Below, piece by piece: positions 1-64,000 of a DNA stretch of 64,000 bases. Both the position numbers and the translations under genes were made by a program. Within the stretch, counting starts at the first letter, position 1; every line of letters begins with the position of its first letter. Below the pieces are notes generated by a model. That model searched no databases. It saw only the letters and a program-made list of their open reading frames with translations, and was not told the DNA's origin. The stretch is taken from contig JACRCW010000065.1 in the NCBI GenBank assembly GCA_016218805.1, forward strand, positions 1 through 64,000, read 5' to 3'. This stretch comes from Deltaproteobacteria bacterium. GTDB taxonomy: Bacteria > Myxococcota > JACRCW01.

Positions 1-127
1 ACGTCGCTGCGCTGCGCTCCGTCGTCGAGGGCCGCCCCCCAAGGGGGGCGGGTACGCATGCACGCAGAGCGTGCATGCAGTTCGGTCGGGGCATTCGTGG
101 AACAGATGCCGGCTCAGACTTGGATCC

Positions 128-166
128 GCCGCGGAAATGCCGGTTCAAGTCCGGCTGGTCACCCCA
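128..166 (+). pseudogene. Orphan 3' half of a tRNA-His-like gene (5' half not found in window)
   Basis: T arm GCCGG-TTCAAGT-CCGGC, AAAT variable loop, acceptor 3' strand TGGTCAC, C73 discriminator and CCA; no complementary 5' acceptor strand or D arm in 1-127. Confidence 0.6.
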
Positions 167-179
167 GTTTTGTCGTCGT

Positions 180-252
180 GGTCCCGAACGCCCCTGGTGG
201 GGCGGCCATCCTGTCACGGTGGTGAGGGCGGGTTCGAATCCCCCCGGGATCG
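180..252 (+). tRNA. tRNA-Asp(GTC)
   Basis: Acceptor GGTCCCG/CGGGATC+G73; anticodon arm CCATC-CTGTCAC-GGTGG; TTCGAAT T loop. Confidence 0.9.
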
Positions 253-256
253 TGAT

Positions 257-329
257 GGGTCGCGAGCCGGTCTGGTGATGGCAACCGGTTGAAGCCCGGT
301 CCAACCTGGTTCGATTCCAGGGCGTCCCA
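257..329 (+). tRNA. tRNA-Phe(GAA)
   Basis: Acceptor GGGTCGC/GCGTCCC+A; anticodon arm ACCGG-TTGAAGC-CCGGT; T arm CCTGG-TTCGATT-CCAGG. Confidence 0.88.
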
Positions 330-336
330 TGTTTCC

Positions 337-407
337 GGGCCTGCAGCTCCATGGTGGAGCATCCGCCCTGCAAGCGGAAGGCGAGGGTTCGATTCCCTCC
401 GGGTCCA
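337..407 (+). tRNA. tRNA-Ala(TGC), C33 variant
   Basis: Acceptor GGGCCTG/CGGGTCC+A with G3:U70 Ala determinant; anticodon arm TCCGC-CCTGCAA-GCGGA. Confidence 0.88.
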
Positions 408-446
408 ATTCACGTGGTTTACGGCGTCGGCACGCACGGGTGGGTT

Positions 447-503
447 GCCTCCCCCCATGTTGGGGGGAGGCCGGCCGATGCGGAGCATCGGCCGGGTGGG
501 GGG
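447..503. repeat. REP-like double-hairpin dispersed repeat, copy 1
   Basis: GCCTCCCCCC-loop-GGGGGGAGG then CGGCCGATGC-GGA-GCATCGGCCG-GGTGGGGGG; similar copies at 10223 and 13041. Confidence 0.85.
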
Positions 504-535
504 AGGCGCCAGCGCGCCGGCCCACGCATGTTCAC

Positions 536-610
536 GCCCGCGAGGCTCAACAGACGAGCGCCCGGCTCCGAACCGGGAGGGTGCAGGTGCAAGTCCTGCC
601 GCGGGTACCA
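536..610 (+). tRNA. tRNA-Arg(CCG)
   Basis: Acceptor GCCCGCG/CGCGGGT+A+CCA; anticodon arm CCCGG-CTCCGAA-CCGGG; atypical T loop TGCAAGT. Confidence 0.88.
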
Positions 611-614
611 GCGA

Positions 615-687
615 TCTCCCGTCGTTCAACGGACGAGGACACCGGGCGGCGAACCCGGAAATGGAGGTTCGATTCCTCCCGGGAGGA
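615..687 (+). tRNA. tRNA-Arg(GCG), G33 variant
   Basis: Acceptor TCTCCCG/CGGGAGG+A; anticodon arm CCGGG-CGGCGAA-CCCGG; T arm GGAGG-TTCGATT-CCTCC. Confidence 0.78.
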
Positions 688-699
688 ACTTGTTGTTGA

Positions 700-770
700 C
701 GCGGGTTGGTCCGGCGATCCGGTGGGCCTCATACACCCAACCGAGCGTGGTTCGACTCCACGACCCGCCA
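700..770 (+). tRNA. tRNA-Met(CAT), initiator-like, degenerate D arm
   Basis: Starts CGCGGG with 1:72 mismatch (C:C); anticodon arm TGGGC-CTCATAC-ACCCA; T arm CGTGG-TTCGACT-CCACG. Confidence 0.72.
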
Positions 771-789
771 ATTCAATTCGGCGATATTC

Positions 790-862
790 GCCGGGCGTGC
801 CGCCTGGGGGCGGCTCCGGTGTCACATACCGGCTCGGCAGGGTTCGATCCCCTGGCCCGGCA
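790..862 (+). tRNA. tRNA-Val(CAC)
   Basis: Acceptor GCCGGGC/GCCCGGC+A; anticodon arm CCGGT-GTCACAT-ACCGG; T arm CAGGG-TTCGATC-CCCTG. Confidence 0.85.
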
Positions 863-877
863 TTTCACGCAACATGT

Positions 878-956
878 CCACTGGTAGCCCAACCCTGGTA
901 GAGGCAGCGGTCTCAGAAGCCGTCCAGTGAGGGTTCGAATCCCTCCCGGTGGACCA
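878..956 (+). tRNA. tRNA-Leu(CAG), short variable loop
   Basis: Acceptor CCACTGG/CCGGTGG+A+CCA; anticodon arm GCGGT-CTCAGAA-GCCGT; 5-nt variable loop CCAGT. Confidence 0.85.
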
Positions 957-964
957 TCTTTCAC

Positions 965-1041
965 GTCGTCGTAGCCCAACGTCCGGTAGAGGCAGCAGGT
1001 CGAGAGCCTGCGCAGTGGGGGTTCGACTCCCCCCGGCGACA
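965..1041 (+). tRNA. tRNA-Leu(GAG), short variable loop, C33
   Basis: Acceptor GTCGTCG/CGGCGAC+A; anticodon arm GCAGG-TCGAGAG-CCTGC; variable loop GCAGT. Confidence 0.83.
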
Positions 1042-1046
1042 ACCGT

Positions 1047-1119
1047 GCCCCGGTAGCCCAACGGCAGAGGCAGCAGGCTCAAGTCCTGCACAGTGGGGGT
1101 TCAAATCCCTCGCGGGGCA
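1047..1119 (+). tRNA. tRNA-Leu(CAA), short variable loop
   Basis: Acceptor GCCCCGG/GCGGGGC+A (7:66 mismatch); anticodon arm GCAGG-CTCAAGT-CCTGC; variable loop ACAGT. Confidence 0.83.
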
Positions 1120-1163
1120 AATCAACCCATTTCGCACGCAAGTGCGGGAAAGGAGTCCGCGCC

Positions 1164-1730
1164 ATGTTCGCGGAGACGCTTGTGTTGGATCCCGGGTGGA
1201 CCCCGGTAGCCCGCATCAACTGGCAGCGGGCCGTGACGTTGCTGTGGGAAGGCAAGGTGGAGGTGATTGAAGAATACGAAGACCGCGTGGTGCGGAGCAT
1301 GACGCTAGAGATCCAGGTTCCCTCGGTGATCCGGTTCCTGCGCGGGCACATCGGCCGGAAGCGGGCCATCCGGTTCTCGCGGCAGAACGTGTTTGTACGT
1401 GACGGTGGCCGTTGCCAGTACTGCCGCGCGCGGGTGGCGCGGCCGGAGGCCACGTATGACCACGTGGTGCCGCGCGTGATGGGCGGCCGCACGTGCTGGG
1501 AGAACGTGGTGATTGCCTGCATGGCGTGCAACCAGCGCAAGGGTGGGCGCACGCCGGTGCAGGCGCGGATGCGCCTGGGCACCCTGCCGGTGAAGCCGGA
1601 CCGGTTGCCGGGAGGTCCGTCGTATTTCCTGACGTTCCAGCGCGGGATGCCGGAGAGCTGGCGCGCCTACCTGCGGGATGCGGTGGCGTCGCTGCACTAC
1701 TGGAATGACGAGCTGGAGCAGGATGCCTGA
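1164..1730 (+). CDS. HNH endonuclease (McrA/HNH_5-like)
   Basis: RDGGRCQYC...TYDHVVPRVMGGRTCWENVVIACMACNQRKG motif; AAGGAG RBS. Confidence 0.92.
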   Translation: MFAETLVLDPGWTPVARINWQRAVTLLWEGKVEVIEEYEDRVVRSMTLEIQVPSVIRFLRGHIGRKRAIRFSRQNVFVRDGGRCQYCRARVARPEATYDHVVPRVMGGRTCWENVVIACMACNQRKGGRTPVQARMRLGTLPVKPDRLPGGPSYFLTFQRGMPESWRAYLRDAVASLHYWNDELEQDA

Positions 1731-1770
1731 CGCAGTGTGAAACGCGCGGTGACATCGTCGCTGCGCGCCT

Positions 1771-1858
1771 GGAGGGTGTGCACGGCGGGGTCGCCGGCGC
1801 CGCCTCGAAAGCGGCGGGGCCGGGTTACCGGTCCGGGGTTCGAGTCCTCCGCCCTCCT
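1771..1858 (+). tRNA. tRNA-Ser(CGA)
   Basis: Acceptor GGAGGGT/GCCCTCC; anticodon arm GCCGC-CTCGAAA-GCGGC; long variable arm; TTCGAGT T loop. Confidence 0.8.
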
Positions 1859-1874
1859 TTTGAAGTACCTACGC

Positions 1875-1959
1875 GGATGGTGAACGGCGTTGGACGCCGG
1901 CCCGGCTGGAACCCGGGTGGACCCCTGGTGGGTCCGGGGTTCGATTCCTCCACCATCCG
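1875..1959 (+). tRNA. tRNA-Ser(GGA)
   Basis: Acceptor GGATGGT/ACCATCC+G; anticodon arm CCCGG-CTGGAAC-CCGGG; long variable arm GGACCC/GGGTCC. Confidence 0.87.
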
Positions 1960-1962
1960 TCG

Positions 1963-2051
1963 TCGAGGCGCCGGGAGGCGTTCCTTCGTAAGGGACGAAG
2001 ACGGATGGGCCGCGAGCCCGTCACCGTCAACGCTTTCCAACCGATCCTCGA
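1963..2051 (+). ncRNA. Candidate second Y RNA (no tRNA-like domain)
   Basis: Terminal stem TCGAGG/CCTCGA, internal loop, helix GGGAGGCGTT/AACGCTTTCC closing two hairpins; termini match those of the YrlA at 2178. Confidence 0.6.
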
Positions 2052-2080
2052 TAGCACCGCGGCGAATCACTGCCGCACCT

Positions 2081-2167
2081 GGAGAGCACACCGGGCGAGG
2101 CGCCCGGCCGGTCCGCTAAACCGTGAGGCCCGCACGCGGGTCGGGGGTTCGATTCCCCGGTTCTCCG
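2081..2167 (+). tRNA. tRNA-Ser(GCT), C33
   Basis: Acceptor GGAGAGC/GTTCTCC+G; anticodon loop CCGCTAA; long variable arm GGCCCGC/GCGGGTC; TTCGATT T loop. Confidence 0.82.
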
Positions 2168-2177
2168 TTCCACGCCA

Positions 2178-2314
2178 TTCCGAGGCGAAGACCAGGGTTC
2201 CTTCGGCTGATACCCCGTAGGTCGCGGGTTCGAATCCCGTCGGGTGCAGCGATGCGCCCGTAGCTCAGTCCGGCAGAGCAACGCACGGTCCCAGGTCATT
2301 CACCATCCTCGGAT
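2178..2314 (+). ncRNA. yrlA: YrlA-type bacterial Y RNA (tRNA mimic)
   Basis: Terminal stem TCCGAGG/CCTCGGA with GGCGAAG (GNCGAAN0-1G motif); permuted tRNA domain: T arm GCGGG-TTCGAAT-CCCGT, closed acceptor CGGGTGCA-GCGA-TGCGCCCG, D arm TAGCTCAG..AGAGC; directly upstream of TROVE gene. Confidence 0.88.
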
Positions 2315-2360
2315 TTCATCGTCGTCACGGCCCTTCCGGTTCTTACGCGCGAGGTGCGTC

Positions 2361-3881
2361 ATGTCCCGCAAGGCACTGGCAATGTTCGGCGCATCGGCAC
2401 GCTCGGTGTCCGCGCCCATCCGCAACCATGACGGTTACCCGGCCTGGGAGCGCCCGTTGGAGGAGCGCTACCTGCAGGCGCTGCTGTGCAACACGCTGGG
2501 GAACACGTTCTATGCATCCGCGTCCAACCTGCTGGCGGAGACACGTGCTGTGCACGCGGAGATGATGCTGGGGGACACGGCGTTTGCCGCCAAGGCAATC
2601 ATGTACGCGCGCATGCGCGGACTGATGCGCACGCAGCCGGTGTACGGGCTCGCGTCGCTGGCCGGCACGGACCTGGCGCGGTTCCGCGAGGCGTTTGACC
2701 GCGTGGTGCTGACGCCGGCGGACCTGGCGGACTTCACGACGATGGTGAAGGCCCAACGGCGCGGGGAGGGCGGCCGCGCGATCAAGTCCATCGCCGGGCG
2801 GCGGCTGCTGCGTCTGGATGAATACCGGGTGATCAAGTACGGCGCGGAGCGCGCGGACGGCGGGTACGCGCTGCGGGACCTGTTCCGCGTGCACCACCCG
2901 CGCGCGGGGCGCCGGTTGCCGCTGGTGGACTACCTGCTGGGCCGCGCGGATGCGGCGGCGCTGGCGGCTTTGCCGCAAATACGCGCGCTGGAGGACCTCA
3001 AGCGCGCGACTACGGACGAGGCGAAGGTTGAGGCGATCACGCGCGGGCGCCTGCCGGTCGAGGTGGCGTCGTCGTTCGCGGGATCCTCGCGCGCGGTGTG
3101 GAGCGCGATTGTGCCGCAGCTGCCGATGCTGGCGCTGGTGCGTCACCTGGCCACGCTGGAGCGTCACGGCGTTCTCGACGAGCACCGGGCGTTGCTGGAG
3201 TCGCGCTTCGGGGATGCGCGCGCGGTGCAGCGCAGCCGGGTGCTGCCGTTCCGGTTCCTGGAGGCGTCGCGGCACGTGAAGAGCGCGTGGGCGCGGGACG
3301 CGTTGCGGGACGCGTTGGAGCACGCGTTTGGCGCGGTGCCGTCGCTGCACGGACGGACGGTGGTGTGCCTGGACCGGTCCGGCTCCATGGGCGCGTACAT
3401 CCAGCAAGCGGCCATCTTTGCACTGTGCGCGTTGAAGAAGGCGCGCGGTGATGGGCGGCTGTTGCTGTTTGACGACCGCCTGGACGAGTTGGCGCTGTCA
3501 CTGCGTGACTCCGTGCTCTCCCAGGCGGAGTCCATCCGGGTGCGCGGTGGCACCAACCACACGCTCGCCGTGGATGAGCTGCTGCGCACGCGGGAGCGCG
3601 TGGACTCGCTGGTGTACGTGACGGATGAGCAGCAGAACACGGGCTCGCCGCTGCTGGACCGGTTGGACGTGTACCGGCGGAAGGTGAACGCAGACGTGAA
3701 GGTGTTCATCGTGAACGTGGCGCCGTACGTGCAGTCGGTGGCGCCGCCGCACGAGAAGAAGACGTTCCACGTGTTCGGCTGGTCGGACGCAGTGTTGTCC
3801 TTCCTGGCCATGGCGAGCCGCGGTTTCGGTTCGCTGGTGGACGTGGTGCGCTCCGGCGCGTGGGACGTGGAGGTGAATTGA
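2361..3881 (+). CDS. rsr: Ro60/TROVE domain RNA-binding protein with C-terminal vWA domain
   Basis: TROVE hallmarks (LGNTFYAS, VIKY, LRDLFRVHHPR, LPMLALVRHL, VLPFRFL) and MIDAS DRSGSM; ATG 2361 with GAGGT RBS, preferred over the track start 2244 which lies inside YrlA. Confidence 0.92.
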   Translation: MSRKALAMFGASARSVSAPIRNHDGYPAWERPLEERYLQALLCNTLGNTFYASASNLLAETRAVHAEMMLGDTAFAAKAIMYARMRGLMRTQPVYGLASLAGTDLARFREAFDRVVLTPADLADFTTMVKAQRRGEGGRAIKSIAGRRLLRLDEYRVIKYGAERADGGYALRDLFRVHHPRAGRRLPLVDYLLGRADAAALAALPQIRALEDLKRATTDEAKVEAITRGRLPVEVASSFAGSSRAVWSAIVPQLPMLALVRHLATLERHGVLDEHRALLESRFGDARAVQRSRVLPFRFLEASRHVKSAWARDALRDALEHAFGAVPSLHGRTVVCLDRSGSMGAYIQQAAIFALCALKKARGDGRLLLFDDRLDELALSLRDSVLSQAESIRVRGGTNHTLAVDELLRTRERVDSLVYVTDEQQNTGSPLLDRLDVYRRKVNADVKVFIVNVAPYVQSVAPPHEKKTFHVFGWSDAVLSFLAMASRGFGSLVDVVRSGAWDVEVN

Positions 3882-3892
3882 CTGAATTGACG

Positions 3893-3971
3893 TCCTGGGA
3901 GGGCGAGGCTTCTGCCGAGCCTGGTGAAGACGGGTTGCCGCAGGGCTCGCCGGAGGCTCGCCCTCCCAGGA
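3893..3971. repeat. Long imperfect inverted repeat (REP-like/bidirectional terminator) between convergent genes
   Basis: TCCTGGGAGGGCGAGGCTTCTGCCGAGCC ... GGCTCGCCGGAGGCTCGCCCTCCCAGGA. Confidence 0.75.
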
Positions 3972-3985
3972 TCTCCGCGGTGGGG

Positions 3986-5791
3986 TCACGCCAGGCGGCT
4001 GAAGCGGCGGTCACTCTCCGGGAAGTCCACGCCCAGCGCTGCACTCACCAGCACGCCCAGCAGCCCCGCCACCACAAGCCCGTGCCCGTCCCAGTTGGGG
4101 AACGCGGGTGCCGCGGGCCCCGGCACGCACGTCATCAACGCACCGCCCACCACCGTGCCGATGGCGACCCACTGGTACAAGCGCAGGCCGCGGTACTCGG
4201 GCGTCTGCGGCTCGCCGCGCAGTGATTCCTCCACGAACCGTCCGATGCCGGTCATCACCAGGTAGATACCGCAAAGAAACGGCAGCGGGACATGCAGGGA
4301 CCACAGCCGCGCCACGACAAGAAACACGGGTGCGTTCCACAGGATGCTGTACAGCGGTGTTGCGTGGATGGGCACGCCACCCAGCGCGGACAGCCGCACC
4401 ACCCGGGACCGCGGGTGCGTGCAGCGGATGCCCAGCTGTGCCGGCGCTGCGCGGCCGTGACAACAGCCCTGCACCAGGCAGCGGACCCGGCCCCACGCCT
4501 GCACCAGGGGCGCACCGACGGCGTAGGCGCCCAGGATCATCCAGCCGTTGGTCCCCCACAGCGGCGCGGTCACCGCGCCGATCATGATCCCCAGCACGCC
4601 GCCGTAGAAGCCGTACGGCCGCATGAGCTGGTGGCTGCCCTCAATGATCTGCGCCCACGCGCCGGCGGTGAACAGGCCACAGCACGCGGCCCACGCAATG
4701 GCGGGCGCGTGCTCCACGCCCAGCAGCGCGTGCGCGAGCGCAACGGTGAGGAACGTGCCGATGCCGGCGTACGCGCCGTGGTTGATGATCCGCACCGGCC
4801 CAAACCGCCATTCGTGCCAGCTGTTGGCGACGCGCTCCGTGGTGGCGCGTAACAACTCCCAAACGGATGGGTAGCGGATGATGGCCGCGCCCACCGCCAC
4901 GCCTGCGAGAATGTCCGCGACGGTGTGCATCCCCGTGAGCGAGCAAGCCGCGGCGACCGCGGCGGCCCACGCCCACGCGAGCCACGCGAACGCACGCGGG
5001 AGGGCGGCGGCGCAGAGCATGGCCCAGACGACGTGGAAGGACGGGAACGCGGCGGCGGGGCTGTCCCACGCGCGCTCCATGGCAAGCAACCCGCCCAGCG
5101 GATCATTGACGTTGAACGGGCGCGGGACCGCGCAGACGGGGAGCGCGAGGTGCAGGGGAAACACCACTGCCATGGCAATCCACCCACGGAGTTGGAACGC
5201 GCGCAGGTCGCCGCGGGTCCGCACCAGCCACGGGGTTGCCAGCGCGACGACGTACGCGCTCGCGTACACGGGTTCCGCCCACGCGAACACGGGCCACGCG
5301 GCTTCGCCCGGGAGCGCAAGCATCACGGCGTCCGGCGCAGGGCCCAGCGCAACGATGAGTTCATACGCGGCCAGCCACGGCAGCAATACGTTGATCCACA
5401 TGGCGGCGCGCTCCCTGGCGGCCAGCGGCGCGGCACCGGGCGCAAGCGGTGCCAACAGCGGTGCGGCGGGCAGCGGGAGGCGCCCGCGTTCCCATCCCCA
5501 CACCAGCGCGGCCGACGCGGCAGCGAGCACGGGCGTGACCAGGTAGAGCCCCGCGCTGGACCGCGCCAGGATGCTGCCTCCGCCGACGAGAAACACCGCA
5601 CCGGCATGGAGCGGATGAGCCACTGCGCCGGGGCGCAGCGCCCACAGCAACGCGCCGGCAATCACCGCAACGGCGCCGGCCGCATCGGGCAGCGGGATGG
5701 GCAGGTGGACCACGCCGGGGACCGCCAGTGCCCAGGCCGCGCACCCGGCCACGGACAGCGCGGACAGCAGGAGCGTGCGCATCACGGCCAT
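3986..5791 (-). CDS. PAP2-family phosphatase / Lgt-like fusion membrane protein
   Basis: FPSFHV and GMHTVAD PAP2 motifs; C-terminal GRVRCLVQGCCHG, HATPLY, RFVEESLR Lgt motifs; start coupled to upstream stop (5791 or 5782). Confidence 0.8.
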   Translation of the reverse strand: MAVMRTLLLSALSVAGCAAWALAVPGVVHLPIPLPDAAGAVAVIAGALLWALRPGAVAHPLHAGAVFLVGGGSILARSSAGLYLVTPVLAAASAALVWGWERGRLPLPAAPLLAPLAPGAAPLAARERAAMWINVLLPWLAAYELIVALGPAPDAVMLALPGEAAWPVFAWAEPVYASAYVVALATPWLVRTRGDLRAFQLRGWIAMAVVFPLHLALPVCAVPRPFNVNDPLGGLLAMERAWDSPAAAFPSFHVVWAMLCAAALPRAFAWLAWAWAAAVAAACSLTGMHTVADILAGVAVGAAIIRYPSVWELLRATTERVANSWHEWRFGPVRIINHGAYAGIGTFLTVALAHALLGVEHAPAIAWAACCGLFTAGAWAQIIEGSHQLMRPYGFYGGVLGIMIGAVTAPLWGTNGWMILGAYAVGAPLVQAWGRVRCLVQGCCHGRAAPAQLGIRCTHPRSRVVRLSALGGVPIHATPLYSILWNAPVFLVVARLWSLHVPLPFLCGIYLVMTGIGRFVEESLRGEPQTPEYRGLRLYQWVAIGTVVGGALMTCVPGPAAPAFPNWDGHGLVVAGLLGVLVSAALGVDFPESDRRFSRLA

Positions 5792-6564
5792 CGGACCACC
5801 TCGTGAATGGTCCAGCCGTGGGACTCCGCCTTTCCCGCCCGCTGCAGCCGCGAGCGCGAGAGCCACTTGGTCTCGTCAATGAGCAGGGTCCGACCGGGTA
5901 AGATCTGCAAAACGCGCCGGGGCAGCAGCGACAGCGCAGAGAAGCCGAGCTGTCCCTGGCGCAACAACTCGGTCAAATCAAAACGGAGGTTGACGGTGGG
6001 CGACGCGATCCCTCCTTCGTTCACGGTCGCATCGGCGACCTCCACGCCGTCCAGCAACACGGTGCGGAAAGTGTGCGGACCGCGCCAGTCAATCCATGTG
6101 AGACACGCGTCCGCCGAGACAAAGCGTCCCCACCACAGCTCGCGGATGGGCAGGGACCACGGCGGCGCGGTGAGCGTGAGGACCTCGGCGTAGCCATGGC
6201 CGGTCAGCGTGGTGGCGCCGTCAACCAGTGTGGCGCGCGCGCCGGGAGCAAGGCAGTTCCAGCGGATGCATCCGTGCGCGTCGTCAAGGACGGTGCGTTC
6301 CACCGGCGGCGCGGTGGCGGCCCACGTGCCGCGCGTGTCCAGCGCGCGGCTGTGCCAGTGGAGCGTGTCGTCGTGCTGGTGCGGCTCGGTGGGAGCGCGG
6401 AATCGCGTGCGCGTGGTGGTGGGCAATCCCGGAGAATGCCGCAGCAGGCTCTGGTAGCCCACGCGAACAGCGCCGATGGTGAGCTGCGCCGCGTAGATGA
6501 TCGCCGCGTCTCCCCCGTCGGTCACGATGTCGAGGTACCACTTGCGCAGGAAGAACCGGGTCAC
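5782..6564 (-). CDS. Hypothetical protein (lipocalin/tocopherol-cyclase-like)
   Basis: LRKWYLD N-terminus, GHGYAEVL..LWWGRF; start estimated at GTG 6564. Confidence 0.6.
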   Translation of the reverse strand: MTRFFLRKWYLDIVTDGGDAAIIYAAQLTIGAVRVGYQSLLRHSPGLPTTTRTRFRAPTEPHQHDDTLHWHSRALDTRGTWAATAPPVERTVLDDAHGCIRWNCLAPGARATLVDGATTLTGHGYAEVLTLTAPPWSLPIRELWWGRFVSADACLTWIDWRGPHTFRTVLLDGVEVADATVNEGGIASPTVNLRFDLTELLRQGQLGFSALSLLPRRVLQILPGRTLLIDETKWLSRSRLQRAGKAESHGWTIHEVVRWP

Positions 6565-6622
6565 TCCCACGTTGGCGCCCGTATACTGCCGCAGCGCCGA
6601 CGGGTACACGCCCGGGGCACCC

Positions 6623-8677
6623 TCACGCGTCCACGGGCTTGCGCGCCACCTTGAACAGGACCGCGCCCATGAACGCAAAGCACAGCACACCCAGGAACTG
6701 GAAGCCGCCGTCCCCCAGTGCGCTGACCAGCGCATGCTCCACGGACACCTTGCCAATGATCTCCGCGACGCCGGGATTCACCGACAGGATGGCGACGACA
6801 ACGCCGGCGATGGCGCCGCCCGCGACGAGTCCCGTGGCGAACAGGTTTCCGGGGCCCAGTTCACTCTCGTCCACCTTTTCACCCTTGCGCTGCGCCATGT
6901 AGTCCGCGAGGCCCTTGATGGCGCCGCCGACGAAGATGGGTGCGGTGGTGGACAGCGGCAGGTACGCGCCCACGGCGAAAGACAGCGCCTTCACGCCGCA
7001 CAGCTCCATGGTGATGGCCAGGAACACGCCGACGAGCACGAACTGCCAGTCAAGGTTGAAGGACAGCAGGCCCTTGATGAGGGTGGCCATGAGCGTGCCC
7101 TGCGGGGCGGGGAGCTTTTCGCTGCCAATCATGTGCAGCACGCCCTGCGCGGCCAGGTCCGGCGGCGGGGTATCCAGCGCATTGAGCGTGAGACCAATGA
7201 CGCCCGCCGCCGCCACCGCGCCGATCATCAGGCCGATCTGCTGCGCGCGCGGCGTGGCGCCGACGAGGTAGCCGGTCTTGAGGTCCTGGCTGGTGGCGCC
7301 GGCATTGGCGGCGGCAATGCACACCATCCCGCCCACGCACAGCGCCATGGGCTGGTAGATGTCCCCGGTCCAACCGATGCCGACGAAGATGAGGCAGGTG
7401 GCCATCAACGTGGCGATGGTCATGCCGGAGATGGGGTTGGACGAACTGCCGATGATGCCGACGATGCGCGAGGCCACGGTGACAAAGAAGAACCCGAACA
7501 CGACGATGAGGATGCCGAGTACGAAGCGCCCGCCGATGCTGCCGGGGAGGAACGGGAGCAGCGCCAGGATGACCACCAGGCCCGCGCTGCCGGCGAGCAC
7601 CACGGTGATGGGGAGGTCGTCTTCGGTGCGCTTGCGGGCGGCGTTGCCCACACCCTCCTTGAGCGACGCCACACTGTCCTTGAACGACGACACGATGGTG
7701 GGCAGCGTCTTGAGCAGGGTCATGAACCCGCCGGCGGCCACCGCGCCCGCGCCGATTTGACGTACGTACGCGAAGTACACCGCGTTGGCGGTGCTGGCGA
7801 ACGAGTGCGTGGCGGGGTCCCAGCCGCCCTTGCCGCCGGCCAGCGCCACGTCTTTGAGGTAGCCCAGCTTGACCAGCTGCAGGGCAATGGCGTCGGGCGG
7901 GACCAGGGAGGCCAGCAGCGGGATGATGCCCAGCCACGCCAGCACGCCGCCGGCAACCAGCACGCCGGCAATGCGCGGCCCGATGATGTACCCGACACCG
8001 AGGTACTCCGGCGTGATCTCACCGTTGAGCGTGGCCGACGGGAAGTAACGGTTGGTCTGCGCGGTCACCAGCGCGGGCGCCTCGGCGATGAACTTCACGA
8101 TCTTCTGCAGGATGGCGTACATGAACGCGAACCCGACGCCCTGGTAGGCCGTGCGTGCCAGGCTGCCGCCCTTCTCACCGGCGATGAGCACGGACGCGCA
8201 CGCGGTGCCTTCGGGGTAGGGCAGGTTGGCGTGCTCCTTGACGATGAGCGAGCGCCGCAGCGGGATCATCATCAGCGTGCCGAGGATGCCGCCCAGCAGG
8301 GCCAGCGTGAAGATGGTCCAGTAGGAGAAGTAACCGGGCCCGCCGCTGCCGGGGGACAGCAGCAGGAACCCGGGCAGCGTGAACACCACGCCCGCGGCAA
8401 TGGACTCGCCCGCGGACCCAATGGTCTGCACGATGTTGTTCTCCAGGATGGTGGACCCGCCCAGCCGCTTGAGCAGCGAGATGGCCAGCACCGCGATGGG
8501 GATGGACGCGGACACGGTGAGGCCGGCCTTCAGCGCCAGGTACACGGTGGCGGCGCCGAAGATGATGCCGAACACCACGCCGATCACGATCGCCTTGGGC
8601 GTGAACTCGGCGACATCGGTGCGTTCCGCGGGGATGTAGGGCTGGAATTCCGGCGTGGCCGGCGTCTGCTCGGACAT
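6623..8677 (-). CDS. OPT family oligopeptide transporter
   Basis: YLALKAGLTVSASIP, ENNIVQT, LPYPEG, SSNPISG, QDLKTG, APQ motifs; ATG with GGAGG RBS. Confidence 0.95.
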   Translation of the reverse strand: MSEQTPATPEFQPYIPAERTDVAEFTPKAIVIGVVFGIIFGAATVYLALKAGLTVSASIPIAVLAISLLKRLGGSTILENNIVQTIGSAGESIAAGVVFTLPGFLLLSPGSGGPGYFSYWTIFTLALLGGILGTLMMIPLRRSLIVKEHANLPYPEGTACASVLIAGEKGGSLARTAYQGVGFAFMYAILQKIVKFIAEAPALVTAQTNRYFPSATLNGEITPEYLGVGYIIGPRIAGVLVAGGVLAWLGIIPLLASLVPPDAIALQLVKLGYLKDVALAGGKGGWDPATHSFASTANAVYFAYVRQIGAGAVAAGGFMTLLKTLPTIVSSFKDSVASLKEGVGNAARKRTEDDLPITVVLAGSAGLVVILALLPFLPGSIGGRFVLGILIVVFGFFFVTVASRIVGIIGSSSNPISGMTIATLMATCLIFVGIGWTGDIYQPMALCVGGMVCIAAANAGATSQDLKTGYLVGATPRAQQIGLMIGAVAAAGVIGLTLNALDTPPPDLAAQGVLHMIGSEKLPAPQGTLMATLIKGLLSFNLDWQFVLVGVFLAITMELCGVKALSFAVGAYLPLSTTAPIFVGGAIKGLADYMAQRKGEKVDESELGPGNLFATGLVAGGAIAGVVVAILSVNPGVAEIIGKVSVEHALVSALGDGGFQFLGVLCFAFMGAVLFKVARKPVDA

Positions 8678-8863
8678 GGTTCCTCCGTCGAGGGCGGCGC
8701 ACCATGGCAGAGGGTTTGGGCCGCTGTCCACGGCGCGGCAAAGGCCGACCTTCCGGTTGGCGGCGGGGGCGTGGCGGCGGCGGCCCCGTCCCGCTAAGGG
8801 GGCACTGGCCCGAGGCGGAAGGGTGGTTATCCTTCCGGGGAAACCCCAGGGCGCAGGAGTCGC

Positions 8864-10210
8864 ATGATCCGGTTCAAGCTCGCTGGCATCCCGGTGGCCA
8901 TGCACTGGACCTTCTTTCTGTTCGCGGCGCTGATCGGCGCGGCGGGCCGGGAGGACGGCGTGCGCATGGCGGCGTGGGTGGTGGTGGTGTTCGTGAGCGT
9001 GCTGCTGCACGAACTCGGGCACGCGTTTGCGTGGCGCGCGTATGGCCACCAGCCGTCCATTGAACTGCAGGGGCTGGGCGGGGCGACGCGTGGTGACCCG
9101 GACCGGCCGCTGCCGCCCGGCAAGCAGGCGTTGGTGGCGCTTGCCGGACCGGTGACGGGGTTGCTGCTGGCGGCGGTGGCCTTTGTGGTGGGGCAGCTGC
9201 TGGTCATCCCGCGTGAGTCCTTGGGCGCGCGCGTGCTGTACGAGTTGTGGTGGGCCAACACGGTGTGGAGCGTTTTCAACCTGCTGCCGGTGATCCCGCT
9301 TGACGGCGGCATCATCGTCGCGTCGCTGGAACGGCGGGTGCGCGGGGGACGCCCGCCGCGGGCGGCGTTCTACCTGTCGGTCGCCGTGGGCGCCGGGCTC
9401 GCGCTGTACTTCGCCACGGTGCAACAGTGGATCGCGGTGCTGCTGCTGGCGTCGTACGCGTACCAGGCGTTCCAGACGTTGCGCGCGCTGTCCCGCGTGG
9501 AGGCGGATGCGCCGCACCCCGCGCTGGCGGCGGCGATGGTTGCGCTCAAGGAGGACCGGTTGGATGACGCGCGCGCGGCGGCGCAGCTGGCGTTGATGGG
9601 CGCCAAGAAGGACGTGGAACTGAACGTGGCGCTGCACATCATTGCGTCGGTGCACACGCGGCAGGGGCGTCCGGATGATGCGTTGAACATCCTGCTGAGC
9701 ATGCCGCGCGGCCTGAAGGCCAGCCCGTTGGCGCTGGGTGAGGCGTGGACGACCAAGGGCGAGCACCTCAAGGCGAGCACGTTCTTCCGCGACGCGTTCC
9801 GCGACGCGCCGGTGCGGGAGACGGCGTACCGCTATGCGCGGTCGCTGCTGGACGCGGGGCTGGACAATGAGATGCGGGAGTTGCTGACGTCACAGGCGTC
9901 GCTGGGATACTCGGACGAAACGTGCGCAGGCTTGCAGGATGCGCTGTATGAGCGGGGCAAGTTTGAGGAGTCCTCGCGCGTGGGGGCGCACCGGCACCAG
10001 AAGTTTGGATCAGCGGCGGCGGCGTACAACGCGGCGTGTGCGCTGGTGAAGCTGGGCCGCAACGACGACGCGATGAAGTGGCTGACGGCGGCGGCGGACA
10101 AGGGATTCCGGGACGTGAAGCACCTGGACGAGGACCCGGACCTGGCGCCGCTGCGGGGTTCCGCGGCGTTCGACGCATTGCGACAGCGCCTGGTCACCGC
10201 GCCCGCGTAG
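8864..10210 (+). CDS. Site-2 protease (M50) with C-terminal TPR region
   Basis: HELGH, AGP, NLLPVIPLDGG; YNAACA...DPDLAPLR TPR end. Confidence 0.92.
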   Translation: MIRFKLAGIPVAMHWTFFLFAALIGAAGREDGVRMAAWVVVVFVSVLLHELGHAFAWRAYGHQPSIELQGLGGATRGDPDRPLPPGKQALVALAGPVTGLLLAAVAFVVGQLLVIPRESLGARVLYELWWANTVWSVFNLLPVIPLDGGIIVASLERRVRGGRPPRAAFYLSVAVGAGLALYFATVQQWIAVLLLASYAYQAFQTLRALSRVEADAPHPALAAAMVALKEDRLDDARAAAQLALMGAKKDVELNVALHIIASVHTRQGRPDDALNILLSMPRGLKASPLALGEAWTTKGEHLKASTFFRDAFRDAPVRETAYRYARSLLDAGLDNEMRELLTSQASLGYSDETCAGLQDALYERGKFEESSRVGAHRHQKFGSAAAAYNAACALVKLGRNDDAMKWLTAAADKGFRDVKHLDEDPDLAPLRGSAAFDALRQRLVTAPA

Positions 10211-10222
10211 TGTGCAACTCCT

Positions 10223-10280
10223 GCCTCCCCCCGCTTGCGGGGGGAGGTCGGGCGATGCGGAGCATCGCCCGGGTGGGGGG
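10223..10280. repeat. REP-like double-hairpin dispersed repeat, copy 2
   Basis: GCCTCCCCCCGCTTGCGGGGGGAGG-TCGGGCGATGCGGAGCATCGCCCGGGTGGGGGG. Confidence 0.85.
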
Positions 10281-10300
10281 CGGGTAGTGGGGCGCGCGGC

Positions 10301-10753
10301 CTACGCCTCCACGTGCGCGCGCAGCATGGACGCGCGGGTCACCGCCCCAATGAACACACCGTTATCCATCACCGGCACCACGGAGATCCTCCGTCGCACC
10401 ATGAGTTCGGCCACGTCTTCGCCGGGCGTGGCGGGTGCCACGGTGGCCACGTCCGCGGTCATGACTCCCACCACGGTGGACGCTGCCATCTTGCGCAGCT
10501 CCGCCTCCGTGCGGGACGGGCGTTCCAGCGGAATCACGGCTTCCATGAACGTGATGAACGCGGGCAAGTGCGGTCGTTTGTCCTGGAAGATGAGGTCCAT
10601 GGCGGTGACTACGCCCAGCAGTTTCCCGTCGTGAACCACGCAGGCGCCGTCCTGGTGTTTCTCCACCAGCAGCCGTCCCAGGGTTGTGAGCGGGAGGTCT
10701 GGCTCCACGGTGAGCCCGTCCTGGTCCATCAGTTGGCGTGCGGTCCTGTCCAT
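10301..10753 (-). CDS. CBS domain pair protein
   Basis: TARQLM..GKLLGVVTAMDL..VMTADV..VPVMDNGVFIGAVTR; start at MDRTARQ. Confidence 0.9.
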   Translation of the reverse strand: MDRTARQLMDQDGLTVEPDLPLTTLGRLLVEKHQDGACVVHDGKLLGVVTAMDLIFQDKRPHLPAFITFMEAVIPLERPSRTEAELRKMAASTVVGVMTADVATVAPATPGEDVAELMVRRRISVVPVMDNGVFIGAVTRASMLRAHVEA

Positions 10754-10823
10754 GTTGGCGCTCCCTACCCGTTCCGCCTGATGCCACCATGCTGCGCCCG
10801 GCGGGTGCGCGGCACAAGTCCGC

Positions 10824-13016
10824 TCACTGCGTGGTGCCGCCGTCAGCGGGGGGCGGTGGTGGTGCGGCGCGGACGGGGAGGACCAGCGGGGCGCCTTCCA
10901 TGGCGGCGTAGACCGCCATGGTGTCCAGCACGCGGCGCACGTAGTCGCGCGTTTCCACCACGGGGATGCGCTCCAGGAACAGGTCCAGCGGGACATCCGG
11001 GTCCTTGAGGAGCCAGGCGCGCGCGTTGCCGGGTCCGGCGTTGTAGCCGGCCAGTCCCACGGGGACGCTGCCGCGGCAGATGCGGATGACGCGGGCCAGG
11101 TAGGAGGCGCCAATGCGCGCGTTGAGGGCGGGGTCCATGAGGGCCAGCTCGTTGTCCAGCATGATGTCCAGCGTCATGGCTTCCGTGACGGCGGTGGCGG
11201 GTAGAAGCTGCAAAAGGCCCACCGCGCCGGAGGGGGAACGCGCGCGCGGGTCAAACGCGCTCTCTTCGCGCGCCAGCGCCAGCAGCAGGGGGCCGGGGAC
11301 GCCGGCGGTGGCCGCGGCGCCGGAGAGCGCGTCGGCGTGGGCGCGCGGGTAGGCGGCGCGCCACAGGGTGGCGTCGTCGGGGCGGGGGGCGCCGGACAGT
11401 TCGCGCGCGCGGCTGCGGCGCAGGTGGCGGGACGCAGCGGGGGCATCACCGGCCTGGACCAGCGCGTGCGCGGCGGTGATCTCGCTGGTGGGATCGGCCA
11501 ACGCCAGGCGGAGGAAGGACGCGGCGTCTTCGTCCAGCCCAACGGCATACAGGGCGAGGCCGGCGTGCAGGGCGGGTGGCGACGTGGGTTCCACGCGCGG
11601 GAGCGGCGGGACGGGCAGGGCGGGGCGGAGTGGCAGGGGCGCGCCGGCGTCCTGGAGCCAGCCGCGTGCGAGAGCCGCTTCAACGCTCATCGGCTCGTCA
11701 CGCACCAGGGAGGTAAGCGCGTCAAAGCGTGCGGGCCCCTCAGCCAGGCGCGCAAGCCAGTACCGGGCGCGCCGGCTCATCATGGCTTCCTTGCTGCCGG
11801 CCAGCGCCTCCAACCTGGCGCGGGCGGCGGTGGTGCGTCCCGCTTCGTAGTCGGTCCACGCAAGCCACCACGCGGCATTCCCGGCCATGTCCCCCGCGGG
11901 GAAGTCCTTGAGCAGGCGCTCCCAGTAGCGGCGCGCGTCGTCGGGATTGCCCGCACGCCAGGCGACCTCCCCCGCAAGCAGCAGCGCATCGTCGGCGAGC
12001 GTGGAGGTGGGGTGGAGTGCGGCCAGGCGCAGCCAGGTTTCCACGGCGCGCGCGGAGGCGCCTGGGATGGCCATGGTGGCGCGGGCCTGCAGGTAGCGCG
12101 CGCGTTCGGCCAGCGCGGGGCACTGGGCGGCAACCGCCTGCAGGACGTGCTCACCGTCCTCAGGCCTCCGCACCTGCCGGAGCGCCTTGCCCACGGAGAA
12201 CGCAGTGCGGCACGCGAGTTCCCGTTCGCGCAGGGCGGGGCAAACGCCGGTGTCGGCCAGGACCTTGCCGGCGCACAGTTCGGAACCGACGCGGACGACT
12301 TCATGGTTCTGGTTGGCGGTGGACAGCGCTTCCAGGTGCGTGACGGCGGCGGCGTCACCGTGTTGCGTGCGCATGCCAGCGAACGTGAGGGTGCGCGTGA
12401 GCCAGGCCAGTCCGGGCTCAAGGGGGAAGCGTTCCCACGCAACGCGGGAGAGCGCGGCGGTGCCGGGCTGGTCATGGACGGCGTCAAGCGCGGCCCACAG
12501 GGCGCCGACGAGCTCTGCGCGCGCGGCCTTGTCGTCGGCGGGCAGCAGCGGCGTGTCCGCCTTGAGGAACGCGCGGGCGATCGCAGCGGCGGCGCGGGGA
12601 TCGCCGCGGGTCAGTCCGCGGACATACCGCGCGGCAACGTCGATGGGGGCGGCCAACAGGTCGGCGTGGGACCGGACGGGGACGCGGCAGCGGGTCGGGC
12701 ACGCTTCCAGGATCCGTGCCTCCACGGCGAGCGCAGCGCGCGCGTCGGGGCGTGCATCGCGCCGGATGGACTCCAGTGCTTTGAGTGCGAGCGCGCCGTC
12801 CCCCGTCCGGTACGCCGCAATGGCGGTGATTCCCGCCGCCGGGTCATGGCCGTCCTTCGGTGGCGCGCGCCCGGCGTCGCGCAGGACGGCAAGCGCCTTC
12901 TGCGGGTCGCCGGCGGCCAGTGCACTGCGCGCCTTCTCGACGGGGTCCACCAGCGCGGGCGCGGCGGCAAGGGCGCACCATGCGAGCGCAGCAGCGAAGT
13001 GGACGAAGTGTGCCAC
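10824..13016 (-). CDS. Soluble lytic transglycosylase (Slt-like) with TPR repeats
   Basis: AREESAFDP, GLLQLLP, AGYNAGPG, ETRDYVRRV; signal peptide. Confidence 0.92.
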   Translation of the reverse strand: MAHFVHFAAALAWCALAAAPALVDPVEKARSALAAGDPQKALAVLRDAGRAPPKDGHDPAAGITAIAAYRTGDGALALKALESIRRDARPDARAALAVEARILEACPTRCRVPVRSHADLLAAPIDVAARYVRGLTRGDPRAAAAIARAFLKADTPLLPADDKAARAELVGALWAALDAVHDQPGTAALSRVAWERFPLEPGLAWLTRTLTFAGMRTQHGDAAAVTHLEALSTANQNHEVVRVGSELCAGKVLADTGVCPALRERELACRTAFSVGKALRQVRRPEDGEHVLQAVAAQCPALAERARYLQARATMAIPGASARAVETWLRLAALHPTSTLADDALLLAGEVAWRAGNPDDARRYWERLLKDFPAGDMAGNAAWWLAWTDYEAGRTTAARARLEALAGSKEAMMSRRARYWLARLAEGPARFDALTSLVRDEPMSVEAALARGWLQDAGAPLPLRPALPVPPLPRVEPTSPPALHAGLALYAVGLDEDAASFLRLALADPTSEITAAHALVQAGDAPAASRHLRRSRARELSGAPRPDDATLWRAAYPRAHADALSGAAATAGVPGPLLLALAREESAFDPRARSPSGAVGLLQLLPATAVTEAMTLDIMLDNELALMDPALNARIGASYLARVIRICRGSVPVGLAGYNAGPGNARAWLLKDPDVPLDLFLERIPVVETRDYVRRVLDTMAVYAAMEGAPLVLPVRAAPPPPPADGGTTQ

Positions 13017-13040
13017 GGTTCCAGCGCCGTCCCTTGCGTC

Positions 13041-13095
13041 GCCTCCCCCCTCTTGGGGGGAGGTCGGCCATGCGGAGCATGGCCGGGTGGGGGGG
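13041..13095. repeat. REP-like double-hairpin dispersed repeat, copy 3
   Basis: GCCTCCCCCCTCTTGGGGGGAGG-TCGGCCATGCGGAGCATGGCCGGGTGGGGGGG. Confidence 0.85.
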
Positions 13096-13125
13096 TGTGC
13101 TGCGCGGTTCCCTCACCGCGCGCTC

Positions 13126-14193
13126 TCAGTACACGTTGTACCTGCGTCGGTTGGCCTCGTGCTCGTCGGCGGTGCGCGCAAAGTGCAGTCCACCGCGCGC
13201 GTCATGCAGGTAGTACCAGTAGGCGCTCTTCTCCGGCCGCAGCGCGGCCACCAGTGACGCCACCGACGGTGCGCCAATGGGCCCGGGAGGCAGGCCGGTG
13301 CGCAGGCGGGTGTTGTACGGGTCCGCGGGATCCCGCAGCGCCACCAGGAAGTTCTCCCGGTCATTCCACTGCCGCAGGTGGTAGCGGCTGGTGGCGTCAA
13401 TCCCCAGCGCCACGCCCGCCTCCAGCCGCCGGTAGATGACGCCGGCAATGGCCGGCCGCCGCGTCGGATCGTGTTCCTCGCGTTCCAGCATGGAGGCCAC
13501 GGTGACCAGCGCGTGCAGGGACCGCCCGCTGCGCGCAATCTCCTCCGCGTACGGCTTGAAGAACCGCCCGGTGAAGGCGTCCAGCTGCCGTGCCACCAGT
13601 TTCTCCACGTCCACCGGCCCCACCGGCACGCGGTACGTCTCCGGCAGCAGGTACCCCTCCAGGTCACCGGGGGGCGCCGGAAACGTGGGCCGGTACTTCA
13701 TCGCCTCGCGCGTGGCCGCGCTGTACGCGCCGGCGGCGGCCAGGCCGCCCTGGGCCAGGAACGCGTCCACGTCACAGATCCGCCAGCCCTCCACCACGGT
13801 GAGCGGCGCGTCCTCTGCCAGCGGCTTGCCGGCCAGCGCCTCCGCTACCGCCATCATGGGCATGGAGCGGCTGAGCGGGTGCTTACCCGCCTTGATGGGC
13901 ACCGGCGGGTGCAGCCACAGCCAGGCGCGCCACACGCGCGCGCTGCGAATGAAACCCGCCTTTTCCAGGCGCCGCCCCACGTCGCGCAGGGTGGCGCCCG
14001 CGGGGACGGTGAATTCCGCCGTTTCCGTGTCACCCGCGTCCGGCGGGCGGTTCACACAGACATAGACCCAGCCACCCAGCCCGCCGCCGGTCAGGACCGC
14101 GCACAGCAGCAGTCCCACCGCGGCGCGGCGGGCCAACCAGCCTCGGGCCGCGTGGCGGGCCGGGTAGGCGGTGGAGCGGGGCGCCGGGGCCAT
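13126..14193 (-). CDS. mltG: Endolytic transglycosylase MltG
   Basis: LEGYLLPETY, ASMLERE, PYNTR..GLPPGPI, YYLHD; N-terminal TM; start estimated. Confidence 0.92.
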   Translation of the reverse strand: MAPAPRSTAYPARHAARGWLARRAAVGLLLCAVLTGGGLGGWVYVCVNRPPDAGDTETAEFTVPAGATLRDVGRRLEKAGFIRSARVWRAWLWLHPPVPIKAGKHPLSRSMPMMAVAEALAGKPLAEDAPLTVVEGWRICDVDAFLAQGGLAAAGAYSAATREAMKYRPTFPAPPGDLEGYLLPETYRVPVGPVDVEKLVARQLDAFTGRFFKPYAEEIARSGRSLHALVTVASMLEREEHDPTRRPAIAGVIYRRLEAGVALGIDATSRYHLRQWNDRENFLVALRDPADPYNTRLRTGLPPGPIGAPSVASLVAALRPEKSAYWYYLHDARGGLHFARTADEHEANRRRYNVY

Positions 14194-14215
14194 GGTGGGC
14201 CGGGCCGCGCGCTCC

Positions 14216-14734
14216 TCAGAGCAGGCCCTTCTGACGCTTGAGCTGGGCCACGGTGCGCTCGTACTCAATGTCCCATTCCACGGTGCCCTCGCGCAGGTTC
14301 TTCAGGCGCCCGCGGGCCTCGCGGTCCAGGTCCTCGTCCACGGAGAGGTACTTGACCATCACCTCTTTGAAGAACTTACGCAGGACGTTGTCCTCCGCAA
14401 AGACCTCGGCAATGTTCTTGGACGTGAACAGCGCTTCAATCATCTGGTTGATGACTTCTTCAATGCCGTCATCCGCCAGCTTCACGCCGCGCGCATCCGC
14501 CAGGGACTTCTTCACCTGCTGGAACCGTTCCTGCGGCAGCCCGCGGCGCGAAATCGCGTCCTTGGCCTCCTGGCTGATGCGGTCCTCCTGGTTGCAGTGC
14601 TCCACCATGACGGCGGCCAGGTCCAACTCGGCCTCGTCCAGCTGGCCGTCGTCCACCATGATGTCGCCCTTGCTGTTGAGCGTGCGGACAATTTCACGGG
14701 CGATCTTGGGAATGACCTTGCGGTACAGGTGCAT
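14216..14734 (-). CDS. DUF507-family protein
   Basis: MHLYRKVIP start; EGTVEWDIEY...LKRQKGL C-terminus typical of the family. Confidence 0.75.
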   Translation of the reverse strand: MHLYRKVIPKIAREIVRTLNSKGDIMVDDGQLDEAELDLAAVMVEHCNQEDRISQEAKDAISRRGLPQERFQQVKKSLADARGVKLADDGIEEVINQMIEALFTSKNIAEVFAEDNVLRKFFKEVMVKYLSVDEDLDREARGRLKNLREGTVEWDIEYERTVAQLKRQKGLL

Positions 14735-14955
14735 ACGGGCCTCGTTCACCGGGCCGCCCCGCTTTCCGTCCGGCCCTCCTGGTCCTTGGTCACCCGGGCG
14801 CCCCCAGGGGCGCCGTGGGCGTCTCTGATGGCTCCGGGTTTCCGACGGGATGGAGGGCGCCGGGCCGCGGGGCAGCACAAAAGTGGCGGCCCCTATCGGA
14901 CCTTTCGGCCGCCGTGTCAAGCACCATATGCGCGTGCTAGCACCCCCCGTCCACC

Positions 14956-16347
14956 ATGAAACTCTCCGTCATCATCCCCGCTTACAACGAGGTGCACACG
15001 CTGCCGCGCGTGGTGGAGCGCGTGCGCGCGGTCACCGGGTTCCCCCTGGAGATCCTGCTGGTGGATGACGGCTCCACGGACGGGACCGCGGAGGTGGCGC
15101 GCGCGCTCGTGGGCCGCGGCGTGGACCGCGTGTTTTTCCACCCGCACAACCGCGGCAAGGGTGCGGCCATCCGCACGGCGCTGCCGCACGTCACCGGGGA
15201 CTACGTTGTCTTCCAGGACGCGGACCTGGAGTACGACCCGCAGGACTTCCACCGCCTGCTTGCACCCGTGCTCACCGGCGCCGCGGACGTGGTGTACGGC
15301 AGCCGCTTCCAGACCGGCCAGGCCCGCCGCGTGATGTATTTCTGGCACTCGGTGGGCAACCACGCGCTCACCACCGTCTCCAACGCCATCACCAACCTCA
15401 ACCTTTCTGACGTGGAGACCTGTTACAAGCTCATCCCCGCCGCCGCGCTGCGCCAGCTCACCCTGGAGGAGGAGCGCTTTGGCATTGAGGTGGAACTGAC
15501 CGCCAAGCTGGCGCGCATGGACCTGCGCTTCTACGAGGTTGGGATTTCCTACGCGGGGCGTACCTACGCGGAGGGCAAGAAGGTGGGCCTGGTGGACGGG
15601 CTGGACGCGCTGCGCTGCCTGGCGCGCTACGGCCGCGGCCGCTACCGGGACTACGGCAAGCAGACGCTGCAGGTGATGGAGACACTGGGCGTCTACGCGC
15701 AGCAGATGCACCGCCGGCTGAGCCCCTGGTACGGGCGCCGCATCCTGGAAATCGGCAGCGGCATTGGCAACAACGTGGCCTTCCTCCAGCAGGGGTCCCC
15801 GGACAGCGTCATCCTGACGGACTACCGCGCGGATTACGTGGACCTGCTGCGGCAGAAGTTCCACGCGTCCCCCGGCGTGGAGTGCCTCCAGTATGACGCC
15901 ACGCTTCCCGTGCCGGAAGCGCTGCTGCGCCACCCGCCGGACACCATTGTCTGCCTCAACGTGCTGGAGCACATCCAGGATGACCGGCTGGCCCTGCAGC
16001 ACATGTTTGAGACGCTGGCGCCGGGCGGCCGGCTGGTGCTGCTGGTCCCCGCGTTCCAGGCGCTCTACTGCGAAATTGACCGCAACCTGGAACACCACCG
16101 CCGCTACGGTGAGCAGCAGCTGCGCGCGCTGATGGCGGGCGTGGGGTTCACCATCCAGGAGTCCTTCCACTTCAACCCGGTGGGCTTTGTGGGCTGGTGG
16201 GTGGCCGGCAAGGTGCTGGGGGCGCGCCAGATCAACAACCGCCACGTGCGCACCCAGGAGCGCCTGATGCCGGTGATGCGCGCGCTGGAACGCCTGGACC
16301 TGCCCTTTGGTCTCTCCGTCGTGTGCATTGGCGAGAAACCCGCGTGA
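14956..16347 (+). CDS. GT2 glycosyltransferase fused to class I SAM methyltransferase
   Basis: IPAYNE, VDDGSTDGT, QDADLEY; C-terminal LEIGSGIG, NVLEHI. Confidence 0.92.
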   Translation: MKLSVIIPAYNEVHTLPRVVERVRAVTGFPLEILLVDDGSTDGTAEVARALVGRGVDRVFFHPHNRGKGAAIRTALPHVTGDYVVFQDADLEYDPQDFHRLLAPVLTGAADVVYGSRFQTGQARRVMYFWHSVGNHALTTVSNAITNLNLSDVETCYKLIPAAALRQLTLEEERFGIEVELTAKLARMDLRFYEVGISYAGRTYAEGKKVGLVDGLDALRCLARYGRGRYRDYGKQTLQVMETLGVYAQQMHRRLSPWYGRRILEIGSGIGNNVAFLQQGSPDSVILTDYRADYVDLLRQKFHASPGVECLQYDATLPVPEALLRHPPDTIVCLNVLEHIQDDRLALQHMFETLAPGGRLVLLVPAFQALYCEIDRNLEHHRRYGEQQLRALMAGVGFTIQESFHFNPVGFVGWWVAGKVLGARQINNRHVRTQERLMPVMRALERLDLPFGLSVVCIGEKPA

Positions 16348-17156
16348 CCGCGTACTTCCGCGCCCACCCTGACGGGACCTTCCACCCGTCCGAGGCCACG
16401 CGCGGGCCCTGGGATGACCGTTTTCAGCACGGCGGCCCGCCCTCGGCGCTGCTGGCGCGGGCGGTGGAGCACGCGTTGTCTGACCGCCCCGGCCTGGCCG
16501 TGGCGCGCCTCACCGTGGAGATGCTGCGCCCCGTGCCGCTGCTGCCGCTGCGCGTGGAGGCGGCGGTGTCCGCGGGCGGCTCGCGCAGCGTGCGGGTGGA
16601 CGCCGTCCTGCGCGCCGCGGCGGACGGGACGGAGCTGTTCCGCGCGCGCGCATTGTGCCTGCGGTCGGTGGCGCTGGCGGTCCCCGCGGTGGAGACCGGT
16701 GTGGTTGCCCCGCCACCGCCCGCGCACAGTGCACCGTTTGAGTTCCCGTTCTTCCGCTGCGCGGAGGGCTACCACCGCTCCGTGGAGATCCGCATGGCGC
16801 GGGGCACGTTCGGCGCGGGCCCGGTGGCGGCGTGGATGCGGCTGCGTGGTCCCGTGGTGGCAGGCGAAGCGCCCACGCCGCTGCAGCGGCTGGTGGCGCT
16901 GGCGGACTCGGGCAACGGTGTGTCGGTGGTGCTGGACCTGGCGCGTTGGACGTTTGTGAACCCGGACCTGACCGTGCACCTGCTCCGGATGCCCGTGGGG
17001 GAATGGATCTGCCTGGAGGCCACCACGCTCCCGGGCCCGGGGGGCATCGGCATTGCGGACACGCGTTTTCACGACGAGCGCGGCGTGCTGGGCCGCGGCG
17101 TGCAGACGCTGTTTATTGACGAGCGGCGCGAGCATCCCAACGCAATGAAGGCGTGA
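16344..17156 (+). CDS. Thioesterase family protein (double hotdog)
   Basis: GPWDDRFQHGGPP, ALADSGNG, FVNPDLTVHL; GTGA overlap with upstream stop. Confidence 0.88.
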   Translation: MTAYFRAHPDGTFHPSEATRGPWDDRFQHGGPPSALLARAVEHALSDRPGLAVARLTVEMLRPVPLLPLRVEAAVSAGGSRSVRVDAVLRAAADGTELFRARALCLRSVALAVPAVETGVVAPPPPAHSAPFEFPFFRCAEGYHRSVEIRMARGTFGAGPVAAWMRLRGPVVAGEAPTPLQRLVALADSGNGVSVVLDLARWTFVNPDLTVHLLRMPVGEWICLEATTLPGPGGIGIADTRFHDERGVLGRGVQTLFIDERREHPNAMKA

Positions 17157-17165
17157 AGGTGCCGT

Positions 17166-18077
17166 TCAGCCGCAGCTCCACACGCAGTTGATGCACGTGG
17201 CGCTCTTGCTGTCGCCGCACGGGGGCGGCGGCGCTCCGTCACAATTGCCGGCACCGGACGTGACGCAGACGTAGCTGTTGGTCTCATTGCAGGTGAGCGC
17301 GCCGCAATTGTGGAGGCCGCACGTGGTGGTGACGGAGCCCGGGCAGCAGACCGTGCGGCAGTCAAACCCGCAGCCCACGGGTGTCTCCGCCGGGCACACG
17401 CACTGGTGCGTGAACAAATCGCACGCGCGTCCGTTGGAGCAACCGGACGCGTCGCAACAACCGCCGGACCACGGCGCGCAAGCGCCGTCCGGGCACAGGT
17501 AGCCGTTGAGGCACGCGCACGCTCCGCCGTTGCACCACTGACCGGCCGGGCAATTCGCGTCGCCGCAGCATCCCCCCAACGGCACGCAGTTCCCGTTGTT
17601 GCAGGCGCGCCCGGAGCACTGGCACTGGTGGTCGGTACAGCTGGCCGCCGGGTGAGCGCAGTCAGACGGAGTGCAGCAGGTCCCGCCCGGGACGCACAAA
17701 CCGTTGCACACCACGCCATTGCAGGCGGGTAGGCCGCTGCTGGATGCCGCTGCGCTGGTGGCCGCCGTGGCAAGGCTGGCGGGGGCCAAGGAGGAGGAGG
17801 TGAGAGAAGTGGCCCGGGATGCCGCGGAGGAAGCGGAGGCGCGGCTGCTGCTGTCCCGCGAAGTGGCGACGCGCGAGGACGTGCGGCCCTCCTGGGACGA
17901 CGAGGTGGCGGTGAGGACGCCGCTGGAAGGGTCCGTTGCCGCCGGTGGTCCGCACCGGCCCGATGCGCAGGTTTCCCCGGCGGGGCAATCCGCGTCTTCG
18001 CCGCAGGTGACGGAGAGCGGCACGCACGCGGCTGCCAGCAGGACCGCACCCGCTCCCATGACGACAAAGCGCGTCAC
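17166..18077 (-). CDS. Cys-rich putative lipoprotein with Ser-rich linker
   Basis: LLAAAC lipobox-like, CxxDxDCPxGxxC repeats; start estimated. Confidence 0.7.
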   Translation of the reverse strand: MTRFVVMGAGAVLLAAACVPLSVTCGEDADCPAGETCASGRCGPPAATDPSSGVLTATSSSQEGRTSSRVATSRDSSSRASASSAASRATSLTSSSLAPASLATAATSAAASSSGLPACNGVVCNGLCVPGGTCCTPSDCAHPAASCTDHQCQCSGRACNNGNCVPLGGCCGDANCPAGQWCNGGACACLNGYLCPDGACAPWSGGCCDASGCSNGRACDLFTHQCVCPAETPVGCGFDCRTVCCPGSVTTTCGLHNCGALTCNETNSYVCVTSGAGNCDGAPPPPCGDSKSATCINCVWSCG

Positions 18078-18127
18078 CTCCCCGCGCGGGAGGAGGCGGC
18101 AAGCGGTGGGGGGGCCGTGGCGCTTCC

Positions 18128-19669
18128 TCATCCGCACTGGACCACGTGGAATTCCCACGAAATCGTGGTGGCTTCCACCAGCGTGACGACGACGCGGTAC
18201 GCCTGCCCCACCTGCGGGGCCCACCCGGTGCGCCGCAGCGCCGCGGCGCCCTGCCCGTAGCTCCCCTGCAGGATGTGGAACTCGGTGGGCAACTCAGCGC
18301 CGTCAGACAGGCGGGTCACCTGCACACTGGCCCCGGAGTAGTTGTAGCGCGATGTGGAAAACGTCATCTCCCAGTCCGCCATGGCGGACGGCACCGGCCC
18401 GGCGGGCGGGAACACGTACCAGTCCGGGTTGGGGCCGGTGTTGCCGCCACCAAACACGCCCAGACACATGGCGCTGCCGTAGTTGTTGCCGCCCTGGTAG
18501 AAGCCAATGCCCACCGGCTGCAGCGGCGGGTTCAGAATCCAGCGGCGGTGGCCGTAGGTCTCCTCGTTGCCCCAGTCCACCATGAACTGGTCAATCCCGT
18601 CGGGCGGCGACCCCGGCCCCCACGCGATGTTGCTCTGGCCCGCACCGCTGGCGCCCTCCGGCGTGTAGCAAGTTGACGTCGACGGTGGAAAATGCGCCGC
18701 GGGGCCTGCCGGGTTCCACGCGGAGACCAGCGCGCACGCCTGGTCCAGCGTGTTGAGGCTGGCGTCGTCGGTGACGGGTCCCAGGCCGTCCATGGCCCGG
18801 TACAGGTTGATGCGCCGGAGCGCGTCGTCCAGGCCTTCCCGCGTGACGGAGCCCGGGTCGCACTGTCCGCCGCTGCCCGCCTGGAACGGGCTCGCCGCGT
18901 TGACCGCGCGCCCCTCCTGCCAGCGCGCGCACGCTTCCGCGTCGGACAGCGCCGCCCAGCCGTGGGGCGGCAGCGGGGTGGCGCTGGAGGAGGATGCTGC
19001 CGCGCTGCTGGAATGCACCACCTGCCCGGAGGATCCGCCTCCCGTGGATGACGATGACGATGACGACAAGGATCCCCCCGCTGCGCGCAATACGCGCACC
19101 GCGTACAGCACCAGCCGCCCGGACGAATCAAACGGGTCCAGCCGCAGCTGCTGCACGCTGCCCGTCCAGGACGCGTGCGCGTTCATCGGTATCCGGTAGG
19201 TGTGGCGCGTGCCGTCCGCCTGCACGGCGAACCAGCTGGAGAGCGCCTCGGAGAACCACCCGTCCCCCGCGCGCGCAAAGAACAGCTGCGCCTGCGTGGT
19301 GATCACGTCGGGGCTCAGCGCCACATCCACTTCCACCGTCGGGCAGTCCGCGGCAATCAACTGCGTCGGAACGGACATGAAGGGGTCAAACCCCGCCGCC
19401 TGCAGCGCCACGCCCGCGGCCGGCTGGACCGGGGCCAGCGCCAGGTCATGGTCCAGGCTCCATCCCGCCACCGCGCCCGTGAACGTCCACTCCGCGCACG
19501 GCGGCACCGCCGTCCCGGAACTGCCACCGCCGCCGCTGCTCGCTGCACCGCCGGTGCTGGAACCGCTGGGGTTCCCACCACCACCACCACCGCCGTCACC
19601 GGCCGCCGGTGCGCAGCCCGCCAGCGCCACCACCACCAGCACGCCGCGTCCGGGGGAATGCCACGTCAT
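18128..19669 (-). CDS. CAP (SCP) domain lipoprotein with N-terminal CBM-like domain
   Basis: LAGC lipobox; RINLYRAMDGL, SNIAWG, GHRRWIL CAP motifs; LRLDP beta-sandwich. Confidence 0.82.
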   Translation of the reverse strand: MTWHSPGRGVLVVVALAGCAPAAGDGGGGGGGNPSGSSTGGAASSGGGGSSGTAVPPCAEWTFTGAVAGWSLDHDLALAPVQPAAGVALQAAGFDPFMSVPTQLIAADCPTVEVDVALSPDVITTQAQLFFARAGDGWFSEALSSWFAVQADGTRHTYRIPMNAHASWTGSVQQLRLDPFDSSGRLVLYAVRVLRAAGGSLSSSSSSSTGGGSSGQVVHSSSAAASSSSATPLPPHGWAALSDAEACARWQEGRAVNAASPFQAGSGGQCDPGSVTREGLDDALRRINLYRAMDGLGPVTDDASLNTLDQACALVSAWNPAGPAAHFPPSTSTCYTPEGASGAGQSNIAWGPGSPPDGIDQFMVDWGNEETYGHRRWILNPPLQPVGIGFYQGGNNYGSAMCLGVFGGGNTGPNPDWYVFPPAGPVPSAMADWEMTFSTSRYNYSGASVQVTRLSDGAELPTEFHILQGSYGQGAAALRRTGWAPQVGQAYRVVVTLVEATTISWEFHVVQCG

Positions 19670-19763
19670 GGTCGCGCAGCTTACGCCATCAGCCGTGTCC
19701 CGCCAGTCACGCGCCTGCCCGCTGCCCGCCTGCCCGGAACGGTGCTAGCGTCCAGGCCCGCCC

Positions 19764-20990
19764 ATGAGCCCGCCCAACTTCCGGGAGTCCGTCATCAGCC
19801 AGGCGCTGTCTGACGCCGTCAACGGCGTGCCGGACCCGGCGCTGCGCGCCCGCATTGACATCCTGGTGGCCAAGACTGCGCGCGGGCTCGCTGCGGCGCG
19901 CACCATCAGTTTTGTGGGCTATGAGGACCGTGAACTGGATGAGCACAGCCTGTCACTGTGGAATGAAGTGGCGCCGGTGTTCTCCGCCGTGTTCCGCGAA
20001 CTGCACGCCCTGGTGGAGTCCCTCACCGCGCTGTTCCCGCGCGCGGTCACCACCGGGCAGGACATCAAGAAGGTGGACCTGGAGAAGGACTTTGACCTGG
20101 CGTTTGACCTGCTGGAGGAGGGGGAGCAGCACCCGGTCACCGGTAAGGCCGTCAAGAAGAAGACGCCGGAGGAGACCATCACGGACCTGGTCCACAGTTA
20201 CGCGTGGATCATCCAGCAGGCCGTCAAGGAGGAGATGAAGAAGCTGCGCGAGCCTGCGCTCATGCAACAGCAATGGAACCTCCTGGGCGAACTGGAGGCG
20301 TTCCGGGACCGCATGGTGGGCGCCATGCACGCCATGGTCGTGTCCGTGCTGGGCGTGTTCTACGAGGTCGACGTCGAGGCGGTCTTCCCGCAGGCCTACG
20401 AGGCCACCGAGATGGGCGTGGCCATGCGGCGGCAGGTGGCGGATCTCGCCGCGTACCTGGAGAAGAGCCTGGAGGTGATCAAGGCGGGGACGCCCAAGGA
20501 CGTCCTCAAGATGGTGCTGGCGCAGGCGGATGAGCGCACCGCGCTGCTGCTGAAAAACCCCGCCATTGGCAGCCTGCGCGCCGCGGACCGCCGGGAGATC
20601 ACCATGTTCCGCCGCCGCGCCGCGCAGCAGCGTGCCGGTGACCCCGCGGGCGCGGAGGTCCGCACGTTCCTGGACGGGCATTCCAAGTTCCTTGCCAGCC
20701 TGCAGAGCGTGGAACTGCGTGAGCGCCTGCAATCCCATGACCGTGAAGTGGCCGCCGAAGCCGTCCGCAGCCTGGAGCGCGCGCTCACCGCGGGTGAAGC
20801 CAACTCGCGCCAGGCGTTCCTGTACGTGGCCCACGGGGCCCGCCGCGTGGCCCGTCTCTACGGCGTCAGCCCGGAACTGGACCAGGCAGCGCGCGCCCTG
20901 CGCGATGTCACCGCCAAGGGCCTGGACTTCGCCCTGGCCCGTCCGCCGCTGGAAATGATGATCGCCGCGCTCAAACCCATTCTCGCCTGA
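19764..20990 (+). CDS. Hypothetical helical protein
   Basis: Long ORF with host-like codon usage; no recognised motif. Confidence 0.75.
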   Translation: MSPPNFRESVISQALSDAVNGVPDPALRARIDILVAKTARGLAAARTISFVGYEDRELDEHSLSLWNEVAPVFSAVFRELHALVESLTALFPRAVTTGQDIKKVDLEKDFDLAFDLLEEGEQHPVTGKAVKKKTPEETITDLVHSYAWIIQQAVKEEMKKLREPALMQQQWNLLGELEAFRDRMVGAMHAMVVSVLGVFYEVDVEAVFPQAYEATEMGVAMRRQVADLAAYLEKSLEVIKAGTPKDVLKMVLAQADERTALLLKNPAIGSLRAADRREITMFRRRAAQQRAGDPAGAEVRTFLDGHSKFLASLQSVELRERLQSHDREVAAEAVRSLERALTAGEANSRQAFLYVAHGARRVARLYGVSPELDQAARALRDVTAKGLDFALARPPLEMMIAALKPILA

Positions 20991-20999
20991 GGTGACCCG

Positions 21000-22217
21000 G
21001 TGACCGCGGGATGGTCTTCCGCCCTGGTGCTCGCCGGCCTTCTCGCCGGGCAGGCCGGGACGGAGGCTCCTCCCGCTCCCGCCGACACGCCCGCCCTGCC
21101 GCCGCCCGCGGAGGAACCGACCCCGCCGCCGCCCGCAAAGGAACCGCCCCGCCGCAGCGTCCTGCTGATTCCACTTGAACCGCGCGGCGGCGTCACCCTG
21201 GACAACGCGGAGGTGGTCACCGCGCGCGTGGCGGAGGAACTGGGCAAGCTGCCGGGCTACCAGGTGTTCGGCCTGCGCGAGATGCGCCAGGCGCTCAACA
21301 TTGAGCAGCTCAAGATGCTGTCGGGTTGTGACTCGGTGTCCTGCGTCGCCGAAATTGCCGGCGCCCTCAACAGTGACGAGGTGGTCACCGGCACCGTCGC
21401 GCTTGTCGGCAAGCGGCACGTGCTCGCCCTCAAGCGGGTGGAAGCGCGCACCGCGCTCGTCGTGGGCCAGGGCGGTGCCGAGGTGCGCAGCAGCGACCCC
21501 GCGCGGGTGCTCGCTTGGATTCCTTACGCGGTGGCCATGACGTTTGGCCGGCCGCTGCCACCACCGCCGCCGCCGGAGCCCGTCGTGGAGGAGGTACCCG
21601 GGTGGCAGCAGGCGCCCACGCGCGGGCCGGTGCCGCTGGGCGCGCTCGCCGCGTTTGCCGCCACCTTTGGCTTGGCGTTGGCGGCGGACGCGCTCGGATC
21701 TCTGCTGCTGCCCATCCCGGTGCTCGGACTGGTGGGGGTGACCCTGGGCGGCGCTGCCGTGCTGCTGGCCGCGCCGGTCGCCGGGCTCATGATGGGCAGC
21801 CGAGTGGCCAGCAAGCGCGTGGCGCTGCTCAAGGCCGCCGGGGCCGGCGCCGCCGTGGACCTGGTGTTCATGGCGCCCCGGGTGCTGTTCTTGGCCGGGA
21901 CGCTGGGCGCCATGGCCTGGCTGGCCTTCCAGGGTGCGCTGCTCATCCGCGCCGGCAACTGGGTCACGCCTGGCCACGTGCTGGACCGCGGCGTGCTCAC
22001 CGTCGCGGCGCTGTACACGGCCATCGCCGGGACGTGGGCGGTCACGGGTCTGGTGTGCGCGCTGGCCAACGCGGCCGCGGTGGCCGTGGTGACCGGCGTG
22101 GCCGGACGGCCCAAGTACTTCTGGGAGACCGGTCTGCAAGTGGACGTCGCCACGGAGCCGTCCCCCAAGGAAAGCTGGGTGGACTTCAAGGTGGGCCAGG
22201 ACACCGCCCGGGAGTAG
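21000..22217 (+). CDS. Hypothetical membrane protein (N-terminal alpha/beta domain with GCDSVSC..EIAGAL, C-terminal TM helices)
   Basis: Signal peptide, Pro-rich linkers, hydrophobic C-terminal helices. Confidence 0.7.
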   Translation: MTAGWSSALVLAGLLAGQAGTEAPPAPADTPALPPPAEEPTPPPPAKEPPRRSVLLIPLEPRGGVTLDNAEVVTARVAEELGKLPGYQVFGLREMRQALNIEQLKMLSGCDSVSCVAEIAGALNSDEVVTGTVALVGKRHVLALKRVEARTALVVGQGGAEVRSSDPARVLAWIPYAVAMTFGRPLPPPPPPEPVVEEVPGWQQAPTRGPVPLGALAAFAATFGLALAADALGSLLLPIPVLGLVGVTLGGAAVLLAAPVAGLMMGSRVASKRVALLKAAGAGAAVDLVFMAPRVLFLAGTLGAMAWLAFQGALLIRAGNWVTPGHVLDRGVLTVAALYTAIAGTWAVTGLVCALANAAAVAVVTGVAGRPKYFWETGLQVDVATEPSPKESWVDFKVGQDTARE

Positions 22218-22221
22218 CGCC

Positions 22222-24030
22222 ATGCTGCGTGTCCGCCTTCACCCCGTGCTTGCTGCCGCCGTGCTCACCGGGTGCGAAGCGTTGGGCCTGCAGGCCCTGG
22301 GGGTGGACCGCCCCGTCGCATATGGCGACGTGCTGGTGCAGACGCAGGAGGGCGTGGAGGCCTTCCGCGGCACGCGCGAGGTCGCGTCATGCGCGGTGAA
22401 CCTCCCCGTGTTGTGCCGCGGCTCGCTGGAGGTGGGCCGCCGCGCCTGGCCGCCGCCCGAAGTGCAGGTGGGGGACCCGGTGCCGTCGGACATCACGGAC
22501 CTGCGCCCACTGGGGTCGCTCCGGCGCGTGGCCGGCAATCTGGTCATCCAGCAGGTGCCGCTGGCCGGTGCGCTGGAGGGCCTGGAGGCGCTCGGCAGCG
22601 TCGGCGGTGATCTCACCGTGCGGGATACCGCGGCCACCGGGCTGGCCGGCCTGTCCGCGCTGCATGAGGTCGGCGGGCGCCTCAACGTCGCCAGCAACCC
22701 GGCGCTGCGCTCCACGGCTGGCCCGGACCCCGCCACGCTGGCCAGCGTGGCCATCCAGGACGCGCCCGCGCTGGAAGCGGTGGACGGCTTCCCCTCCCTG
22801 CGCCAGGTCACCGGCGATCTGGTCATCACCGGGACGGGCGCGCGGCACCTCACCGCGTTTGCCGCGCTGGAGCGCGTGGGCGGGACCCTTCGGATTGAGA
22901 ACAACCCGCGGCTGCACCTGGCGGAGGTGCTCGCCCTGTACGCGCGGGTCAACCGGCAGCCGGACCTGGCGGCCCAAATCAGCAACGGCGCGGAGGCGTT
23001 TGTTGACGTGACTGCGGGCAACGTCCTGGTGTCCCGCGCCGTGCGCAGCCCGCTGTTTGTGGTGGAGGAGGACTGCGCCTGGATCTTTGACCTGCGCGAG
23101 CCCCTGCTGACGCGCCTGGTCCGCTGGGATCCCGCGGCCAACGCCGTCGTCGGCGAGCTGGTTGCCCGGGACCTGCCCAGCTGGCCCAGGGCCAACCCGC
23201 CCTATCCCGGCGGAGACGGTCCGCCACGCGTGGTCTTCGCGGACAACGCGGACGGCGGCCGCGCGGCGTGGTGGGTCGAGTCGGGGAGCCTGGTGATGAA
23301 CGGTGACCCCGTCTACATCGCGCCGCCGGATGCGGGGGCCGGCTGGGTGGACAACGTGGAGGCGGTGGGCGGGACGCTGTACATCGCGCGCCAGGGCGTC
23401 GCGTCCCAGCTGGTGGAGCGCGTGGACCTGGCCACCGCGTCGTCGTCCCACGTCCACGCCACGCGGGGTCAGCTCAGGCAGCTGCGCACGGACGGCACCG
23501 GGCTGTTCTACGTCACCGCCAGCGAGTTTGTGCACCTCCCGCTCGACGGCGGACCCGACCGCGTGCTGTGGTCGGGCCCGGGCCCCGCTCAGGTGGCGGA
23601 CCTGGACGTCGCCGACGGGCGGGCGGCGTTCGCGTCCGGCGAGCAGGACCCGGATTTCCAGGGCACCAGCTGGAGTGTGCTGGCCTTGTCCACGGCGGCG
23701 CCGGCTGTTCCCGCGCAGGTGGACCAGCATCCTGCCCGGTCATCCACCAACGTCGCCGTCTTCCAGGGCCGCATCTACTGGGCCGTCCATGCCAGCGTCT
23801 TGTTCGCGGACGGTTCCACCCCGGACGTGCTGGTCCTGCGCGAAGGCGCGCCAGGCGGGGACCCGGAGCTCGTCGCCCGCTTCCCACGCCTGGCCAACGA
23901 CCCCGGGGCAGAGCCCATGTTGCTGGACGTGTCGTGCTCCCTGGTCGCGCTCAGCCAGCGGCGGTACAGCGTGGTCACCGCCTCGGAGCAGTTTGAGGTC
24001 AGCGTTGCCCTGCGCGACAACTGCCCCTGA
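22222..24030 (+). CDS. Lipoprotein with receptor-L-domain-like LRRs and putative beta-propeller
   Basis: LTGC lipobox; repeated LxxLxxVGGxLxI.xN motifs. Confidence 0.72.
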   Translation: MLRVRLHPVLAAAVLTGCEALGLQALGVDRPVAYGDVLVQTQEGVEAFRGTREVASCAVNLPVLCRGSLEVGRRAWPPPEVQVGDPVPSDITDLRPLGSLRRVAGNLVIQQVPLAGALEGLEALGSVGGDLTVRDTAATGLAGLSALHEVGGRLNVASNPALRSTAGPDPATLASVAIQDAPALEAVDGFPSLRQVTGDLVITGTGARHLTAFAALERVGGTLRIENNPRLHLAEVLALYARVNRQPDLAAQISNGAEAFVDVTAGNVLVSRAVRSPLFVVEEDCAWIFDLREPLLTRLVRWDPAANAVVGELVARDLPSWPRANPPYPGGDGPPRVVFADNADGGRAAWWVESGSLVMNGDPVYIAPPDAGAGWVDNVEAVGGTLYIARQGVASQLVERVDLATASSSHVHATRGQLRQLRTDGTGLFYVTASEFVHLPLDGGPDRVLWSGPGPAQVADLDVADGRAAFASGEQDPDFQGTSWSVLALSTAAPAVPAQVDQHPARSSTNVAVFQGRIYWAVHASVLFADGSTPDVLVLREGAPGGDPELVARFPRLANDPGAEPMLLDVSCSLVALSQRRYSVVTASEQFEVSVALRDNCP

Positions 24031-24135
24031 AGTCCACCCCGCCAACCCAACGTCCTGACACGGTTTTCCTGATCTGGACGCAACCGTTTCACCCCTTTGT
24101 CCGATAACCGCGCACACTTCCATTGGAGCCCCAAG

Positions 24136-25026
24136 ATGAGCACCGTGACCCGCAGCCAATTCCAGAACGCCCTCCAGAACGGCGTGGACCTCGCCAACCC
24201 GTCGCTGTCGCAGGGCTTGCAGGGCACGGGCGTGACCACGCAGGACCTCAAGAAGCTGGATGCGGACGGGGACGGCAAGCTGGCCGGGGCGGAGGTGGAC
24301 AAGGCCTTCAAGCTGGTTGATGACTTTGACCGCAACGGCAGCGGCCGCAGCTTCAACAACAGCGGCACCGCCGGCCAGGTCTTCAGCGCGCTCAAGGCGG
24401 GAGTGGCCCAGGGTGCCGCTCCCGTGGCCCGCCAGGGAAACACGCCGTCCGCGGACGCCGTCGCCACGGCGGCGGCGGACCGCGCGGCCAAGGACTCGTC
24501 CGGGTACGCCTGGAACAACGCGCCCACCAGCCCCAACCGCAACCTGTCCGGCAACAAGATCCCCGGCCAGACCCGCCCCTCCTGGCTGGAGAACAACAAC
24601 AAGTGCAATCAGTTTGTGGGTGACTCGCTCACCCAGGCCGGCTTCAAGATGCCCGCCTACAAGATGACGGACGGCACGGAGCACTACGTGAATGCGGAGA
24701 AGCTCCCCACCTACAACAAGCACTTTGACCGCATCACGGACCCCGCCAACATCAAGCCCGGAGACGTGTTTGTGCTGGACTACCCGGGCTCCGGCGAATC
24801 CACCGCCCACACCGAGGTCATCACCGGCTACGACCCGGCCACCGGCAACATGAAGACCACCGGCGCCCACGGCGACGGCGCATACGAGCGCGACCGCGGT
24901 GCCTGGCTCAACGACATGACCTACAACGCCGCGGGCAAGCACTGGGAGGATGCATCCGGCAACAAGCTGTACATCCTGCGTCCCAAGATGGCGCAGCCGC
25001 CCTACACCGCACCCATCCGCGGCTGA
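24136..25026 (+). CDS. EF-hand-like region plus CHAP/NlpC-P60-like amidase domain protein
   Basis: DADGDGKL EF-hand-like; NKCNQFVGD (Cys), KPGDV and HTEVI (His); start MSTVTRS. Confidence 0.7.
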   Translation: MSTVTRSQFQNALQNGVDLANPSLSQGLQGTGVTTQDLKKLDADGDGKLAGAEVDKAFKLVDDFDRNGSGRSFNNSGTAGQVFSALKAGVAQGAAPVARQGNTPSADAVATAAADRAAKDSSGYAWNNAPTSPNRNLSGNKIPGQTRPSWLENNNKCNQFVGDSLTQAGFKMPAYKMTDGTEHYVNAEKLPTYNKHFDRITDPANIKPGDVFVLDYPGSGESTAHTEVITGYDPATGNMKTTGAHGDGAYERDRGAWLNDMTYNAAGKHWEDASGNKLYILRPKMAQPPYTAPIRG

Positions 25027-25226
25027 CAAGTCCGCCCCTGCCGCGCGGGCTCCCCGGCCTGATCGCGCGGACGCATCCAACCCACCGTAAACACTGGAGC
25101 ATTGGCAACCCGTAGGATGCGGACGCACCAACTGGGCCGCGCCTGCCGATTGTTCATTCCAAGGACACGTGCCAGCGTTGCTGGCCTTGGCGGGGGCGGG
25201 CCCCGCCCTGCGTATCGGAGGAACAC

Positions 25227-26357
25227 ATGGCCATCACCAACACCGGCGGCGTGGACAGGATGCTTCAGAGCCTCGGGCTCAACCCCGCGTTTGCCGACCA
25301 GCTCCAGCAGGCCATGTCCGTCAACAAGCGCGACCCCGCGCAGGTTGGCCAGCTCCTGTACACCATGTACGCGAGCCTCAACCTCCCCACGAACTTCAAC
25401 GACAACGGCGGCGCCATCCCCCCGCGCGGCTTCGTGCCCCGCCCCGTTGACTACGCCATGCTCGCCATCGGCGGCCCCAATGCGCTGCCGCCCATTGGCA
25501 ACGGCTTTGGCGGCATGAACGCGGAAGGCGCGCTGGGCAACAGCCAACTGGGCTATTCGCTCCAGGTGGCCATGCTGCGCTCCCCGGAGTTCCGCCAGTC
25601 CCTGGAGAAGGCCCTGGGCGGCATCCTGCTTCCAAGCGGCAACCAGGCCGGCGCGCTGGACGTGTGGAAGCCCCAGCAGCAGCGCGTGGGCGTGCAGATG
25701 CGCCAGGCGCAGCAGCAGGGCTACATCGGCGGCAGCTTTGTGGCCACGTTCTCCTCCATGAGCATCCCCATGCAGGGCAATCCCATGGCGGCCGGCGGCC
25801 CCACGGGCTCCATCCTGCGCGGCCTGCAGGCCATGGAGGCCAACATCGTGTCCAGCGCCAAGGGCCTGACGGGCAACCCGGGCATGGAGAGCATGGCCAA
25901 CCAGCTCGGCATCAACATGCAGAACGCCTCGTTCGAGGACATCCTGTTCCTGTCCATGATGAGCTACTCGACCAAGAAGGAGAAAGAGATCTCCGGCAAG
26001 GTCAATGAGCTGGCCGGCGGTCAGCAGGCGCAGACCGCGCCCACGGACGGCGGCTTCGGCGGGCTGTTTGGCCTGGGCGGCGGGACCACGGCGCAGGGCC
26101 TGGGCATCCAGGGCGTGCAGACCGTGAACCCGCTGGCGCAGCTGTTTGGCGCCGGCAACGTGCAGGGCCAGGGCGGCCAGGTGGTGGACGGCCAGGGCAA
26201 CGTGGTGGGTGACCCCAACAAGATGTCCGACACCATGAAGCAGCAGATGATGCAGAAGATGATGGGCGACCTGCAGAAGATGTACGAAATGCTGTCCAAC
26301 ATGATCAAGACCATGCACGACATGCAGATGACGCCGATTCGCAACCTGCGCGGCTGA
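25227..26357 (+). CDS. Gln/Met/Gly-rich protein with T3SS needle/filament-like C-terminus
   Basis: C-terminal LQKMYEMLSNMIKTMHDMQMTPIRNLR; GGAGG RBS. Confidence 0.6.
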   Translation: MAITNTGGVDRMLQSLGLNPAFADQLQQAMSVNKRDPAQVGQLLYTMYASLNLPTNFNDNGGAIPPRGFVPRPVDYAMLAIGGPNALPPIGNGFGGMNAEGALGNSQLGYSLQVAMLRSPEFRQSLEKALGGILLPSGNQAGALDVWKPQQQRVGVQMRQAQQQGYIGGSFVATFSSMSIPMQGNPMAAGGPTGSILRGLQAMEANIVSSAKGLTGNPGMESMANQLGINMQNASFEDILFLSMMSYSTKKEKEISGKVNELAGGQQAQTAPTDGGFGGLFGLGGGTTAQGLGIQGVQTVNPLAQLFGAGNVQGQGGQVVDGQGNVVGDPNKMSDTMKQQMMQKMMGDLQKMYEMLSNMIKTMHDMQMTPIRNLRG

Positions 26358-26444
26358 TTCCTTCCCACGCCAACGCCTCCGCGGGCCGCCGGACTTCCTT
26401 GAAGCCGCGCGGCCCGTGGTGTTTCCGCCTCCCGGGAGGTCCTG

Positions 26445-26867
26445 ATGAACGCGTTTGTCTTCTCGCTGCTGTTGCTGGCCGCGCCCGCCGGGGGTCCGGT
26501 GCTCGTTGTCACCGGGAGCGGGGTGGCGCCGCTGCCGGTGGCGGCCGGCAAGGGAACGGTGAAGATTCTCCTGGAGCAGGCCACCGGCGCGCCGGTGTCG
26601 CTGTCGGAAATGGTGCTGCAGCCGGGCGCAGTGGTGCCGGAGCACGCGCACGAAGGCGCCGCGGAGATTCTCTACGTGGTGGATGGCGCGCTGGACGTCA
26701 CCAGCGGCGGGAAGACCACGCGCGCTGCGGCCGGCGACGCGGTGCACGTGCCGCCCGGCGTGAAGCACCAGGCGGTGGTGCCACCGGGCAAACCCGTCCG
26801 GTTGGTGCAGGTCTATTCGCCTCCGGGGCCCGAGCAGCGCTTCCGCCCGGCCGCCGCGCCAAGATGA
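26445..26867 (+). CDS. Cupin domain protein (secreted)
   Basis: PEHAHEGAAEILYV..GDAVHVPPGVKH. Confidence 0.88.
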   Translation: MNAFVFSLLLLAAPAGGPVLVVTGSGVAPLPVAAGKGTVKILLEQATGAPVSLSEMVLQPGAVVPEHAHEGAAEILYVVDGALDVTSGGKTTRAAAGDAVHVPPGVKHQAVVPPGKPVRLVQVYSPPGPEQRFRPAAAPR

Positions 26868-26880
26868 ACGGCTCACCCGC

Positions 26881-29286
26881 TCACAGCTTCACGCGCCGCA
26901 GCCGCAGGCTGTTGAGCACCACACTCACCGACGAGAACGCCATCGCCGCGCTGGCCAGCATGGGGCCGCCCAGGCTTGCCAGCAGCCCCGCCGCCGCCAC
27001 GGGGATGCACAGCACGTTGTACCCAAATGCCCACCACAGGTTCTGCCGGATGATTCTCAGCGTGGCGCGGGACAACGCCACCGCGTCTGCCACCGCCGTC
27101 AGCGACGGGCGCAGCAGCGTGACACCCGCGGTCTCCTTGGCCACGTCGGCCCCCGCGCCCATGGCCAGCCCCACGTCCGCGGCCGCCAGCGCGGGCGCGT
27201 CGTTCACGCCGTCGCCCACCATGCCCACCACGTGACCGTGCGCGTGCAGCGTGGCCACCTCCGCCGCCTTGTCCGCCGGCAGTGCGCCCGCCCGCCATTC
27301 CCCGTCGGACAGGCCCAGCTCACGCGCCACGGCGCGCGCCACCTCCGGCCGGTCCCCCGTCACCATCCGCGGTGATATGCCCAGCGCCCGTAGCCGCCCC
27401 AGCGCCTCACGCGAATCCGCGCGCAGCACGTCCTTGACGGCCAGCGCGCCCACCAGCGTCCCGTTGCGCGTCACGTAGACTGCCGTGGCGCCGTCCTCCA
27501 CGGCGGGCGCGGCCACCGCCTCCACGAATCCCGCGCTTCCCACCCGCACCACCGCGTCGCCCGTGCGGCCGCTCATGCCGCGGCCGGGCTCGTTGCGGAC
27601 GTCCGTGGCCGCGGGCACCGGCACGCCCAGCGCGCGCGCGTGGCGCACCACGGCTTCGGCAATGGGGTGCGTACCGTGGGCCTCCACCGCCGCGGCCAGC
27701 GAAACAACATCGTGGACGGTGGTTCCGTTGATCGGGTGCACGCCGGTCACTTCCGGGTGCCCCGCTGTGAGCGTGCCTGTCTTGTCCAGCACCATCGCGG
27801 TGAGCGCGCCGGCACGCTCCAGGCTCGCTGCGTCGCGCACCAGGATGCCCATGTGCGCGGCCCGGCCGGTGCCCACCATGATGCCCGTGGGCGTGGCCAG
27901 CCCCAGCGCGCACGGGCAGGCAATCACCAGCACGCTGACGGCGTGCACCAACGCGGTGGCCGCACTGCCGCCCCACGCCCACCAGCCCAGGAACGTCAGC
28001 AGCGCAATCCCCAGCACCACCGGCACAAACACCCCGCTCACCCGGTCCGCCAGCCGCTGCACCGGGCTCTTGGACGCCTGCGCGTCCTCCACCAGCCGGA
28101 TGATCTGCGCCAGCACGGTCTCCGCGCCCACGCGCGCCGCCGTCACCACCAGCGATCCGCCGCCGTTCACCGTGCCGGCGCTCACCTTGTCGCCACCCGC
28201 CTTGCGCACCGGCATGCTCTCGCCGGTGAGCAGGCTCTCGTCGATCTCGCTCTCTCCCTCGGTCACCGTGCCGTCCACCGGGACCTTTTCGCCCGGGCGC
28301 ACGCGCACCCCTTCCCCCACCGTCACACTGGCTGCCGGCACCTCCTGCTCCACACCGCCGCGGATCACGCGCGCCAGCTGCGGGCGCAGGTCCATCAGGG
28401 ACCGGATGGCGCGCGCCGCCGCGTGCCGCGCGCGCTCCTCCAGAAAGCGCCCGAACAGGATCAGCGTGACAATGACCGCCGAGGTCTCAAAGTACAGGTG
28501 CCCGTGCGCGCCCGTGGACACCTGCCACACGGAGAAGAAGTACGCGGCGGCGCTGCCAACCGCCACCAGCGTGTCCATGCCCGCCTGGAGGTGCCGCGCC
28601 TGCCGCAGCGACGTGGCAAAGAACCCGCGGCCAAACCAGAACGTGACCACCGTGGCCAGCGCCCACTCCATCAGCCCGCTGCCCGGGAAATGCAGCCCCG
28701 CCATGGACAGCACAAACACCGGCGCCGTGAACACCGCCGCACCCACCAGCCGGCGCCGCGCCATGCGCGTCTGGTCGGCCTCGCGTGCCTCCATGGATGC
28801 GGATGCGCCCGCGTCGTGGGTCACCGTCGCGGGAACCGGTGCCGCCTGGGGCTCCACGCCGTAGCCCGCCTCCGCCACCGCCGCGGCCAGCGCCGCGCGC
28901 GTGACGGCCCCGCCCACCCGCACCCGTGCCGCGCGCGTGGCCAGGTTCACGCTGGCCGCCTCCACGCCAGGGACGGACGCCAGCGCTTTTTCCACGTGCC
29001 GCACGCAGGCCGCGCACGTCATGCCCGTGATGGACAGGTCCAGCTCGCGCGGCGGATCGTCGTCGGGGAGCGGCGTGTAGCCCGCCTCGCGCACCGCTTC
29101 CTCCAGCGCCGCCACCGTCACGGACCCCGCGCCGTGCACCCGCGCCTTGCGCGTGGCCAGGTTGACGCTGGCTTCCGTCACGCCCGGCACCGCGCGCAGC
29201 GCCTTTTCCACGTGCGCCACGCAGGATGCGCACGTCATTCCATCCACCTGCATGGTCCGGGAAACCTGTGGGGTGCCGTCAGTCAT
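26881..29286 (-). CDS. copA: Copper-translocating P1B-type ATPase
   Basis: Two GMTCxxC HMA domains, [33 protein letters not shown] and MAFSS. Confidence 0.95.
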
Positions 29287-29355
29287 GGGCCAGCAACATG
29301 GTTGCGCAGGTGGCGGTCGGCAAGGGTGCGGCCAGTTTGTCGTCGGGAGGACAGC

Positions 29356-29925
29356 TCAGGCGCGGGCGCCGCCGGGGACGTGCATGAACGCCATGGGGGA
29401 CACGCCCAGGCGCCGGTACGCGTCTTCCCAGCGCTGTTCCAGGGCCACGTCCCACAGGATGGCCGGGTCAAAGTCCGCGTACAGCCAGCTCCCGCGCTGG
29501 ATCTCCGTCCCCAGCTGGCCGGGGCCCCAGCCCGCGTAGCCCAGCAGCAGCTCAAAGCGCCCCTTGAGTTCGCCGCGCGCCGCCGCGGTGAGCACGTCCT
29601 TGGAGGGTGACAGGCTCAGGCTGGGCGTCACCTCCACGCCGGAGCCCATGGGCTGGTTGGCCGCGTGCTCGTACAGCACAAACCCCGTGGTCCCGCTCAC
29701 CGGCCCGCCGGACAGCACCGGCCGGTCACCCGTCAGCGGTTCAATCTCCAGCTCCTTGAGCAGCGTGTGCAGGCTCAGGCTGCTCTTGCGGTTCACCACA
29801 AACCCCAGCGACCCGTTGTCGTCGTGCAGCGCCATCAGCACCAGCGTGTGGTCAAAGTTGGGGTCACCCATGGGCGGTGGCGCCACCAGGAATCCGGGGA
29901 CCAGCTTGTCGTTCACGCCCGTCAT
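29356..29925 (-). CDS. YqgE/AlgH family protein
   Basis: MGDPNF, GFVVN, GGPV, LGYAGWGPGQL. Confidence 0.92.
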   Translation of the reverse strand: MTGVNDKLVPGFLVAPPPMGDPNFDHTLVLMALHDDNGSLGFVVNRKSSLSLHTLLKELEIEPLTGDRPVLSGGPVSGTTGFVLYEHAANQPMGSGVEVTPSLSLSPSKDVLTAAARGELKGRFELLLGYAGWGPGQLGTEIQRGSWLYADFDPAILWDVALEQRWEDAYRRLGVSPMAFMHVPGGARA

Positions 29926-30011
29926 GGCCTCATCCTAGCGGGCGTTGTGACGCCCTCCAACCCTCGTCGACAAGGCGGCGCGTGCGCCGCGTCACGCGGC
30001 CACCGGATGCG

Positions 30012-30785
30012 TCAGAGCAGCGTGACTTCCAGCTTGCGGTTGGCCACCAGCGCCTGGCCCGCCGGGATGGCCTGGAACCCCGGCGGCGTGCCCTGCCCGC
30101 CCAGCAGCAGCACGCCCCGGAAGCGGCGGTGGCTCTCGCGCAGCGGGAAGCTGTCCAGCGCGTGGCGGTCCATGGCGCAGCGCTGGCAGGCCAGGATGCC
30201 TTCGCGCAGGTTGTAGGACATGCCCGCACCGTTGTGCGCGCCGGCAATGAACCGCCCGTTGGAGACCATCACCACCACGCGCAGCGCACCAAACACGTCC
30301 AGCAGCCGCGCCAGCGCCGTCCCAACCACCCGCGGCGCCAGGTTGGCGTCCTCCAGCGGGTGCCGCTCCTCCACCAGGTTGGCCAGCAGGCGGTGGAACG
30401 CGGCTTCGGAGACGTGCTCGCCGGACATGTTGCGGCGCAGGAAGTCCGGCAGTCCGCGCAACAGCTCATCCCGCAGGGACTCCGGCCCGCCGCCCACCAT
30501 GGCAAACGACCACGCGCGGAACTTGTACGGCCCGCCGTCATCCGCGCCGTGGAAGTTGGACAGGAAGGTGCTGGTCCGCACCGGACCCACCAGGTCTTCC
30601 AGCGTGGTGCCCGCCGCCACGGGACTGGGCCTGAGGTTCAACAGCAGCCGGTCGTCCACGTAGTGCGCCAGGCCAAAGCCCGCCGCGTTGTCCGGCGCTT
30701 TCAGCGTGCCCTTCAGTTCGTGCAGGGCGCACGAAACCCGCTCTGGCTCGTTGGCGATGTAGCCCAGTGCGGAACACGTGCTCAT
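30012..30785 (-). CDS. Class II glutamine amidotransferase-like protein (divergent)
   Basis: GFGLAHY, PYKFRAWSFA, LPDFLRRNMSG..SEAAFH; start MSTCSALG. Confidence 0.65.
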   Translation of the reverse strand: MSTCSALGYIANEPERVSCALHELKGTLKAPDNAAGFGLAHYVDDRLLLNLRPSPVAAGTTLEDLVGPVRTSTFLSNFHGADDGGPYKFRAWSFAMVGGGPESLRDELLRGLPDFLRRNMSGEHVSEAAFHRLLANLVEERHPLEDANLAPRVVGTALARLLDVFGALRVVVMVSNGRFIAGAHNGAGMSYNLREGILACQRCAMDRHALDSFPLRESHRRFRGVLLLGGQGTPPGFQAIPAGQALVANRKLEVTLL

Positions 30786-31030
30786 ACTTGCAATGGTAGG
30801 GATGCGCCGCCTCCGCTGCAAGGACGGCCGCCGAGGGGTGCACACCGCTTTGCCAGCGTGTCAGGGCGTGGCCTAGCATCGCCGCGCCCACCCTCGCCCA
30901 CCCCGGTCTACGCCGCGCAGGCGGCTCCGTGGACGGTTGGCGGCGGTGTGGCAGGAACACGGCACCAGGCCCACGCGGCCGGAAACCAGCGGGGATGTCG
31001 GGCGCGCGCGGCGCCGGGGAGTGACGGGAA

Positions 31031-32638
<1,608 letters not shown>

Positions 32639-32673
32639 CTTCCCAAGCACACCCCGGGTAACCCACCACCGCC

Positions 32674-33219
32674 ATGGCCGACTACACCGAACCGCAATTC
32701 TGGCCCGTCCTCAAGCAGCTCGCGCAGAACATTGACGGGATGGATTACTACCAGATCCTCAACCTGGCCCAGGACGCCACGCCTGCGGACATCAAGGGCA
32801 GCTACTACGGCCAGAGCCGGTCCCTGCACCCGGACAAGTTCTACCACCTGGACGACGGCAGCCTGAAAGACGCGGTGCATAAGATCTACAAACGCGTCAC
32901 TGAGGCGTACAACGTCCTGCGCGACGACCGGAAGCGCAAGGTGTACACCGCCAACATCAACGGGCCGTCCCGCGCCACCAAGCTGCGCTTTGACGAGGCC
33001 ACCCAGGAGCAGGCCAAGGAGCAGGAGAAGCAGGAGAAGGAGGTCACCACCAACCCCAAGGCCAAGCCGCTGTATCTCAAGGCGGTGCAGCAGATGAACG
33101 CGGGGAACTGGGAGGGCGCGTTCAAGGACCTGCAGACCGCGGTCATGTTTGACGGCGGCAATGAGAAGCTCAAGGCGCTCAAGGACGAGGTGGACAAGCG
33201 CCGCAAGGAGAAGAAGTGA
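32674..33219 (+). CDS. J-domain protein with C-terminal TPR-like helix pair
   Basis: DYYQIL...HPDKF...EAYNVL. Confidence 0.9.
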   Translation: MADYTEPQFWPVLKQLAQNIDGMDYYQILNLAQDATPADIKGSYYGQSRSLHPDKFYHLDDGSLKDAVHKIYKRVTEAYNVLRDDRKRKVYTANINGPSRATKLRFDEATQEQAKEQEKQEKEVTTNPKAKPLYLKAVQQMNAGNWEGAFKDLQTAVMFDGGNEKLKALKDEVDKRRKEKK

Positions 33220-33261
33220 CGTGACAGGGCCGCACCGCGCCGCGCGTGGGAGGCTCCCGCC

Positions 33262-35442
33262 ATGATGCTGGAGCCGTTTGGCCGCTACATGCTCGTCGAA
33301 AAGATCGCCAAGGGCGGCATGGCCGAGGTGTTCCGCGCCGCACAGGTGGGCAGCGCCGGCTTTGCCAAGATGGTGGCCATCAAGCGCATCCTCCCGCACC
33401 TGGCGGAGGAACCCGCGTTCGTCACCATGCTGGTGGACGAAGCCAAGATCGCCGCCACGCTCATCCACCCCAACATCCTGCAGGTGCTGGACCTGGGCGA
33501 GCACAAGGGCCAGCACTTCATCACCATGGAATTTGTGGTGGGCCGCTCCATGGACGCGGTGCTGGCCACCGCGGCCAAGGCCGGCGTGCGCCTGCCGCAT
33601 GACTTCGCCGTCCACGTGGTCATGCTGGCGCTACAAGGGCTCGCGTTCGCGCACGAAAAGACCGACAGCTTTGGCAAGCCTGCGCACATCATCCACCGCG
33701 ACGTGTCACCCCACAACATCATGGTGGGCTTTGACGGCAGCGTGAAGCTGGCGGACTTTGGCATTGCGCGCGCGGCGGAGCGCAACACGCACACGCTGAC
33801 CGGCACCATCAAGGGCAAGCCCGGCTACATGAGCCCGGAGCAGGTGCAGGGCGAGCACATTGACCAGCGGCTGGACATCTACGCCATGGGCGTGGTGCTG
33901 CATGAATGCCTGGCCATGAAGCGCATGCGGCGCGCCAACTCGGACGTGCAGATCCTCATGGCGGTGGCGTCGGGCGAGTACCCCAAGTTTGAGGACCAGG
34001 GCATCCAGGTTCCGCCCGTGCTGTCCGCCGCCGTGTACAAAGCGCTGGCCCCGCGGCCGGCAGACCGCTGGCAGGGCGCGCGGCAGTTCATTGCCGCGCT
34101 GGAGGACGTCAACCGCGAACAGGGCTGGCACTGCACGCAGAGCCAGGTGGCCGGCATCATGGCGCGCCTGTTCCCCGCGGAGATTGAGAAGGAGCGCGAC
34201 GCGCAGGTGGAGTTTGCGCGCGTGATCAAGGAGCCGCCCGAGCCCGACGGGGTGAGCGTGATCCTGTCCGAGCCCAGCCAGGTGCTGCCGGGCGTGCACA
34301 CGCCGTCGCGGCCGTCCGTCTCCGGCGCGCGCACGGTGGCGCCGCCCACCCCCGCGCCGCCGCCCGCCGCCCGCCCCGCAGAACACGCCGCCTCCGCGCC
34401 GGTGCCGCCGCCCCCCGTTGCCAGCGACGAGCTGCCGACGACCGTCACGCCGCGCGGCCTGCCCAGCCTGGTGTCCGTGCCGGCCATGGCGCCCGTGGTG
34501 CAGCCTGCTCCGTTCATCCCGCCGCCCACGGACACCGCCCTGCGGGACCGTTCCGCGCGCGGGGGCGGGGGGATCGTGCTCGCCAGCGTGATGGCGGTCT
34601 GCGGGCTGGGCGCCGGCGCCTGGTTCTTCACGCGCCCCACGCCCGCGCCGCTTCCCCTGCCCGTTGCCACGCCCGCTCCGGTGGCCGCGGTGGGCGGACC
34701 GCTGGTGGTGGAGACGGACCCCGCGGGGGCCGCGGTCACCATTGATGGAAAGGCGCGCGAGGGGCGCACGCCCCTGGTGATCTCTGACCTCAGCCCGGGT
34801 GATCACGTGGTGGTGGCCGCGCTGGCCGGTGCGCGCGCGGAGCAACGCGAGACGGTGGCGCTGGCGGCGGGGACGGCGGCCACGGTGCGGCTGCGCTTTG
34901 AGCTGGCCGCGGTGACGGTGCGCGTGACCACGCAGCCTCCCGGGGCGCGCGTGACGCTGGACGGGCGCGCGCTGGGCACCAGCCCGCTGGAGGTGGAGGT
35001 GGATGCCCGGGCCGGCGGGACGCTGCGCGCGGAGGCGGTGGGGCACTCCCCGGCGGAGCGTCCGCTGGCGGCCGGCGCGGTGCCCTCCACGGCGGAGCTG
35101 GTGCTGCAACCGTTGCCCGTGGCCGCACCGGCGGAGAAGCCGGCCAAAAAGGGCGGCACGCGCAAGACGGAGCCGGTGCGTCGCCCCGGGAAGGAGCCCG
35201 CCGCGGTGGCGCCGGCGGCGGCGGACACCACGCCCGCCAAGCTGACCCTGACGTCCAAGCCGTGGGGCAACGTGTTCCTGGACGGGAAGGACACGGGAAA
35301 GTTCACGCCGGCGCTGGGCCTGTCCGTGCCGCCGGGGAAGCACACCATCAAGCTGGTGAACCCGGAGGAGGGCATCTCTGCCACCTTCACCGTCGACCTC
35401 AAGCCCGGAGAGGAAGCCAGCTTTTCGCGGGAGCTGAAGTGA
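33262..35442 (+). CDS. Ser/Thr protein kinase with TM and PEGA domains
   Basis: GGMAEVF, VAIK, HRDVSPHN, DFG, GYMSPE; PEGA repeats (TDPAGAAVTIDG). Confidence 0.95.
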   Translation: MMLEPFGRYMLVEKIAKGGMAEVFRAAQVGSAGFAKMVAIKRILPHLAEEPAFVTMLVDEAKIAATLIHPNILQVLDLGEHKGQHFITMEFVVGRSMDAVLATAAKAGVRLPHDFAVHVVMLALQGLAFAHEKTDSFGKPAHIIHRDVSPHNIMVGFDGSVKLADFGIARAAERNTHTLTGTIKGKPGYMSPEQVQGEHIDQRLDIYAMGVVLHECLAMKRMRRANSDVQILMAVASGEYPKFEDQGIQVPPVLSAAVYKALAPRPADRWQGARQFIAALEDVNREQGWHCTQSQVAGIMARLFPAEIEKERDAQVEFARVIKEPPEPDGVSVILSEPSQVLPGVHTPSRPSVSGARTVAPPTPAPPPAARPAEHAASAPVPPPPVASDELPTTVTPRGLPSLVSVPAMAPVVQPAPFIPPPTDTALRDRSARGGGGIVLASVMAVCGLGAGAWFFTRPTPAPLPLPVATPAPVAAVGGPLVVETDPAGAAVTIDGKAREGRTPLVISDLSPGDHVVVAALAGARAEQRETVALAAGTAATVRLRFELAAVTVRVTTQPPGARVTLDGRALGTSPLEVEVDARAGGTLRAEAVGHSPAERPLAAGAVPSTAELVLQPLPVAAPAEKPAKKGGTRKTEPVRRPGKEPAAVAPAAADTTPAKLTLTSKPWGNVFLDGKDTGKFTPALGLSVPPGKHTIKLVNPEEGISATFTVDLKPGEEASFSRELK

Positions 35443-35496
35443 CCGCGCCCCTGGTCCTGCTCTAGAGGACCGCCGGGGCAAACGGGCCGGACGGAC

Positions 35497-36672
35497 ATGC
35501 GCATCTACCTCAAGGACTGGGTCACGGCGGGCAACCTGCTGGCGGGCTTCGCAGCGGCGGTGTTCGCCATGCGCGGGGAACTGATGTGGGCGGCGCTGAT
35601 GATGCCCGTCGCCATGTTCTTTGACGCGTTTGACGGCATCGTCGCGCGGCTCACCAAGCGTTACAACAAGTTTGGCGGCGAACTGGACAACGTGTGCGAC
35701 CACATGAGCTACGGGGTGGCGCCCGGCTTCATGCTCTACGCCGCGTATGAACCGGTGTTCCGCCACGAACTGCAGCTCCCCGCGCTGGGCGCCGCCGCGC
35801 TCGCGTTCGCCGTCGGCAGTGTGCCGTTGGTGGCCGCCAGCCTGCGGTTCGCGCGGTTCAACACCTACCATTACGACACGCCGGGCTATTGGCTGGGCGT
35901 GGCGCGCCCGGTGACGGGGTTTGCGCTGGCCGCGCTGGTCAACAGCCACCTGTTCTCCGTGGGCCTGGCCGGGCGGATGGTGGGGCTGGGCCTGGTGCTC
36001 GCCTTTGGCGTGCTCAACGTCTCCACCTTCCCTTATCCCAATCACCACTCGCCCGGGCGCTCACCCAAGATCTACTGGTTTTACTACTTCCTCTTTGTTG
36101 GGCTGACGCTGGTGACCATCCTGCTGGGGCCGGTGCTGGGCCTGGTGCCCTACCAGTACGTGGGTGACGTCATCCTGTTCACCATGGGCAGCTACGCGTT
36201 CCTGGGCTGGATGGAGGTACCCGTCTCCGCGCGCCGCACCACGGAGGCCGCCGTGACGCGCGCCGAACTGCAGGTGGAGGGCCAGGCCATCACGGACACC
36301 ACCGTCCGCGCCTCCGCGCCGGTGACACCGTCGCTGCCGCCGCGGGTGGCCGCGGGCCTGGCCTACGTGCTGGGGCCGCTGACCGGGTTGTATGTGCTGC
36401 GGCGTCAGGCGGGCGCGGACAAGTACGTGGGCTTCCACGCCTGGCAGGCCATCTTCAGCGTGCTGGCCATTGGGTTCCCGTATTTCTTCCTCTTTGAGGT
36501 GGGCGGCATGGTGGCGCACTTGGCGCCGTCCGTGGACCTGGTGGGGTTGCTGTGGTGGCCCATGGCGGTGTTCTTCACGCTGTATTGGCTCGCGCTGCTG
36601 GTGGGCGCGTTCGCCGGGAGGAAGTGGTACGCGCCGTTCATCGGGTGGGCGGCGGACAAGCAGCTGGCCTGA
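35497..36672 (+). CDS. CDP-alcohol phosphatidyltransferase (PssA-like) fused to a DUF4870-like membrane domain
   Basis: DAFDGIVARL...GGELDNVCD..SYGVAP, LRFARFN; C-terminal AAGLAY..FHAWQA..APFIG. Confidence 0.82.
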   Translation: MRIYLKDWVTAGNLLAGFAAAVFAMRGELMWAALMMPVAMFFDAFDGIVARLTKRYNKFGGELDNVCDHMSYGVAPGFMLYAAYEPVFRHELQLPALGAAALAFAVGSVPLVAASLRFARFNTYHYDTPGYWLGVARPVTGFALAALVNSHLFSVGLAGRMVGLGLVLAFGVLNVSTFPYPNHHSPGRSPKIYWFYYFLFVGLTLVTILLGPVLGLVPYQYVGDVILFTMGSYAFLGWMEVPVSARRTTEAAVTRAELQVEGQAITDTTVRASAPVTPSLPPRVAAGLAYVLGPLTGLYVLRRQAGADKYVGFHAWQAIFSVLAIGFPYFFLFEVGGMVAHLAPSVDLVGLLWWPMAVFFTLYWLALLVGAFAGRKWYAPFIGWAADKQLA

Positions 36673-36678
36673 TGCGCG

Positions 36679-37491
36679 CTATTTGACGCCGACAACGTAG
36701 GTGAGCCAGCACGGCTCGGCGGGCAGGCGGTCACGCTGCCGGTAGATGGAGTTCCCCGCCTCCGAGTAGTCCTCCAGCCAATACACGACGGAGCGGCGGA
36801 AGCCCGCTTCGGTCAGCAGTTCGCGCACCTCCGGCATGGTCCACAGCCGCCAGTCGTATGTGAAGGCGCGGCGCAGGCGCGTCCCGTCGCGGAAGTGGAA
36901 GTTGATGTGGAACAGCGCGTGGTGGCTGACCGGGTCAAACCGCGCCTGCTCCCACTCGTAGGTGAACCCGCCGGGGATGCGCCGGCGTTCGCGGCGGTCC
37001 TCCTCCATGCAGGCGGCCCCGCCCATCATGTCCAGCAGCAGCACGCCCTGTGCGTCCAGGTTGCGGTGCGCCACGCGGAAGTACTCGCGCAGCTCCGGGC
37101 GCGTCTTGAACACCTGGAACGAGAAATTCTGCGCCGCCACCACGTCCACCTTGGGCCGCTGCGGGCTGCGCACGTCACGCTGCCACAGCGCCACGCGCTG
37201 CTTCTCCGCGGGCGTCAGTTCATTGAGGTTATGACGGTGACCCCAGTCCAGCGTGTCCCGGTCCAGGTCCACGCCCCACGCGTGCGCCTGCGTACGCCCG
37301 CGCACCCAGGAAGCGCACACCGCGGCCGTGCCGCAGAAGTCCTCGCGCAGCAGCCGGGGGTCGCGGCGGTACGCGTCGCGGTAGACGCGGCGGAGCATGT
37401 GGACCTCGTGGTCAGGGTCCTGCACGGAGGCCAGGTACAGCGCGTAGCGGTCCGCGGTCTTGGCGGTGGGCTTCTCAGTAACGCGTGACAT
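36679..37491 (-). CDS. Class I SAM-dependent methyltransferase
   Basis: LREDFCGTA, GVDLD, AQNFS, FTYDWRLW. Confidence 0.85.
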   Translation of the reverse strand: MSRVTEKPTAKTADRYALYLASVQDPDHEVHMLRRVYRDAYRRDPRLLREDFCGTAAVCASWVRGRTQAHAWGVDLDRDTLDWGHRHNLNELTPAEKQRVALWQRDVRSPQRPKVDVVAAQNFSFQVFKTRPELREYFRVAHRNLDAQGVLLLDMMGGAACMEEDRRERRRIPGGFTYEWEQARFDPVSHHALFHINFHFRDGTRLRRAFTYDWRLWTMPEVRELLTEAGFRRSVVYWLEDYSEAGNSIYRQRDRLPAEPCWLTYVVGVK

Positions 37492-37524
37492 GCGCGGCCC
37501 CTTGCCACGACGCGCGGCGGCCTG

Positions 37525-37878
37525 TCACCTCACGCGGAAGACTCCCAGGTCCAGCCGCGCGGCGCCCTCACTGACGCCGGGGTTGGGCTCGGGAAGGTCC
37601 ACGTCCACCTGCACGGTGGTGCGGAAGCGGACGTGCGTGCCCTCGTACAGGACCAGGTAGAGGTCCGGCTGCGTCTCGCTGGGGCTGTCCCGGCTGCGCA
37701 CGGAGGATGACGCAAACAGCACCTCCACCGTGCCCCGCGGGCTGAGCGGCGCGTCGCCCAGGAAGTCATCCCGGAGCACATCCTGATCGTACAGGCGTGC
37801 GTGGTAGTGGGCGCCGTGCAGCGGCGCCCCCGTCACGTCGTCAAGGAACGTCGCCCGGACCCGGATGAACCTCGCCAT
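37525..37878 (-). CDS. Hypothetical protein (transthyretin-like fold)
   Basis: LYDQDVLRDDFLG...ETQPDLY; start MARFIRV. Confidence 0.6.
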   Translation of the reverse strand: MARFIRVRATFLDDVTGAPLHGAHYHARLYDQDVLRDDFLGDAPLSPRGTVEVLFASSSVRSRDSPSETQPDLYLVLYEGTHVRFRTTVQVDVDLPEPNPGVSEGAARLDLGVFRVR

Positions 37879-37888
37879 CCGGGTGAAC

Positions 37889-38641
37889 CTAGCAGCCCGC
37901 GGCGGGCGTGGCGTCCCCGCGAACCCACCGCAGCGCGCACAGCCACGCGGTGATGCGCCCCAGGGTGACAAAGAAGATCGCATAGGCCAGCGGCAGCCAG
38001 GCGGGCACCAGCCCCAGCACCTGCGGGGCGGGGAAGTGCCAGGCGCCCGTGGCGGTGGCCGGCAGCTCCCAGACCAGTGCCAGCACCGCGCCAAACAACG
38101 CGCTCGCCACGTCGTGCGCCGAGTGGAACTGCCAGAGCACCAGGCCCAGGATCACCACGCACGCTGCGGCCTCCGGCGCGTTGCGCGTGCCCCACAGGAA
38201 GCTCGCCCCCACGTGGGCCGCCCACAGCAGCAGCGCCACGGCGGCGGCGCGTCCGCTCCCCTCCATCAGCGGCCGCGGCTGGCCCACCAGCGGGTTGAGC
38301 AGGCGGGGCAGAGCCAACAGCAGGATCGGGTAACAAATGAAGATGTACAGCGGGGACACCCCGGCCACGTCGCGGTTGTGGTGCACCCATACGCCGGCCA
38401 CATCCATCAGGAACTCGGTCAGGTTCCCCAGCGCGGCGCCCACCAGCAGTCCCGCCAGGTCCGCGCGGCGGTGCCACCGCGCCAGCAGCGCCGCCAGCAG
38501 CAGCACCTGCACCCACGCCACGGCCGCCGGCTCCCGGTACAGCAGGACAATCCCGCTGCTGCCCGCCGCCGCGCCGGCCAGCCCCACCGCCAACTCGTCC
38601 CAGCGCCGCAACGGGGCCGCATCCACCGCGTGGGTCGTCAT
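37889..38641 (-). CDS. Membrane protein with internal duplication (DUF2878-like)
   Basis: Two repeats of E....GxW motifs with hydrophobic helices. Confidence 0.6.
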   Translation of the reverse strand: MTTHAVDAAPLRRWDELAVGLAGAAAGSSGIVLLYREPAAVAWVQVLLLAALLARWHRRADLAGLLVGAALGNLTEFLMDVAGVWVHHNRDVAGVSPLYIFICYPILLLALPRLLNPLVGQPRPLMEGSGRAAAVALLLWAAHVGASFLWGTRNAPEAAACVVILGLVLWQFHSAHDVASALFGAVLALVWELPATATGAWHFPAPQVLGLVPAWLPLAYAIFFVTLGRITAWLCALRWVRGDATPAAGC

Positions 38642-38748
38642 CGGCGCGACCTATCCCGCCCGCACGGGCGCAGCAACGGCCCGTCCTTCACAAGTCTTCA
38701 CGGCCGGCCGCTGGAAACGGGCCCCGCCCCCGGGCATCTACCTCCCCA

Positions 38749-39936
38749 ATGACGCGCGTCATGCAGATCCTGTTCTTCGCGGCGACGGGGACCACCGTCA
38801 ACGTCCTGCTGCACTACTACCTGTGGACGCGCCTGGTGCGGGACCCGCGCTGGCCTGCGCCGTGGGACCGGGTCGGGACCGGTGTCGTCGTCGCGTTGGC
38901 GCTGTTGGCACCGCTGACCATGTTCGCGGGGCGCGTGGTGTGGCCGGCGCTGGGGCAGGCGCTGGCGTGGCCCGGGTTTGTGTGGATGGGCACCATGTTC
39001 CTGCTGTTCTGCGCGCTGGTGGCCATGGACGCCCTGCGCGCGCTCGGCCTGGCGGGGCTCAAGCTGGCGGGCCGCCCGGACCTGCTGGTGGACCCAGAGC
39101 GCCGCCAGGCACTCGCCGCGGGCATGGCGGTGGCCGGCGCGGCGGTGGCGGGCACGCTGTCCACGGTGGCGGTGCGGCGCATGGGCGAAGGCGCAGAAGT
39201 GAAGACGGTGGAGGTGGACCTGCCCCGGCTGCCGCGCGCGCTGGATGGCCTGGTGGTGGCGCAGCTGACGGACATCCACGTGGGGAGCACGTTGGGCAAG
39301 GACTACGTGCAGTACCTGGTGGACCGGACCAACGGCATGGTGCCGGACGTGGTGGCCATCACGGGGGACCTGGTGGACGGCTCGCCGGAGGAGCTGGGTG
39401 ATGCGGTCAACGAGCTGGCGCGCCTGCGCGCGCGGTTGGGCATCTACTTCGTCACCGGCAACCACGAGTACTACTCCGGCGTGGACGAGTGGCTGGCCTA
39501 CCTGCGCGGGCTGGGCATCCGCGTCCTGCGCAACGAGCGCGTGACGCTGGAGCAGGACGGCGCCGCGCTGGACCTCGCCGGGATTGACGACTTCAATGCG
39601 GATCGGTTCGGCAACGGTCACGGTGCGGACCTGCCGCGGGCGCTGCTGGGCAGGGACCCCGCGCGCGAACTGCTTCTGCTGGCGCACCAGCCGCGGGCCG
39701 TGCGGGAGGCCGAGTCCCACGGCGTGGGCCTCATGCTCTCCGGCCACACGCACGGCGGCCAGATCTGGCCTTGGAATTACGCCGTCCGCCTGCAGCAACC
39801 GTACGTGGAAGGCCTCTATCAGCACGGCCGTTCGCAGCTCTACGTGTCTCCGGGGACCGGCTACTGGGGCCCGCCCATGCGCCTGGGCACCCGTGCCGAG
39901 ATCACCCGCCTGGTCCTGAAGGCCCCACAGACCTAG
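38749..39936 (+). CDS. Membrane-anchored metallophosphoesterase (YkuE-like)
   Basis: DIH, GDLVD, GNHE, AHQP, GHTHGGQ. Confidence 0.93.
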   Translation: MTRVMQILFFAATGTTVNVLLHYYLWTRLVRDPRWPAPWDRVGTGVVVALALLAPLTMFAGRVVWPALGQALAWPGFVWMGTMFLLFCALVAMDALRALGLAGLKLAGRPDLLVDPERRQALAAGMAVAGAAVAGTLSTVAVRRMGEGAEVKTVEVDLPRLPRALDGLVVAQLTDIHVGSTLGKDYVQYLVDRTNGMVPDVVAITGDLVDGSPEELGDAVNELARLRARLGIYFVTGNHEYYSGVDEWLAYLRGLGIRVLRNERVTLEQDGAALDLAGIDDFNADRFGNGHGADLPRALLGRDPARELLLLAHQPRAVREAESHGVGLMLSGHTHGGQIWPWNYAVRLQQPYVEGLYQHGRSQLYVSPGTGYWGPPMRLGTRAEITRLVLKAPQT

Positions 39937-40011
39937 GCCGCGGCACCTGCTGCATGGTGCAGCATGCGCCCCGTCCTGCCCCAGCCTGGTCCATACATTA
40001 GGGCATCTTGC

Positions 40012-40036
40012 CTTGACGGCAATCCGTGAGCCCATT
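40012..40036 (+). promoter_or_regulatory. Sigma-32-like promoter
   Basis: CTTGAC-N13-CCCATT resembles CTTGAA-N13/14-CCCCAT. Confidence 0.5.
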
Positions 40037-40061
40037 GGCACTCAACCTCATCAAGTGCTAG
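40035..40061. promoter_or_regulatory. CIRCE element (HrcA operator)
   Basis: TTGGCACTC-N9-AAGTGCTAG versus consensus TTAGCACTC-N9-GAGTGCTAA. Confidence 0.8.
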
Positions 40062-40214
40062 AGCGCCCGCACCGGTCGATACAGAGGTCTTTGAATACGT
40101 TTAATATTGTACTGCCAAGGGGACGGTGAACCCTAGCCCGGGATCGGACGTCTAACCGTTGGCACCAGATGTGGATGTGCCCCTGTTTGAACCGTACGAC
40201 TGGAGGGTCAGGCC

Positions 40215-41108
40215 ATGAACGCACTGATGACGCAAGAAGGAACAGCCCTTGAGCGCTACATGGCAGAGGTCAAGAAGATCCCCATGCTCACGCGCGAAGA
40301 GGAAGACGTGCTGGCCCGGCGCTTCCGCGACCAGGGCGACGTGGAGGCGGCGCACCGACTGGTGACGGCCAACCTGCGGTTTGTGGTGAAGGTGGCCTAC
40401 CAGTACCGCGCGTATGGCATGCGGATGCTGGACCTCATCCAGGAGGGGAACCTGGGGCTCATGCGCGCGGTGCAGAAGTTCAACCCGGACCGCGGCTACC
40501 GGCTCATCAGCTACGCGGTGTGGTGGATCAAGGCGTTCCTGCAGGCGTACGTCCTGCGCAGTTTCTCCATGGTGAAGCTGGGCACCACGCAGGCGCAGCG
40601 GAAGCTGTTCTTCCGGCTGCGGTCCGCCAAGGCGCGGCTGGAGCAGGAGGCGGAGAACCGTGACGAGGAGCTGACGCAGGAAGAGCGGACCGCACGTCTG
40701 GCCACCGAGATGGGCGTGGAGCGGGCGGAGGTCAACGAGATGGAACTGCGCCTGGCGGCGCGGGACTTCTCGCTGGACGTGGAGGTGGGCGAGGACGGCA
40801 AGGAGACGCACCTGGACCTGCTGCCGGGAAACATTGAGAGCCAGGAGGAGTCCGTGGGCACCCGCGAGGTGCGCGCACTCCTGCGCCAGGACGTCAGCCG
40901 CGCGCTGCAGTCGCTGTCCGAGAAGGAGCGCACCATCGTGGAGGCGCGCCTGATGAGCGATGACCCTCCCACGCTGCGGGAGATTGGCGAGCAGTGGGGC
41001 GTCAGCCGCGAGCGCGCCCGGCAGATTGAGGCCAACGCGCTCAAGAAGCTGAAGGGCTACCTGGTGGCCAACAGCCGCGTGCTGGACGACGCCATCACCA
41101 TCAACTGA
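40215..41108 (+). CDS. Sigma-32 (RpoH) family RNA polymerase sigma factor
   Basis: NLRFVV, DLIQEG, YAVWWI, RpoH box QRKLFFRLR, VSRERARQIE. Confidence 0.93.
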   Translation: MNALMTQEGTALERYMAEVKKIPMLTREEEDVLARRFRDQGDVEAAHRLVTANLRFVVKVAYQYRAYGMRMLDLIQEGNLGLMRAVQKFNPDRGYRLISYAVWWIKAFLQAYVLRSFSMVKLGTTQAQRKLFFRLRSAKARLEQEAENRDEELTQEERTARLATEMGVERAEVNEMELRLAARDFSLDVEVGEDGKETHLDLLPGNIESQEESVGTREVRALLRQDVSRALQSLSEKERTIVEARLMSDDPPTLREIGEQWGVSRERARQIEANALKKLKGYLVANSRVLDDAITIN

Positions 41109-41109
41109 T

Positions 41110-42252
41110 TCACTGCACGCGCACGTAGGCGGCGAACGCGGACGCCGGGTCCCACGCGGGGTCCGGCGTCCGCCTGCGCTGCTGCGCCTTGTAGCCTTCG
41201 TCGTCGTCAAACAGGACCGCGGCGCAATGCGCCGACAGCATCACCACCGCCTCCGGCTTGTGGTCGGCAAACACGGTGATGAGCGCGGTGTCCCACGCCT
41301 GGCCCGGTGCGGCCCAGGGCCGCGGCTGGGCGGAGACCCACAGCTCGCCCGAGACAACGCGCACGCCGTCCAGGTCCGTCTCCTGGCTCAGCGTGAACGC
41401 CACGCGGCCATCCGGCAGCACGGTTGCGTCAGACAGGCCCATGGGCACCGTCCGCAGCCGGCTCCCCGCGGGCGGCAGCAGCTGCACCACACGGCGCGCG
41501 GAGGCTGGGCCGCCCAGCCCGTCCACCACAATCACCGACTGCGACAGCGCGTCATCCTTTTCACGCACGGCCAACAGGCCCACCTTGCCACCGTCCCCCA
41601 GCGCCAGCCCCTCCACGCGCAGGTCCGCCGCGGCCAGCGTGGACAGCGCCAGGTCCCGGTCCACCCCGGCCAGCGGCACGGGCGCCGCACCCGGCGCGGG
41701 CAGGCGCAGCACCCGGGCATTGTCCGAGCAGCCAAACCCCATGTTCCCCACGACGTGGACGCCCGCCGGCGTGCTGGCCGCGCCCTCCAGCTTCAACCAC
41801 GGGACGCGCGCACCGATGGCGATGTGGTGGGCCTCGCAGGTTTCACGGGCTTTCTGACGCTTGAGCGCGGAGCCCCAGTCACCTGGGGCGGCGGAGCAGC
41901 ATTGGTCCGGGGCAGGCGTGCCCACCAGGGTGAAGGCCCACGCAGGGTCTTGGGTCACATCGGTGGTGCCCGGGGTCCACCACCACGCGTGCGCCTGTTT
42001 GTCGCCAAACACCGCCAGCCGCCCGTCCCACACCGCCGCCGCGGAGGGCTCGAATTTCACCGCGCCGTCCCCCACGCGGATGGGGAAGGGTGCCGTGGCG
42101 CCGCTGGCGGGGCACAGGGCGTCCCACGCGGCGGGCGGGACCGGGCCGCCGGGCGCAGGAGGCGCTGCGTCGCGCGGGCGTACGCCGCCGCAGGCCCCCG
42201 CGGCCACGCACCACGCCGCCACCCACGCCGCGCGTCGCATCACGCCCCTCAC
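41110..42252 (-). CDS. Hypothetical lipoprotein (beta-propeller, phytase/DUF3616-like)
   Basis: AGAC lipobox; repeated FEPSA/LEGAA/VEGLA/KPEAV blade motifs. Confidence 0.6.
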   Translation of the reverse strand: MRGVMRRAAWVAAWCVAAGACGGVRPRDAAPPAPGGPVPPAAWDALCPASGATAPFPIRVGDGAVKFEPSAAAVWDGRLAVFGDKQAHAWWWTPGTTDVTQDPAWAFTLVGTPAPDQCCSAAPGDWGSALKRQKARETCEAHHIAIGARVPWLKLEGAASTPAGVHVVGNMGFGCSDNARVLRLPAPGAAPVPLAGVDRDLALSTLAAADLRVEGLALGDGGKVGLLAVREKDDALSQSVIVVDGLGGPASARRVVQLLPPAGSRLRTVPMGLSDATVLPDGRVAFTLSQETDLDGVRVVSGELWVSAQPRPWAAPGQAWDTALITVFADHKPEAVVMLSAHCAAVLFDDDEGYKAQQRRRTPDPAWDPASAFAAYVRVQ

Positions 42253-43373
42253 CGCCCCACGCTGCCCTGGACGGACTGTGGGGCCACCGCCTGGTCACCC
42301 CAGATGATCCGGCGGGCCATGTAGAAGTCCAGGCTGGTCCACAGGGACATCCCAAACGCCAGGCCCAGCGCGCCCAGGAACGCCGGGGAGCCCATGCGCC
42401 CATCCGAGGGAAGCGCCAGGATGCCCACCGTGCCGGCCGCCAGCACCAGCGCGCGCAGCGGGTAGCTCCAGGGCTTGGGGACTTCGCCTTCATGGCAGCG
42501 CAGGTTGTCCACCGCGCCGCTGGTCAACTCCGCGCCCAACAGCAGCACCCAGACGGGGGTCACCTCCGGCAGGTGCACCATCACGTAGGGCAGCCCCAGG
42601 CCTGCCACCACGCTCCACAGCAGCCGCCCCAGGCCCTGCACGGCGCTGCCGCGCTTGAGCACGCCGGCGGCGCCGGACAGGTAATCCAGCGCGCTGGCCC
42701 AGGTGAACACCAGGATCACGCCCCAGTGCACGGTCACCGCGTCATCCGCGTCCAGCGCCAGGCGCACCAGGAAAGACAGCACAATCATGGCGCACGGCAC
42801 GCTGACCAGCGGGTTGAGCTTGCCCGCCGCGCGCCAGCGCCAGGCCATGAACAGCACCGCGCCCGCCGCGAACATGCCAAGGGTGACCCGCGCATCGGTA
42901 TCGTCAGGCATGCGGTAGATGATGAAGATGAACCCGGCACCAGCCATCTGGATGGCCGTCTTCAACTTGGCCAGCACGGAGGTCTTTACCGCGGTGCCCT
43001 GCAGGCTCATCACACTGCGCAGCGAGGTGATGAGGAACTCACGGAACAGGATGGCCATGATGACGGCGGGGTGTGCCAGCTTGAAGAAGCTCAGCGGCAT
43101 CAGCACCGCGGCAATGAAGACCTTGTCCGCCACGGGGTCCAGCAGGCCGCCCAGCACGGTGGGGCCGTATTTGCGGGCCAGGTAGCCGTCCACCCAGTCG
43201 GTAATGCCCATCAGCGTGTAGATGACCAGGGCGACCCACTGCTGGGGCACCGAGCCGTACAGCACCATGGCGCACGGCAGCGGCAGCAGCACCATGCGCG
43301 CCACGGTGACCTGGTTGGCGGTGATGAACGGGCGGCGGGAGGGCGCGGCGGCGGCGGCAGCAGGCTGGGTCAC
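42249..43373 (-). CDS. CDP-alcohol phosphatidyltransferase (PgsA-like) with extended C-terminus
   Basis: ANQVTVAR, TDWVDGYLARK..GGLLDPVADK, REFLITSLR, KLKTAIQ. Confidence 0.88.
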   Translation of the reverse strand: MTQPAAAAAAPSRRPFITANQVTVARMVLLPLPCAMVLYGSVPQQWVALVIYTLMGITDWVDGYLARKYGPTVLGGLLDPVADKVFIAAVLMPLSFFKLAHPAVIMAILFREFLITSLRSVMSLQGTAVKTSVLAKLKTAIQMAGAGFIFIIYRMPDDTDARVTLGMFAAGAVLFMAWRWRAAGKLNPLVSVPCAMIVLSFLVRLALDADDAVTVHWGVILVFTWASALDYLSGAAGVLKRGSAVQGLGRLLWSVVAGLGLPYVMVHLPEVTPVWVLLLGAELTSGAVDNLRCHEGEVPKPWSYPLRALVLAAGTVGILALPSDGRMGSPAFLGALGLAFGMSLWTSLDFYMARRIIWGDQAVAPQSVQGSVGR

Positions 43374-45094
43374 GGCGACGCCTCCTCGTCCTTGGGGGCC
43401 GGTGGCGGGGTCACGCCGGGCAGCGGACCCTGCGGCGCCACGGGTGTGAGGGGGGCGGCGGGCGCGTTGCGGCGCGCGGCGACCAGCCCACGCGCCTCCA
43501 CCACCAGGCTGGGGCGCTGCACCTCCAGCAATGACACCAGCTCCGCCACGTCATCCGCGAGCGGGGATCCCTTCTCAAACGCCATCATCAGCGCCGCCAC
43601 CTCCGCCGCGTCCAGGGCGCGCGGGTCGGGACGGCGGGAGGCGGCCGTCAGCGCGTCGCGCGGTTCGGTCCGCGCGCGCTGCGCGGCTGCGCCGGCCAGC
43701 AGCGGGGATTCATCACAGCCGCGGCCGCCTGCGCCGCGCGCATGCTTGACGACGAGCGGCAGCACGTCATGCAGCCGCGGGGCCAAGCCCACGCGCCACT
43801 CTGCGCGCGCGGCCACCAGGCCGGCCAGCGCCTTGAGCTGCCACCCTCGGCGGCCCTCCTTCCCCGCCGCCTCCGCCCGCGCGACGACGTCGCGGTAGAT
43901 CTCGGCGTCGTCAGGCGCGTCCGCCAGGTAGGCCAGCGCGGCAAGCAGTGCGAGCTCCGGGGCGCGGTCCTGCGCGCCGCGCAGGAAGGCGCGGATCTCC
44001 TCGGCGCCCCCCGAGCGGCGGGCGACGCCGTTGGCGTGGTGCAGCCGCTCATCCATCCGGCGCGCGCGCCCGCCGTGGAGGTCCCAGGCCACGGACACCG
44101 GCGTGGCGTTGCACAACGACGTCGCCTCGAAGAACGACATCAGTGCGCCGCTGCACAGCCACTCGAGATCCGCGTCGGTATCCAGGTCCCGGAAGGCGCA
44201 GTCCACGGTGGTGACCTCGTGCTCGGTCTCGCGGGACGCCACGGTGGCCACGGGGGACCACCCCGCGCTGCCGCGCACCAGCCACGCCACCACGCGCTGC
44301 CGTTCCGGTCCCCAGCCCGCCACCAGCTCCGGCGCCCCGTCTCCGGTGACGTCCGCCACCAGCAGCACCGCGGCGCCGCGCGCCGGGTCCCGGCAGGCGT
44401 CCACGCCCGCATCCGCCTCCGGGGCCTTGCCGCACTCAGGCAACGCGGCCGGGATGGTCTCCACCGGCTCGCCAGCGGGCGACAGCACGCGGATGGATCC
44501 GTCCTTGAGCCCGCCCACGTACGCCCGCACCCCGTCGGGCCCGGTCCACAGCCACGCGTCCAGTTCGCGCGCCTCGGCGCGCGCCAGCGCTTCCAGCGCC
44601 GCACCCAGCCTGGGCGGCACGGCGCGGCTGCGCGGCGCCTCCTGCGCCACGTACGGCGCCTCACCCTCCGGCACCGGGCCCAGCACCGCGCGCACCTTCG
44701 GCTCCCCCACCAGCGCGGGGGCGCGCGCTTCCAGCAGGTCCTTGCGCGGCCATTCGCCCAGCGTGACGCGGAACCAGATCCCGCGCGCGCCCAGATCCAC
44801 CCGCACCACGCGCGCGGCGTGGCCCAGTTTCTCCAGCGCGCCGGCCAGCGCTTCCGCCTCCCGCGGGTCCGGGGTGGCCTTCACCTGCGCCACCCAGACG
44901 CGTGCGGGGGACAGCACCACGCCGGTGAGCTTCTCCTCGCCGGCGGGGGGCACCACGACGACGGCGGCGTCCGCCCGGACGGCGCTCCCGGCATCCGGCG
45001 TCACCGCCGCACGCGGACAGGCCGCACACGCCAGGGCCGCCACCAACCTCGCCAGTCCGCTCGTCGTCCGCACCCGGGTTCCCTCGCCCGCCAC
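43370..45094 (-). CDS. SPOR-domain putative lipoprotein
   Basis: WVAQVKA..EAEALAGALEKLG..GIWFRVTLG SPOR-like segment; start uncertain. Confidence 0.65.
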   Translation of the reverse strand: MAGEGTRVRTTSGLARLVAALACAACPRAAVTPDAGSAVRADAAVVVVPPAGEEKLTGVVLSPARVWVAQVKATPDPREAEALAGALEKLGHAARVVRVDLGARGIWFRVTLGEWPRKDLLEARAPALVGEPKVRAVLGPVPEGEAPYVAQEAPRSRAVPPRLGAALEALARAEARELDAWLWTGPDGVRAYVGGLKDGSIRVLSPAGEPVETIPAALPECGKAPEADAGVDACRDPARGAAVLLVADVTGDGAPELVAGWGPERQRVVAWLVRGSAGWSPVATVASRETEHEVTTVDCAFRDLDTDADLEWLCSGALMSFFEATSLCNATPVSVAWDLHGGRARRMDERLHHANGVARRSGGAEEIRAFLRGAQDRAPELALLAALAYLADAPDDAEIYRDVVARAEAAGKEGRRGWQLKALAGLVAARAEWRVGLAPRLHDVLPLVVKHARGAGGRGCDESPLLAGAAAQRARTEPRDALTAASRRPDPRALDAAEVAALMMAFEKGSPLADDVAELVSLLEVQRPSLVVEARGLVAARRNAPAAPLTPVAPQGPLPGVTPPPAPKDEEASP

Positions 45095-45223
45095 CGTCGG
45101 CGGGCGGGCACCCTACCCAACAAGTCCCGCCCGGGCACAGGGCCGCCGGGGTTGACGCAGCGCGCTACCGCGCGGCAGCCTGCCCGGCGTCGCCCGGCGT
45201 GTTCCCGGGCAGCGAGGGAGACC

Positions 45224-45508
45224 ATGGCCGGGGTGAAGCAGAAGTTGCGTGACGAGGGCCTGAAGCTGGGGATGAAGGCCATGAGCAAGCTCATGGAGGA
45301 CCCGGACCGCGCGCAGAAGCTGATGACGGCGGTGCAGAAGGTCCAGGACGGCAAGCAGAGCCTGGATGAGACCACGGCGCGCCTGCGCAACACCGCGGGC
45401 CTCCCCAGCCGGGAGGACTTCAAGACCATGGGCAAGCGCGTGGGCAAGCTGCGCCGCGACGTGCGCAAGCTGGCCAGCCAGCTGGACGGCGTGCTGCAGA
45501 CGCTGTGA
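45224..45508 (+). CDS. Small coiled-coil (phasin-like) hypothetical protein
   Basis: GGGAG RBS; AGLPSREDF..LRRDVRKL. Confidence 0.7.
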   Translation: MAGVKQKLRDEGLKLGMKAMSKLMEDPDRAQKLMTAVQKVQDGKQSLDETTARLRNTAGLPSREDFKTMGKRVGKLRRDVRKLASQLDGVLQTL

Positions 45509-45509
45509 A

Positions 45510-46400
45510 TCAGGGGGACGGCTGACAGGTCCCGCCGCCGCATTCCCCGTCCGCGCGGCAGCCGTCCGCCAGGCACATTCCGGACACGCACACCTGGCGG
45601 TTGCCCAGGCTGTCACACCCGGCGGCGGACCCGCCGGCACAGCAATCCGCGTCCACGCGGCAGCCCTTGTGGCACTGGCCCGCGCCGGCAAACACCGGCA
45701 TGCACGCCTGCTGGAACAGCCGCAGCGTGCCGCCGTCCGCGGGGAACTCCATCATGCCGCCGTCCACGCGCGCTTGGGCCAGGCCGCCGTCGTCCAGCGG
45801 GAAGGGGATGCCGGGGCAGTCCTGGTCCGTGGTGCAGTGGCGCACGCAGATGCCGGTGGTGCCCGCGTCATCCGGGAGGACGTCCAGGCCGGTGCACAGG
45901 AACTTCTGCGGGTACACGCCGCAGCGGTAGAAGGTGGCGCTCACCGCGCCCTGGGCGCCGCCGTCCAGCGTGAGGGTGAGGCGGTCCACGCCGTCAGGAA
46001 GGACCACCCCGGCCGGCAGCGGGGGGCAGCAGTCCGCGGCCACCCGGCAGCCCTTCCCGCACGCGGCAAAGCTCCCCAGCGACGCGCAGCGCCCGCCGGG
46101 GAGGTCCGCGCAGTGCTGGTCGGTCACGCAGCCCAGCTGGTGGCAGCGGCCTGATTCGCAGCTGTAGTTGAAGATGCTGGTGCCGCACTGCTCCCCCGCG
46201 CAGCAGTCCGCCGCCGTGGTGCACTCCACCACGCACTCCCCGCCCAGCATGCCCAGGTCTCCCGCGTCCCGCGCCGGCGGCGCGCCACCGTCCTTCCCGC
46301 CGTCCTGCTTGCACGCGCCCGCCGCCAGCACGCCGGTGATGACGACGACAAACAGCGGGGAGATGGCACGGTGCGGCATGCGGCGCTGTCTACCACTCAA
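45510..46400 (-). CDS. Cys-rich lipoprotein
   Basis: AGAC lipobox; CxxxADCC repeats; start uncertain. Confidence 0.7.
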   Translation of the reverse strand: MSGRQRRMPHRAISPLFVVVITGVLAAGACKQDGGKDGGAPPARDAGDLGMLGGECVVECTTAADCCAGEQCGTSIFNYSCESGRCHQLGCVTDQHCADLPGGRCASLGSFAACGKGCRVAADCCPPLPAGVVLPDGVDRLTLTLDGGAQGAVSATFYRCGVYPQKFLCTGLDVLPDDAGTTGICVRHCTTDQDCPGIPFPLDDGGLAQARVDGGMMEFPADGGTLRLFQQACMPVFAGAGQCHKGCRVDADCCAGGSAAGCDSLGNRQVCVSGMCLADGCRADGECGGGTCQPSP

Positions 46401-47452
46401 CGCACATCAGCGCAGGCGGCCTGGTTCACGATGATCTTCTCCACGCCGCCACGCCCCGGGGGCGGGATGAGCGTGAAGGACGGGCCCTGGCCGTAGTCAC
46501 TGGTGGCGCCCTGGATGGTGCGGCGGTCCTGGAACATCACGGTGACGTTCTTGCCCGCGGGCGCCGGCGCCTGCGCGCCGGGGTTGAGGTTCACAAAGAT
46601 GGCCTTGATCTGCTGCAGTGAGATGGCCTCCGGCTTGCCCGCGGTGACCGGCAGCAGCGTGAAGCCCTGGTCCTCGCGCGCCATGCGGGTGATGACGCCG
46701 CGTTTCACCTCGCCTGAGGCCATGTGCACGGTCACCTTGCGCTTGCCGGGGATGAGGAGGTTGGGGTCGGTGCTGTCCTCCTCGTCCTCCCAGAACGCCT
46801 CGGTACTCAACACGCCGGAGGTGTACAGTTCCACAAAGTCATCCAGGAACACGCCGCCGGGCGTGACGGTGGCCACCACGGCTTCGCCGGTGGCCGCGTT
46901 GGCCATGGCGGCCTTGAGCGCCTTGAGCTCCTCGGCGCGCGGGTCAATGAGCGGCAGCTCCACCGCCGCGTCCGGCACCGGCTGGTACTCCGCGCCGTAG
47001 GCGAAGTACCCGTCTCCGTAGAACGTCTCCGGCGGCGTGTACTGGCTCTCGCGCTGCAACTCCACCAGCTGCACCACGGCTTCCTCGGCGTTCTTGGGTG
47101 GCTCGCGGCGCTTGTTGGCGGCCAGCGCGGCGTCCGCCTTCTTGGCGCTCTCCGCCGCGGCGGCCTGCAACTCGTCAGGGATGTCAATCTTGAACGCGTT
47201 GGGGTTGCCGTCCGGGCTCTGGAAGTCCGCCACGGGGCCCTGGGTGCGGGCGGCGGGCGGCGGGGGCCGCGCGGCCGGCGTGCCGGCGCCCGGGGTGGTC
47301 ATGGGCCGCGCGGCCGCGGGACGGCCGCCCTGCGCCTGGATCAGTGCGCCAATCTCCTTGAGCCGCGCCTCCTGCTGCGGCGAAATCTGCCCGGCCTTGC
47401 GCAGCTCGCCCAGGTGCTTGAGCTCGCGCATGAGCTCGATCATCGAGGCCAT
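46397..47452 (-). CDS. DUF6982-like domain protein
   Basis: RKVTVHMASGEVKRG..IKAIF..VTVMFQDRRTIQG duplicated small beta-barrel. Confidence 0.65.
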   Translation of the reverse strand: MASMIELMRELKHLGELRKAGQISPQQEARLKEIGALIQAQGGRPAAARPMTTPGAGTPAARPPPPAARTQGPVADFQSPDGNPNAFKIDIPDELQAAAAESAKKADAALAANKRREPPKNAEEAVVQLVELQRESQYTPPETFYGDGYFAYGAEYQPVPDAAVELPLIDPRAEELKALKAAMANAATGEAVVATVTPGGVFLDDFVELYTSGVLSTEAFWEDEEDSTDPNLLIPGKRKVTVHMASGEVKRGVITRMAREDQGFTLLPVTAGKPEAISLQQIKAIFVNLNPGAQAPAPAGKNVTVMFQDRRTIQGATSDYGQGPSFTLIPPPGRGGVEKIIVNQAACADVR

Positions 47453-47491
47453 GCTTCCTCCCGCACCGCGTGGTGGCTCCGTGGGTTCATG

Positions 47492-48748
47492 TCAGGCCTG
47501 CGCCGCTGCCGCCGTGTTCCCGCCCTGCTTCTTCACCAGCGCCCACAACTCGTCATCCGTGAGCAGCCGGTTGGTCTGCTTGGCGGCGTCCAGGATCACC
47601 TGGCACAGCGTCTCATCCTGAGCCACCCCGCGCCGCTTGAGCCAGTAGCGCACGTTGGACATGCCGCTCATGGGCCCCACCTCAATGACCTGCTCCAGGC
47701 CAAACTCCGCCGCCGGCACGGACGAATACACCCGGTCCGCCAACCAGCTCTCCCCCTTCTGCTCCGCCTTGATCACCGCGGCGGCGTGCACGCCGGTGGC
47801 GGTGCGGAACGCGTCCCGGCCCGCCAGCGGGTAGTTGTACGGCGTCTCCACGCCAAAGATCTCCGCGGCAAAGCGCGTGTATTCCACCATCTTGCCCAGG
47901 TCATGCGGCCAGGCGCCCATCAGCCGCAGGTTGAGCAGCAGCAGGTCCATGGAGGCATTGCCCACGCGTTCGCCCACGCCCAGCGCGGTGCCGTGCAGGC
48001 GGTCCACGCCGGCTTCATACGCGGCCAGCGCGTTCACCACGCCCAGGCCGCGGTCATTGTGGCCGTGCCAGTCCAGCCCCACGTCCGTGCGCGTGTCCGC
48101 CACCAGCGCGCGCGTCCAGCGGATGAGCGCTGCCACGCCGTGCGGCGTGGCGTGGCCCACCGTGTCACACAGCACCAGCCGGCGCGCGCCCAGGCCAATG
48201 GCCTGGCGGAACAGCTTCTCCAGCGTGGCGGGGGAGGAGCGCGTGGTGTCCTCAGTGACAAACGCCACCTCCACGTTGTGCTGCTGCGCCCAACCCAGCG
48301 CCTCCTCCACCGTCTTCATCAGCCGGTCCAGGTCCCACGCTTCCGCGTACTGGCGGATGGGGCTGGTTCCCAGGAACGTGTACGCCACCACGTGCACGCC
48401 GGACTTCTGCTGGATCTCCGCCACCGGCTCAATGTCCTTGACCAGCGTGCGCGCCGCGCAGCACGCCTTGATGGACAGTCTGGCGTCCCGGATGTGTTGC
48501 ACCAGCGCCAGGCTGTCCGCCACCGCACGCGGGCCGGCGCCGGGCAGGCCCACGTCCGCCCACGTGATGCCCAGCCCGTCCATCAGTGACAACAGTTTCT
48601 TCTTCTGCTCCACCGGCGGGTCCGTCACGGACGGGGACTGGATGCCGTCCCGCAGCGACTCGTCCATGGTCTCCGGGACGCGCAACGCGGGGCGCGTGGT
48701 GGTGACCGTGTTCCAGTCAAAGACGAGTTCGCTCTCCTTGAACGCCAT
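47492..48748 (-). CDS. LeuA/2-isopropylmalate synthase family protein (DRE-TIM, no regulatory domain)
   Basis: DESLRDGIQ, EDTTR, CDTVG, HGHNDRG, GERVGN. Confidence 0.9.
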   Translation of the reverse strand: MAFKESELVFDWNTVTTTRPALRVPETMDESLRDGIQSPSVTDPPVEQKKKLLSLMDGLGITWADVGLPGAGPRAVADSLALVQHIRDARLSIKACCAARTLVKDIEPVAEIQQKSGVHVVAYTFLGTSPIRQYAEAWDLDRLMKTVEEALGWAQQHNVEVAFVTEDTTRSSPATLEKLFRQAIGLGARRLVLCDTVGHATPHGVAALIRWTRALVADTRTDVGLDWHGHNDRGLGVVNALAAYEAGVDRLHGTALGVGERVGNASMDLLLLNLRLMGAWPHDLGKMVEYTRFAAEIFGVETPYNYPLAGRDAFRTATGVHAAAVIKAEQKGESWLADRVYSSVPAAEFGLEQVIEVGPMSGMSNVRYWLKRRGVAQDETLCQVILDAAKQTNRLLTDDELWALVKKQGGNTAAAAQA

Positions 48749-48870
48749 GGTGGGCCTCCGGGAAGGGGATAACGCGGTGGCATGGTAGCCGGCAATGCGC
48801 CGCCGCGGGGCCGGCGCAGGAATCCGTGGTCCTTTCCAAGCCCCGCGCACCAGAACTAGGGTCCGTCGCC

Positions 48871-49632
48871 ATGATGCACATGACCGTGGTGGTTCTGCTG
48901 GGGTTGGGAATGCAGGACGCGGCCCGGCCGCCCAAGGGTGGGGCGGCCAAGGCGCCGGAGAAGGCCGCGCCGCTGTCCGTGGGCGAAGGCAAGGTCACGC
49001 AGACGCCGCTGGGACTGGACGCCGTGGACGAGCCCCGCAAGGCCGCGGAGGCCTACCTCAAGGCGTTGTCCGGCCAGGGCGACGACACCGCGCGCGACAC
49101 GCTGCTGGGCGGGGCCACGCTCAACGCCCGCCTGGAGACGCTGCCCAACTGGAAGATTGTTTCCCGTGAACCCGGCCAGGTGGAGCTGGGTGAACTGGCC
49201 GACGTGGCAACCAACATGGAGAACCTGGACAAGGAGGGCCGCATGGCGCTGGCCAAGATGCTGGGCGGCGGGCCCGCCTCGGATCCTGACGGGCTGTCCA
49301 TGCAGGAGCTGGACGCTGAGCAGGCGCAGCAGCTGCTGGCGCCCACCAAGGCGCGCGCCGCCGCGTTCCAGAAGAGCCACCCGGTGTTTGCCTACGTGGC
49401 CCGCGTGGACCGCGAGGTGTACTGGCACCCCAAAAACCCGGTGCGGAAGCTCATTGCGGATGCCGGCAGCAAGGGGCGCTACCAGCTGGATTTCCACCTG
49501 TTCAAGGTGGAGGTGCTGGAGGGCGCGCAAAAGAAGTCCCGCGTCTGGCCCCTGCGCCTGCTCCGCCTGCGCACGGACAAGCTGGACACCGGCTGGCGCG
49601 TGCTGCCCGCGTCAGATTGGAACGCGGAGTAG
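48871..49632 (+). CDS. Hypothetical secreted protein
   Basis: Signal-like N-terminus, host-like codon usage. Confidence 0.7.
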   Translation: MMHMTVVVLLGLGMQDAARPPKGGAAKAPEKAAPLSVGEGKVTQTPLGLDAVDEPRKAAEAYLKALSGQGDDTARDTLLGGATLNARLETLPNWKIVSREPGQVELGELADVATNMENLDKEGRMALAKMLGGGPASDPDGLSMQELDAEQAQQLLAPTKARAAAFQKSHPVFAYVARVDREVYWHPKNPVRKLIADAGSKGRYQLDFHLFKVEVLEGAQKKSRVWPLRLLRLRTDKLDTGWRVLPASDWNAE

Positions 49633-49636
49633 GCCC

Positions 49637-50332
49637 TCAGCCCGGCGTACCCGCGGGTGTGGTGGCGGGTGGAGTCGTGGAGGGGCCATCCACCAGGCTG
49701 GGCGGAACGTCCCCCTGCTCCACGCGCTTGCGCGTGAGCACCCGCGCCTCGTTCAGCGCCGCCAACCACTCCGCGCTGAGGTCCTCCACCGCCTTGCGCT
49801 GCGCCGGCTCAAGGAACAGGGACTGCTGCACCAGGATCTCCACGGAGTCGTCCGCGCGGTCCAACATCACGGTCAACTCCGCCCGGCACCTGCGGGTGTT
49901 GGTGCCGGCCAGCGCCGCCTCCGCCTTCTCCTTGGCCACGGTCTTTGATTCCGACTCCATGGCGGCCAGCGTGTTGACCGGGAAGTCCACCACCGCGGGC
50001 GCCAGACCCCGCCCCAGCAGCATCTCCTTCCGCATCTCCACCAGCGGTTTGATGTTCGCCAGGAACTCTTTGGCTTCCTTGGGCGACTCAACCTGCCCCA
50101 GGCCGTAGCCCGCCACCTTGAGCAGTTCGTCCCGGCGCGTCTTGTCCTTGGTGGAAAACGCCGTCCGCTCAATCACCCGCCGCCACGGGCCCAGCTTCTC
50201 CAGGTGCACCCCGGCCGCGGCCAGCGCCGCCGTGACTTTCGCTTCCTCCTTGAACTTGTCCCCCGGCGGTTTGCGTGCATTCAGTTGGCAGGAGGTGACC
50301 CATGGTGACGCGCGTCCCCATCCTCTTGTCAT
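49637..50332 (-). CDS. Hypothetical helical protein, start unclear (possibly 5'-truncated)
   Basis: Coding-like from about 50270 downward; N-terminus overlaps the RBS/start of the divergent gene. Confidence 0.5.
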   Translation of the reverse strand: MTRGWGRASPWVTSCQLNARKPPGDKFKEEAKVTAALAAAGVHLEKLGPWRRVIERTAFSTKDKTRRDELLKVAGYGLGQVESPKEAKEFLANIKPLVEMRKEMLLGRGLAPAVVDFPVNTLAAMESESKTVAKEKAEAALAGTNTRRCRAELTVMLDRADDSVEILVQQSLFLEPAQRKAVEDLSAEWLAALNEARVLTRKRVEQGDVPPSLVDGPSTTPPATTPAGTPG

Positions 50333-51063
50333 TGGCCGGCCTGCTGGGTCTCGCTGCGGGGTGCCGCGGTGACGCTGGAAGCGAGAAGTTGTTTCCGCCG
50401 CTTGAGCCTGCCGTGCTCGACTCGGCGAATTTCATTGCCTGGGTTTCGCTGGCAGACGCCGACGGAGAGGCTTGTCCGGAAGTGAGTTCCTGCCCGGCGG
50501 CAGCGGGTGTGCGGGTGGCGTATCATGTCGAGACCGCCGAGGTAGGGGCGAACTTCTCAGATGGCACCCTGGTCCTTCGGCCGGAGGCATGGCGCGCGGT
50601 GCGGGACTATGTCGGCGCGAACACCGTCCGAGGGCTTCTGCTCGCGGATGTCTACGACCCCGTGGGGACCTACTCGGTTTGCGGCTACACAGCCCCCGCG
50701 GCCAACTTCGCCTGGGTTCCAGAAGGGCGCCGTGCAGGGATGGGAGGTGCCTTGATGGTGGTTTCTCGAGACGGCGAGGGGGTCATTGGGTGGGACATGA
50801 TTCTAGCTATTTCCACCCGACCTGGATGGGACGTGGATGCGGTGGCCAAGCAGAACCATGAGGTCCTATCGATGGCAGAGGCCCACCAGGTCATTCGCGA
50901 CTCGCTGGCACGGGTACCCTCCCGTCCGGCGTGGACCAACTGGCAGCTGCAAGCGGGACAACTACCTGAACAACTCGCCCAACCCGCGGCCTGGTCCTAC
51001 CGATGTCTTGGCACCGGACCTGGGCAGGCGGCCAGCGGGGTGCAGCAGGATGGTGGCGGGTGA
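50302..51063 (+). CDS. Hypothetical lipoprotein
   Basis: GGAGG RBS; LAAGC lipobox; less GC-biased codons. Confidence 0.6.
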   Translation: MVTRVPILLSLAGLLGLAAGCRGDAGSEKLFPPLEPAVLDSANFIAWVSLADADGEACPEVSSCPAAAGVRVAYHVETAEVGANFSDGTLVLRPEAWRAVRDYVGANTVRGLLLADVYDPVGTYSVCGYTAPAANFAWVPEGRRAGMGGALMVVSRDGEGVIGWDMILAISTRPGWDVDAVAKQNHEVLSMAEAHQVIRDSLARVPSRPAWTNWQLQAGQLPEQLAQPAAWSYRCLGTGPGQAASGVQQDGGG

Positions 51064-51349
51064 GAACGGCGAACCGCGGCGCGCTGCGCTTTCCCCCGCG
51101 CGCCCAGGTTATCGGTGTCAACGTGCCTGAACCCCATGGCGGGGTGTCGCCCTGCGAACTGGGCCTCACCGGACGGCTTTCCGGGGGTCACCCGTGCCTG
51201 GTTCCGGGGGCTGGATGTAGGTGGGTGGAGTCACAGGTGGGGGTAGGCGGGGGTCACCGGCGGGGCTGTTGGGGGTCACCGCCCAGGCAAAAGGGGGTCA
51301 CCAGGTAGGTGGCGGGACCGCACCTGTAGGTGGAAGTGGGGGCACCAAG

Positions 51350-51480
51350 CCGTCGCCGGGGGTCACGGACGGGTCGCCGGGGGTCACGGAAGGGTCGCCG
51401 GGGGTCACGGAAGGGTCGCCGGGGGTCATGGATAGGGTCGCCGGGGGTCACGGAAGGGGCGCCTGGGGGCACGGATAGGG
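51350..51480. repeat. 21-bp tandem repeat (about GGGTCGCCGGGGGTCACGGAA), about 5-6 copies
   Basis: Adjacent near-identical units, with degenerate GGGGGTCAC copies upstream from about 51183. Confidence 0.85.
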
Positions 51481-52138
51481 TCCGGGGCGGTCACCGGGCG
51501 GTCGCCAGGGCCCACGGATGCCTCGCGCGGGGGCTGCGCTGCAGGAGGCACTCCTGCGGGGCGCTGGGCCTCGCGGGCTGGCCCAGGGGGCTGACGAATC
51601 CCGCGGCCGGTGGTTGCGGCCAGTGCCGCCCGGGTGACTATGGAGGGATTTCGGGCGCGCGCACGTACGGGCGGGCAGGGAGCCGGCACGCGACCTCCCC
51701 ATTGGGTCCGCAGAACAGGTCAAACCTTCACCACAGGCCCGTGGCACGCTGCTCCCAGCTCAGCCGGCAAGGCGACACAGGTGGTTCCGCCATCCAGGCT
51801 GGCCGTGCAATCGCTGGCGGCCGCGTTGCACGGGAGGTCCACGGGCGAGCAGGGTTCCCCGACTGTAGGTCGCGCGACGCATCGCCGCGTGCCCCCTTCG
51901 CTCGCGCACAACATCGTCGTCAGGCCGTTTCAGGCACCAGCGCCGCGCCATAAAGTCGATCTGACCCATTGTGTCGCACTGGTCCCAACCGCTGGCGGCC
52001 CCTCGTTGGTCAGTCTGTTTCTGTGGGAGTCGCGTTGAAGCCGAGGCGCCCTTGCGACCGCACAGACAAACGGAAGACTCAAGAATCTGCAGATGTGCCG
52101 ACGCGGAATGTGTAGGTCGGTTGCGTAGCCACGGCCGG

Positions 52139-52158
52139 ACCCCCCCGATCGGGGGGGT
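52139..52158. promoter_or_regulatory. 20-bp palindromic operator-like box, copy 1
   Basis: ACCCCCCCGATCGGGGGGGT, perfect; upstream of kinase ATG 52227. Confidence 0.8.
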
Positions 52159-52226
52159 GTAGAGGGGAACCGTTCCGGTACCCTGCCCGGCCCGCCCTCG
52201 GGCTGGAGCGGGCGGAGGGGTACGCC

Positions 52227-53174
52227 ATGGAGGAGACGCCTTCTCTTCAGATTGGCAGCGGCGCGCACCAGGGGAGTGGCCTCCGGCACGCGCTGTGGGT
52301 GTCCGGTGCGTACCTGGTGGCGGCCCTCAGCTATGCCTGGGTGGCGGCGTGGTGGGCCAGTGCCACCGCCCGGACCGCGCCGGAGCGCGGAGGGCTGGAG
52401 CGGGGAGCGGTGCTCGCATGGGTGGTGGTGACCAGTGGGCTGCTATTGGGGTTGCTGTTGCGCCACCACCGCGGCCGCCAGCGTGATGCGGCCCTGCTGG
52501 CGCGCATGGAGCGGGCGGTGATGGTCAACGAGCAGCGCGCGCTGGCGGGGGTGATGGCCGCGTCCACGGCGCATGATGCGAACAACGCGATGACCGTGCT
52601 GCTTGCCGACCTGACAGGCAGCCCGGACGACCCGGATGCCGGGGAACGGCGCGCGGAAGCGCTGGCGTGCGGCCAACGCATCATGGAGATCCTACGCCGC
52701 CTGGCGGTCACCCAGGGCGCCGGCGGTGATGAGGCGCGGAGCGTGGACCTGGGACGCCTGGTGCAGGAAGCAGTGGATGCCGCACGGCGTCACCCGGGCG
52801 TAGGGGACTGCCAGGTGCGCGTGGTGGGAAGCCTGGACGCGCCGGTGGACGCCGTTCCCGCACTGGTGCACCAGATGGTGGCCAACCTGGTCATCAACGC
52901 GGGTGAAGCCACCGGCGGCGCGGGGACCATTGAGGTCCGCCTGCAGCCGGGTCCGGACGGTGCGCATCTGGAAGTGCATGACGATGGACCGGGAGTGCCC
53001 ATGGAGCGCCGGCAGACGCTGTTCTCCAGCATGCTCACCACCAAGCCGGACGGCACGGGGCTGGGCCTGTTCTCGGTCCGGGTCTGCGCCCAGGTGCACG
53101 GCGGCCGCGTGGACGTGGGCGACTCCGACCTGGGCGGCGCGTGTTTTCGGGTGCTGTTGCCGCAGCGCCGGTGA
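52227..53174 (+). CDS. Membrane sensor histidine kinase
   Basis: Two TMs, AHDANN H-box, NLVINA, DDGPG, TTKPDGTGLGL. Confidence 0.92.
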   Translation: MEETPSLQIGSGAHQGSGLRHALWVSGAYLVAALSYAWVAAWWASATARTAPERGGLERGAVLAWVVVTSGLLLGLLLRHHRGRQRDAALLARMERAVMVNEQRALAGVMAASTAHDANNAMTVLLADLTGSPDDPDAGERRAEALACGQRIMEILRRLAVTQGAGGDEARSVDLGRLVQEAVDAARRHPGVGDCQVRVVGSLDAPVDAVPALVHQMVANLVINAGEATGGAGTIEVRLQPGPDGAHLEVHDDGPGVPMERRQTLFSSMLTTKPDGTGLGLFSVRVCAQVHGGRVDVGDSDLGGACFRVLLPQRR

Positions 53175-53196
53175 GCCCCCGGCAGCCGTGGCGGCT

Positions 53197-54213
53197 TCAG
53201 CTGCCGGTGGGCCGCGGCACGTGTTCCCCGGCCAGGGCGCGCGCCAACTCAACCCGGTTGGACACCTCCAGGCTGGTGTACACCTCGCGCAGGTACCACC
53301 GGACCGTGTTGCGCGTGAGCCGCACCGCGTCGGCAATTTCGCGGATGGACATCCCAGCCGCTGCAAGCTCCGCCACTTCCCGCTGGGAACGGGGCAGGGC
53401 GGCCTCCGGACGGCGGCGCACCGCGGCCGCATGCCCCAGGCGCGCCAGGTAACGGACGCCACCGGGTCCGTCCAGCCGCACCATCCGCACCAGGGCCTGG
53501 CGCAGCGCCAACACCCCTTCCTGTTCGGCGCCCTGGTCCATGGCCCGCGCGTTCTTCTCCAGCAGCACGCGCAACTCCGGCCACTGCAGCCAGGCGCGCG
53601 CGCTTTCTGACGCCGACTCCACGCTCCCATCCGGCAGCAACATCACAAACGCGGGGGCCCCGGTGACCTCCCCGCGCGCCAGCGCGTCCGCCGCGCACAG
53701 GGCGCTCACGGCCCCTTCCACCAACGGGTCAAGCTGGCGGCGGTCCTCCCGTCCAAACCGCGGTGCCCCACGCCGGCGTACCCCACCCAGCCAGCCCACA
53801 AACTGGTTGCCGCAGTACACCAGCAGGCGCAATTGGTCCGCCAGGCCGTGCGGCGCGTAGATCCTGCGGAACACGGGACTCTGTTCAATCTCGTCGCGCA
53901 GCCCCATGGCGGACCATTCCACAAAGGACCGGGTGGACCGGGGTTCAGGCGTCTGCAGGTTGAGAAAGCTCTCGCCCGGCCAGGGGGCGCGGGCCAGCGG
54001 GGACATGATCCGGTCCACCAGCCCGTCATCACCGTCCGCCTGCCATTCAGACAGGTGCGTCTTCCCGTCCACGTCAGCCAACGAATAGAACAATGAGAAA
54101 TCCATCCCGGCGACGGTCCGGATGGCGGTCAGCACCTCGGCACGGATGGCGCGGGCGTCCGTTCCGTGCAGCGTCTTCAGGCGCCGGCCAACCTTCGCGG
54201 GACTGCATTCCAT
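53197..54213 (-). CDS. LuxR-family HTH regulator with N-terminal GAF/autoinducer-binding-like domain
   Basis: LPRSQREVAELAAAGMSIREIA..TRNTVRWYLREVYTSLEVSNRVEL; start MECSPAK. Confidence 0.88.
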   Translation of the reverse strand: MECSPAKVGRRLKTLHGTDARAIRAEVLTAIRTVAGMDFSLFYSLADVDGKTHLSEWQADGDDGLVDRIMSPLARAPWPGESFLNLQTPEPRSTRSFVEWSAMGLRDEIEQSPVFRRIYAPHGLADQLRLLVYCGNQFVGWLGGVRRRGAPRFGREDRRQLDPLVEGAVSALCAADALARGEVTGAPAFVMLLPDGSVESASESARAWLQWPELRVLLEKNARAMDQGAEQEGVLALRQALVRMVRLDGPGGVRYLARLGHAAAVRRRPEAALPRSQREVAELAAAGMSIREIADAVRLTRNTVRWYLREVYTSLEVSNRVELARALAGEHVPRPTGS

Positions 54214-54278
54214 GCGACACGCTCCTGGGGCGGACCGGGATGCTAGCGGGCGCGTGCTCGCGCGCCCAACCACGCCGG

Positions 54279-54298
54279 ACCCCCCCGATCGGGGGGGT
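54279..54298. promoter_or_regulatory. 20-bp palindromic operator-like box, copy 2
   Basis: ACCCCCCCGATCGGGGGGGT in the divergent luxR / luxI-like intergenic region. Confidence 0.82.
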
Positions 54299-54350
54299 GA
54301 CACATCACATACCGCCACCTACCTGTCGCCGCCTTTCCAGGAGGCACCTC

Positions 54351-55112
54351 TTGAACAACTTGCGACTCATCACGATTGACGGTTTCTACCCGTGCGCGGA
54401 ATCCGCCCTGGCGCGCCAGCTGATGGGCGGGCTGGTGCAGCTGCGTCAGCGCGGCTACGGCGCAGACTACCCCAGCAACTACCTGCCGTTGGACGCGTCC
54501 GACTTTGTCTGCACCCAGCACCTGTTTGTGCGGGAGGACGCGCTGGAACCCGTGGCCGGCTGGCGCGAAGTGTCCTTGCACCGGTGCCGCCAACACGGCC
54601 TGGAACTGCCGCTGCTGCGCACGGTCCGCGAGTCCGGCAGCCCCGACCACGCCGCCGCGCTGCAGGAGCTGGTGGATGCGGCGGACGCCCGCGGCGCTGA
54701 CGTGGTGTACGCGTCCGGGTTCACCGTCCCCAAGGCGCTGCGCGGGCCGGATGCGGTGTCCGGCACCGTCAAGGAACTGGTGGCCGCCATGCACGCGGCG
54801 GATGCCCCGCACCATGAGGGCACCGTGCGCGTGACAGGAAGCGTGCCCCGGTTCCGTGTTTGTACTCTTTACGCATCCATGGGCTACCACCCCATGCGGC
54901 GCGCCGGCGTGGAGCTGCCTCCCTTCCACAAGGCCTCCGCCGGCGGCGAGCCGGTGCGCCTGCTCCAATACACTGGCGTCACCGACTGGAGCCGCCAGTG
55001 CCTGGCGCGCCACCGTGACGTGCTGGCCACGCGCCTGGTGGTGCGCGGCCGTCCCCCGTTCCAACCCACACCGTCCACCAAGGAGATCCCCCACCATGTC
55101 CTACGTTCTTGA
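54351..55112 (+). CDS. Putative LuxI/N-acyltransferase-like (GNAT-fold) protein
   Basis: TTG start with AGGAGG RBS; QLRQRGY, LPLDASDF..H, AGWR, VYASGFTV, LYASMGY echo the LuxI motif order. Confidence 0.55.
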   Translation: MNNLRLITIDGFYPCAESALARQLMGGLVQLRQRGYGADYPSNYLPLDASDFVCTQHLFVREDALEPVAGWREVSLHRCRQHGLELPLLRTVRESGSPDHAAALQELVDAADARGADVVYASGFTVPKALRGPDAVSGTVKELVAAMHAADAPHHEGTVRVTGSVPRFRVCTLYASMGYHPMRRAGVELPPFHKASAGGEPVRLLQYTGVTDWSRQCLARHRDVLATRLVVRGRPPFQPTPSTKEIPHHVLRS

Positions 55113-55896
55113 AGCCTCTGCAGAGTTTGACCGCCTGGAGCGCCAGGCCGCGCTCCCCGGCTATGACTTCCACCGGGAATTGGCACTTGCCGGCGTATCC
55201 CCCCGGCCCGGGCACGCCATCCTGGATGCGGGCTGCGGCTCCGGCGTGGTCACGCGCCACCTGGCCCGCAGCCACCCGCAGTGCACCGTGACCGGCTGTG
55301 ACCTGGGCGCTGACCGGTTGGCCAGCGCCGCGCGCCTGGCGCGCGACATCCCCAACATCACCTTCTCCCACCAGGACCTGGCCCGGCTGGATTTCCCGGC
55401 GGAGTCCTTTGACCTGGTGTTCTGCCGCTATGTGCTGCAGCACGTGTCGCCGGAGGGCCGTGCGTCTGCGGTGGCCGAGTTCAAGCGCTGCCTGCGGCCG
55501 GGCGGCAAGGCCTGCCTGGTGGACTTTGACGGTACTTTGTACAACCTACACCCCCAGACGCCGCTGCTTTCCCACCTGCTGGGCCGGCTGGAACGCGAAT
55601 TCCCGGTGGACCTGCGCATTGGCCGCAAGCTGCCGGCCATGCTGGTGGACGCGGGCTTCTCCAACGTCCGCTGGCGCATTGACACGGTGGAATGCACCGG
55701 CCCCCGCCTGGAGGAGGAGGTGGGCCTCACCGAGGAGCGGCTCACCCACGCGCTGGAACCGCTCGCTGTGTTCTTTGGCAGCCGGGCGGTCGCCTGCCAG
55801 TTCCGGGACGAGTACCTGGCGGCGCTCCAGGTGGACGGCGCGGTGCTGTTCTACAACAAGTTCGTCGTGACGGGCGTGAACGAGCGCCCCTGCTGA
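55096..55896 (+). CDS. Class I SAM-dependent methyltransferase
   Basis: ILDAGCGSG, GCDLG, FDLVFCRYVLQH, LRPGG; AAGGAG RBS. Confidence 0.92.
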   Translation: MSYVLEASAEFDRLERQAALPGYDFHRELALAGVSPRPGHAILDAGCGSGVVTRHLARSHPQCTVTGCDLGADRLASAARLARDIPNITFSHQDLARLDFPAESFDLVFCRYVLQHVSPEGRASAVAEFKRCLRPGGKACLVDFDGTLYNLHPQTPLLSHLLGRLEREFPVDLRIGRKLPAMLVDAGFSNVRWRIDTVECTGPRLEEEVGLTEERLTHALEPLAVFFGSRAVACQFRDEYLAALQVDGAVLFYNKFVVTGVNERPC

Positions 55897-55959
55897 CGGA
55901 CGCACTGGCGCCTTGACAGCGTCCGCGGCTTTCGCGACACCCACGTCGCGAGGGCTGTC

Positions 55960-56724
55960 ATGTTTTTCCGCGAGTTGAACGCCGCCGCACCCCGAACCAT
56001 CGTCCTTGTGCATGGCCAGCTGTTTGATGGAGCGGTCTTTGACGGCGTGACGGCCACACTGGCGGGGCAGTTCCGTGTGCTGGTGCCGGACCTCCCCGGC
56101 TATGGCCGGTCGCCCCTGGACGGGGCGGCCGGCGTGGCGGATGTCCAGGACCGGCTCGGCCGCGAATTGCGCGCGCGCGTGAAGGGGCCGCTGGTGCTGG
56201 TTGGGTTTTCGCTGGGCGCCTACCACGCGCTGGCCCTGCTCACCCGCGGCCTGCTGGCGCCCGCCGGGCTGGCGCTGCTGGCGCCGGTGGTGGGCCTGTC
56301 CGACGACAAACGCGCACAGTTCCGGCAGAACCTGGCCGCGTGCCAGGCCGCGCCCGGCGCGGTGGCCGACGTCATTGCCTCCATCATGCATGCTCCCGCC
56401 TTCCTGGCGGGCCGGCCGGACCGTGCGGCGGCCACGCGGGCGCGTTTCACCGCCACCGCCATGGACACCATCACCTGGGACCTGCAGGCCGCGCTGGATA
56501 TGCCGGATCTGTCCCCACAACTGGGGTCGGTGGCGGTCCCGGTGCTGGTCCGCGTGGGAGCCTTGGACCAGGCGGTCCCGCCAGCATTGGGCCGCGCCAT
56601 CGCCGCGGCGCTGCCCCATGCCCAACTCCGTGAATGTGCGGGCGTGGGCCACCTGCAGATGATTGAAGACCCGGCGGGCCTGGCGGAGGACCTCAGCCGG
56701 TTTGCCGGCAGCGTGCTGCCGTAG
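55960..56724 (+). CDS. Alpha/beta hydrolase
   Basis: VHG, DLPGYG, GFSLG nucleophile elbow, GALD, GH. Confidence 0.92.
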   Translation: MFFRELNAAAPRTIVLVHGQLFDGAVFDGVTATLAGQFRVLVPDLPGYGRSPLDGAAGVADVQDRLGRELRARVKGPLVLVGFSLGAYHALALLTRGLLAPAGLALLAPVVGLSDDKRAQFRQNLAACQAAPGAVADVIASIMHAPAFLAGRPDRAAATRARFTATAMDTITWDLQAALDMPDLSPQLGSVAVPVLVRVGALDQAVPPALGRAIAAALPHAQLRECAGVGHLQMIEDPAGLAEDLSRFAGSVLP

Positions 56725-56726
56725 GG

Positions 56727-57272
56727 TCAGGGACCCGTCTGCGGCGGGACGTACTCGGTCACGCGCAGGCGGAACACCTCGCCGCGGACCTCGCGGGTGT
56801 TGGCCCACCCCGCCACATACAGCCCGTCGTAGGGCGTGTCGCGCTCGGGGAGCAGGACCACGCAGTCCTCATCCTGGCCCGCGGCCTGGCGGCAGCCGCC
56901 CAACACCGTCTGCCCGTTGAGGCCGGTCCCCTCCGCGTTGAGCACGCCCAGGCGGAAGTCCAGGTCCTCCGCCTCCGTGCCGCTTTCGAAGTGCACCTGG
57001 AGCCGCCAGCGGCAGCCCGCGGGCGTGGGCGAACTGGCGCACCCGGCGGCCGGAAAGGTGTCCGGCACCTTCCACCACAGCGTCCCCACGCCGGACATGC
57101 GGCAGTAGCTGCCCACCTGTTCCACATTGAGCTCCAGGCCCACCGCCTCCGCAGGGGAGCGGTTGAGGGGTGCCTGCTCACACGGGTCCACCACGCTGCC
57201 GGAGTCCCGCGCACCGCCGGGAAACGCGGAGCACGCGCCCAACAGCGCCAACATCGGGGCTGGCCATCGCAT
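56727..57272 (-). CDS. Hypothetical lipoprotein
   Basis: MRWPAPMLALLGAC lipobox. Confidence 0.6.
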   Translation of the reverse strand: MRWPAPMLALLGACSAFPGGARDSGSVVDPCEQAPLNRSPAEAVGLELNVEQVGSYCRMSGVGTLWWKVPDTFPAAGCASSPTPAGCRWRLQVHFESGTEAEDLDFRLGVLNAEGTGLNGQTVLGGCRQAAGQDEDCVVLLPERDTPYDGLYVAGWANTREVRGEVFRLRVTEYVPPQTGP

Positions 57273-57370
57273 GCCGCCGTTCTTGCCCCCGCCCGTCCCG
57301 GTGCGCAAGGGGTGCGTCGGCGCGTGGCCCGGTGGAGCCCACTCCACCGGAGGACCGAGAAATCGCTCCG

Positions 57371-57390
57371 ACCCCCCCGTTCGGGGGGTT
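57371..57390. promoter_or_regulatory. 20-bp palindromic operator-like box, copy 3 (two changes)
   Basis: ACCCCCCCGTTCGGGGGGTT between the divergent lipoprotein and terpene synthase genes. Confidence 0.75.
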
Positions 57391-57468
57391 ACGGCGAATT
57401 GGGCAGACCTTCTAGCTTGCGCACATCCCGAGAACCGCACGTTGCGGCTCCACCACGAGGTCCACGCC

Positions 57469-58572
57469 ATGCACGCCCACCATCATGGCCAGCAACTCCG
57501 GATCGCCTCTGCCAATGAGGCGCGCGCCTTGCCCACATTGGATTCGCCGCGTTTCCAGGCGTGGGTGCCGGAACACTGGCGCTGCCCGGTACGCCGCAAC
57601 CCGCACGCCGCGGCCGTGGAGGCCGCCGTGCTTTCCTGGTTCTTTGACCTGGGGTGTTCTCCGGCAGAACTGGCCCGTGCGCGGAAGTTTGACGCGGCCG
57701 GCTACGTGGGGATGCCCTTTCCGCTGCTCTCCAAACACCACGCGCTGCGCATCGGGAAGTACCTGTCTTTGTGGCTGTTGTGGGATGACGTTCACGTGGA
57801 GAACCTGGAGAACCGCTGGCGGTTGACCAGCGCGCACCTCCTCTCCAACGTCCGGCCGCCGCACATGACCCGGTTTGATGAGGGATGGTGGCAGCTGTTC
57901 CAGGAATTCGCCGCGGAGCGCAGCCCCCGCTGGTTGGATGCCCTGTGCGCAGCCATGACCGCGTGGAGCATTGCCGCCGTGGATGAGGCGCTGATGGTCC
58001 GCCGCTTCCGTGAACTGGGCGAAGTGCCGTCCTTTGAGCACCAACTGCAGGTGCGCATCGCCACCATTGGGATGTTCGCCACCGTGTACCTGCTCGAGGA
58101 CGGCTATGGCTACGAACTGCCCGTGGACTTTCACGCGCATCCCACCGTGCAGCGCATGACGGTGCTCGCCAACCAGATTGTCGGGCTGGGCAATGACCTT
58201 CTCAGCTGCGCCAAGGACATTGTGGAGGGCCAGCTCAATCTGGTCACCACGCTGATGCACGAGCGCGCCCTGGGTCCAGCCGCGGCGCTGGAGACCGTCA
58301 TCCAACTGCATGACGAGTCACTTCAGGAATACGACCAGCTTGCCGCCACGCTGGGCACCTGGTCCCCGGCGGCGGACCCGTACATTGCACGGTGGGTCCA
58401 GGACGTGCGGTACGCATCCCTGGGCTTCACGCTGTGGGAGGCGCAGGCGCCGCGATATTCCGCGCACCGTCTCGTTGTAGATGGCGCCGTGGTGGAGCCC
58501 TCCTTCCTGTTTGTGCCGGTCTTGGGGAGCGGCACAGCCGCGCCCCCGGACCCCCCTCCCCGTATCCACTGA
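57469..58572 (+). CDS. Class I terpene synthase
   Basis: WDDVHVE (DDxxxE), RIATIG effector triad, NDLLSCAKD (NSE), WEAQAPRY (WxxxxxRY); GAGG RBS. Confidence 0.9.
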   Translation: MHAHHHGQQLRIASANEARALPTLDSPRFQAWVPEHWRCPVRRNPHAAAVEAAVLSWFFDLGCSPAELARARKFDAAGYVGMPFPLLSKHHALRIGKYLSLWLLWDDVHVENLENRWRLTSAHLLSNVRPPHMTRFDEGWWQLFQEFAAERSPRWLDALCAAMTAWSIAAVDEALMVRRFRELGEVPSFEHQLQVRIATIGMFATVYLLEDGYGYELPVDFHAHPTVQRMTVLANQIVGLGNDLLSCAKDIVEGQLNLVTTLMHERALGPAAALETVIQLHDESLQEYDQLAATLGTWSPAADPYIARWVQDVRYASLGFTLWEAQAPRYSAHRLVVDGAVVEPSFLFVPVLGSGTAAPPDPPPRIH

Positions 58573-58612
58573 GCCGTCCCGCGCCTTCCCGCCAGCAGTC
58601 CCGGAGTCCTCC

Positions 58613-59002
58613 ATGACCCTCACGATCAGCCAGCACGGCAGCTTTTTGGATGTTGTTGTCAGTGACACCCTCACCTCTGATGACGTGGCCGACCTGCTGC
58701 GCGCTTTGGACACGCAACGCCTCAACGGCCCGTTTGTGATCCTCACGGACACCAGCGGCATGAAGGCTGCGCCGCGCCCGGTGGTCATGTCCTTTGTGGA
58801 AGGCATGAAGAACCGCCCGCCGCTCAAGGACATCTGGCTGGCGGATGCGGTCGTGGTGAACTCGCCCGCTGCGCGGTTTGTGCTGTCAACCTTGCTGATG
58901 ATTGCGCCAATGCCCACGCAAGTGAAGGCATTTGACAAGCGCGCGGATGCCGAACACTGGCTCACTGACGTGCTCCGCCATGCCCAGCTGAAATCCGCCT
59001 GA
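58613..59002 (+). CDS. STAS/SEC14 (SpoIIAA-like) small protein
   Basis: PFVILTDTSG..AVVVNSPAARF..KAFDKRADAEHWL. Confidence 0.8.
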   Translation: MTLTISQHGSFLDVVVSDTLTSDDVADLLRALDTQRLNGPFVILTDTSGMKAAPRPVVMSFVEGMKNRPPLKDIWLADAVVVNSPAARFVLSTLLMIAPMPTQVKAFDKRADAEHWLTDVLRHAQLKSA

Positions 59003-59192
59003 ACATGCGCAGCAAGGGAAGTTCCTTCCAGACAAAGGACTAATCGCGCCTACTTGGTGCGCCTCCGCGGCTCTGATTTGCCCCCTGAGCGTCACCGGCA
59101 GACGGGGGCCGCCTCGGCGTGACGGTGTGTCGCGCGTTTGGCGAAGTGTCCAAGTCCACGTCGCGAGTGCACGCAGTTGACGGTGGCCAAGC

Positions 59193-59747
59193 CTACTCGC
59201 GCAGATACCGCTGGACAGCCTGTCTGGACACGCCCAGCAAGCGGGCCGCTCGGCTTCGGTTCATGCGGCGCTCGCCGAGCGCTGCTTCCATCATCTCACG
59301 TCGAAGTAGGTCAGTGGCCTGCGGGATCGAGACGTGGCCAAGGAGAGCCCGGCCGAGTTCGCGGATCTGGCCGCGGCGGTCTCGTTGGGCCGCAAGAATC
59401 GCCTCCAGTCCCGCCGTTGTCAGAGGACGCCAGGCCGTCCGGTGGAGAAGGACCGGCCCTTCCTTTCTGTACCTACGAACCGCAACAACAAGTTGCGCCG
59501 CGTGAAGCGGAAAAACATCGCCTGGGGCCACACATGGGTCATCAAGGGTGTCCCAGCACACCAGGTCCGCCAAGGCAGACGTCCCCCGCGGGGAGACGGT
59601 GATGCAGGTATCGGTGGCGGTACATCGCAGGGGACCGACCAGCTGCTCCCAAAGGAGGAGGCGAACTTGAGGGGCAGCGATCCAGACGGAAAACCGGCGC
59701 TCGCTTGCTGTGTTTGGAGCCGTTTCTGCCAAGCACTCCTGCGTCAT
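59193..59747 (-). CDS. Fis-type HTH regulator without AAA+ domain
   Basis: C-terminal EAALGERRMNRSRAARLLGVSRQAV; start MTQECL. Confidence 0.7.
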   Translation of the reverse strand: MTQECLAETAPNTASERRFSVWIAAPQVRLLLWEQLVGPLRCTATDTCITVSPRGTSALADLVCWDTLDDPCVAPGDVFPLHAAQLVVAVRRYRKEGPVLLHRTAWRPLTTAGLEAILAAQRDRRGQIRELGRALLGHVSIPQATDLLRREMMEAALGERRMNRSRAARLLGVSRQAVQRYLRE

Positions 59748-59807
59748 TGTCCCACCGCCAGCATGTTTGTTGACGCGCTTTGATAGCGTCACGCCGGATG
59801 CAGGCGC

Positions 59808-59827
59808 ACCCCCCCGATCGGGGGGGT
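59808..59827. promoter_or_regulatory. 20-bp palindromic operator-like box, copy 4
   Basis: ACCCCCCCGATCGGGGGGGT upstream of the minus-strand Fis-HTH gene. Confidence 0.8.
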
Positions 59828-59915
59828 TTTTCTGGAATTCCACGACCACGCAGAGAAGGCCCCCACAGGTGGCGGCAGCAAGCACCAGCCCCCAGGCGGC
59901 GCATGTTCCTCAGAA

Positions 59916-60563
59916 TCACGAAGCCCCCACGCGGTCGTTGCGTGTGCGTTCGCGCTGAGCCTGGAGCCGAGAGAAGCACTCCTTGAGGCCCTCCTTCAAA
60001 GAACGGAGCGTAGGCACATCACCGATGTCCACGCCGCTTTGGACAAGCGTCTGGGCGATCTCCGGGCTGATGCCGGTGACAACGCAATAGGATCCCAGCA
60101 GCCGGGCCGACCGGACCATCTTGATGAAATGGTCCGCGGTCATGGTGTCCACCACGCTCACGCCTGTGATGTCGATGATCACGCACTTGGCCCGCGTCTC
60201 CACGATGCGGTGCAGCAGCTTCTCGGTCATCTCGACAGAGCGCTGCGTGTCCACGACCCCCACGACCGGCAAGGTCAGGATGTCGTCCCACAGGTCGATG
60301 ATGGGGGTCGAGAGGTCCCGAATGGCGAGTTGTTGGCTTTCGATAAGGCGCAGCTGTTCAGCTTGTCTCTTGCGCACCTCCTGGGCCTGCTGCAGTTCGC
60401 TGAGGAAGACGCTTAGCGTGGCCTCAAGCTGTCCAAAGTCATCCTCTTCGTGGTGGGCCAACAATGCGGCGGCCTGCTCAATGGCGTCGACTGACGCAAA
60501 GGAGAGCACCTGCATTACGCGTGTGAGGCGCTCGGTGCTGATGGTGATCGTTGCTGCGGTCAT
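59916..60563 (-). CDS. rsbR: RsbR-like STAS protein
   Basis: LSTPII..LPVVGVVDTQRS..IIDITGVSVVDT..TGISPEIAQTLV. Confidence 0.88.
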   Translation of the reverse strand: MTAATITISTERLTRVMQVLSFASVDAIEQAAALLAHHEEDDFGQLEATLSVFLSELQQAQEVRKRQAEQLRLIESQQLAIRDLSTPIIDLWDDILTLPVVGVVDTQRSVEMTEKLLHRIVETRAKCVIIDITGVSVVDTMTADHFIKMVRSARLLGSYCVVTGISPEIAQTLVQSGVDIGDVPTLRSLKEGLKECFSRLQAQRERTRNDRVGAS

Positions 60564-60609
60564 GCCGTGGATCCTATGGGAAAGGGGGAACTTGGGTCCG
60601 ATGAAGCGC

Positions 60610-61023
60610 TCAGATGGCGGCGGCGCAGGTCTCGCGGCGGTTGGCGATCCATGCCCGCGCGTCGGGTTCGGTGGGGAAGAACTCGCCAGGGTTGTCCCGT
60701 CGGGTGACGAGGTTGACCGCGTTGAAGATCAGCGTCATGACGACCCTGGTCTGGAAGTTCGCGCCAAAGAACGCCATTCCGCGGTAGGGGATGTTCTCGG
60801 TGGCCTTGGCGGCGATTTTTCGCGCCTCGGGGGGCACGGTGCCCAGCCGGCTGATACTCGCCAGGAAGAAGACAAACGGCTTCCCCGACGAGAACCGGAA
60901 GATGTGCCGGTTCAGCTCAGCTGCCTCTTCGGGCGAGAGGTCTCCCACCATCTCAACGCTGACGATGTCCGGGTCCTCGAGGCTCACCATGTGACGACCG
61001 ACTTGATGCGACGCTATGGCCAT
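60610..61023 (-). CDS. STAS/SEC14 domain protein
   Basis: PPEARK..FFGANFQTRV..FFPTEPDARAWI. Confidence 0.82.
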   Translation of the reverse strand: MAIASHQVGRHMVSLEDPDIVSVEMVGDLSPEEAAELNRHIFRFSSGKPFVFFLASISRLGTVPPEARKIAAKATENIPYRGMAFFGANFQTRVVMTLIFNAVNLVTRRDNPGEFFPTEPDARAWIANRRETCAAAI

Positions 61024-61057
61024 GTCGTGTTTCCTTGTTCGTGTGGGTGGTGAAGGG

Positions 61058-61516
61058 TCAGGCGGGCTGGTCCGACTCACGTGCGCGGTGGTCACGTTCC
61101 AGGAGTGCGTCCAGCAGCTCCCAAGCCTTCGCGGACTCGTCAATGCGCGTGGCGTGAATGCCAAGGTGCTCGAGCGCGTCCTCGAGGCTGTGAGCGGAAT
61201 CCAGGTTCTCCAATTCGATGCCCATGGCCTGGAGGGTCATGGCCACCTCCGCGCCCATGCCGCAGAGCACACAGCGAGCACCCATCAACCGGACCGCGGC
61301 GGCGAGGCGCGCGAGTACGGAGCAGAGGTGGCTGTCCATGACGCGCAGGCCGGACGCGTCGATGGCAAGGCCGCGCGCGCCTGTGCGGCGCAGCGTGTGG
61401 AGTACGTTGTGGGTGAGCTGCACGGCGTCGCTGTCGGAAAGCTCGCGTTGCAGGACGACGAGGAGCTGGCCCCAGAGAAGGATCACTGGGACCGCGTCAT
61501 TGTCATGCTTCCTCAT
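61058..61516 (-). CDS. rsbS: RsbS-like STAS protein
   Basis: VPVI..LQRELSD..IDASGLRVMDS..RLMGA..VAMTL. Confidence 0.85.
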   Translation of the reverse strand: MRKHDNDAVPVILLWGQLLVVLQRELSDSDAVQLTHNVLHTLRRTGARGLAIDASGLRVMDSHLCSVLARLAAAVRLMGARCVLCGMGAEVAMTLQAMGIELENLDSAHSLEDALEHLGIHATRIDESAKAWELLDALLERDHRARESDQPA

Positions 61517-61519
61517 CCC

Positions 61520-62086
61520 TCAACCCCCCAGGTCGGCCACCATCACGGTGGCATCGTCAAATGGACTGGCATGGCGCTCCAGCAGGAGGGCGCACGCCTC
61601 GGCGGCGCTTCGGCCAGCGAGTGCGTCCAGCGTGAAGCGGCGGGAGATCCCGTCGGAAAAGAGCACCAAGCGATGTCCCGGCATCACTTCTCCGTCGAAG
61701 ACGTTCAAGCGCGGCCAGCGCGAGCCAAGTATCCCCGCCGACAGTCGGATTGGCAGTGAAGGCCCCGCGCACCGCAACTCCACGTTCCCGACACCGGCGC
61801 CCTCCATCCGCCAGTTCTTCAGCACGCAGACCAGCGCAGCAGCGCCACGTGTTCCCCGAAGGCTGTTGTGGAGTCCGGCAAGGATGGACTCCACGCCATG
61901 GTTGAGGGGTATTTCCTTGAGGGATGCCACGATGGACGCAGTGACCGCGGCGGCGTTCGGCCCGTGCCCCAGCGCATCCACGACTGCGAGCAGAACACTG
62001 CCGCCGTCATGGCGGACGAATGCAGCATCCCCGTTGGCTTGCTCACCCGGGCATGGGCGGGTCCGGTGCTCGACGACCACCTTCAT
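61520..62086 (-). CDS. RsbX-like PP2C/SpoIIE phosphatase
   Basis: NGDA, VVDALGHG, RGAA, GVGNV, FSDGI, DDATV. Confidence 0.88.
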   Translation of the reverse strand: MKVVVEHRTRPCPGEQANGDAAFVRHDGGSVLLAVVDALGHGPNAAAVTASIVASLKEIPLNHGVESILAGLHNSLRGTRGAAALVCVLKNWRMEGAGVGNVELRCAGPSLPIRLSAGILGSRWPRLNVFDGEVMPGHRLVLFSDGISRRFTLDALAGRSAAEACALLLERHASPFDDATVMVADLGG

Positions 62087-62715
62087 AGCGACAACTCCGC
62101 TTCCACGCGGGTGCCGGCTGCGCCGGTCTTGATGTCGAAGTTGTTGGACAGGCGCTTGGCACCGAGGATCCCGCGGCCCATGCCGGTCTTGCTGCGATAG
62201 TTGCCGGTCAGTATCTCCTCAAGATTGGGGATGCCGCCGCCCTGATCGGTCGCGGTGATCCGCAAGCGCAGGGGCCGCAAAGACGTCAATTCCAGCCGCA
62301 CCTTCCCTCCCAGGGTGTAGTTGACAATGTTCCGCGCCAATTCGCTGACGAGCGTCATGGCCTTCTGGGTGCTGAGGCTCCCGGCGCCCGCCGATTCGCA
62401 CATGGACAGCACGTCCGATCGGACCTGGAGGATGCCGTTCTCGTCCCGCACATCCCTGGTCACCGGAGGAAGATTGGCGGGTCCATCCTGCAGGCGGCGC
62501 AACGCCTGCAGCATTGGCTCACGCGCTGCCTCCGGGGCGAACAGGCGCACGCCAGCCTCCAGTTGCCCAACCATCCGCGGCAGATCGGCTGGAGTGGCCG
62601 GCCGGTCCGTCGGTATGCCGGCCTTCTCCCTCGCCCGGCCGATCATGCCCTTCGCCGTGGGGACGGAGAGATGCCGGGTGAGGATAGCCAGGAGTTGTTG
62701 CTCGAATTGTTCCAT
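62083..62715 (-). CDS. RsbT-like serine kinase with extra N-terminal helical domain
   Basis: SELARNIVNY, DQGGGI, SKTGMGRGILGAKRL; start MEQFEQQ. Confidence 0.88.
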   Translation of the reverse strand: MEQFEQQLLAILTRHLSVPTAKGMIGRAREKAGIPTDRPATPADLPRMVGQLEAGVRLFAPEAAREPMLQALRRLQDGPANLPPVTRDVRDENGILQVRSDVLSMCESAGAGSLSTQKAMTLVSELARNIVNYTLGGKVRLELTSLRPLRLRITATDQGGGIPNLEEILTGNYRSKTGMGRGILGAKRLSNNFDIKTGAAGTRVEAELSL

Positions 62716-62994
62716 GCCAGCCCGTCCGCAGGCGGCGAAGCTCTTCATCCCCGCCGCGCTGCGATGTCGAAGCTATCAGCGCTATCACGACGAAAGATAG
62801 ATGAACGCCCGTTCCCGCAACGTACGTTGCGCCACACATTTCCAGCGGCTTTCTCCTGCATGGGCTCATCCCCGACGACAAAATATGACGTGGTTCGAAA
62901 CAACGCGCTGGTGCCAATGCCCAAGTCAGGCACGCTGCCATGACGACACCAAGGTTGACCGGTCCCAAGACGCAGGCAGAGCATCCGTTCCGTC

Positions 62995-63438
62995 ATGCAG
63001 CCGCCGCCACCCAGCGTCGTGTCGACCATTTCCATTGAGCACGTGACGGACGCAGTGGTGGCGGCGTCAGGAGCGCTCCGCCAGGCACTCGCGCAACGCG
63101 CGTCGACGGCGGTTGCGCACGCATTTGCGATCGCGGTGCGCGAGCTGGCCACAAACATTCAGCGTCACGGCGGGGGAGGGGAGGTGCAGCTGGGGATGGC
63201 GCCGGGTCTGCTCTGGGTGCGCGCGCTGGACCGCGGCCCCGGCATAGCGGATGTTGAGTCGGCGCTGCGGGACCATTGGTCGGCGGGCCGCCCACGTCCT
63301 CTGGGAGTGGCGCCCACTGACGGCCTGGGCTGTGGTCTGGGCGCGGTCCGCCGGCTCATGGATGGACTGGAGCTTCATGCGCGTGACGGGGGCGGCCTCG
63401 AGGTGACGGCGTGGAAGCGCATTGTGGGGCCGCGGTGA
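62995..63438 (+). CDS. Second RsbT-like ATP-binding anti-sigma/kinase
   Basis: ELATNIQRHGGGG, DRGPGI, GLGCGLGAVRRLMD. Confidence 0.85.
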   Translation: MQPPPPSVVSTISIEHVTDAVVAASGALRQALAQRASTAVAHAFAIAVRELATNIQRHGGGGEVQLGMAPGLLWVRALDRGPGIADVESALRDHWSAGRPRPLGVAPTDGLGCGLGAVRRLMDGLELHARDGGGLEVTAWKRIVGPR

Positions 63439-63555
63439 TGAGCGCCGCGGCGCGCAGCGGCTGGAGTTGCCATGCGACGGCGGGCGGCGGCTCGTCCCAC
63501 CGGAACATCCTTCTTCAGTATGCCGCGCCGTGTGGCGCCCTTCAGCGGATCACGC

Positions 63556-63999
63556 TCATTGGTGGCAGACTCTTCCGTGGTACTCGCCCACGCCACCCGC
63601 GGCGAAGTCGTACGTTCCGGTTGTGAGCAGCGAGCCGCTCGCGCCGGCGAAATCCTCCGTCCCGCCGGTGATTGTGAAGATCTCGGCGAATTCTCCGTCA
63701 CCGGCGGTGTGGAACGCGCCGCTGTCCTTGAAGAAGAGGTCCCCCCTCCGCTCGCCAGCCCTCGCCCCGAGCACCGTGTCACCAGTGATCAGCACCACCC
63801 CGGTGATTGGCGTCTCGTCGGTGAACGTGATGGTCTGCAACAAGGAGAAGTAGTCACCGCGAATACCCCCGCGGAAGGTTCCGCGCCCGCACACGCCAAT
63901 GGGCGAGGTGCATTCGGGTCCTCCTACCGGGATGAGATCAAAGTGTCCCTCAACGGCATGGCACTTCCCATGCGCCTCCGCGCCAGCACCCGACGACAC
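63556..63999 (-). CDS. Allene-oxide-cyclase/dirigent-like beta-barrel protein (5' end runs off the window)
   Basis: ITGGTEDFAGASG motif; ORF open at the window edge. Confidence 0.55.
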   Translation of the reverse strand: MSSGAGAEAHGKCHAVEGHFDLIPVGGPECTSPIGVCGRGTFRGGIRGDYFSLLQTITFTDETPITGVVLITGDTVLGARAGERRGDLFFKDSGAFHTAGDGEFAEIFTITGGTEDFAGASGSLLTTGTYDFAAGGVGEYHGRVCHQ

Positions 64000-64000
64000 C

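What the first reader, a model, noticed from the sequence alone, without database searches (positions are those of the whole stretch)
128..3881. tRNA array + HNH nuclease + two Y RNAs + Ro60 in one co-oriented locus
Seen: 13 tRNA genes plus a His-type 3' half, tightly spaced on the + strand and grouped by amino acid (Arg-Arg, Leu x3, Ser x3). An HNH gene, two Y-like RNAs and a TROVE/vWA gene follow on the same strand with no obvious terminator between them. Known: bacterial Ro60 (Rsr) binds Y RNAs, works with PNPase and is often linked to RtcB RNA repair; tRNA arrays with HNH genes are known from mobile elements. Inference: a single stress- or phage-inducible unit that supplies a replacement set of variant tRNAs together with the Ro/Y machinery for damaged RNA.
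Basis: partly seen in the sequence, partly recalled or inferred. Interest (0 to 1): 0.85.

Follow-up and report, generated by a model that had tools for sequence, protein, structure and literature searches.

The report
Ribosome-gated spare tRNA and Ro60 operon
This is the back half of a bacterium's spare set of tRNA genes, joined to an RNA-quality-control protein (Ro60) and its two partner RNAs; its front half, on another piece of the assembly, carries a small test gene and a switchable stop signal that probably turn the whole unit on only when ribosomes are struggling.

Summary
In detail: 13 tRNA genes, a His 3' half, an intact HNH gene, two Y RNAs (both hit by a model built without them) and a Ro60 gene lie on one strand, with no internal promoter or terminator found. 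The window is only the 3' half. It starts in a multicopy repeat that splits tRNA-His. The end of contig C103 has a sigma-70-like promoter, a 52-codon leader ORF wired to a terminator/antiterminator, an rRNA-type boxA and the first tRNAs. A same-family genome has leader through His-Asp-Phe-Arg-Arg-Met on one contig, which supports the join. tRNA stems show purifying selection (54 of 62 changed pairs still pair), but two genes are broken by insertions. Best reading: a reserve-tRNA operon of the Anabaena trn (L-array) kind, with the same HNH family and V-arm-less Leu tRNAs, gated by whiB7-like ribosome-sensing attenuation instead of TrcR. A rare Ro60/Y RNA cassette is attached. tRNA arrays with HNH or TROVE genes are published; attenuator plus boxA control of such arrays was not found in my searches. 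No expression data. RtcB and PNPase are unlinked, and phage induction is unsupported.

The parts
1..133 (.). End of a multicopy MITE-like repeat (about 340 nt in full copies, inverted ends) inserted into tRNA-His; it is why the contig starts here
   Evidence: 15 alignments to its end in G000; depth about 40-fold the locus in run X1
134..165 (+). 3' half of tRNA-His (variable loop, T arm, acceptor strand, CCA)
   Evidence: 79% identical to the 3' half of His(GTG), which precedes Asp-Phe in G001's array
180..252 (+). tRNA-Asp(GTC), missed by ARAGORN
   Evidence: cloverleaf fold; weak Rfam hit; 71% to G001 Asp with 4 two-sided stem changes
256..330 (+). tRNA-Phe(GAA)
337..407 (+). tRNA-Ala(TGC), G3:U70 kept, C33 instead of U33
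441..527 (.). Copy of a second dispersed palindromic repeat in a 128-nt gap of the array
   Evidence: 34 blastn alignments in G000, self included
536..610 (+). tRNA-Arg(CCG)
615..687 (+). tRNA-Arg(GCG) with G33; the orthologue in G001 is Arg(ACG) with U33
700..770 (+). tRNA with CAT anticodon (Met/fMet/Ile2 not resolved)
790..862 (+). tRNA-Val(CAC), drawn by ARAGORN with 8 acceptor and 4 T-stem pairs
878..956 (+). tRNA-Leu(CAG) without the long variable arm
965..1041 (+). tRNA-Leu(GAG) without the long variable arm; C33 shared with 3 other arrays
1046..1120 (+). tRNA-Leu(CAA) without the long variable arm
1164..1730 (+). HNH endonuclease, 188 aa, catalytic and zinc motifs intact; same family as the HNH beside the Anabaena trn operon
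1771..1858 (+). tRNA-Ser(CGA), 8/4 acceptor/T-stem
1875..1959 (+). tRNA-Ser(GGA), 8/4 acceptor/T-stem
1961..2053 (+). Short Y RNA (YrlB-type): Ro-binding stalk without a tRNA-like module
   Evidence: 33.6 bits with a model built without it; fold z -2.45; no Rfam hit at E<=10 for a Y family
2080..2168 (+). tRNA-Ser(GCT), C33
2178..2314 (+). YrlA-type Y RNA: Ro-binding stalk plus permuted T-arm/acceptor/D-arm module
   Evidence: Rfam RF02553 43.2 bits, below gathering; 36.1 bits with R1
2361..3881 (+). Ro60/Rsr homologue, 506 aa (TROVE ring + vWA with DxSxS-T-D MIDAS motif)
3893..3971 (.). Long hairpin (a third dispersed repeat) between Ro60 and a convergent gene; likely end of the unit
   Evidence: z -6.5; 58 alignments in G000, self included

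Best explanation
The window holds the 3' half of a chromosomal reserve-translation operon. SHOWN: gene content, intact reading frames, tRNA and Y RNA structures under selection, and, on C103, a promoter-like site, leader ORF, terminator and boxA. INFERRED: (1) C103 and C19 are two ends of one array. (2) Transcription starts at the sigma-70-like promoter. A ribosome that reaches the stop of the 52-codon leader covers its last six codons, the terminator forms and the array stays silent. A ribosome that stalls earlier (antibiotic, starvation, tRNA cleavage) leaves those codons free to pair with the terminator's 5' arm, so RNA polymerase reads through. (3) An rRNA-type boxA recruits Nus factors, which carry the polymerase through several kb of structured non-coding RNA to HNH and Ro60. 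(4) RNase P and other tRNA-processing enzymes cut out the tRNAs and Y RNAs. The tRNAs top up or buffer the pool, as in Anabaena. Ro60 binds the two Y RNAs and, like Rsr, works with PNPase (encoded elsewhere) on damaged structured RNA. The HNH is a co-induced member of unknown substrate. In this genome the unit is reduced and partly damaged.
For: Join: G001 (same family) has the same promoter, leader, terminator and Trp-Thr-Gly...His-Asp-Phe...Arg-Arg-Met on one contig; 15 orthologous tRNA pairs from both G000 contigs are 70-87% identical to it; L006 holds leaders through Ro60 on one contig. Attenuator: C103 leader end pairs with the terminator arm at -24.8 kcal/mol, best of 41 upstream windows, 0 of 300 codon shuffles as strong; 0 of 37 ordinary G000 gene ends with terminators reach -23, median -10.5. 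Folding switches from antiterminator to terminator when the ORF end is blocked. The search found one such element in G000. G001's leader also has 52 codons with only its ends conserved. 13 of 14 hand-picked regions have leader plus terminator; in 8 of 13 the last 18 nt are the best partner. boxA: 17 of 19 letters match a relative's rRNA-leader boxA, the only site within 4 mismatches in G000. Selection: of 285 stem pairs in 14 tRNAs, 62 differ from G001; 54 still pair, 32 through changes on both sides. Y stalk covaries. The HNH is 38% identical to the one beside the Nostoc trn operon, which is co-induced with it by chloramphenicol (PMC8421152). Ro60 homologues sit beside RtcB, RlaP, Hen1-Pnkp and a CCA-adding-type gene.
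Against: No expression data. The C103-C19 join is inferred, and the piece between them is not in the assembly. Two arrays (L213 with 6 tRNAs, L214 with 14) show no leader before their first tRNA, and L215 has lost the terminator. The leader set was picked by eye, kin are not independent, and 4 of 37 null gene ends reach -17.5, the level of several other leaders. In G001 the full-length free fold already contains the terminator; the antiterminator appears only in the nascent state. Decay: two tRNAs split by insertions; Ala, Arg(GCG) and Ser(GCT) lack U33 where 6 of 6, 2 of 2 and 7 of 7 same-anticodon genes in the other loci examined keep it. This Ro60 clade was found in only 1 of 401 phylum genomes and beside this HNH family in 3 of 178 Ro loci. 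The conserved head of both Y RNAs reads CGAGG, not the published CGAA.
Confidence: 0.62

Rival explanations
1. Silent relic: a once-regulated array that is now decaying in this lineage and no longer makes a useful full-length transcript.
For: IS-like insertion in one tRNA and a MITE-like insertion in His; a repeat in the Ala-Arg gap; three lineage-specific losses of U33; fewer genes than G001 between Phe and Arg.
Against: 54 of 62 changed stem pairs still pair; HNH and Ro60 frames and motifs are intact; leader, terminator and boxA are intact on C103; G001's array also carries repeats, so insertions are common in this family.
Confidence: 0.2
2. Phage-conflict module: a phage-derived or anti-phage unit whose structurally odd tRNAs replace or shield tRNAs cut during infection, with the HNH spreading it as a homing endonuclease.
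For: HNH homologues follow a short-arm tRNA-Leu in phages Mx1 and Rctr197k and in 13 of 15 array-bearing loci among the top 30 HNH hits. Ro60 homologues occur on 18 viral contigs, one with 33 tRNAs.
Against: No integrase or phage gene among the flanking ORFs scanned. 15 of the top 30 HNH loci have no tRNA within 1.5 kb, and some keep the upstream promoter-like motif without tRNAs, which fits a regulon member better than a homing gene. The Anabaena precedent is induction by translation inhibitors.
Confidence: 0.1
3. Two adjacent units: the Ro60/Y RNA cassette landed at the end of the array but has its own (non-sigma-70) promoter and regulation.
For: The Ro clade is rare in the phylum while the array-HNH module is common. 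In the Bacillota loci scanned the same clade sits beside a divergent WYL regulator, and 139 of 178 Ro loci have fewer than 3 tRNAs.
Against: The short Y RNA lies between two Ser tRNA genes with gaps of 1 and 27 nt, and YrlA starts 9 nt after Ser(GCT), leaving no room for a promoter. The same interleaving recurs in L006, L085 and L087.
Confidence: 0.08

Closest known systems
L-array / trn operon of Anabaena (Nostoc) sp. PCC 7120 with its HNH gene (PMC8421152; TrcR control, PMC10272220)
   Same: Long, non-periodic, co-oriented array of mostly redundant tRNAs; same HNH family (38%, E 4e-18); Leu tRNAs without the long variable arm (4 of 4 there).
   Different: Chromosomal here, not plasmid-borne. 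Control appears to be a leader attenuator plus boxA rather than the TrcR repressor. Ro60 and Y RNAs are embedded; neither paper's main text mentions Ro60 or TROVE.
Bacterial Rsr/Ro60 with YrlA and YrlB; D. radiodurans tRNA-Asp-Yrn2-Yrn1 precursor (PMC4201824)
   Same: Ro60 with one tRNA-like and one non-tRNA-like Y RNA within 0.5 kb upstream on the same strand; a precedent for a Y RNA co-transcribed with a tRNA.
   Different: Distant Ro60 clade (NCBIfam Rsr 54.5 bits against a 900 cut-off). The conserved head is CGAGG in a fully paired stalk, not GNCGAA. No linked rtcBA or RtcR. It sits in a whole tRNA array.
Archaeal tRNA gene clusters with TROVE genes (PMC6333295) and mycobacterial tRNA array units with HNH genes (PMC5966550)
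   Same: tRNA cluster plus TROVE (20 of 29 archaeal clusters); tRNA array plus HNH.
   Different: Those surveys give gene content; the passages read name no Y RNAs or regulation.
whiB7/wblC uORF-mediated transcription attenuation (PMC10274678)
   Same: Many-codon leader ORF whose efficient translation favours an intrinsic terminator and whose stalling favours an antiterminator.
   Different: Here the gated product is a tRNA/Y RNA/Ro60 transcript, not a transcription factor; untested.
(8/4) tRNA-Ser (PMC5389517)
   Same: Ser(CGA) and Ser(GGA) have an 8-bp acceptor and a 4-bp T stem.
   Different: None of note; a known type.

Membership tests
Long tRNA gene array (L-array) | Many co-oriented, closely spaced, non-periodic tRNA genes | tested here: met
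   13 genes in the window plus 4 on C103, gaps mostly under 20 nt; at least 31 called in G001
Long tRNA gene array (L-array) | Supernumerary to a dispersed housekeeping set and of separate origin | tested here: met
   Housekeeping isoacceptors lie elsewhere; 12 array genes are 61-68% identical to them against 70-87% to G001's array. No other Asp was found, probably an assembly gap
Long tRNA gene array (L-array) | Patchy distribution or horizontal spread | tested here: inconclusive
   Related modules in phages and plasmids, but orthologous between two genomes of the family and common in the phylum
Long tRNA gene array (L-array) | Silent normally, induced by translational stress, tRNAs aminoacylated | not testable with these tools
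   No RNA run listed
Ro60/Rsr | TROVE ring followed by vWA with MIDAS | tested here: met
   Pfam, full-length alignment to 2NVO, D338/S340/S342/T398/D422 invariant in 50 homologues
Ro60/Rsr | NCBIfam Rsr equivalog cut-off | tested here: not met
   54.5 bits against 900: a homologue, not the Deinococcus-type equivalog
Ro60/Rsr | Binds Y RNA and forms RYPER with PNPase | not testable with these tools
   PNPase gene present on C87; binding untested
YrlA (RF02553) | Permuted T-arm/acceptor/D-arm module, near Ro60 on the same strand | tested here: met
   Model positions 23-89 matched, E 2e-8; ends 46 nt before Ro60
YrlA (RF02553) | Rfam gathering score | tested here: not met
   43.2 against 69 bits
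YrlA / YrlB | 5' GNCGAA(N)G Ro-binding motif | tested here: inconclusive
   The conserved head is a CGAGG variant in both RNAs and in most of 18 homologues; the long RNA has a literal match just downstream that is not conserved
Y RNA (general) | Long stem from the 5' and 3' ends carrying conserved bases | tested here: met
   Terminal helix 97% paired, 5 of 8 pairs with two-sided changes, above shuffled and slid controls
Ribosome-mediated transcription attenuator (whiB7 type) | Leader ORF with ribosome-binding site, intrinsic terminator, mutually exclusive antiterminator using the ORF end | tested here: met
   On C103 and in G001; in silico only
Ribosome-mediated transcription attenuator (whiB7 type) | Read-through depends on leader translation | not testable with these tools
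   needs a reporter or Term-seq
Homing endonuclease cassette | HNH cuts an element-free allele and moves with its neighbours | not testable with these tools
   Active-site motif intact; 15 of the top 30 orthologue loci have no tRNAs nearby
rsr-yrlBA-rtcBA RNA repair operon | Linked rtcB/rtcA under RtcR | tested here: not met
   Three rtcB genes on other contigs; none in the unit

The most novel reading that the evidence does not exclude
A reserve set of structurally divergent tRNAs (Leu without variable arm, 8/4 Ser), Y RNAs and Ro60 is made as one rRNA-like, boxA-antiterminated transcript that is switched on directly by ribosome stalling on a many-codon leader. This would be a feedback loop in which failure of decoding, including tRNA loss to toxins or phage nucleases, calls up nuclease-evading spare tRNAs together with the machinery that clears damaged RNA, without any protein regulator.
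Probability: 0.35. Interest if true: 0.72.

Novelty: new variant of a known kind. Interest (0 to 1): 0.52.

Why it matters
Why many bacteria keep cryptic tRNA arrays, and what Ro60/Y RNA does outside Deinococcus and Salmonella, are open questions. Only one array (Anabaena) has a known trigger among the papers found. This locus ties both to a concrete, testable switch. The same leader stands before arrays in complete genomes of the phylum, so a reporter or Term-seq test in a cultured relative is straightforward. The parts are each known and this scan has met the combination before, which caps the surprise.

Tried and rejected
The search for related loci with the single Ro60 protein found nothing; the alignment worked. 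Relaxed ARAGORN on the genome gave 809 mostly false calls. A first boxA test with a strict pattern found only C103 and 0 of 4 relatives, with one hit for the reversed control. I had dropped the idea until the relatives' actual rRNA leaders showed the motif. The idea that the short Y RNA mimics rRNA was tested against a relative's 6-kb rRNA region and not supported (82 and 24 of 300 shuffles scored as well). Codon matching of the leader: C103's leader is codon-diverse (37 distinct of 51; coding background 24, p 0.001), but 8 of 13 leaders are not above background at p<0.05, so this is not a general rule. An empty-site test with the flanking genes in G001-G003 was uninformative. Contigs of runs X1-X4 did not show the missing middle piece or an uninterrupted His gene among the rows shown; only 28 letters bridge the repeat-His junction. 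No RNA holder listed, which is no evidence either way. The other Ro60 subfamily in the phylum (14 loci) had no tRNAs and only weak R1 scores. G001 shows no R1 hit and no Ro60 of this clade, but its array contig ends inside Ser(GCT). Two Ro60/Y RNA reviews (PMC10870794, PMC6047535) were not held and may already note tRNA clusters beside Ro60. No supplements were read; those of PMC8421152 (array lists, neighbourhoods) and PMC4201824 (YrlA tables) may bear on novelty. No structure or complex prediction was run.

Full report
WHAT IS THERE. The window is the first 64 kb of contig C19 of a 6.4-Mb, 70% GC draft genome, probably Myxococcota: the closest named HNH homologue is from a Myxococcota MAG (72%) and a Ro60 homologue at 55% is from a Polyangia MAG. 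ARAGORN finds 12 tRNAs at 256-2168, all on +. Asp(GTC) at 180-252 is a 13th. HNH is 1164-1730 and Ro60 2361-3881. Ro60 aligns with D. radiodurans Rsr along its length and keeps the MIDAS residues in 50 homologues. No promoter and no credible terminator lie in 1-4100. The unit ends at a repeat-derived hairpin facing a convergent gene. Overlapping contigs of one public run tile 106-4100; that run may be the source.

THE TWO Y RNAs. Rfam YrlA matches the tRNA-like core at 2216-2287 below its gathering score. The RNA at 1961-2053 has no Y-family Rfam match. I collected 18 short RNAs beside Ro60 homologues, excluding the window. Their terminal stalk is 97% paired, with two-sided changes in 5 of 8 pairs, above both controls (the structure was drawn from the alignment, which favours it). 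The model ranks the two window RNAs first (36.1 and 33.6 bits, next 15.3) and finds only them in the genome. Over 94 sources it gave 139 hits, all on the Ro60 strand, in 53 of 69 Ro60 loci (my hand count; 11 of those loci gave training sequences) and none in 25 loci without Ro60. So there is one YrlA-type and one YrlB-type RNA, the pattern that PMC4201824 (parts 1-3 of 5 read) describes for three species. The conserved head is CGAGG rather than CGAA.

THE WINDOW IS HALF OF THE UNIT. Bases 1-133 end a multicopy repeat inserted in tRNA-His. Contig C103 ends with Trp, Thr(CGT), Gly(GCC), a TTG-anticodon tRNA and a tRNA 5' half cut at a TA by an IS-like end shared with two other contig ends. The same-family genome G001 carries, on one contig, the same promoter and leader followed by Trp-Thr-Gly ... 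His-Asp-Phe ... Arg-Arg-Met (24 genes called), and on another Val-Leu-Leu-Leu-HNH-Ser. Fifteen orthologous pairs drawn from both G000 contigs are 70-87% identical to G001, against 61-68% to G000's own housekeeping tRNAs. The Polyangia locus L006 runs from two tandem leaders through 13 called tRNAs, HNH, Ser, Ser and a Y RNA to Ro60 on one contig. The join is therefore likely but not shown. The roughly 1-kb middle piece is missing; the smallest contig is 2,225 nt.

THE SWITCH. Upstream of Trp on C103 are a TTGACG-17-TAACAA site, a 52-codon ORF with a ribosome-binding site (16782-16940), and 27 nt later a GC hairpin with a U-rich tail. The last 18 nt of the ORF pair with the hairpin's 5' arm at -24.8 kcal/mol, better than all 41 upstream windows and all 300 codon shuffles. 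None of 37 ordinary gene ends with terminators in this genome reaches -23. The free RNA folds as the antiterminator; blocking the ORF end gives the terminator. My genome-wide search found this arrangement once. G001's leader has the same length and ends and a different middle (-20.6, best of 41). Of 20 HNH loci fetched, 10 have leader plus terminator, 1 has lost the terminator, and 9 show no leader by eye, including two real arrays. This is the logic described for whiB7 (PMC10274678, passages). Inside the array on C103 a 19-mer matches a relative's rRNA-leader boxA at 17 positions. It is the only site within 4 mismatches in G000, whose own 16S rRNA gene was not found in the assembly; sites within 4 mismatches occur in 7 of the 30 other loci scanned, all of them arrays. 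That boxA recruits NusB/NusE for rRNA antitermination I take from search-listing abstracts.

THE tRNAs. The three Leu genes lack the long variable arm. The same holds in every array-HNH locus of this phylum in which a Leu was called, in phage Mx1 and in all four Leu genes of the Nostoc trn operon, where 23 of 26 tRNAs were charged in vivo (PMC8421152, passages and section 22). Two Ser genes are 8/4, a published type (PMC5389517 and PMC7609411, passages). Against G001, 62 of 285 stem pairs differ and 54 still pair, so structure has been under selection. Against that: two genes are split, several are gone, and Ala, Arg(GCG) and Ser(GCT) have lost U33 where homologues keep it.

DISTRIBUTION. An HNH profile matches 317 of 401 phylum genomes at E<=1e-30, in two score classes (the tally includes one genome flagged unpublished, of which nothing else was used). 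Of the top 30 loci, 15 have 2 or more tRNAs within 1.5 kb, and 13 of these have a Leu directly before the HNH. The HNH is 38% identical to the one before the Nostoc trn operon, which PMC8421152 found co-induced and PMC10272220 (passages) lists under TrcR. This Ro60 clade was found only in G000 among the 401. Among 178 loci of the clade (not dereplicated), 39 have 3 or more co-oriented tRNAs, 8 have 8 or more, and 3 carry this HNH. Of 123 neighbouring ORFs listed from 24 loci I scanned 83; hits included RtcB (2), RlaP (4), Hen1, Pnkp, HAD_SAK_2 and WYL/WCX (3). G000 has three rtcB genes and PNPase elsewhere.

WHAT IS KNOWN. Arrays with HNH genes (PMC5966550, passages), archaeal tRNA clusters with TROVE in 20 of 29 (PMC6333295, passages), a tRNA-Y RNA precursor in D. 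radiodurans (PMC4201824) and a phage Ro60 with two Y-like RNAs (PMC12135203, passages) are in print. Leader attenuation or boxA control of a tRNA array did not appear in the listings of four searches (PMC4007540 passages were irrelevant). The library lacks most subscription papers, and two relevant reviews were not held. Earlier notes of this scan report the same switch before arrays in other genomes, once with Ro60. I noted the leader before reading them; they are not independent proof.

VERDICT. Real, correctly described, and best read as an Anabaena-type reserve-tRNA operon with an added Ro60/Y RNA cassette, gated by ribosome-sensing attenuation, and somewhat eroded in this genome. New variant of a known kind; interest 0.52.

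Noticed in passing
L001:16725-17702 (G000 C103 end): The 5' part of the array: promoter-like site, 52-codon leader, terminator, Trp, Thr, Gly, boxA at 17430, a TTG-anticodon tRNA whose positional orthologue in G001 has CTT, and a tRNA half cut by an IS-like element at a TA (same end on C52 and C121).
   Followed up: yes
window 1-133; full copies e.g. G000 C17 near 44930-45270: MITE-like repeat of about 340 nt with inverted ends, about 40 times the locus depth in run X1; it lies at several contig ends.
   Followed up: partly
L215-L219, L226, L229, L232, just after the HNH stop; also L236 upstream of an rtcB of G000 (C72): A conserved structured-looking RNA with repeated CCAGAG motifs, with no Rfam match at E<=0.01 in L207 or L236. 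In G000 it precedes a small ORF that looks RbfA-like (recalled resemblance, not tested) and rtcB.
   Followed up: partly
L213, L214, L227, L228, after the HNH stop: A second conserved non-coding element, different from the CCAGAG one.
   Followed up: no
L213-L219, L222-L229, L232, upstream of the leader, array or HNH: A shared promoter-like motif TCAGG...CGTC (ECF-sigma-like by recollection), kept even where leader and tRNAs are absent; not seen on C103.
   Followed up: no
L010, L021, L031, L047, L063 (Bacillota): The same Ro60 clade with 2-4 Y RNAs, small tRNA clusters in some, a divergent WYL/WCX regulator in three, and RlaP, Hen1-Pnkp, RtcB or a CCA-adding-type gene downstream.
   Followed up: partly
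L174 (viral contig): Ro60 and five Y RNAs embedded in a block of 33 tRNA genes.
   Followed up: no
G000 whole genome: No housekeeping tRNA-Asp, no tRNA-Ile(GAT) and no 16S rRNA were found; probably assembly gaps, but the array's Asp is the only one seen.
   Followed up: partly
window 3986-5866 (-), 6623-8740 (-), 8864-10210 (+): Downstream neighbours: a PAP2 plus LGT-domain membrane protein, an OPT transporter and an M50 peptidase with TPR repeats; no sign of belonging to the unit.
   Followed up: partly

Follow-up and report, generated by a model that had tools for sequence, protein, structure and literature searches.

A 20-bp palindrome with lux-box-like promoter geometry in a deltaproteobacterial genome: a candidate LuxR-type regulon around an acyltransferase operon

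Introduction

Near the end of a 64,000-nucleotide stretch of contig JACRCW010000065.1 (the window), from an uncultured Deltaproteobacteria bacterium, several genes are preceded by copies of one 20-bp palindrome (the box), and one copy separates a LuxR-type gene from a divergent operon headed by a LuxI-like gene. This layout raises the question of whether the box is an operator, which protein reads it, and whether the locus amounts to quorum sensing as classically understood. A first-pass annotation had taken the copies for lux-type boxes bound by the adjacent LuxR and defining a local regulon.

Features of the island

52139..52158, + strand: box 1, exact dyad; promoter faces the kinase gene
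52179..52184, + strand: TACCCT, putative -10-like hexamer, 30.5 bp from the centre of box 1
52227..53174, + strand: membrane histidine kinase-like gene (HATPase_c; H-box-like and G-box motifs)
53197..54213, - strand: LuxR-type regulator, 338 aa (GAF-like N-terminal part, probable PAS-like middle, GerE HTH)
54240..54245, - strand: TAGCAT, possible separate -10 of luxR, 43.5 bp from the centre of box 2
54279..54298, + strand: box 2, exact copy in the gap that separates luxR from the synthase-like operon, with its promoter directed at the synthase
54320..54325, + strand: TACCTG, putative -10-like hexamer, 31.5 bp from the centre of box 2
54351..55112, + strand: LuxI/FeeM-fold GNAT acyltransferase (synthase), 253 aa; no Pfam model; presumed TTG start
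55096..55896, + strand: class I SAM methyltransferase; overlaps the synthase gene
55960..56724, + strand: alpha/beta hydrolase, enol-lactonase-like, GxSxG present
56727..57272, - strand: lipoprotein-like gene; box 3 has its non-promoter side towards it
57371..57390, + strand: box 3, two changes; directed at the terpene synthase gene, with which it has been duplicated (second copy at contig position 64542)
57413..57418, + strand: TAGCTT, putative -10-like hexamer, 32.5 bp from the centre of box 3
57469..58572, + strand: class I terpene synthase (NSE-like and WxxxxxRY motifs, DDxxD variant)
58613..59002, + strand: SpoIIAA-like gene, duplicated together with the terpene synthase
59193..59747, - strand: orphan gene for a Fis-type HTH protein; a target of box 4 and an alternative candidate for the binder
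59780..59785, - strand: TATCAA, putative -10-like hexamer, 32.5 bp from the centre of box 4
59808..59827, - strand: box 4, exact; faces the Fis-HTH gene; its + strand also fits a terminator pattern
59916..63438: stressosome-like genes (RsbR, SpoIIAA-like, RsbS, SpoIIE phosphatase, two RsbT-like kinases), without a box of their own
63556..64000 in the window, - strand: secreted protein (start at contig position 64068), faced by the fifth island box at 64249

Results

The box is found exactly at 52139, 54279 and 59808 and with two mismatches at 57371, and a scan of the window allowing up to three mismatches gave no others, which bears out both the first-pass count of three perfect copies and one with two changes and its remark that the first 50 kb hold none. 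By chance 0.03 matches are expected in the window, and four were reached in 0 of 100 shuffles. The copies are also, as had been noted, intergenic and roughly 50-100 nt before start codons, the measured gaps being 52-98 nt (kinase 68, synthase 52, luxR 65, terpene synthase 78, lipoprotein 98 and Fis-HTH 60 nt). The whole genome holds 12 copies, six within a 12.4-kb island (those at contig positions 64249 and 64542 fall just beyond the window end) and one on each of six further contigs, such that the proposed local regulon stands as a cluster and falls as a purely local one. Eleven of the 12 face an open reading frame whose start is about 35-180 nt away, and the position weight matrix scores (26.7-31.9, against 15.1 for the next best site) set the boxes, with their arms of C7/G7 runs, apart as a discrete site class. 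Contigs from a sequencing run, possibly a source of the same DNA, are identical over 51492-57621 and 58738-60200; an assembly slip is unlikely given this match without differences, although the support is not independent.

It might be argued that the box plays no part in regulation and is instead a short repeat, hairpin or terminator, either REP-like or descended from the 22-bp tandem arrays, that was dispersed along with inserted DNA. The genome is indeed rich in C6/G6 hairpin repeats, one copy (C108) heads a 22-bp array of degenerate look-alikes in register, segment duplication is the origin of two pairs of copies, and the copy at 59808 fits a terminator pattern. However, the box has a fixed length and a self-complementary centre where the hairpin repeat families of the genome have variable loops, its flanks are unrelated except in the two duplicate pairs, a T-rich tail follows in one of 24 orientations, Rfam returned no match within 49000-64000, and the promoter spacing described below holds in 11/12, against 0/41 for other hairpins. 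The scatter regardless of gene starts that the first-pass annotation had named as its refuting case was not seen, the 12 fixed-centre copies being placed upstream of genes, and we accord the repeat reading a very slight probability. As for the 22-bp arrays themselves, a role as promoter arrays was not supported: that of C108 alone ends in a box and a TA, the TA of another (C42) sits inside its own repeat, and related arrays elsewhere carry no terminal TA at the box distance.

The box keeps a fixed distance from a promoter-like element. At 11 of 12 copies (the exception being that on C33) one flank, and never both, has a TA dinucleotide that opens a -10-like hexamer, 30.5-32.5 bp away when measured from the middle of the dyad and 21-23 nt past the box; the count is 9/10 once two duplicated promoters are dropped. 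The same spacing was found at 0 of 41 other C6/G6 hairpins of the genome and at none of the five exact copies, each a single one, that an all-species collection yielded. A -10 hexamer is taken to start at -12, and on this footing the box centre would fall at -42.5 to -44.5 from start sites predicted from sequence. The lux box is given in PMC7585371 as 20 nt long and 42.5 nt upstream of the start; the TA spacing thus places the box near -43, the lux-box position. As a calibration, dyads before another GerE-HTH family (the G367 LuxR family) have a TA at 31.5-32.5 in 19 of 26 cases, and in another genome a near-identical box 67 nt upstream of a GerE gene has its TA at 32.5. Because the spacing is one-sided and recurs at the dyads of another GerE-HTH family, the box is very probably a site for a LuxR-HTH activator. 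Counting against this are the form of the hexamers, just five of 11 of which read TAnnnT, and a consensus sigma70 scan of 51500-60500 that returned no promoter; the -35 regions at the box promoters are weak, and a GTGACA hexamer overlapping the end of box 2 may serve as a -35-like element. The calibration family aligns with the island LuxR weakly, in the HTH, and was rejected as a general user of the box, 29 of 30 of its loci lacking one, no better than shuffles.

The promoter geometry has a single direction at any given box, so that luxR and the lipoprotein gene divergent from the terpene synthase would not be activated in the same manner as the genes opposite them, and the TAGCAT before luxR, at 43.5 bp, does not have the box geometry. 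Among the targets first proposed, the kinase, synthase operon, terpene synthase and Fis-HTH genes are therefore retained as promoter-facing, and luxR and the lipoprotein gene are set aside as lying on the far side. Whether the hydrolase is co-transcribed with the synthase is uncertain, as a hairpin precedes its gene.

The regulator itself carries a C-terminal GerE HTH (PF00196, E 4.2e-9, over the cut-off) and gave no match to the autoinducer-binding domain PF03472, the sequence test for a classical LuxR, at E up to 0.01; a search of the whole genome with that domain likewise gave nothing at this gene. The profile of its subfamily meets solved quorum-sensing receptors in the HTH only, its Atlas structure neighbours are GAF-LuxR proteins, and its best NCBIfam match is NF041232 (BagY/FevT type; E 1.3e-10, N-terminal region included), of which a score of 40.7 against a cut-off of 700 does not make it a member. 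There are eight GerE genes in the genome, and a box-like dyad within 500 nt upstream is found only at that of the island; a NarL-type gene near another box (C8) has an 88% ortholog in a relative without the box. We consider it fairly likely that the island GAF-type LuxR is the binder, and it is the best candidate for the role that the first-pass annotation gave it. Against this, 10 loci of its closest relatives have no box (best matches 6-8 mismatches), and three wider loci of relatives have no synthase homolog.

The same activator geometry could also be read by another protein, with the island LuxR a bystander: another GerE-HTH gene, a gene missing from the assembly, or an autoregulated Fis-HTH (59193-59747). 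Half of the copies are far from the island, one box points towards the Fis-HTH gene, an arrangement that autoregulated activators have, six other GerE genes are likewise without a close ortholog among the nine GerE loci of a relative, and the relatives of the island LuxR do without the box; moreover, with 92% completeness the assembly may lack the true binder, which counts against our preferred explanation. On the other side, the geometry fits GerE-family dyads, the sole look-alike elsewhere with this geometry precedes a gene of the GerE type, the other GerE genes of this genome lack an upstream dyad of this kind, and the Fis-HTH is an orphan protein with no receiver match. We regard a binder other than the island LuxR as unlikely.

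The structure model of the synthase has a pLDDT of 92.9 (a single-sequence model was unusable at pLDDT 31). Its best fold match is RpaI (Z 14.6, rmsd 3.5, 195 aligned), with FeeM (2g0b; Z 14.4, rmsd 2.9, 173 aligned), LasI (Z 13.4) and a generic GNAT (13.1) following, and in the model the fold ties between RpaI and FeeM, being as close to FeeM as to LuxI. In the Atlas, FeeM-fold matches have TM 0.63-0.75, and of the named clusters an N-acyltyrosine synthase family is the closest (TM 0.75). The earlier label of luxI-like therefore survives at the level of fold, FeeM being equally close, and fails as sequence membership: 0 of 141 family members match PF00765 (LuxI), which has no match in the genome at E up to 1, and 0 of 141 match the FeeM Pfam model. 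LuxI enzymes have a catalytic pattern of N-terminal R..F/Y, DxxD, R and S-R-F. By sequence position, the synthase family conserves K/R32, Y/F36, D48, D51 and R/K72, but R at 123 is present in only 7 of 141. Relatives were recovered by full HMMER search (a word-index protein search gave none) and form 420 clusters at 50% identity, mostly Bdellovibrionota-like and unannotated; the family profile has no real match among PDB sequences. A methyltransferase homolog (39% identical) lies near a synthase homolog at one locus (L032). The operon product is probably an N-acylated, perhaps methylated, amino-acid-type molecule. At four synthase-homolog loci no LuxR-type gene is among the ORFs listed, which counts against the preferred explanation, and in a metagenome locus search one of 145 candidates was confirmed.

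To our knowledge, a linked methyltransferase has no role in AHL synthesis, and this bears on the more conventional reading, in which the synthase makes an AHL or aryl-HSL, the 53197-54213 protein senses it and the hydrolase is a lactonase. The divergent regulator-box-synthase layout and the 20-bp box suit such a pair, as do RpaI as best fold match, the score of LasI, a hydrolase resembling enol-lactonases, and the working LuxI enzymes that myxobacteria are described as possessing in PMC7862692. Yet the whole genome has no Autoind_bind or Autoind_synth match over cut-off, the regulator subfamily meets solved receptors in the HTH only, and FeeM ties with RpaI while the nearest named cluster is of N-acyltyrosine type. 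We hold an AHL pair to be highly unlikely.

Beyond this genome the box is scarce. It was absent from viral contigs and, at up to one mismatch, from 60 relatives, ten chosen genomes gave two single 3-mismatch matches, and a degenerate core appeared in 10 of 400 genomes, one copy each; a looser 18-mer scan (3 mismatches, five genomes of genus g113) is uninformative, as it gave fewer matches than its reversed control. The pairing of regulator, synthase and box was absent from every other locus examined, and a literature search for the 16-bp core of the box gave no match, nor did any of the 15 papers listed, out of 20, in a further search deal with the element. The terpene synthase and stressosome-like genes are an older module that occurs elsewhere without the box, and a literature search for a stressosome with a terpene synthase in myxobacteria gave no match.

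Discussion

On balance, we think it likely that the box is the site of a dimeric LuxR/GerE-type HTH activator, most probably the island GAF-type LuxR, which drives the regulon. A dimer would sit on the dyad, its centre some 43 bp upstream of the start site and beside the -35, and would act by class II activation, bringing a sigma70-type RNA polymerase to promoters that are weak without it, while luxR would be transcribed in the opposite direction from its own promoter. Activation would be triggered by a small ligand in the GAF-like domain, and would turn on the acyltransferase-methyltransferase(-hydrolase) operon, the kinase, two terpene synthase cassettes, the Fis-HTH gene and the secreted protein, together with five unlinked genes, mostly for secreted proteins or lipoproteins. 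That the operon product is the regulator's own ligand, closing a feedback loop, is the least supported step, and we offer it tentatively even if the rest holds. A fuller proposal, which we consider doubtful as a whole, is that of a self-contained autoinduction system with new chemistry, in which the LuxI/FeeM-fold synthase and methyltransferase make a non-AHL N-acyl signal, sensed by the GAF-LuxR; via a C7/G7 box, perhaps derived from the 22-bp tandem repeats of the lineage, this regulator would in turn activate the synthase and terpene production, together with a degrading hydrolase and secreted proteins encoded at scattered sites.

Judged from the protein families involved, the system is not classical AHL quorum sensing, since the regulator shows no match to an autoinducer-binding domain, and the supposed LuxI belongs to a family without a Pfam model whose fold ties between RpaI and FeeM. 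The weight of the case is limited by the circuit being known from one uncultured genome. Nevertheless, a single locus brings together an exactly defined operator with candidates for the enzyme and for the receptor. With these three, E. coli could serve for testing the first product and ligand of this large and unannotated family of synthases, and the organism itself need not be cultured. The locus is also relevant to a gap pointed out in PMC7862692, namely how acyl signals might be perceived by myxobacteria in which no LuxR receptors are recognisable.

Comparison with known systems

The logic of the island is a known one, a LuxR-type activator with a dyad at -43 and an adjacent acyltransferase, but neither of the two proteins belongs to the families by which receptor and synthase are defined. 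With the LuxR/lux box/LuxI system of the Vibrio fischeri type it shares a 20-bp dyad about 42.5 bp before the start (as described in PMC7585371), a divergent regulator and synthase, a GerE-type HTH and the synthase fold; it differs in the C7/G7 arms, in a longer GAF-type sensor without a PF03472 match, and in a synthase without PF00765 that is coupled to a methyltransferase and a hydrolase. The GNAT fold is common to the FeeM/NasY N-acyl amino acid synthases, and in the stieleriacine cluster, whose products are proposed in PMC7293339 to act between cells, a synthase is likewise clustered with a methyltransferase. Unlike FeeM, to which it is 11% identical, the island synthase lies under a box beside a LuxR-type gene. 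The regulator most resembles, by NCBIfam, the GAF-LuxR cluster regulators of the BagY/FevT type, which control a metabolite gene cluster. Last, the solo LuxI enzymes AgpI and VitI of myxobacteria (PMC7862692) share the signal-synthase fold and, presumably, the phylum; these are described there as recognisable LuxI proteins without an adjacent receptor, whereas the island enzyme is of a different family and has an adjacent regulator and regulon.

Results

A scan of the window found the 20-bp palindrome (the box) at the positions, and with the mismatch counts, of the first-pass annotation. The copies at 52139, 54279 and 59808 are exact and the one at 57371 carries two changes; allowing up to three mismatches, the window yields no further match (0.03 expected; four copies were reached in 0 of 100 shuffles). 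Protein relatives, one of them named Polyangiaceae, point to a Myxococcota lineage. The source genome (G000; 6.43 Mb, 70% GC, 170 contigs, 92% complete), which is contained in groundwater metagenome runs all from one study, carries 12 copies at up to three mismatches: five exact, two with one, four with two and one with three. These score 26.7-31.9 against the profile and the next genome site 15.1, and because of this gap the box can be treated as a discrete class of site. Six copies lie within a 12.4-kb stretch on the window's contig (the four above, 64249 and 64542), which bears out the idea of a local regulon in part; the genome-wide scan placed the other six singly on contigs C8, C23, C31, C33, C73 and C108. 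Among the 12 are two duplicate pairs, C23/C31 and 57371/64542, the latter with a terpene synthase cassette of 84% identity whose homology starts at the box. At up to one mismatch the box occurs in 0 of 60 relatives, and its degenerate core, present in 11 copies here, was found once in 10 and more than once in none of 400 genomes of the phylum. Among the genomes searched, the motif is particular to the source genome.

In 11 of the 12 copies, a TA dinucleotide starting a -10-like hexamer lies 21-23 nt past the box, exclusively on one side, at 30.5 (n = 1), 31.5 (n = 7) or 32.5 bp (n = 3) from the box centre; with the two duplicates removed, nine of ten boxes keep this spacing. TA is scarce, with 13 other occurrences across the 24 box flanks of 60 nt, and 0.7 would be expected at 21-23 nt against the 11 seen (Poisson 2.5e-10). 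As this interval was chosen post hoc, on data already inspected, it is the controls that carry weight: the spacing is found in 0 of 41 other C6/G6 hairpins of the same genome and in 0 of five exact box copies of unrelated genomes. The same controls bear on the reading of the box as a repeat or a terminator, which we consider highly improbable; in its favor, the C108 box is the leading unit of a 22-bp tandem array whose other units are degenerate, in-register look-alikes; this array may be the origin of the box or provide additional weak sites.

Arrays of C-run/G-run units in the source genome
G000:C108:3324-3543, 22-bp tandem array, box as first unit
C163:42456-42721, related array
C128:1-224, related array
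C162:26323-26493, related array

About 40 sites of this genome fall into two families of REP-like hairpins, in which C6/G6 stems enclose loops that vary, and several of these sites lie at contig ends; genus g113 is rich in a reversed G6/C6 form (13-21 copies). At the left edge of the box-rich stretch, the intergenic segment 51157-51521 is rich in repeats, among them a 21-bp tandem array, and shares 90% identity with a segment of C159 and 81% with one of C67.

Returning to the box as an activator site, an ORF start lies about 35-180 nt off on the TA side in 11 of 11 cases, weak evidence by itself because ORFs are common at 70% GC. If the -10 hexamer begins at -12, the box centre falls at -42.5 to -44.5. 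PMC7585371 gives the lux box as 20 nt, placed 42.5 nt upstream of the start, and PMC10491235 has it overlapping the -35. Just five of the 11 hexamers have the form TAnnnT, and a strict sigma70 scan of 51500-60500 returned zero promoters, as expected of activator-dependent promoters, without proving them. The box is, very probably, an activator site at promoters.

The boxes face the kinase, the synthase operon, both terpene synthases, the Fis-HTH gene and a secreted protein. Of the targets first proposed, luxR itself and the lipoprotein drop out, their sides lacking the TA spacing: luxR has a separate TAGCAT 43.5 bp from the box centre, and no TA lies within 45 nt on the lipoprotein side. A Pfam scan of four of the five unlinked targets gave no match; judging by their N-termini, four of the five look secreted or lipoprotein-like. 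The C73 target (G000:C73:21108-22061, -) opens with a short receiver-like segment that is in frame with a lipoprotein-like gene; an old response-regulator gene may have received an insertion here. The C31 target (G000:C31:1-260, -) resembles a copy of the C23 secreted-protein gene (G000:C23:1-2336, -) that has been deleted internally or assembled in another way; each gene is cut off by its contig end, the two ends have 229 bp in common, and the signal-peptide region contains a short 5-base repeat. Orphan proteins, probably helical and 170-260 aa long, with no Pfam match in those scanned, recur beside box sites, which suggests shared insertion hot spots.

Orphan proteins beside boxes
Window 49637-50332
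G000:C19:66186-66962
G000:C31:731-1435
G000:C33:40591-41268
G000:C73:22236-22991
G000:C108:2746-3261

The box at 54279 stands between a regulator and a putative biosynthetic operon.

53197..54213 (-), GAF-type LuxR regulator (island LuxR)
54351..55112 (+), synthase-like protein
55096..55896, methyltransferase
55960..56724, hydrolase

The island LuxR has a GerE HTH (the LuxR-type domain) and no autoinducer-binding domain match; its subfamily profile matches TraR, LasR, SdiA, QscR and CviR in the HTH only, and its Atlas neighbors are GAF-LuxR proteins. Searches of Pfam and NCBIfam gave no match to the synthase-like protein, and in its family of 420 clusters a LuxI, FeeM or GNAT model was matched by 0 of 141 aligned members. 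A structure model built from the family alignment (pLDDT 92.9) matched RpaI (Z 14.6, rmsd 3.5, 195 aligned) and, on par, FeeM (Z 14.4, rmsd 2.9, 173 aligned), followed by LasI (Z 13.4) and a generic GNAT (Z 13.1). In the Foldseek ranking, generic GNATs came out on top, with EsaI in third place and FeeM in ninth. On these structure matches the protein is a predicted extended GNAT acyltransferase of the LuxI/FeeM group. The LuxR/LuxI-like pair first described thus survives as an HTH and a predicted fold, but not as a receptor and synthase recognizable by sequence.

In the sole metagenome locus recovered (L032), a synthase homolog lies near an acyl-CoA dehydrogenase and a homolog, 39% identical, of the methyltransferase in the window. 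Because both homologs are near each other there, synthase and methyltransferase plausibly form a biosynthetic unit; N-acyl tyrosine clusters likewise pair the two, according to PMC7293339. The L032 regulators are XRE-type, with no LuxR among the listed ORFs, and three more synthase homologs (3 of 300 genomes) have neither a LuxR nor a methyltransferase homolog nearby. Within L032:3432-9934, two helix-turn-helix-like regulator genes lie upstream of the synthase homolog, and the methyltransferase and acyl-CoA dehydrogenase form an operon convergent with it.

Terpene synthase relatives at 52-56% occur in a few genomes. Two (L041:6892-12954 and L042:7116-13152) carry an HMG-CoA reductase as an N-terminal fusion; they lie among RsbS/RsbT/phosphatase/RsbR-like genes of the kind present in the window and beside a secreted protein that shares 58-62% identity with the window 63556 protein. 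Neither of these two genomes has a box. The terpene synthase-stressosome-secreted protein module is conserved across L041, L042 and window 57469-64000. Apparently the module predates the box, and box control was acquired in the source lineage. Neither this module nor the box core sequence was found in the literature, in a search that missed most subscription journals and supplements.

Discussion

Given an activator site, the island LuxR is rather likely to be what binds it, and a shade less so overall. The genome has nine GerE matches, eight once an ECF-like sigma factor is dropped, and a dyad of box geometry lies within 500 nt upstream at the island gene alone, where it is the box. A box-free genome of the same family encodes an 88% ortholog of the NarL-type gene that lies 2.5 kb from the C8 box. 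Against the island LuxR as binder, its nearest relatives (10 loci, from 8 of 300 genomes) have no box; their recognition helices differ from that of the island LuxR (TVRTH-like versus TVRWY), and such a difference could direct these relatives to a different site. A 12-mer after the second box (window 54297-54308) recurs identically at L030, a locus of another genome, upstream of 6657; there it precedes a LuxR relative, itself before a sigma54-activator-like gene, and is possibly a relic operator or chance.

Among 10 singleton look-alike boxes, the one at L060 precedes a GerE-HTH gene (364 aa) by 67 nt and has a TA at the matching distance; the other nine lack the spacing. For the L060 GerE family, which has matches in 41 of 121 genomes, the best hits of 30 of these genomes were taken as loci. 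The box is absent from 29 of the 30, and these loci have 16-bp dyads of their own, whose arms are TACC/GGTA. Of the 26 loci with a dyad scoring at least 6 of 8, a TA lies at 31.5-32.5 bp on the regulator-gene side in 13 and on the far side in 6, a count that serves as calibration and not as a clean statistic because the arm pattern was picked by eye from the same sequences and several loci are closely related. This shows that GerE-HTH genes of the phylum adjoin dyads with exactly box-like TA spacing. The family is widespread in family f11 (41/121 genomes), and at L080-L108 the 16-bp TACC/GGTA dyads lie upstream of the matched genes and are centred 31.5-32.5 bp before the TA; they are likely autoregulatory or divergent-target operators, inner bases differing between paralogs.

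The synthase product might in turn be the ligand of the island LuxR, a suggestion drawn solely from the arrangement of luxR, box and synthase and from the hydrolase encoded alongside; it is tentative even if this LuxR is the binder, and unlikely overall. Classical AHL signalling makes up a minor part of that reading and is very unlikely, the fold resemblance to RpaI and LasI standing beside the missing autoinducer-binding domain match. The box set itself is a real, well-defined regulon signature in one uncultured genome, and is directly testable via heterologous expression. Although its two proteins do not pass the sequence tests for the LuxR receptor and LuxI families, the arrangement would work like a lux-type activator module.
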